A DNA stretch of 18,688 nucleotides from a virus, in IMG/VR virus record IMGVR_UViG_3300045988_169134, positions 1 through 18,688 of that record; one strand, given 5' to 3'. Shown here one piece after another: positions 1-18,688 of this stretch. Numbering within the stretch: position 1 is the stretch's first letter; the number at the start of each line of letters is the position of its first letter. A program made the translations under genes and the position numbers. A model generated the notes under the pieces. That model searched no databases, had not been told where the DNA came from, and saw only the letters and a list, made by a program, of their open reading frames with translations.

Positions 1-30
1 TTTTGGGAAACGGGCGCGCGGGCGCGCACG

Positions 31-60
31 CGTATACCCCATCTCGTCCATTCGTGTCAA
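31..60 (-). promoter_or_regulatory. Outward-facing promoter-like element in left ITR (TTGACA-N18-TATACG)
   Basis: The minus strand reads cTTGACA (60..55), 18 nt, TATACG (36..31). The C-TTGAC, the 18-nt spacer and the TATAC core match P1/P2, but the element points at the genome end about 30 nt away. The last -10 base is G rather than T. Function is unknown. Confidence 0.3.
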
Positions 61-397
61 GCCATCCTACCTGTGAGCTCCCTCGCATTTTATATCCTAC
101 CATGGATAGCACAAATCGGGTGGTCTTCCTCACGCCCTCTCGGCGCCGTCGGTCTCTCATCCATCCGGGGTCTCTCGGCGCGCCCTCCTCGCTGGTATGC
201 CTCAAATCGTCACGTAATGGCCGATTTCCCGGCTTCTCTCCCCCTCGTCGCTAGGGTCGCTTGGGTGCCTCTTTCTAAGGCTCTCAGAATCGATTCTCGT
301 GCTTCTGGCTGGCGCCGTCGTGTCCGACGCCCCCTCGTGAGATGTGATATCTCATATCTCACCCCGAGGAATGTGTCCCACATCACTCCCCTCGTCC

Positions 398-427
398 TTG
401 ACTTCGCCTCCGCCCTCGGGCTATACT
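398..427 (+). promoter_or_regulatory. Early promoter P1 (inside left ITR)
   Basis: TTGACT (398..403), 18-nt spacer, TATACT (422..427), then GGATACATC. A leader hairpin CCGAGGG/CCCTCGG lies at 438..456. SD-like AAAGGA (466..471) sits 7 nt before ATG 479. Confidence 0.6.
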
Positions 428-478
428 GGATACATCACCGAGGGAGAGGCCCTCGGGATAGCTCGAAAGGATCGAAAA

Positions 479-784
479 ATGAGCTACACGAAGAACGCCA
501 GGGTTGCCGAGGCGGTCATGGAGTCCACGCTCGGGGCCCAGACCCTTGCGGGGACCCCCCTCTATCAGATGGCGGGCCTGAACGTCAACCCCCGCTCGGA
601 CGGCTTCACGATCGAGTGGGAGGTCCGCCCCGGCCGCTTTGAGGCCCTCTACGAGCTTGATGCTCGCGGGGTCACCCAGACTGAGGATGGTGCGGCGCTC
701 ATCTCCTATCAGGAGCGCTACGGTGAACTCGGGATCGCCTGCGTGAGCGCCCTGCGCAGCGCTGTCGAGGATGCCTTCCTCTGA
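479..784 (+). CDS. Hypothetical early protein, 101 aa (MSYTKNARVAEAV...)
   Basis: ATG at 479 is preceded by AAAGGA and promoter P1. The ORF-track frame 344..784 would otherwise run through the promoter. Stop is TGA at 782..784, followed by a strong terminator. I recognise no domain. Confidence 0.75.
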   Translation: MSYTKNARVAEAVMESTLGAQTLAGTPLYQMAGLNVNPRSDGFTIEWEVRPGRFEALYELDARGVTQTEDGAALISYQERYGELGIACVSALRSAVEDAFL

Positions 785-797
785 TCCCCCGGCCATC

Positions 798-825
798 GGC
801 CCCCTCCCTCGGGAGGGGGCCTTTC
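798..825 (+). terminator. Intrinsic terminator after first left-arm gene
   Basis: GGCCCCCTCCC (798..808) pairs perfectly with GGGAGGGGGCC (811..821). The inner pair must open to form a loop. TTTCCT follows. The element starts 14 nt after the stop codon. Confidence 0.7.
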
Positions 826-869
826 CTGTGGTCGGCGGCCTTTGCGTGGGGTGTTTCACATTTTCCGGC

Positions 870-899
870 TTGACGGTGGTACCCACCTCAGGCTATACT
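870..899 (+). promoter_or_regulatory. Early promoter P2
   Basis: TTGACG (870..875), 18-nt spacer, TATACT (894..899), then GGATATATC. It shares GGCTATACTGGATA(C/T)ATC and a GAAAGGATC leader with P1. AAAGGA (919..924) sits 8 nt before ATG 933. Confidence 0.6.
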
Positions 900-932
900 G
901 GATATATCGGATCGAGAGAAAGGATCATTCCG

Positions 933-1325
933 ATGGAAGAAGAGAAGATCGCCGCGGTGGAGCGGGTCGCGACCGGCCTGCATAAAACCCTCGCGGCAGA
1001 ATTCCAGTCCCCGGCGGGGAGTGTGGAGATAGACTGCGAGTGGACCGGTGAGGATTTCAATAGGATCATCCTCGCCGCCCCCGCCGGGAAGTTGTTCGTC
1101 ATCGTCACGTCGGCGGTTGGCGAGGAGGGCGCCGATGTGCGCGTAGTCGTCTTCGACTCCGAGACCTTCGAGTGCAAGGGGCGCCTCTCAGAGGCGCATA
1201 CTCGGGAGCTGGGACGCGTGGCTCGCGCCGTCGCGGCGATCCCTGAGGTTGACAGCGTGTGGCTCGATGCGAAGTGGTTGAAGACTTTTTTCGCGTCCGT
1301 CCGCCCCGAGGAGGTCGACTCATGA
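933..1325 (+). CDS. Hypothetical early protein, 130 aa (MEEEKIAAVERV...)
   Basis: Internal ATG of ORF 771..1325 placed just downstream of P2 and its SD. The upstream part of that ORF overlaps terminator and promoter. No domain recognised. Confidence 0.75.
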   Translation: MEEEKIAAVERVATGLHKTLAAEFQSPAGSVEIDCEWTGEDFNRIILAAPAGKLFVIVTSAVGEEGADVRVVVFDSETFECKGRLSEAHTRELGRVARAVAAIPEVDSVWLDAKWLKTFFASVRPEEVDS

Positions 1326-1510
1326 TAGCCGATATTGTCCTTCTCATGGCCCTGTGCGTTCTGCAGGTCTTGGCGGCGGTCGCCGCCGGGGCCTGTGCCC
1401 TGGCTCTGCGCGACCAGGTGCGCGCCGGGTTGCTCGTGCCGCTGTGGGCGGTCGCCGGTGTGTGCGTTGTCTCCGTGGGCGGTGCCCTGGCTCAGGTGGC
1501 GGTCCTATGA
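1322..1510 (+). CDS. Small hydrophobic protein, 62 aa, about two predicted transmembrane helices
   Basis: ATGA start/stop overlap with the previous gene (ATG 1322, TGA 1323..1325). The sequence MIADIVLLMALCVLQVLAAVAAGACALAL...LLVPLWAVAGVCVVSVGGALAQVAVL is almost entirely hydrophobic. Confidence 0.7.
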   Translation: MIADIVLLMALCVLQVLAAVAAGACALALRDQVRAGLLVPLWAVAGVCVVSVGGALAQVAVL

Positions 1511-1926
1511 GCGGCCGCCCCGTGAAAATGGCGCCCGAGCTGCGCACCTCGCTCCTGACGGAGGTCGTGCTGGCCGCCCTGAACGCCGGTGTCAAGGGTG
1601 CCCTGCCGGTGCGGGTGGAGACGACAGGCCCCTACACCACAGTCCTGGCGGTAGCTGAATCGAATCTCTGGTATGGCGGCATGAGGCTCGCCCTGACGAC
1701 GTGCGTCGGCAGTGTTTCACGGGCGGTCGTCTCCGCTGTCTGGCGCCCCGACCCGTCCGAGCCCCTGCGCGAGCTCCGCGCGGCGCGCATGGAGCGTCTG
1801 GCGGAGGCCATCGAGGCCGAGCCGGGCGTGACCGAAGCTGTGCTCGACGAGACCTACGGCAGTAGCATTCTTGTACAGCTCTCCTATGGGAGGGCCCGAA
1901 TTATCAGGGAGGGCAATAATGGCTAG
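1507..1926 (+). CDS. Hypothetical early protein, 139 aa
   Basis: ATGA overlap with the previous gene (ATG 1507). It is an in-frame part of ORF 1354..1926. No domain recognised. Confidence 0.7.
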   Translation: MSGRPVKMAPELRTSLLTEVVLAALNAGVKGALPVRVETTGPYTTVLAVAESNLWYGGMRLALTTCVGSVSRAVVSAVWRPDPSEPLRELRAARMERLAEAIEAEPGVTEAVLDETYGSSILVQLSYGRARIIREGNNG

Positions 1927-2278
1927 GAGGGCCCACATGATGCAAATTCGCCTCGCGCAGGCGCTAGAGGAACTCGCCGACCTGGTCGGCGAAGCAATCG
2001 ACGAACCGATCTGGGCTCACTGGACGGGCGGCCGGGTCGGCTGGCTCATGATCGACGACGGGATCGACTCGCGGATCGGCGCCTCTGTCGACTACCGGGA
2101 CCGTCTCATGACGCTGAACCTGCCGCCCGAGCGGGCCGCCGGGTCGAGCGCACATCTGCGTGGCTGGCTCGGTGACTGGCTGGCCGACGCCGGTCTCGCC
2201 TGGTGTGCTGGCTGTGACGACCTCGGCGACCGCGTGCTGATCGACGTGGCCCGCGACTATAGGCTGGTGTGCCGTTGA
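1919..2278 (+). CDS. Hypothetical acidic Trp-rich protein, 119 aa
   Basis: ATG 1919 is preceded by GGGAGGG (1907..1913) and overlaps the stop of the previous gene. An alternative ATG at 1937 also has an AGGAGGG upstream. No domain recognised. Confidence 0.65.
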   Translation: MARRAHMMQIRLAQALEELADLVGEAIDEPIWAHWTGGRVGWLMIDDGIDSRIGASVDYRDRLMTLNLPPERAAGSSAHLRGWLGDWLADAGLAWCAGCDDLGDRVLIDVARDYRLVCR

Positions 2279-2595
2279 TGCCGATCCTGGACGACCCTCG
2301 ACAGCCCTGGAACCCGGCCCACGAGATTTTACGACAGGTCGGCGCCGAGCGGCACCGCTCCCGCGAGGAGGCTATCGACTGGCTGCTGCGGGTGCCGCTG
2401 GCGGGCGAGCTGACGGATCTGGCGCCCGAGTGGCGCGAGTGGGTCGCCGAGCAATGTACTTGCTGGCTGGGATCCTCGGAGTCGTGGTGGACGTCGCCGG
2501 TGCCGGTGATCGCCGAGTGGGTGGAGACTGCCCAGGTTATGGCGGAGGCCGGTGACGCCGCGCCCGAGCAACTGGTACTGGACCTGGACCTGTAA
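2278..2595 (+). CDS. Hypothetical strongly acidic, Trp-rich protein, 105 aa
   Basis: ATG 2278 overlaps the TGA (2276..2278) of the upstream gene; a GTG at 2269 is an alternative start. The protein has 8 Trp and no Lys. Stop is TAA at 2593..2595, followed by the bidirectional terminator. Confidence 0.65.
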   Translation: MPILDDPRQPWNPAHEILRQVGAERHRSREEAIDWLLRVPLAGELTDLAPEWREWVAEQCTCWLGSSESWWTSPVPVIAEWVETAQVMAEAGDAAPEQLVLDLDL

Positions 2596-2600
2596 AGGAG

Positions 2601-2614
2601 GTTTCACGTGAAAC
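2601..2614. repeat. 14-bp palindrome GTTTCACGTGAAAC, copy 1 (perfect)
   Basis: Read directly from the sequence. It lies between the stop of the left operon and the terminator hairpin, and overlaps the hairpin by 4 nt (AAAC). Confidence 0.9.
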
Positions 2615-2641
2615 CCCCCGGAGTAAGTTTCCGGGGGGTTT
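2611..2641. terminator. Bidirectional intrinsic terminator between convergent arms
   Basis: AAACCCCCCGGA (2611..2622) pairs perfectly with TCCGGGGGGTTT (2630..2641), with a 7-nt loop. The plus strand continues with the T-rich CTTTC. On the minus strand the hairpin starts 3 nt after the stop of the holin gene. Confidence 0.75.
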
Positions 2642-2644
2642 CTT

Positions 2645-2938
2645 TCATCTGGTGTTGGCGGCTGCGAGGCCGACGCCGAGGAAGCCGGCGATGGCGGGGC
2701 CGATGAGGGCGGCGGTCTCGCCGGTGACCCACCCGGCGGCGACGCCGAGCGGGATGAGGCCGGTGAGGGCTCGGTAGGCCCATTTGCGCCAAGGGAGCCA
2801 TCGGTCGGTGCCGGTCGTGTCGACGATGTCGCCGACGGCGGCGGGGGTGCCGTCGGCGACGGCGTGTTTGGCGGCCTGGAATGCTGCGAGGGTGCCGGTG
2901 TCGGTAACGCCGGTATCGAGGTGCTTGGGGGTGCTCAT
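2645..2938 (-). CDS. Putative holin, 97 aa, two C-terminal transmembrane helices
   Basis: ATG 2938 is preceded by GGAGGA. The C-terminus AYRALTGLIPLGVAAGWVTGETAALIGPAIAGFLGVGLAAANTR resembles actinophage/r1t-type holins as I recall them. It is adjacent to the endolysin and is the last gene of the minus-strand train. Confidence 0.65.
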   Translation of the reverse strand: MSTPKHLDTGVTDTGTLAAFQAAKHAVADGTPAAVGDIVDTTGTDRWLPWRKWAYRALTGLIPLGVAAGWVTGETAALIGPAIAGFLGVGLAAANTR

Positions 2939-3046
2939 TATCCTCCGTGGATGTATCTGTGGCAGTCTAGGTGATAGTGGACGACGTCGGGGTCGTCGGT
3001 GATGCAGATGAGCGGGATGGGGTCCCCACATCCCGCGCACCTGCAA

Positions 3047-3784
3047 TTAGGCATCCTTCTGGCCATTTTTGTCCAGCTTGTTAATAATTTCCTCGAGTGC
3101 GTGGTGACTGGCGGCCGGGTAGCCGAAGCCGTATCCCGGCACTTCCAGGAATCCTCGCAACTGTTCGACGGTGGCCGTCAATTTGTTGATGGTCTCCTGC
3201 AGGTCCCCGAGAGAATTTTGGGTCGCCTGTGGATAACCGAAGCTCTGCTCGGGCACCTTGAGGTTGCTGTATATCCAGTCAAGTTTGTTGGCCTGGTCGG
3301 GTGTCAAATCGCCCTCCTCGCTATCGTCCTCTATGAATCGCCTCACGGCTATAATACTCGCGGACCCGGTGAGGCTCGGGTCGGAGAGTCGATGGAAGCG
3401 GGGGCCGCGGCCCGGGCCGCCATGCCCCCACGTGTACTCACCGCCGGCGTAGAGCTCGACGTGGGAGATGCGCCCGGCGAAGGGGCCGGTCGCCCACCCC
3501 ATGCAAATGACGTCGGCAGGGCGGAGCGTGTCGAGGTCGAGGTCGCGCCACGTGTGCGTGTAGGCGATGGAGCGCCCCTGGACGGCGATGTTGAAGCTCC
3601 GCTCCCCCAGTCGAATGCCGGCGCACTGCAGGTAGGCCTGTGCTATGGTGGAGCTACAGTCGCCCCAGCCGTAGCGCTCAGGATCCCTGCGGCGCCAATC
3701 GTTCGTGTAGCCGAAGGCGTTCTCATGCTTGGCCATCCATGCTACGATGGCGGCCCTAGTCGTCGCTGCCGTGATTTTTATCAC
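3047..3784 (-). CDS. Endolysin with N-terminal NlpC/P60-type cysteine peptidase domain, 245 aa
   Basis: GTG start at 3784 is preceded by GAAGGGG. It carries the GWGDCSS (catalytic Cys) and ISHVELYAGG (His) motifs typical of NlpC/P60. The C-terminal 70 aa contain two FGYP...INKL repeats. Confidence 0.85.
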   Translation of the reverse strand: MIKITAATTRAAIVAWMAKHENAFGYTNDWRRRDPERYGWGDCSSTIAQAYLQCAGIRLGERSFNIAVQGRSIAYTHTWRDLDLDTLRPADVICMGWATGPFAGRISHVELYAGGEYTWGHGGPGRGPRFHRLSDPSLTGSASIIAVRRFIEDDSEEGDLTPDQANKLDWIYSNLKVPEQSFGYPQATQNSLGDLQETINKLTATVEQLRGFLEVPGYGFGYPAASHHALEEIINKLDKNGQKDA

Positions 3785-4010
3785 ACCCCTTCAGAGTGTC
3801 TTCCACTTTCCCGAGCCTAGCCTCGACGTCGGCCAGGCGTTCGAGGATCCCCGGGGACGCGGGCACGCCGGGACGCGCCGCCTCCCCCATAAGGTCGTCC
3901 AGAAAATGAGAGATTCGTCTCAGATTTGGCATTATTTTCCACACCACCCCCGCGAGGGCGATGATACCACCAAGTCCGAGCCCCGTCAATCCGTCGATGA
4001 GACTGTCCAT
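3756..4010 (-). CDS. Single-pass membrane protein, 84 aa (holin/antiholin candidate)
   Basis: ATG 4010 is preceded by AAGGGGGTG and lies 1 nt after the ATPase stop. It has an N-terminal hydrophobic helix (GLTGLGLGGIIALAGVVW) and a charged, coiled-coil-like tail. It overlaps the endolysin start by 29 nt. Confidence 0.6.
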   Translation of the reverse strand: MDSLIDGLTGLGLGGIIALAGVVWKIMPNLRRISHFLDDLMGEAARPGVPASPGILERLADVEARLGKVEDTLKGCDKNHGSDD

Positions 4011-4011
4011 A

Positions 4012-5019
4012 TCACACCCCCTTGAAGGTCTGGATAAAGCAATTTCTCGTCTGTGGCTTGTCGAAATAGAGTTCCCCACGATTGTACATGCGTCTGGCCG
4101 ACGCTAGGAACGAATCGCGCGGAGAACAATACATCGTATGCTCTGTGACGAGCTTGACTTCGCTCGTTATGCGGAGTTGCTGTTTGGGGAGCTTTTCTTG
4201 GCAGTACCATCCGGACTGGCGCGGGTCGATCCACAGGGAGAATTCCCCGAGCTCGGTGACGACGGTGCACGCGTAGTCCGAGTAGTGTGGTTTCCTGCCG
4301 ATGAGAACGCCGTTGTTGTCGACGAAACGCGATTTCATCATATAGTCAGCGTTGTCGCCACCGACGGACGACAGAAATTTTCCGAATTTTGTTTTCGCGA
4401 CCTGGTCGGCGAAGACAGCGTCATCGGAGGTGTGGACGGCGATGAATCCGTCGTGGTACGTTTCGAACTCGCTTGATGGCACGATGCCGTATTTGATGAA
4501 GTATGGGTTAGTGATGGAGGCCGCGTTGGCGAGGAAGAGTGCCTGAACACGGTCGTCCCAGCGGTCGATCGTCGAATAAAAACCCTCGAAAATGTCGGCT
4601 TCCTTCGGTAGATACCGGGTGAGGCCTTCTTCGAGGATGAACTCGTCGAAAACGAGGGTTCCCACCTCGCGGAAGCTCATGGATTTGGCCTGTCTCGCTT
4701 GGGTGAGGGCGGTGCATCTGCCGACGAGGGCGCCGGTCTTGGTGCCATCGTCGACCCAGAGGGAGTTTTGACGCACGGTGAAGTCATGGTCGGGGAAACG
4801 TTCGGCGATGTCGGCCATGAACGTTTGAAACGCCGCCTTTTCGCCTTTATGGCGCCGGAGGTAGACGAACTGCGACCCTTTGTCGATGAAGCGGCGCAGC
4901 GCTATCTTTTTGGCGCCGTAGGTTTTCCCGGTGCCGCGGGCGCCTGTGACGACGGTCCACGGTGCATTGTAGGAGAGGATGGGCCCGAAGTCATAGTAGT
5001 TGAGGGCTTGTTTAGTCAT
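4012..5019 (-). CDS. DNA encapsidation (packaging) ATPase, phi29 gp16-like, 335 aa
   Basis: ATG 5019 is preceded by GAGGT. It has a Walker A motif (GARGTGKTYGAKK) and a Walker B-like motif (LVFDEF). It aligns by eye with phi29 gp16: GARGIGKSY, FIYVRRYK vs FVYLRRHK, FPDHE vs FPDHD, IVFDEFI, NPYF. Its length is close to that of gp16. Confidence 0.9.
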   Translation of the reverse strand: MTKQALNYYDFGPILSYNAPWTVVTGARGTGKTYGAKKIALRRFIDKGSQFVYLRRHKGEKAAFQTFMADIAERFPDHDFTVRQNSLWVDDGTKTGALVGRCTALTQARQAKSMSFREVGTLVFDEFILEEGLTRYLPKEADIFEGFYSTIDRWDDRVQALFLANAASITNPYFIKYGIVPSSEFETYHDGFIAVHTSDDAVFADQVAKTKFGKFLSSVGGDNADYMMKSRFVDNNGVLIGRKPHYSDYACTVVTELGEFSLWIDPRQSGWYCQEKLPKQQLRITSEVKLVTEHTMYCSPRDSFLASARRMYNRGELYFDKPQTRNCFIQTFKGV

Positions 5020-6379
5020 TGAGGTACCTCTTGACGCACCACCCGATTCCCCGCGTGTCCCTGATGAATTTCGACAACGAGTTTTTGTGCGGCCCGGGCA
5101 CTTCGCCGTGGAGCCCGCCGCCATGGCCCCATGTGAGGTCGCCGCCGGCGTACATTTCGACGTGGTCGACGCCGACGCGCCCGGATCCCCAGTCGTAGAA
5201 AACGAGGTCGCCGGGTTTCATGAGCGCCAGTTGTTGTGCGTTGATGCTTTTCGCGGTGTTCCAGTTGATGACGAAGCTGCCGTGGCCGTTGGCGCTCTGC
5301 GCGACGGTGTTGCCGCCGATGTCGATGCCGCAGACGTCGAGGTAGGCCCGCCGGCAGGTCGATGAGCAGTCGCCTACGCCGGACCGGTCAGGGTCGAGCC
5401 GGCCGGCGCCGTTCGAGTAGCGGAACTTGTTTTCCCGCGAAGCCATCCACCACACGAGTTTCTGGCGAGTCTCCGAGGTACCGGGCGCGAGCTGGCCGCC
5501 GCCGCCGCCAGTGCCGGGGCCGCCGTTCTGCCCGCCCGGCGTCGTGTCGGTCGGCGGCGGAGTGCCGGCGCCACCCGGGCCTGCGACGTACTGCCCCTGG
5601 CCATTCGGCGCGCATTGGACGATTTTGCCGTCGGCCATGTGCGCGATGGCGACGTTGCCGACGGCCTCTATCCTAGAGAGCGCCCCGGCAGTGGATCCTT
5701 GCTGCTGAGGGGCGTTAGTGCTGCCGCCGGGGTTGCCGCCGGAGCCGTCGCCCTGCGTCGGACCCGAGGGTGCGGGGGCGCCGGGCTCGACGCCGTCGAC
5801 CCCCGACGAGTCCATGTTTTTGATGATGGCGTATGCCGTATTGTAGCGATTACGGTATTTGCCGAGGACGGGCTCGGACAGGAGCGCCGCATGCCAGCGG
5901 TCGAGGTCGGCGCCGCCGATTTGGTTCGCTACCCGCAGGGCGCGCCTCGGGGACTGGTGATAGGCGACGAAAAACATGATCATCGACTGCGTATGCCGGT
6001 CCTTGTCGATGCCGCACCGGCTCGCCACCTGCACGTAGGCCTCTAGATCCTCCGCCATTTGCTTTTGCTGCACTCTGTAGGCGGCGCGGAGGACAGGCTT
6101 GACCTGGCCGTCCCAATAGTTGGGCAGGTAGTATGTGGCCCAGTTAATACTATTGGCGTTGACGAGCGACTGCAGCTGCGCCGGAAGCTTGGCGAACTCG
6201 TTGGGCATTTCCTGCTTGATGCGGTTGAGTAGCCCGTAGGCGCGGGGGCCGAACCATTGGCCGATCCCTATCGTGATCGGGTCCACGTGGTAGATGCCGT
6301 CGTAGCGCATGCCAGACTCCACTGTGCCGATCGCCTTGATGGCGACAGCCTTGGCTTTAGCATCCCACGCCACGAGCAC
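5012..6379 (-). CDS. Tail-associated peptidoglycan hydrolase (gp13-like), 455 aa
   Basis: The N-terminal domain carries GTVESGMRYDG, which resembles the lytic transglycosylase/lysozyme-like E-S motif. Two Gly/Pro-rich linkers follow. The C-terminal domain carries GVGDCSS...VDHVEMYAGG (NlpC/P60). The start is GTG 6379 or GTG 6373, after GGAGG. Its position, directly upstream of the packaging ATPase in the late gene block, loosely matches phi29 gene 13. Confidence 0.8.
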   Translation of the reverse strand: MLVAWDAKAKAVAIKAIGTVESGMRYDGIYHVDPITIGIGQWFGPRAYGLLNRIKQEMPNEFAKLPAQLQSLVNANSINWATYYLPNYWDGQVKPVLRAAYRVQQKQMAEDLEAYVQVASRCGIDKDRHTQSMIMFFVAYHQSPRRALRVANQIGGADLDRWHAALLSEPVLGKYRNRYNTAYAIIKNMDSSGVDGVEPGAPAPSGPTQGDGSGGNPGGSTNAPQQQGSTAGALSRIEAVGNVAIAHMADGKIVQCAPNGQGQYVAGPGGAGTPPPTDTTPGGQNGGPGTGGGGGQLAPGTSETRQKLVWWMASRENKFRYSNGAGRLDPDRSGVGDCSSTCRRAYLDVCGIDIGGNTVAQSANGHGSFVINWNTAKSINAQQLALMKPGDLVFYDWGSGRVGVDHVEMYAGGDLTWGHGGGLHGEVPGPHKNSLSKFIRDTRGIGWCVKRYLND

Positions 6380-6383
6380 CTCC

Positions 6384-6397
6384 GTTTCACGTGGAAC
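6384..6397. repeat. Palindrome copy 2, GTTTCACGTGGAAC (1 mismatch)
   Basis: Read directly from the sequence. It lies in the intergenic region, abuts hairpin 6397..6431, and ends at the SD of the tail lysin gene on the minus strand (GTTCCACGTGAAAC-GGAGG). Confidence 0.85.
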
Positions 6398-6431
6398 CGC
6401 CGCCCACGGATTTCAGGTCCGTGAGCGGCGG
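6397..6431 (-). terminator. GC-rich hairpin between fibre gene and tail lysin gene (terminator/attenuator or processing site)
   Basis: CCGCCGCCCACGGA (6397..6410) pairs with TCCGTGAGCGGCGG (6418..6431) at 13 of 14 positions, with a 7-nt loop. There is no clear U-tract on the minus strand. Confidence 0.45.
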
Positions 6432-6454
6432 AGTTCATAAAACAACAACGTGCT

Positions 6455-7684
6455 TTACAGTGTACTCCATGTCGCGCTGATGTTCAAGTTGCCGCTCCAC
6501 CCCTTCCAGGTTTGTAGGTGCTGGTTGGGGTGGATCTGGAACGGGATGTCTTCGGTGCCGGAAGCGCCACCGCGAGCGCTTCCGTTGACGGTGGCGCGGG
6601 GAGCTGCCCATTCGGGGATCATGCCGAGGTCGGCGCCGGTCGCGATCGACTGGCCGGTGATGATCCCGGAGAGCGAGACGAGGCCGCCGGACAGGCGCAG
6701 CGTCAGGGGCGTATCGCTGTGGGAGGCGCCGCCGGACAGGCCGATCCTGTAGTTTTGCGACACGGGGATCGGCTCGTTGCCGTATTGGAGGTAGTTGCCG
6801 GCGAGTGTTGCGAAACGGATGTCGCCGGTAGAGTTGAGGTGGATTTGACCCTCAGTGAAATATTTCGCGTAGCCGAGGCACCAGTATTCGGTGCCGACGT
6901 ATTCGGCGCCGTAATTGCCGCAGACCTCCTGCATCGCCGACAGGCAATTTGCGAGGCCGTTCTTCGATTTCGTGAGGATGTGGAGGTTGCTCCACGCCCA
7001 GACGGCGCTGAAAACGACGATTCTGGCGTTTTTGAATGCTCTTTTGGCGTCGGAGATGCAGGTAACCAGACCGTTGTAGATGTCAATCTCCTGCATCGCA
7101 TCGTTGCCACAGTCGGCGATAATGACGTATTTGACGTTATCGTTCGAGAAGCTGCCGTCGGCGATGGCGCGGTTCATCTGTACCTGAAAGTTGTCGGCGC
7201 CCTGTGCTATTCCTGTGCCACCTTTGGCAAAATTCTTCTCCGTAATGCCCATCGCTCTACACATGAGCGTCGGCCACTTGCCTTCGACAACGTTGGAGGT
7301 GCCGACGATGACGGCGCACAGCTCGGGCGCGGCTGCGTTTTTCAGTATATATCTACTATCAGACTCCTCCTTCGTGTAGCGATTGGCCACCTTTAGCCCG
7401 AGGTCGTCGTAGGCGGATTTCACCTGGCGGGTCGTCTCAGCTTTGGCGCGGCCTTCGGCGTCGGCGATTTTCTGATCGATCTGTTCGACGACCTTGTGGT
7501 CGCCGGCGACAGTGTCCTCCGCCTTTTTGATGCGGATTTCCATCGAATTAAATTTCGTGGTATCCTCGGCCGCCCTCAGGTCGATTTTGCGCATGTCGCC
7601 GTTATAATCGCCGCGCCAGGTAGGTTTATCGTTGTCGAGGAACTGTGACAACCCGAGAGCCTCAGTCTTGTCGGTAGAGCTCAT
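6455..7684 (-). CDS. Tail fibre/appendage protein with central SGNH/GDSL-like esterase domain, 409 aa
   Basis: ATG 7684 overlaps the TGA of the upstream gene; the track's TTG at 7687 is an alternative start. The N-terminus (ALGLSQFLDNDKPTWRGDYNGDMRKIDL) plus a coiled coil is typical of phage fibres. SGNH-like blocks are VIVGTSN, KGGTG, ADCGNDA and GQIHLNSTG. The C-terminal region is rich in Gly and Ser. Confidence 0.7.
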   Translation of the reverse strand: MSSTDKTEALGLSQFLDNDKPTWRGDYNGDMRKIDLRAAEDTTKFNSMEIRIKKAEDTVAGDHKVVEQIDQKIADAEGRAKAETTRQVKSAYDDLGLKVANRYTKEESDSRYILKNAAAPELCAVIVGTSNVVEGKWPTLMCRAMGITEKNFAKGGTGIAQGADNFQVQMNRAIADGSFSNDNVKYVIIADCGNDAMQEIDIYNGLVTCISDAKRAFKNARIVVFSAVWAWSNLHILTKSKNGLANCLSAMQEVCGNYGAEYVGTEYWCLGYAKYFTEGQIHLNSTGDIRFATLAGNYLQYGNEPIPVSQNYRIGLSGGASHSDTPLTLRLSGGLVSLSGIITGQSIATGADLGMIPEWAAPRATVNGSARGGASGTEDIPFQIHPNQHLQTWKGWSGNLNISATWSTL

Positions 7685-8187
7685 CAAATATCCTTTCGTA
7701 CTGCGTGAGGCGTCGTGGCCTCCGGGTCAAGGTCCCAGCCGCGAGCCTTCCAGCCGATCTCGTCAAGCTGCTTGGCGGTGGCACCTATACTGTCGGCCTC
7801 GATAGCGAAACGCGCCGCCGTGCGCAAGTTGCTGTACATGCTGGCGAGCGCCTCAGAGAGCGTCTTGGTGGTGATGCCGTCGACAGGGTCGGTGACGAAG
7901 ACTTTCTCGCCACCGCGGGCGGCGAGCTTCCTGTAGAGCTCGTCGATAGCGTACTGTATTTTACGATCAGTTTCGGCGCGCAGCTGCGCGACCGTCTTGT
8001 TAACGTTGGATTCGAGCTCGTTGCATATTTTTATGCATTTGTTGATGGCGTCGACCAGATTTTGACAGTTCCTAGCGACACGCTCGAGTTTTTCGACGTA
8101 GGTGATACCGTCGCGGAATGTGAACGGCGTCACATTCGTCAGCGGCGTATCCTGGATTGTGAAAAACGGCACATTTTCTACCGGCAT
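7684..8187 (-). CDS. Putative tail/neck structural protein, 167 aa
   Basis: ATG 8187 is preceded by GGGAGGT. It lies between the lower collar and fibre genes and has a central coiled-coil-like segment. No domain recognised; the call rests on synteny only. Confidence 0.55.
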   Translation of the reverse strand: MPVENVPFFTIQDTPLTNVTPFTFRDGITYVEKLERVARNCQNLVDAINKCIKICNELESNVNKTVAQLRAETDRKIQYAIDELYRKLAARGGEKVFVTDPVDGITTKTLSEALASMYSNLRTAARFAIEADSIGATAKQLDEIGWKARGWDLDPEATTPHAVRKDI

Positions 8188-8190
8188 TTG

Positions 8191-8904
8191 TTACCTCCCC
8201 CACCAAGGATACCATAGACCGAAAGGGTATGTCGCATCCGACCCGACATGGGCGTCCCCGGACGAGGCGATTCCCATGAAAAGCGGCTCTAGCTCGGCGA
8301 CAACCATTTGGTCGACGTTGATCATCGCCTGGCGATACTCCATAACGAGCGCAGCGCCGGACGTCATCCTACCTCGCTGGCCTGACCTGGCGTGCGACTC
8401 CGCCATGTCCGAGTGAGAGGCGTCGGAGGTTGCCTTTTGGTCGTTTTTGCCGGCGGTGCGCCCCTCCGACGTCGTGCCGGTCGTCGCATAGTCCCCCTCT
8501 TTGTAGATGGGGCTGCCGGGGTAGGCGTGCTCGCGTCCGGCCGACGTCGACTCGCCGGACGACGTAGACTCGCTGGACGACGTAGATTTCTGATTGCCGC
8601 TGCCGGACTGACTGGCGTCGGTCCACGTCGTCATGTCCACCGCAGAGAGTGGGTCGTACTGCAGCCTAGTCGATTCGTAGAGTTGGTTGTAGTAGGGCAT
8701 GACGAGGCGCAGTTTCGCGGCGACCTGTTGCCGGAAAATGTCGATCGTCTCGAAACCTATCTCGCGGTAGCAGTAGACCTCGTACAGGGTTTGGTTGAGT
8801 TGCTTTCGATAGGCCTCATCGAAAATGGGGTAGGCTTCGACGCCCCAGTCGCCGCCGGTGACGTCGACGACGTCCCGGAGAAGCATGGTAAAATCGGCTG
8901 CCAT
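8191..8904 (-). CDS. Lower collar protein (phi29 gp11-like), 237 aa
   Basis: ATG 8904 overlaps the TAA of the connector gene. The N-terminal pattern YPIFDEAYRKQLNQTLYEVYCYREIGFETIDIFRQQVAAKLRLVMPYYNQLYEST matches my recollection of picovirus lower-collar proteins. The position after the connector matches phi29. Confidence 0.7.
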   Translation of the reverse strand: MAADFTMLLRDVVDVTGGDWGVEAYPIFDEAYRKQLNQTLYEVYCYREIGFETIDIFRQQVAAKLRLVMPYYNQLYESTRLQYDPLSAVDMTTWTDASQSGSGNQKSTSSSESTSSGESTSAGREHAYPGSPIYKEGDYATTGTTSEGRTAGKNDQKATSDASHSDMAESHARSGQRGRMTSGAALVMEYRQAMINVDQMVVAELEPLFMGIASSGDAHVGSDATYPFGLWYPWWGR

Positions 8905-9824
8905 TAGACCTCCATCTCGCTCGCGACGTCGAGGTTGCCGACGAACCCCTCGATCATGGCGTCGGTGAGCCGCCAGCTGACGGAGACGTCGAGCCCGTAT
9001 TTCCTGTTGATTTTCTCGCAGGCTTGCTCGCGCTGGGAAAGCGCCATGCCGCGGAACGCCATCGTTTGCCCATCCAGTGAGTTAGCCTCGTCTGCGACCA
9101 TGCGCTCTTTTTTGCCCGGGGGCGCTGCCTGGATACCCAACATCATCATCGCATCGTTCCAGATGGCTCTGCGTGCCGCCAAATTCTCGGTGACAACCTG
9201 AGGGTGGACCTGGTTGGGGATGGTGACAACTTTCTCGGCGATGGACTCGCCGCCGTTGGTTTTGATCGTATAGATGACCGGCTGCCCCTCTACGAGCTGG
9301 CGCTGAAAATTCTGGGCCGTCAACATCTCGGACGGCTCCACAGCCAATATGAGTGGATTTCGCGTATTGGCAAGGTTGATGTCGATCGTACGATCAATTT
9401 CCGACAGTCGCGCCGCGTAGGCGGTCACGACATCGTTATCCGGCTCATGCATATCATTAGCCCAGATAGGTACGCAGTCACGAGATTTGACGTGTCGGTT
9501 GATCTTACTATTGGCGTTGAGATAGTAGGAGAGCGGCCGATTGTAGATGTCGCGGTCGCCGCTCGGAGTGCCCGCCAGCGCCGTGAAAATCCGGAAATGC
9601 GGGTCGAGAGAGAAAACCACGAGCCCATTCTTGTGGAGGGTCATCTCCACATACCGCTCGTCGACAGTATCCGGCAGCCCCTCCCATTTGAATCTTGCCA
9701 TGGCGAGCATCCGAAGCGTCCGCCAGTAGATGTTGAAATTCATGCCCGTGCGGGCCATCGCTTCGTTTCTTTTGAAGCGTCCCCGCGCGGTCACCATATC
9801 GTAGACATCATCGGCACCTTTCAC
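8904..9824 (-). CDS. Head-tail connector / portal (phi29 gp10-like), 306 aa
   Basis: It aligns by eye with phi29 gp10: FKWEGLPDTV vs FEWENLPPTI, GDRDIYNRP vs GQRDVYNQA, KKERMVADEANSLDGQ vs KKERMVTDEVSSNDEQ, REQACEKINRKYGLDVSVSWR vs [21 protein letters not shown]. Its length is near gp10's. The GTG start at 9824 overlaps the upstream TGA; ATG 9797 is an alternative. Confidence 0.9.
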   Translation of the reverse strand: MKGADDVYDMVTARGRFKRNEAMARTGMNFNIYWRTLRMLAMARFKWEGLPDTVDERYVEMTLHKNGLVVFSLDPHFRIFTALAGTPSGDRDIYNRPLSYYLNANSKINRHVKSRDCVPIWANDMHEPDNDVVTAYAARLSEIDRTIDINLANTRNPLILAVEPSEMLTAQNFQRQLVEGQPVIYTIKTNGGESIAEKVVTIPNQVHPQVVTENLAARRAIWNDAMMMLGIQAAPPGKKERMVADEANSLDGQTMAFRGMALSQREQACEKINRKYGLDVSVSWRLTDAMIEGFVGNLDVASEMEV

Positions 9825-12049
9825 AGTTTCACCACCTCGTATGGGCCGTTTTCGTAGATTTTCATGGTCGGTATCTCCTCGGGGTCCCCCCAGACGGTCG
9901 TGCCCGACTCGAAAATGCCGCGAATCGTGTCAACGAACATCTGAGGACACCGCGGCGCCTCGATATGCACGTCCGCGAGCCTCCAGTACGTGAAATGCGT
10001 CATCAAATCGAGTCGGTAGGCGGCCATGTCGACGTAGCGGTTGCAGGCGTATCCGTATCTCGCGAAAAACTGCGCGACACGGTGGGCGGCGCCCGAGTTG
10101 AGACCGCGAATCCGCAGCCAGACCGCCCACCCGGACGTGGTCAGCATGAAAGCATCGCCACCAATCTGGCCCGACGTCGACGGCTGGGTGAGCTGCGTGT
10201 CCTGGACGCGCGCGTTGATGCCGGCGATCGCATTGGCATAGTCGCCCTTGGCGACCATGTCGGCGTAGGCCCTGTTCGTGTCGCGATTGTAGGCAGCGAG
10301 GTGGTTTTGGGCCTGGTTGATTTGGGATGCGAGCTGATTGGAGATGCCCGTGGAGGCCGCCGCCGTCGAGTTAGCGAGCTCGGTCTGCGCGTTCCTGGCG
10401 GTGGTGTTGATGTTGTTCGATGCCGCTGCGGTCGCGATCGAGGCGCCACCCCTCAGGGCGCCGCCGATGTTGCCGCTCAGGAGATTTCCGACGACGCCGA
10501 GGCCTGTGTTAGCCATGGAAAGTTTCGTCTGGTCCCATGCGGCGTCGTTGGTGATCGCCGTCGACTGGGACCTGGCAGCGTTCGACAAGTCCGTCTGGGC
10601 GGTGCGGGCCGCGTTGCCAAGGTTGGTGGTGGCCGTCGACGTCGCCATCGCCTGGCTCGCTTGGTCGTAGGCAAGTTGGTTGCCGGCAAGTGCTTTTTGC
10701 TGCCCCCACTCGGCGGACTGTCGAGAAAACGCGATCGAATGCGCCTGGTTGGCCAGGGCGGCGATCCCGGCGTTGTTGGTGATCGAGAATGTCGGAAAAT
10801 TGGTAAAATAGATGCTGCAGTCTAGATAGCTGCCGTCCAGCGCTCCCTTCTGCGCTGGGCCGTCCTTGAGATAATCCTTCACCCAGCAAACGACGCGGGG
10901 CGACGGTGGTGCGAAATGCCGCAGACAGGCGATCGTCGTGACGCCACCTTTCGGCAGGTACTCGGGGCGGAGCGTCATGGACTGCCCGGCGTAGTTGGTG
11001 AGCTCTATCCACACGAAAGGCGACGTGAAAAGCTTTGAATAGTTCTTCTGCCAGTCGGGGTATGCGAGGGCTCCTGCCATCGACAGCATGCCGTCGGGGA
11101 AAAATGTCTGCTGACGGCCCCACATGACGGCGCTGGCGTGCTGATCACCCTGCTTGCGTGCGCGGACGATTGCGACGTTATTGAGGTCCATCCCGGGAAT
11201 GAAGTGACTGTCGGGAAGCTCGCATTCGTGGCTGTAGACGACGTCGAGAAACGGATGTTGACCTCCGCTATCGCCCCATGGCATGATCTGGATCGATTGG
11301 ATCCCCTGCGCCACCCACGGGTAGAGGCTGCACGACAGCGCGAAGACCTCGAAAGCCGCGATACTGCGGAAAATAATAATATCAGCGCCGTTCGGCAGCC
11401 CCTCGAACCCAGAGCCCTTGGCGGTGTCGAGGTGAGGATTTTGTGTGTTGCCGGGGTTTCCCGTGAAATCGGTGCCGGCAATGACCATGACGCCACAATC
11501 CTGCAGGGTGGCGAGGTCATATCGCTCGGTCCACTGCACCATGTAGTCGGCGCCAAGGTCGAGACCCTCGGTCTCCCTGAGTACGTCGTGATTACGGCCG
11601 CGCCATGTGGCCGCCACCGGCAGATGTCCGCGCTCGACGTAGGCGGTGCGCAGCCGGACGTTCCAGCAATAGGTTGTCCATACATCGAGCTGCAGGGCGA
11701 GCTCGATCGTGTCGGGCGCTACCTGTACGATATCGTTGATGAAATAGTAGTAGACCCTGATGTCGTCGTCTTGTGAGTGGAGGTTAGAGAGTTTCGGGTC
11801 ACGCACGCGGATGTAGTTGAACTGCATCGCCTGCGGCCAGGGTATATCAAGTCGTACTGTTTGCTGTTGAGTGAGGGGGGTGAATTTATTGATTGTGAGC
11901 GACTTGCCGCCCTTGCGGCGCAGATAGGCGTCGATCTGCCTAAAATTCTGCCATTTGACAATGTTTCGGTATTGGGCGTCGTAGTCGACGCGGGCGAGGA
12001 GCACCTCGCTGCCGGGCCCCCAGCCTGCCCATTGCGGCATGATTGACAC
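9821..12049 (-). CDS. Tail knob / distal tube protein (phi29 gp9-like), 742 aa
   Basis: ATG 12049 is preceded by AGGAGGTG. The N-terminal and C-terminal segments align by eye with phi29 gp9, e.g. FFARYGYACNRY vs FFHKYGYKINRV and TIRGIFESGTTVW vs EIRTIFDNGITLW. A long Ala/Asn/Gln/Thr/Gly-rich insert occupies the position of the gp9 loop. Confidence 0.85.
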   Translation of the reverse strand: MSIMPQWAGWGPGSEVLLARVDYDAQYRNIVKWQNFRQIDAYLRRKGGKSLTINKFTPLTQQQTVRLDIPWPQAMQFNYIRVRDPKLSNLHSQDDDIRVYYYFINDIVQVAPDTIELALQLDVWTTYCWNVRLRTAYVERGHLPVAATWRGRNHDVLRETEGLDLGADYMVQWTERYDLATLQDCGVMVIAGTDFTGNPGNTQNPHLDTAKGSGFEGLPNGADIIIFRSIAAFEVFALSCSLYPWVAQGIQSIQIMPWGDSGGQHPFLDVVYSHECELPDSHFIPGMDLNNVAIVRARKQGDQHASAVMWGRQQTFFPDGMLSMAGALAYPDWQKNYSKLFTSPFVWIELTNYAGQSMTLRPEYLPKGGVTTIACLRHFAPPSPRVVCWVKDYLKDGPAQKGALDGSYLDCSIYFTNFPTFSITNNAGIAALANQAHSIAFSRQSAEWGQQKALAGNQLAYDQASQAMATSTATTNLGNAARTAQTDLSNAARSQSTAITNDAAWDQTKLSMANTGLGVVGNLLSGNIGGALRGGASIATAAASNNINTTARNAQTELANSTAAASTGISNQLASQINQAQNHLAAYNRDTNRAYADMVAKGDYANAIAGINARVQDTQLTQPSTSGQIGGDAFMLTTSGWAVWLRIRGLNSGAAHRVAQFFARYGYACNRYVDMAAYRLDLMTHFTYWRLADVHIEAPRCPQMFVDTIRGIFESGTTVWGDPEEIPTMKIYENGPYEVVKL

Positions 12050-12060
12050 CTCCTATAGGA

Positions 12061-12095
12061 ACGGCCCCGGGGCGGATCGAAAACCCCGGGGCCGT
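12061..12095 (-). terminator. Strong hairpin downstream of capsid gene (partial terminator/transcript stabiliser)
   Basis: ACGGCCCCGGGG (12061..12072) pairs perfectly with CCCCGGGGCCGT (12084..12095), with an 11-nt loop. It lies about 65 nt after the capsid stop and 11 nt before the SD of the tail knob gene. There is no U-tract after the stem. Confidence 0.5.
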
Positions 12096-12159
12096 CGGCG
12101 AGAACTCGCTCCAGCACCGGTTGCTCAGGCCGGCGCCTCACTCCGCACTGTCGCCACTT

Positions 12160-13800
12160 CTAGACGACGTTTACAGTATACTCTCCGTAGCTCTTGCCAT
12201 CAAGTCCAGCGATTGTGAGCTTCACCACGAAGCCAGCCTCACCCTTGGCGATCGAGACCGCCGTCGCGAAGACGTTGACACCGACCGGGTAGACCTGACT
12301 CTCGGCGCCATCCTCCGCCAGCAACGCCTTGCGGGAGCGGGTGACTGTGTATTCCTTCGTCGCTTCGGCGAATTTCGCAACCCGGCGTCCGAGAACGTCA
12401 ATCCCCTTCAGCTCACTCCTCGTTGCCGGCCACTCCGGGAAGGACGGACCACCGATGCCGGTGAACTCAGCCTCCAGTCGAGCGCCGTCCGCCTCCGCGG
12501 CGACGATGATCGGGCCGAGCTCACGCGGGCCGATCGAGAGGACGCCAGCCTGAGAGACCTGTGTGCGAGAGTCGGTGCCGCGCACCGACCAGTTGATGTC
12601 CGGATCGGTGCCGCCGCCGGTGCAGGTCGCTTCCAGCTGATAGTTGCCGCCGCGCACCATATCCTGGCCCTGAACCTCCTTCGCACCCTCGCCGTATGCT
12701 TTGATGGCGGTGATGGCCGTGACGGGATCTTTGGCGAGGACGCGCTCGGTTTCGCCGCCGGTCCAAAACATGATCGCCGGCACGAAACGACTGCAAGAGA
12801 TGATTTCGTGGTGGTGCAGGAAAATGTTTTCCTGACTCGGCTCCGTCGGATCCTGAAAATTCAGGTTTTCCAGGAGCGTGTCGGCAACGACGAAGAAATC
12901 GCTGTCGACGAGGATCGCCTGGCAGCCGCCCTGCGGGAAATATTCGGCCGGCACCTCGATGATATGGTAGGGCACCTCAGCGTAGCTGACGTTGAAAAGC
13001 GCCGCGAGCCCCTCGACGTCCAGTGCCGCATTCGCCTCTGGCGTGATGAACATCACCAGGTTGTCAGGCTTGGCCGCAATCGGGAAGCGCGCCGCGTTGT
13101 AGTAGGGACTCCGGAATTTCAAATTCCCCGCCATGGCGCGCATCTTGCGCAGTGCCAGCCTGACGTCGCGATCGGTGACATCCTGCGCCGAAATATCGGG
13201 GATGTGTGCGTGGTAGAAGCCCCCGCGCCGCTCGTACTCGGTGAAAAGTCTCGACATGAGGAGGAACTCGTCCCATTTGTCCGACTCGCTCGGGGCAGCC
13301 ATGATGTCCGAGATGAGCCCGGACATGTCGCCCTCGCCGAGGAAAGCGCTTTTAATGACGGCGCGCTCCACAGAGACCGGATAGACGTCCATCCGATTCT
13401 TTTCATGGAAACTAACGTCGATCGGCACCCTGTGCGTGCCGAAAGCCATCTTTTCGCCGAAGCTCCGGTTCGGGTCGTAGGCCTTGGCGCGGATCAGGCC
13501 CGTCTGGTACTCTTCGATGCCGTTACCGTATTCGATGAGGCCTCGCTTGAATCTTGCGAGGGGGTTTGTCCACGAGTTGTGACGGGCGACGATCGTGCCG
13601 ATCTGCGTCATCAGCGCCGTGTAGATGGGATTCCACAGCTGGCGGTGCTGATCCAGGTAGCGGACCGTCGTCTCCACGCCGGCCTGCGTCGGCGACGGGA
13701 TGCGTGCCTTGTAGCCGATACTGGCACCGTTGATGGCGACCTGCAGGAGCTCACCGTTGCTGACGCCGGGCTTCAGGGACGGGATGTTGGGTACGGGCAT
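12160..13800 (-). CDS. Major capsid protein (phi29 gp8-like) with C-terminal Ig-like domain(s), 546 aa
   Basis: ATG 13800 is preceded by GGAGGA. It aligns by eye with phi29 gp8: NPLARFKRGLIEYGNGIEEY vs [26 protein letters not shown] vs FHERNR, RKMRAMAGNL vs KKMRATARKL, LVDSDFFVV vs LVDKDWFMV, SCSRF vs SVSRF. The C-terminal segment ...INWSVRGTDSRTQVSQAGVLSIG... looks like a Big_2 domain, as in gp8. Confidence 0.9.
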   Translation of the reverse strand: MPVPNIPSLKPGVSNGELLQVAINGASIGYKARIPSPTQAGVETTVRYLDQHRQLWNPIYTALMTQIGTIVARHNSWTNPLARFKRGLIEYGNGIEEYQTGLIRAKAYDPNRSFGEKMAFGTHRVPIDVSFHEKNRMDVYPVSVERAVIKSAFLGEGDMSGLISDIMAAPSESDKWDEFLLMSRLFTEYERRGGFYHAHIPDISAQDVTDRDVRLALRKMRAMAGNLKFRSPYYNAARFPIAAKPDNLVMFITPEANAALDVEGLAALFNVSYAEVPYHIIEVPAEYFPQGGCQAILVDSDFFVVADTLLENLNFQDPTEPSQENIFLHHHEIISCSRFVPAIMFWTGGETERVLAKDPVTAITAIKAYGEGAKEVQGQDMVRGGNYQLEATCTGGGTDPDINWSVRGTDSRTQVSQAGVLSIGPRELGPIIVAAEADGARLEAEFTGIGGPSFPEWPATRSELKGIDVLGRRVAKFAEATKEYTVTRSRKALLAEDGAESQVYPVGVNVFATAVSIAKGEAGFVVKLTIAGLDGKSYGEYTVNVV

Positions 13801-13803
13801 CTA

Positions 13804-14094
13804 TCAGTCCTCCGCGATAATATCTTCGAGTGTCAGAGATTCGGGGTCGACGTCGGCGACCGACGTTTCGGGCGCCTCATCGATCGCGGAGTGCTCGACG
13901 ATCGCGCGCAGCTCCGTGCACTGGGCGAGCGCCTCCTCGGCGATCTGCCGCACCTCGGAAATCATCTCCGTCAGGTCGGCGTCGATGGCGTCGGACTCCG
14001 CCTTCACGACGTCCGACTCATCCATCTCCTCAGGAGTCGGCGCTTCGTCCGGCTCTGTTTCACGTGAAACATCGTCTTCAGGCGTGTCCGCCAT
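13804..14094 (-). CDS. Putative scaffolding protein, highly acidic, 96 aa
   Basis: ATG 14094 is preceded by GGAGGA. The protein is very rich in Asp/Glu and appears predominantly helical. It lies immediately upstream of the capsid gene, as phi29 gene 7 does. Confidence 0.7.
   Translation of the reverse strand: MADTPEDDVSRETEPDEAPTPEEMDESDVVKAESDAIDADLTEMISEVRQIAEEALAQCTELRAIVEHSAIDEAPETSVADVDPESLTLEDIIAED
14057..14070. repeat. Palindrome copy 3, GTTTCACGTGAAAC (perfect), inside scaffold CDS
   Basis: Read directly from the sequence. It lies 24 nt downstream of the scaffold start codon and encodes Val-Ser-Arg-Glu-Thr. Confidence 0.9.
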
Positions 14095-14236
14095 GTATGT
14101 CCTCCGATCGGTAGTAGGGGATGCCGCCCCCCGGCGCCGGACGGCACCCAGCCACGGGATCAGGGCTGCGGCCGGTCTCACCCGGGGCTCTCCGCGCGCC
14201 CATCGCCGGCGCGCACGGGAGGGGCATCATGTGCGC

Positions 14237-14245
14237 AGTATATCA
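14237..14245 (-). promoter_or_regulatory. Candidate extended -10 promoter (TGATATACT) for the morphogenesis block
   Basis: The minus strand reads TGA-TATACT-G. The TATACTG core is the same as in P1/P2, and the TG of the polymerase stop codon sits in the extended -10 position. I found no convincing -35. It lies in the only large non-coding gap (14095..14242) of the minus-strand train. Confidence 0.3.
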
Positions 14246-15913
14246 CATCACCGCCATCCCCGACCAGTCTTTGAGCGTGTAGGTCTCGCGGACGTAGGCG
14301 GCGCCGCCGGGCACCATCCGGCAGACCCGGTTCTCTAGGACGGCGTAGGGGCGGACGTCCTCGTAGCGGACGAGCGGCGCCAGGTCGCCAGACAGGCCCG
14401 CCATGACGGCCGTCGAGCCGATACCGGAGTCCAGGTAGTATTGCTTGGGCCCGACGAATTTCGCCCTGTCGAACATGTCGCGCCGGGACCATTGACCCAA
14501 GCTCTCGCCGACGTCGGCGCCACGAGGCGGCTCGTCCCCGAGGAGGATGACCGAGTCCGTGTCGTAGTAGAGTAGGCGGTCATAGTTGGCGTTGGCGACG
14601 CGCACGAGCTCCCGGCGCCCGTAGGCGGTCACGAAGGCCGCTAGAGCGGGGTAGGTGCTGTTGACGTAGCGTTGACTGATCTTGAAGGGTTTTAGTATGC
14701 CGTCGGTGTGGACGAGGGTCGGGCCATCGTCTTCGCGCGAGTCGACGAGCTCGTAGCCGAGTCCCTGTTCTACCATGAGCGTCCGTGTCGCGAATTTCCC
14801 GTACACCGTGTTTAGAGCTTGTTTGGCGACAAGACGCATCGCCGGATCCGAGTGGGACTTCATCTCATAGAGCGGCTCGATGTACGGCGCCAGGTCCCCC
14901 GTCGATCCCTCATACTCGAAACATGAATTCCAGCACCACACATCGAAATCATAGTAGGTCGTAAGATATTCGTAGTCGACGGATGTGATCCAGCACGACG
15001 TAGAGACGTCGTCGTCCCACACCTTCGTGCCACACTCGGTTTTCTGGAAAAAGCATGGCACACCCCACCCTAGGCGACCCTCGCAGACGACGTTCGCAAT
15101 CCAGAGCCCGTCCATGTCCTCCGGCGCCCCCTCGTGGTAGTAGGGGCGCCCGACCGGCAGGCGCTCGCCCGCCATGATCGACGGGTAGAGCGAGTTGACG
15201 TCCCACGAGGTCCCGGCACCCACCTCCGCGAAAGGCCTCGCTTCCGGGCCGAGGTTGCACAGGCCGGGCAGGTAGGCGGCGCGGAGCATCTCCGACTCAG
15301 GGACGCCCGTCGGCGCCGGGTAGAGGCTGTCGAAATCTGCCACCGCCTCGCGGAGCCGCGCGAACGCATGCGAGGCCTGAGTCATTTTCCTCGACGACCA
15401 GGCATCGTCGAAAGAGACGGCAGCGGCCAACACGTCGAGATAGACCCGCGGCCACGGGACGTCCAAGGCCAGGTCCGTCACCCACTGGGGGTGGAGAGTC
15501 TCCGCCAGGGCGTCGAAATCAAGCGGCAGGAGGGCCTCGACGCCGCGGATCGACACCGACCGACCCGGCGCCACGGGGGTATTGAGCGAGAAAAACTGAC
15601 CGTCGCCCGTGTACAGGCCAGACATCCGGTCAACGGGGCGCCGATAGTCGGGGGACCAGGTGATGCCGCGCTCGATGTAGTCGGCGACGATGCAGGGGCC
15701 GACAAGGTCCATGTCCCACGTGTAGGCGACCTGGTAGGCGGCGAGGTCGGCTTCGGCGTCGGCGAACGTTTCATGTGAAACATAGTTTTCGCCGTCGAGT
15801 CCCATGAGGTGGACGGAGGTTATCGAGGCGCGCTCGCCGTCGTAGGCGGTCTCCACCCACAGGACGCAGACGTCAGATCGCTCTAATTGTTTGTTCGATC
15901 GCTTTGAAGACAT
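14243..15913 (-). CDS. Protein-primed family-B DNA polymerase (phi29 gp2-like), 556 aa
   Basis: ATG 15913 is preceded by GGAGGGAGGA. Motif A is WDVNSLYPS, motif B is KQALNTVYGKFA, motif C is LYYDTDSV, and a KxY motif (PKQYY) is present. It aligns by eye with phi29 polymerase along its whole length, including the C-terminal MVPGGAAYVRETYTLK vs QVPGGVVLVDDTFTIK. It overlaps the terminal-protein gene by 41 nt. Confidence 0.93.
   Translation of the reverse strand: MSSKRSNKQLERSDVCVLWVETAYDGERASITSVHLMGLDGENYVSHETFADAEADLAAYQVAYTWDMDLVGPCIVADYIERGITWSPDYRRPVDRMSGLYTGDGQFFSLNTPVAPGRSVSIRGVEALLPLDFDALAETLHPQWVTDLALDVPWPRVYLDVLAAAVSFDDAWSSRKMTQASHAFARLREAVADFDSLYPAPTGVPESEMLRAAYLPGLCNLGPEARPFAEVGAGTSWDVNSLYPSIMAGERLPVGRPYYHEGAPEDMDGLWIANVVCEGRLGWGVPCFFQKTECGTKVWDDDVSTSCWITSVDYEYLTTYYDFDVWCWNSCFEYEGSTGDLAPYIEPLYEMKSHSDPAMRLVAKQALNTVYGKFATRTLMVEQGLGYELVDSREDDGPTLVHTDGILKPFKISQRYVNSTYPALAAFVTAYGRRELVRVANANYDRLLYYDTDSVILLGDEPPRGADVGESLGQWSRRDMFDRAKFVGPKQYYLDSGIGSTAVMAGLSGDLAPLVRYEDVRPYAVLENRVCRMVPGGAAYVRETYTLKDWSGMAVM
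15768..15781. repeat. Palindrome copy 4, GTTTCATGTGAAAC (1 mismatch), inside polymerase CDS
   Basis: Read directly from the sequence. It encodes Val-Ser-His-Glu-Thr in the exonuclease domain. The shared flank GAAACAT also follows copy 3. Confidence 0.85.
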
Positions 15914-16715
15914 TCTTCGTCCTCCCTCCATTTCGGCCCGTGTTGGGGTTGTTCTCGCCCATTTGGACGCGGGAGAAATCCAGCTTCATCAGCTTATAGG
16001 CGTTGCGGAGATTCTGGGCGAGGGTGGAGTCGCGCCAGAGCACCATGAAGGCCGCCATGCCCTTGCCCTTTTGGGCGATCTTCGCCTCCATTTGCTTGCG
16101 GATGCGCTCGCCCTCCTCGCCGAGCTCGGACGTCATCGACGTGAAGGACCTCCACGCTTTGTCTTGCTGGTATTTGCGGCCCTCCGCCGACAGGAGGAAA
16201 TCGAGGCGCGCCATGTGCTTGTCGAAAGCCTTCTTCGACGCGTATTGCTTGACGCCGCGGTTGCGGGAGGCGATCGGGTCGGAGTCGACGCCCGGGACCC
16301 CGATGTAGCGGGGCGCCCTACCCTTCCTGGTTTCCTTCTCGGTGAACATTTGCTGCAGCGACATGCCGCTCGACGGGTCGACGTAGCGGGCGAATTTCCT
16401 GCGCTGGCGGGCCGCCCGCTCGTTCAGGCGTCGCTGACGATTCCGGAGGATGTCCATGTCGGTTTTCGATATGACATCACCCTTCTGGGTGCCGTAGAAT
16501 TGGACGCCGCGCGATGTGAAGACCTTCATCCGGTTGATGTAGGTCTTCAGTTCCTTCACCGACATGCCGCGAATGTCGTCCAGTGACGACGGATCCGGGT
16601 GGTATTCGGTGCCGCGCAAGTCCACGCCCTGTTTCTTCAGGCGGTTAAGCTTCTGCATCGCCCGGCGCCGAGCCAGCGCCGCATCCCTCTGCCAGGAGGC
16701 TTTTGTCTTAGCCAT
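15873..16715 (-). CDS. Terminal protein (phi29 gp3-like), 280 aa
   Basis: A basic protein encoded immediately upstream of, and overlapping, the polymerase gene. It aligns by eye with phi29 TP: KKQGVDL vs KKKYGVDL, VFTSRGVQFYG vs SFTNRANMRYQF. Ser248 in KLDFSRV lies 32 aa from the C-terminus; the phi29 priming Ser232 lies 34 aa from its C-terminus in EFDSEG. Confidence 0.8.
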   Translation of the reverse strand: MAKTKASWQRDAALARRRAMQKLNRLKKQGVDLRGTEYHPDPSSLDDIRGMSVKELKTYINRMKVFTSRGVQFYGTQKGDVISKTDMDILRNRQRRLNERAARQRRKFARYVDPSSGMSLQQMFTEKETRKGRAPRYIGVPGVDSDPIASRNRGVKQYASKKAFDKHMARLDFLLSAEGRKYQQDKAWRSFTSMTSELGEEGERIRKQMEAKIAQKGKGMAAFMVLWRDSTLAQNLRNAYKLMKLDFSRVQMGENNPNTGRNGGRTKNVFKAIEQTIRAI

Positions 16716-16733
16716 GGTCCCATCCTAGTCGAA

Positions 16734-16757
16734 GCGGGGCGGCCGAAGCCGCCCCGC
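16734..16757 (-). terminator. Perfect 10-bp GC hairpin with UUCG tetraloop between SSB and TP genes
   Basis: The minus-strand RNA would read GCGGGGCGGC-UUCG-GCCGCCCCGC, a cUUCGg tetraloop. It lies 15 nt after the SSB stop. No U-tract follows, so it may be an attenuator or a stabilising element rather than a full terminator. Confidence 0.45.
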
Positions 16758-16771
16758 GCGAGTGATCTACG

Positions 16772-17164
16772 TTACGGCCGCCGGCGCCTCGTCGGCGTCC
16801 GAGCCGACCCAGCCGGCTCCGCCTTCTGGCGGGGCGTCGTCCCCAGATAGGTTGCCGACCGGATCACCAAGTCGGTGCGCACGACGCCGTCAGAATCCGT
16901 CCACTCGTCCAGCGCCAGCTGGCCGGAGACGGCCACGAGGTCGCCTTTCCGGGAGGTATCGGCAACCGCCTCGGCGACGGCGCCCCACACAGAGGCGACC
17001 ACCCAGAGAGTCGGGCCGGCGTCCACCCACTCGTCCGACCGCGGGTCGCGTTTGCGGGGCGTGTGGGCGATCGAGAGATTGGCGACGGCCAGGCCGTCAT
17101 TCGTGTAGCGGACCTCCGGCGCGGCGCCGAGGAAGCCCTGGATCGTAATGTTAGCGGAAGTCAT
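16772..17164 (-). CDS. ssb: Single-stranded DNA-binding protein (OB fold), 130 aa
   Basis: ATG 17164 is preceded by AAGGAG. The sequence NITIQGFLGAAPEVRYTNDGLAVANLSIAH...WVVASVWGAVAEAVADTSRKGDLVAVSGQLALDEWTDSDGVVRTDLVIRSATYLG follows the bacterial/phage SSB OB-fold pattern. The C-terminal tail is basic (RRRRP) rather than acidic. Confidence 0.8.
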   Translation of the reverse strand: MTSANITIQGFLGAAPEVRYTNDGLAVANLSIAHTPRKRDPRSDEWVDAGPTLWVVASVWGAVAEAVADTSRKGDLVAVSGQLALDEWTDSDGVVRTDLVIRSATYLGTTPRQKAEPAGSARTPTRRRRP

Positions 17165-17175
17165 AAGTACTCTCC

Positions 17176-17460
17176 TTAGGGTTGATGAGTGGCGGCGAAA
17201 CGCGCGATCGCGAAGCCGGTGCGGCCATCGATGGACAGCCGGCGGATAATGATCCCGCCGCGACGCCGTGCCTTAGCGACGGCCACGGGAGGAAGATTCG
17301 GATGGCGGCGATCCAGGATGACGACCCGACGCCGAGAGGCAGGGACGACCCAGTAGACCGACGGAGGGAGGGCGACGGCCAACTGAGCCAGCGACGCGTC
17401 GCAGACGTAGACGCCGGAGCGCCGGCGGCGAAAGCGAAGGCGATCAAGAGCTGACGACAC
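17176..17460 (-). CDS. Small highly basic (Arg-rich) protein, 94 aa; possible DNA-binding protein
   Basis: GTG 17460 is preceded by a strong SD (GAAGGAGG, 5-nt spacing). Third codon positions are mostly G/C. It sits directly upstream of the SSB gene, the position of gene 6 in phi29. No domain recognised. Confidence 0.6.
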   Translation of the reverse strand: MSSALDRLRFRRRRSGVYVCDASLAQLAVALPPSVYWVVPASRRRVVILDRRHPNLPPVAVAKARRRGGIIIRRLSIDGRTGFAIARFAATHQP

Positions 17461-17818
17461 AGGGCCTCCTTCTCAGCCAGCCGGCCGCCGACCTAACCAG
17501 CATCTTGTAGAGCGAGTCGCCGGCCGGCGTCGGATAAGGGATCGACCGCAGCCACCACAGCTCCCCAGGCCCGTCAGGCCCCTCTTCGGGAGGGCAGACC
17601 AGGAAAAGGGCGATGGGACAGGTTACGCCGTAGCAATCTACATACGCGACCTCGATGCCGACGCGAGGCTTGGAGACGGTAAGGACATCGGGCCGCCATG
17701 ACGGCTCAGCTCGGATGGCGTACTGCTCAAGATCTTCGAAAAGGTTCTGGGCTAGATTAGGCAGCTCGGCGACCGCACCGCCAGCGCTGTCAACGCGCGG
17801 GGAATATGCGATCCACAT
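17444..17818 (-). CDS. Hypothetical early protein, 124 aa
   Basis: ATG 17818 overlaps the TGA of the upstream gene by 1 nt (TGATG). It is an in-frame part of ORF 17444..17905. No domain recognised. Confidence 0.65.
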   Translation of the reverse strand: MWIAYSPRVDSAGGAVAELPNLAQNLFEDLEQYAIRAEPSWRPDVLTVSKPRVGIEVAYVDCYGVTCPIALFLVCPPEEGPDGPGELWWLRSIPYPTPAGDSLYKMLVRSAAGWLRRRPCVVSS

Positions 17819-18210
17819 CAGAGGGCCTCCAGGTCGAAGTGGAAGCCGTGGACCGTCGACTCCACCGGCGGAGCGACGAGGTCGAAGCAGTCGATATTGG
17901 AGCACGCAGAGACGAGCTCCCAGACGACCTCGGTGACTCCGACCCTGATCGGGCCGTGCTCTAGCCAGCGCCTCGATCGCCCTGAGAGGTCGGCGACGAA
18001 GCAGATCCCGGACCAGTCGACGACATCAACCACGACGACCAGCGAGCCATACGCCTCGAAATCCCTGGCTGTGATTGAAAAATCCACGATCGCGGCAACG
18101 TCCATCGGGTAGCGGACGCTAGTGCAGACAAGACGGCCGTCGGCGTAGCCGGTGAAGCACTGGTCGAGGGCAGCACACACGCCTTGAATGGCATCGGATA
18201 GGTAGCTCAT
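17818..18210 (-). CDS. Hypothetical early protein, 130 aa (MSYLSDAIQGV...)
   Basis: ATG 18210 and the first three codons lie inside the right ITR, preceded by the ITR copy of P1 and its SD. The sequence diverges from the left-arm gene after Met-Ser-Tyr. No domain recognised. Confidence 0.75.
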   Translation of the reverse strand: MSYLSDAIQGVCAALDQCFTGYADGRLVCTSVRYPMDVAAIVDFSITARDFEAYGSLVVVVDVVDWSGICFVADLSGRSRRWLEHGPIRVGVTEVVWELVSACSNIDCFDLVAPPVESTVHGFHFDLEAL

Positions 18211-18261
18211 TTTTCGATCCTTTCGAGCTATCCCGAGGGCCTCTCCCTCGGTGATGTATCC

Positions 18262-18291
18262 AGTATAGCCCGAGGGCGGAGGCGAAGTCAA
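18262..18291 (-). promoter_or_regulatory. Early promoter P1' (right ITR copy of P1)
   Basis: Mirror image of 398..427: TTGACT (18291..18286), 18 nt, TATACT (18267..18262) on the minus strand. It presumably drives the right-arm early/replication genes. Confidence 0.6.
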
Positions 18292-18628
18292 GGACGAGGG
18301 GAGTGATGTGGGACACATTCCTCGGGGTGAGATATGAGATATCACATCTCACGAGGGGGCGTCGGACACGACGGCGCCAGCCAGAAGCACGAGAATCGAT
18401 TCTGAGAGCCTTAGAAAGAGGCACCCAAGCGACCCTAGCGACGAGGGGGAGAGAAGCCGGGAAATCGGCCATTACGTGACGATTTGAGGCATACCAGCGA
18501 GGAGGGCGCGCCGAGAGACCCCGGATGGATGAGAGACCGACGGCGCCGAGAGGGCGTGAGGAAGACCACCCGATTTGTGCTATCCATGGTAGGATATAAA
18601 ATGCGAGGGAGCTCACAGGTAGGATGGC

Positions 18629-18658
18629 TTGACACGAATGGACGAGATGGGGTATACG
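18629..18658 (+). promoter_or_regulatory. Outward-facing promoter-like element in right ITR (TTGACA-N18-TATACG)
   Basis: TTGACA (18629..18634), 18 nt, TATACG (18653..18658), pointing at the right terminus. It is the mirror of 31..60. Confidence 0.3.
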
Positions 18659-18688
18659 CGTGCGCGCCCGCGCGCCCGTTTCCCAAAA

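Follow-up and report, generated by a model that had tools for sequence, protein, structure and literature searches.

Dispersed parS-type palindromes in a phi29-like phage genome suggest mimicry of the host centromere

The 14-bp palindrome GTTTCACGTGAAAC, which recurs along an 18.7-kb phage genome, is on sequence grounds the core of parS, the near-universal bacterial centromere and binding site of a ParB (Spo0J) dimer. It is likely that its four copies are parS sites, by which the phage would mimic the host centromere and recruit the ParB protein of its host. The initial annotation of this DNA had matched the motif to no operator consensus known to it, while the motif in fact is the consensus parS (PMC7022226). 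It was right in describing the dyad as the type of site that a dimeric DNA-binding protein would occupy.

The window, which is the whole stretch of DNA analysed, represents a complete linear genome of 18.7 kb with a GC content of 62% and perfect inverted terminal repeats of 487 bp. The Phi29_MCP capsid protein, the connector, the gp9 knob, the gp16 ATPase, the type-B polymerase and the lower collar, together with the terminal repeats, identify it by gene content as a phi29-like protein-primed podovirus (Table 1). Nearly all genes lie on the minus strand, and a short plus-strand arm (341–2595) converges on them at about position 2600. The gene layout is the same as in Actinomyces phage Av-1. 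Ten ORFs have no recognisable function, and neither lysogeny genes nor ParAB are present in this phage. The terminal repeats are very long for a phi29-like phage, and each contains an inward promoter-like site of the form TTGACT-18-TATACT. An Rfam scan of the window returned no family at threshold, packaging RNA included. In the equivalent opposite-strand arm of Av-1 a packaging RNA is annotated (16295–16402), and a divergent pRNA may lie within positions 341–2600 of the window. Between the polymerase and scaffold genes is a gap of 148 nt that is very rich in GC and contains several inverted repeats, e.g. GCGCGCC...GGCGCGC; it gave no promoter-like match.

Comparison of the whole window with GenBank phages by megablast gave no match, and the capsid protein shares no more than 42% identity with those of isolated phages (Arthrobacter, Curtobacterium and others). 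A contig from the assembly of run ERR589657 is identical to the genome, whose capsid protein falls into a 90% cluster of 321 metagenomic sequences. Neither the capsid protein nor an endolysin alignment, used as queries against the GTDB reference genomes, gave a match. The closest tail lysin of an isolated phage is that of Av-1 (41.6%), which is only a weak hint at the host. The relatives were found in samples whose identifiers follow the style of the Human Microbiome Project, and a protein of one close relative has been deposited solely as a "MAG TPA" record. Because of the lysin, the sample identifiers and this record, an actinobacterium of a human-associated community is a reasonable but unproven guess for the host.

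Table 1. Coordinates of features in the window and of parS-type sites in other phage genomes. The last column gives the relatives scored, followed by those with a perfect copy, one mismatch, or worse.
Feature	Genome	Position	Strand	Remarks	Relatives scored (perfect / one mismatch / worse)
Copy 1	window	2601–2614		perfect 14-mer, intergenic, where the plus arm meets the minus-strand genes	8 (2 / 6 / 0)
Copy 2	window	6384–6397		GTTTCACGTGGAAC, one mismatch, between GDSL-like tail gene and NlpC/P60 tail lysin gene	10 (3 / 5 / 2)
Copy 3	window	14057–14070		perfect 14-mer, inside putative scaffold gene (minus strand), codons 9–13 (VSRET)	11 (10 / 1 / 0)
Copy 4	window	15768–15781		GTTTCATGTGAAAC, one mismatch, 5′ part of DNA polymerase ORF (minus strand), VSHET	9 (6 / 3 / 0)
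Look-alike	window	11456–11469		GTTTCCCGTGAAAT, two mismatches, inside tail-knob gene	
Half-site GTTTCAC	window	853–859	+	isolated, upstream of promoter-like site 870–899	
Inverted terminal repeats	window	1–487, 18202–18688			
Promoter-like site, left repeat	window	398–427	+		
Promoter-like site, right repeat	window	18291–18262	-		
Predicted terminator hairpin	window	2610–2642			
Hairpin after GDSL-like gene	window	6398–6431			
Polymerase–scaffold gap	window	14095–14242	-		
Holin, weak match	window	2645–3046			
gp16 packaging ATPase	window	4012–5124			
NlpC/P60 tail lysin	window	5012–6379			
Lower collar	window	8191–8904			
Connector	window	8904–9824			
Tail knob	window	9821–12049			
Phi29-type major capsid protein	window	12160–13800	-		
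Putative scaffold gene	window	ATG at 14094	-	first gene after DNA polymerase	
Type-B DNA polymerase	window	14243–15931	-		
SSB	window	16772–17164			
Tandem pair	Voltaire (L026)	8743, 8762			
Tandem pairs	phi29-like L056	5526/5552, 12131/12155			
Tandem pair	phi29-like L044	6546/6580			
Tandem pair	phi29-like L067	5615/5649			
Tandem pair	phi29-like L142	9084/9113			
Tandem pair	phi29-like L212	7669/7695			
Tandem pair	phi29-like L097	8470/8501			
Perfect parS	siphovirus-like contig L236	7826–7839		directly after called gene	

Rescanning of the window returned exactly the positions and sequences of the copies given in the initial annotation. Copy 3 extends to a perfect 16-mer, TGTTTCACGTGAAACA (14056–14071). 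Dinucleotide-preserving shuffles (n = 200) contained on average 0.02 matches at up to two mismatches, and the five of the window were reached in none. As a control set, all 420 palindromes obtained by permutation of the GTTTCACGTGAAAC half-site, and thus of the same composition, were scanned. The motif itself gave four matches at no more than one mismatch and each of the other 419 palindromes gave none, which shows that the recurrence is real. The claim that the motif does not recur by chance, and the scan against a shuffled null proposed along with it (0.02 expected, four to five seen), are thereby borne out.

The identity of the motif is evident from the parS sequences of bacterial chromosomes. 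According to the review table in PMC7022226, chromosomal parS reads TGTTNCACGTGAAACA in Bacillus subtilis and Corynebacterium glutamicum and exactly GTTTCACGTGAAAC in Mycobacterium smegmatis. The parS consensus is a 16-bp palindrome, tGTTNCACGTGAAACa, with the 14-bp core GTTTCACGTGAAAC, and the Actinobacteria studied so far use a consensus of the GTTTCACGTGAAAC type (PMC7022226). The full-text literature that contains the 14-mer deals nearly entirely with ParB and parS. Compared with this consensus, the window contains two perfect 14-mers, one of them within a perfect 16-mer, one canonical GGAAC variant and one copy with a central mismatch. The GGAAC variant is copy 2, the canonical form of B. 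subtilis and phi29, which reads GTTCCACGTGAAAC on the other strand. The central CACGTG was also considered as a restriction site and rejected, since genomes avoid restriction sites instead of accumulating them, and a length of 14 bp is too great for one.

Two of the copies are intergenic and adjoin hairpins. Copy 1 is located just past the stop of the last plus-strand gene. The hairpin next to it, GC-rich and of 14 pairs, is flanked on either side by a T-rich tract and is the top terminator-like match in the window; it is predicted to be a bidirectional terminator at the point of convergence. The hairpin shares 5 nt with copy 1, the right half of which, GAAAC, forms the base of the stem. Among the relatives, the terminator stem shows compensatory changes, CCGGAG/CTCCGG versus CGAGAG/CTCTCG, and all genomes with the CGAGAG/CTCTCG stem have a central mismatch (CACGAG or CACGGG) in the adjoining parS copy. 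On the minus strand, the GDSL-like gene is followed by a 14-bp hairpin, then by copy 2 and then by the GGAGG ribosome-binding site of the lysin gene. The scan of the window for promoter-like sites predicted no promoter at any of the four copies. The arrangement AGGAG, GTTTCAC and GTG at 2596–2610 was considered as a translation start and rejected, as the sequence in most relatives is AGGAT and the terminator comes directly after.

Two further elements had been connected with the motif. The look-alike in the tail-knob gene had been counted as a copy; its coordinates are right, but it is not kept in the relatives and is among the least conserved 15% of 14-nt windows, so it was rejected as a functional copy. 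It resembles a hybrid of parS and the Firmicute Noc-binding site, which is ATTTCCCGGGAAAT. This resemblance was the sole ground on which a Noc site was considered, and Noc is not known outside the Firmicutes. In sister clades, the region upstream of the gene for the terminal protein repeatedly contains the related variant GTTTCCCGTGAAAC. The other element is the half-site, 10 nt upstream of a TTGACG-18-TATACT promoter-like site and within a conserved promoter-proximal block, through which the motif had been linked to the promoter P2. Isolated GTTTCAC half-sites number three, and about 1.4 are expected for heptamers of the same composition. Since they are not enriched, this half-site is not attributable to the motif and the proposed link lacks support.

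Conservation in related phages, which the initial annotation had suggested as a check, was assessed in 11 relatives from IMG/VR with 86–90% nucleotide identity to the window, eight near-complete genomes being rebuilt. All four positions are retained across the 11 relatives, and every near-complete relative genome has at least two perfect copies. Copy 3 belongs to the top 1.4% of conserved 14-nt windows. The remaining three are no outliers in this shallow clade, being found at the 12–28% level among 14-nt windows; this counts against the parS reading, as do the central mismatches CACGAG, CACGGG and CATGTG of several relatives. The two coding copies read GTT TCA CGT/CAT GAA AC and encode VSRET/VSHET. 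In this GC3-rich genome, GTT accounts for 8%, TCA for 6%, CGT for 8.5% and GAA for 27% of the codons in their own synonymous families, and the joint probability of the VSRE spelling is 1.2e-4, which is true of both copies. Only two VS[RH]ET peptides occur in the 14 minus-strand genes examined, and both are spelled with rare codons. Across 12 genomes, copy 3 shows no change at its four synonymous third positions, and the flanking synonymous sites vary. The peptide of copy 4 is VSHET in the window, VSRET in most relatives and VSCET in one. The rare codons, the invariant synonymous positions of copy 3 and the positions kept in 11 relatives show that selection acts on the DNA rather than on the protein; the evidence is strong for copy 3 and moderate for the others. 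Both coding copies are found at codons 9–13 past a conserved ATG (M-x7-VS[RH]ET; 14057–14094 and 15768–15805, minus strand), and this equal spacing may be a coincidence. The true start of the polymerase is uncertain, because the ATG at 15805 is inside a long polymerase ORF with its first start at 15931.

The distribution of the motif extends beyond the close relatives. In sister clades with 46% (capsid), 85% (NlpC/P60) and 71% (GDSL) amino acid identity to the window, one-mismatch sites precede the terminal-protein gene and also occupy the GDSL/NlpC junction, as in the window, a perfect site is located inside a left-arm gene, and the scaffold and polymerase genes have none. The presence of the sites thus persists while their positions turn over between clades, which fits a centromere better than an operator. 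Strong mosaicism is seen between the loci L241–L265 and positions 5012–7687 of the window, the tail lysin and GDSL-like proteins being close and the capsid distant; it suggests exchange of a host-interaction module with a parS copy at the junction inside it. In Glutamicibacter phage Voltaire, two perfect 16-mers occur at a distance of 19 bp. Tandem pairs of perfect parS sites, 19–34 bp apart, recur in other phi29-like genomes (Table 1), and the window has none. No such site was found in the representatives of the closest isolated relatives, namely Av-1 and the Bifidobacterium, Arthrobacter and Curtobacterium phages; the family can thus do without the trait.

The exact 14-mer was found in at least 119 IMG/VR viral stretches, and at least 22 phi29-like phages are among the matches listed, several of them with three to six sites or tandem pairs. 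The phi29-like genomes bearing the 14-mer span 28–62% GC. An unbiased sample of 80 metagenomic phi29-like loci, retrieved via the packaging ATPase, contained 20 sites at no more than one mismatch in 12 loci (about 15%). As 0.16 sites are expected, this is an approximately 100-fold enrichment, and the next-best control palindrome reached four sites. A perfect parS is also present in a 48.8-kb siphovirus-like metagenomic contig that encodes the endolysin of this phage (about 64–68% amino acid identity); the capsid protein of this contig indicated no host. A 2024 review of 2,115 phi29-like genomes mentions none of parS, ParB and Spo0J. Our searches of the accessible literature met with no description of host-type parS in phi29-like phages other than those of Bacillus, an absence that is not proof.

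The precedent for such sites is phi29 itself, whose genome has five parS sites (PMC2731898). The parS sites of the Bacillus phages phi29 and Nf are bound by the host Spo0J, as PMC2731898 relates from Meijer et al. (2005). Phi29 uses the host Spo0J for entry of its genome into the prespore, with Spo0A repressing the lytic programme (PMC2731898). As a positive control, the same scan was applied to phi29 (NC_011048) and returned exactly five sites, all tGTTTCACGTGGAACa-like, with 0.1 under the null. The phi29 site at 17244 is flanked by the stop codon of gene 16 on one side and, at a distance of 4 nt, by the bidirectional terminator TD1 on the other. The window phage resembles phi29 and Nf in being a protein-primed phi29-type podovirus with four to five dispersed host-type parS sites that are partly intragenic, in having one of them beside a bidirectional terminator at the convergence of transcription, and in the lack of a phage ParB; its copy 2 is the same variant as the phi29 sites. 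The two differ in that the capsid protein matches that of phi29 at the family-profile level only, the GC content is 62% against 40%, the terminal repeats measure 487 bp against 6 bp, the early and late genes of the window are co-oriented, and the sites occupy non-homologous positions. Furthermore, the host is probably a human-associated actinobacterium, so entrapment in endospores may not apply.

Other systems share single traits with the window. The chromosomal ParABS systems of M. smegmatis, C. glutamicum and Streptomyces coelicolor have the same 14-bp core in several copies per replicon. However, chromosomal parS is found near oriC beside parAB, whereas the sites of the window are dispersed over a linear phage genome without ParA or ParB. 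In P1/P7, N15 and the integrase-less cluster A mycobacteriophages, centromere-like repeats on the phage genome serve extrachromosomal inheritance, as is proposed here. N15, a linear plasmid-prophage, has four centromere sites dispersed on its linear genome. These phages are temperate and encode their own ParA and ParB along with their own centromere (for the parABS of cluster A mycobacteriophages, see the work cited in PMC8612146), whereas the window phage would copy the site of its host. The stoperators of cluster A phages are likewise a short motif repeated genome-wide, partly within and between genes, that may block transcription when bound. Stoperators are 20–35 asymmetric sites that follow the direction of transcription and bind a repressor of the phage; the motif of the window has none of these traits.

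The protein that would bind the sites is most likely supplied by the host. Searches with Pfam and PHROGs found no ParB, helix-turn-helix or other DNA-binding domain in any phage ORF. The early ORFans have no homologues in other motif-bearing phi29-like genomes, not even in sister clades with shared lysis and tail modules. Host ParB is the only common denominator. With the parS consensus taken from other bacteria, we propose that a dimer of the host ParB (Spo0J) nucleates on each copy and spreads as a CTP-dependent clamp. As the sites are 1.7–7.7 kb apart, most of the 18.7-kb linear genome could be covered. The phage DNA would thereby be coupled to the ParA/ParB segregation and pole-anchoring machinery of the host, and possibly to SMC. 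The likely pay-off would be that the genome of a delayed lytic phage travels with the host origin region into the daughter cells, or into spores if these are formed. In a host that forms no spores, the benefit would have to be other than spore entrapment, the sole one that has been shown experimentally; it might consist in inheritance in a carrier state, targeting to the pole, silencing by ParB, titration of ParB or recruitment of SMC.

Binding of host ParB could also serve the lytic cycle rather than inheritance, which we consider unlikely. Many replicated genomes with four sites each might draw ParB off the host origin and thus disturb segregation, division or replication control; or host SMC/condensin might be loaded on the phage DNA, so that replicated genomes are compacted and resolved before packaging. 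The sequence evidence for such a use is the same as for inheritance. The trait is present in Glutamicibacter phages and in a high-GC clade associated with human metagenomes, where spore entrapment is unlikely, and to our knowledge Glutamicibacter does not form spores. In addition, ParB–parS is the loading site of SMC in B. subtilis and C. glutamicum (PMC7022226, review table). On the other side, the published role in phi29 is segregation into the prespore (PMC2731898), and four sites per genome would be a weak decoy for ParB unless the copy number is high.

The other explanations dispense with ParB. The lead idea of the initial annotation was an operator at which a dimeric regulator of the phage, an early ORFan protein, would set the timing of early and late transcription. 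The copies at the start of the first late gene, at the 5′ end of the polymerase, upstream of the lysin ribosome-binding site and at the terminator would suit such a role, as would the ten ORFs of no recognisable function, among which a binder could still hide despite the lack of a recognisable DNA-binding domain. It is nevertheless very improbable, given that the sequence is identical to host-type parS, that the predicted promoters all lie away from the four copies, and that the 14-mer is enriched in phi29-like phages, sister clades included, that share no early ORFans with this phage and differ in the positions of the sites. An ORFan binder is therefore disfavoured, whereas the host factor named beside it stands as a candidate, the motif being parS. 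Least probable, and hardly to be credited, is a functionless by-product of a VSRET peptide repeated in two genes and of T-rich tails of hairpin terminators at the intergenic copies. It would account for two copies encoding the same peptide in the same frame, each eight codons past an ATG, and for two copies abutting hairpins, where TTTCAC could act as a minus-strand U-tract. However, a peptide does not explain a rare-codon spelling of P 1.2e-4 that occurs twice with invariant synonymous positions, and a terminator tail needs no full 14-bp palindrome. The absence of matches for 419 control palindromes and the independent enrichment of the motif in unrelated phi29-like genomes also speak against it.

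Host-centromere mimicry, the preferred reading, replaces a mystery operator with a concrete host–phage interaction, namely four predicted host ParB sites on a lytic genome. Mimicry of parS is known in phi29, where the use of Spo0J and parS has so far been viewed as a sporulation-linked speciality of Bacillus phages. New is its presence in a distant high-GC clade, with hints of a far wider spread than the accessible literature records. This clade, the Glutamicibacter phage and about 15% of the sampled contigs suggest that virulent protein-primed phages commonly ride on host segregation. We tentatively raise the possibility that copying of the host centromere has evolved repeatedly and is general among strictly lytic phi29-like phages, including those of non-sporulating Actinobacteria, such as Voltaire with its Glutamicibacter host and probably the phage of the window. 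If this is the case, ParB-driven inheritance in a carrier state, pole positioning or silencing would be a hidden, gene-free form of persistence. Such persistence would bear on pseudolysogeny, on carrier states in microbiomes and on how "lytic" the phi29-like phages are.
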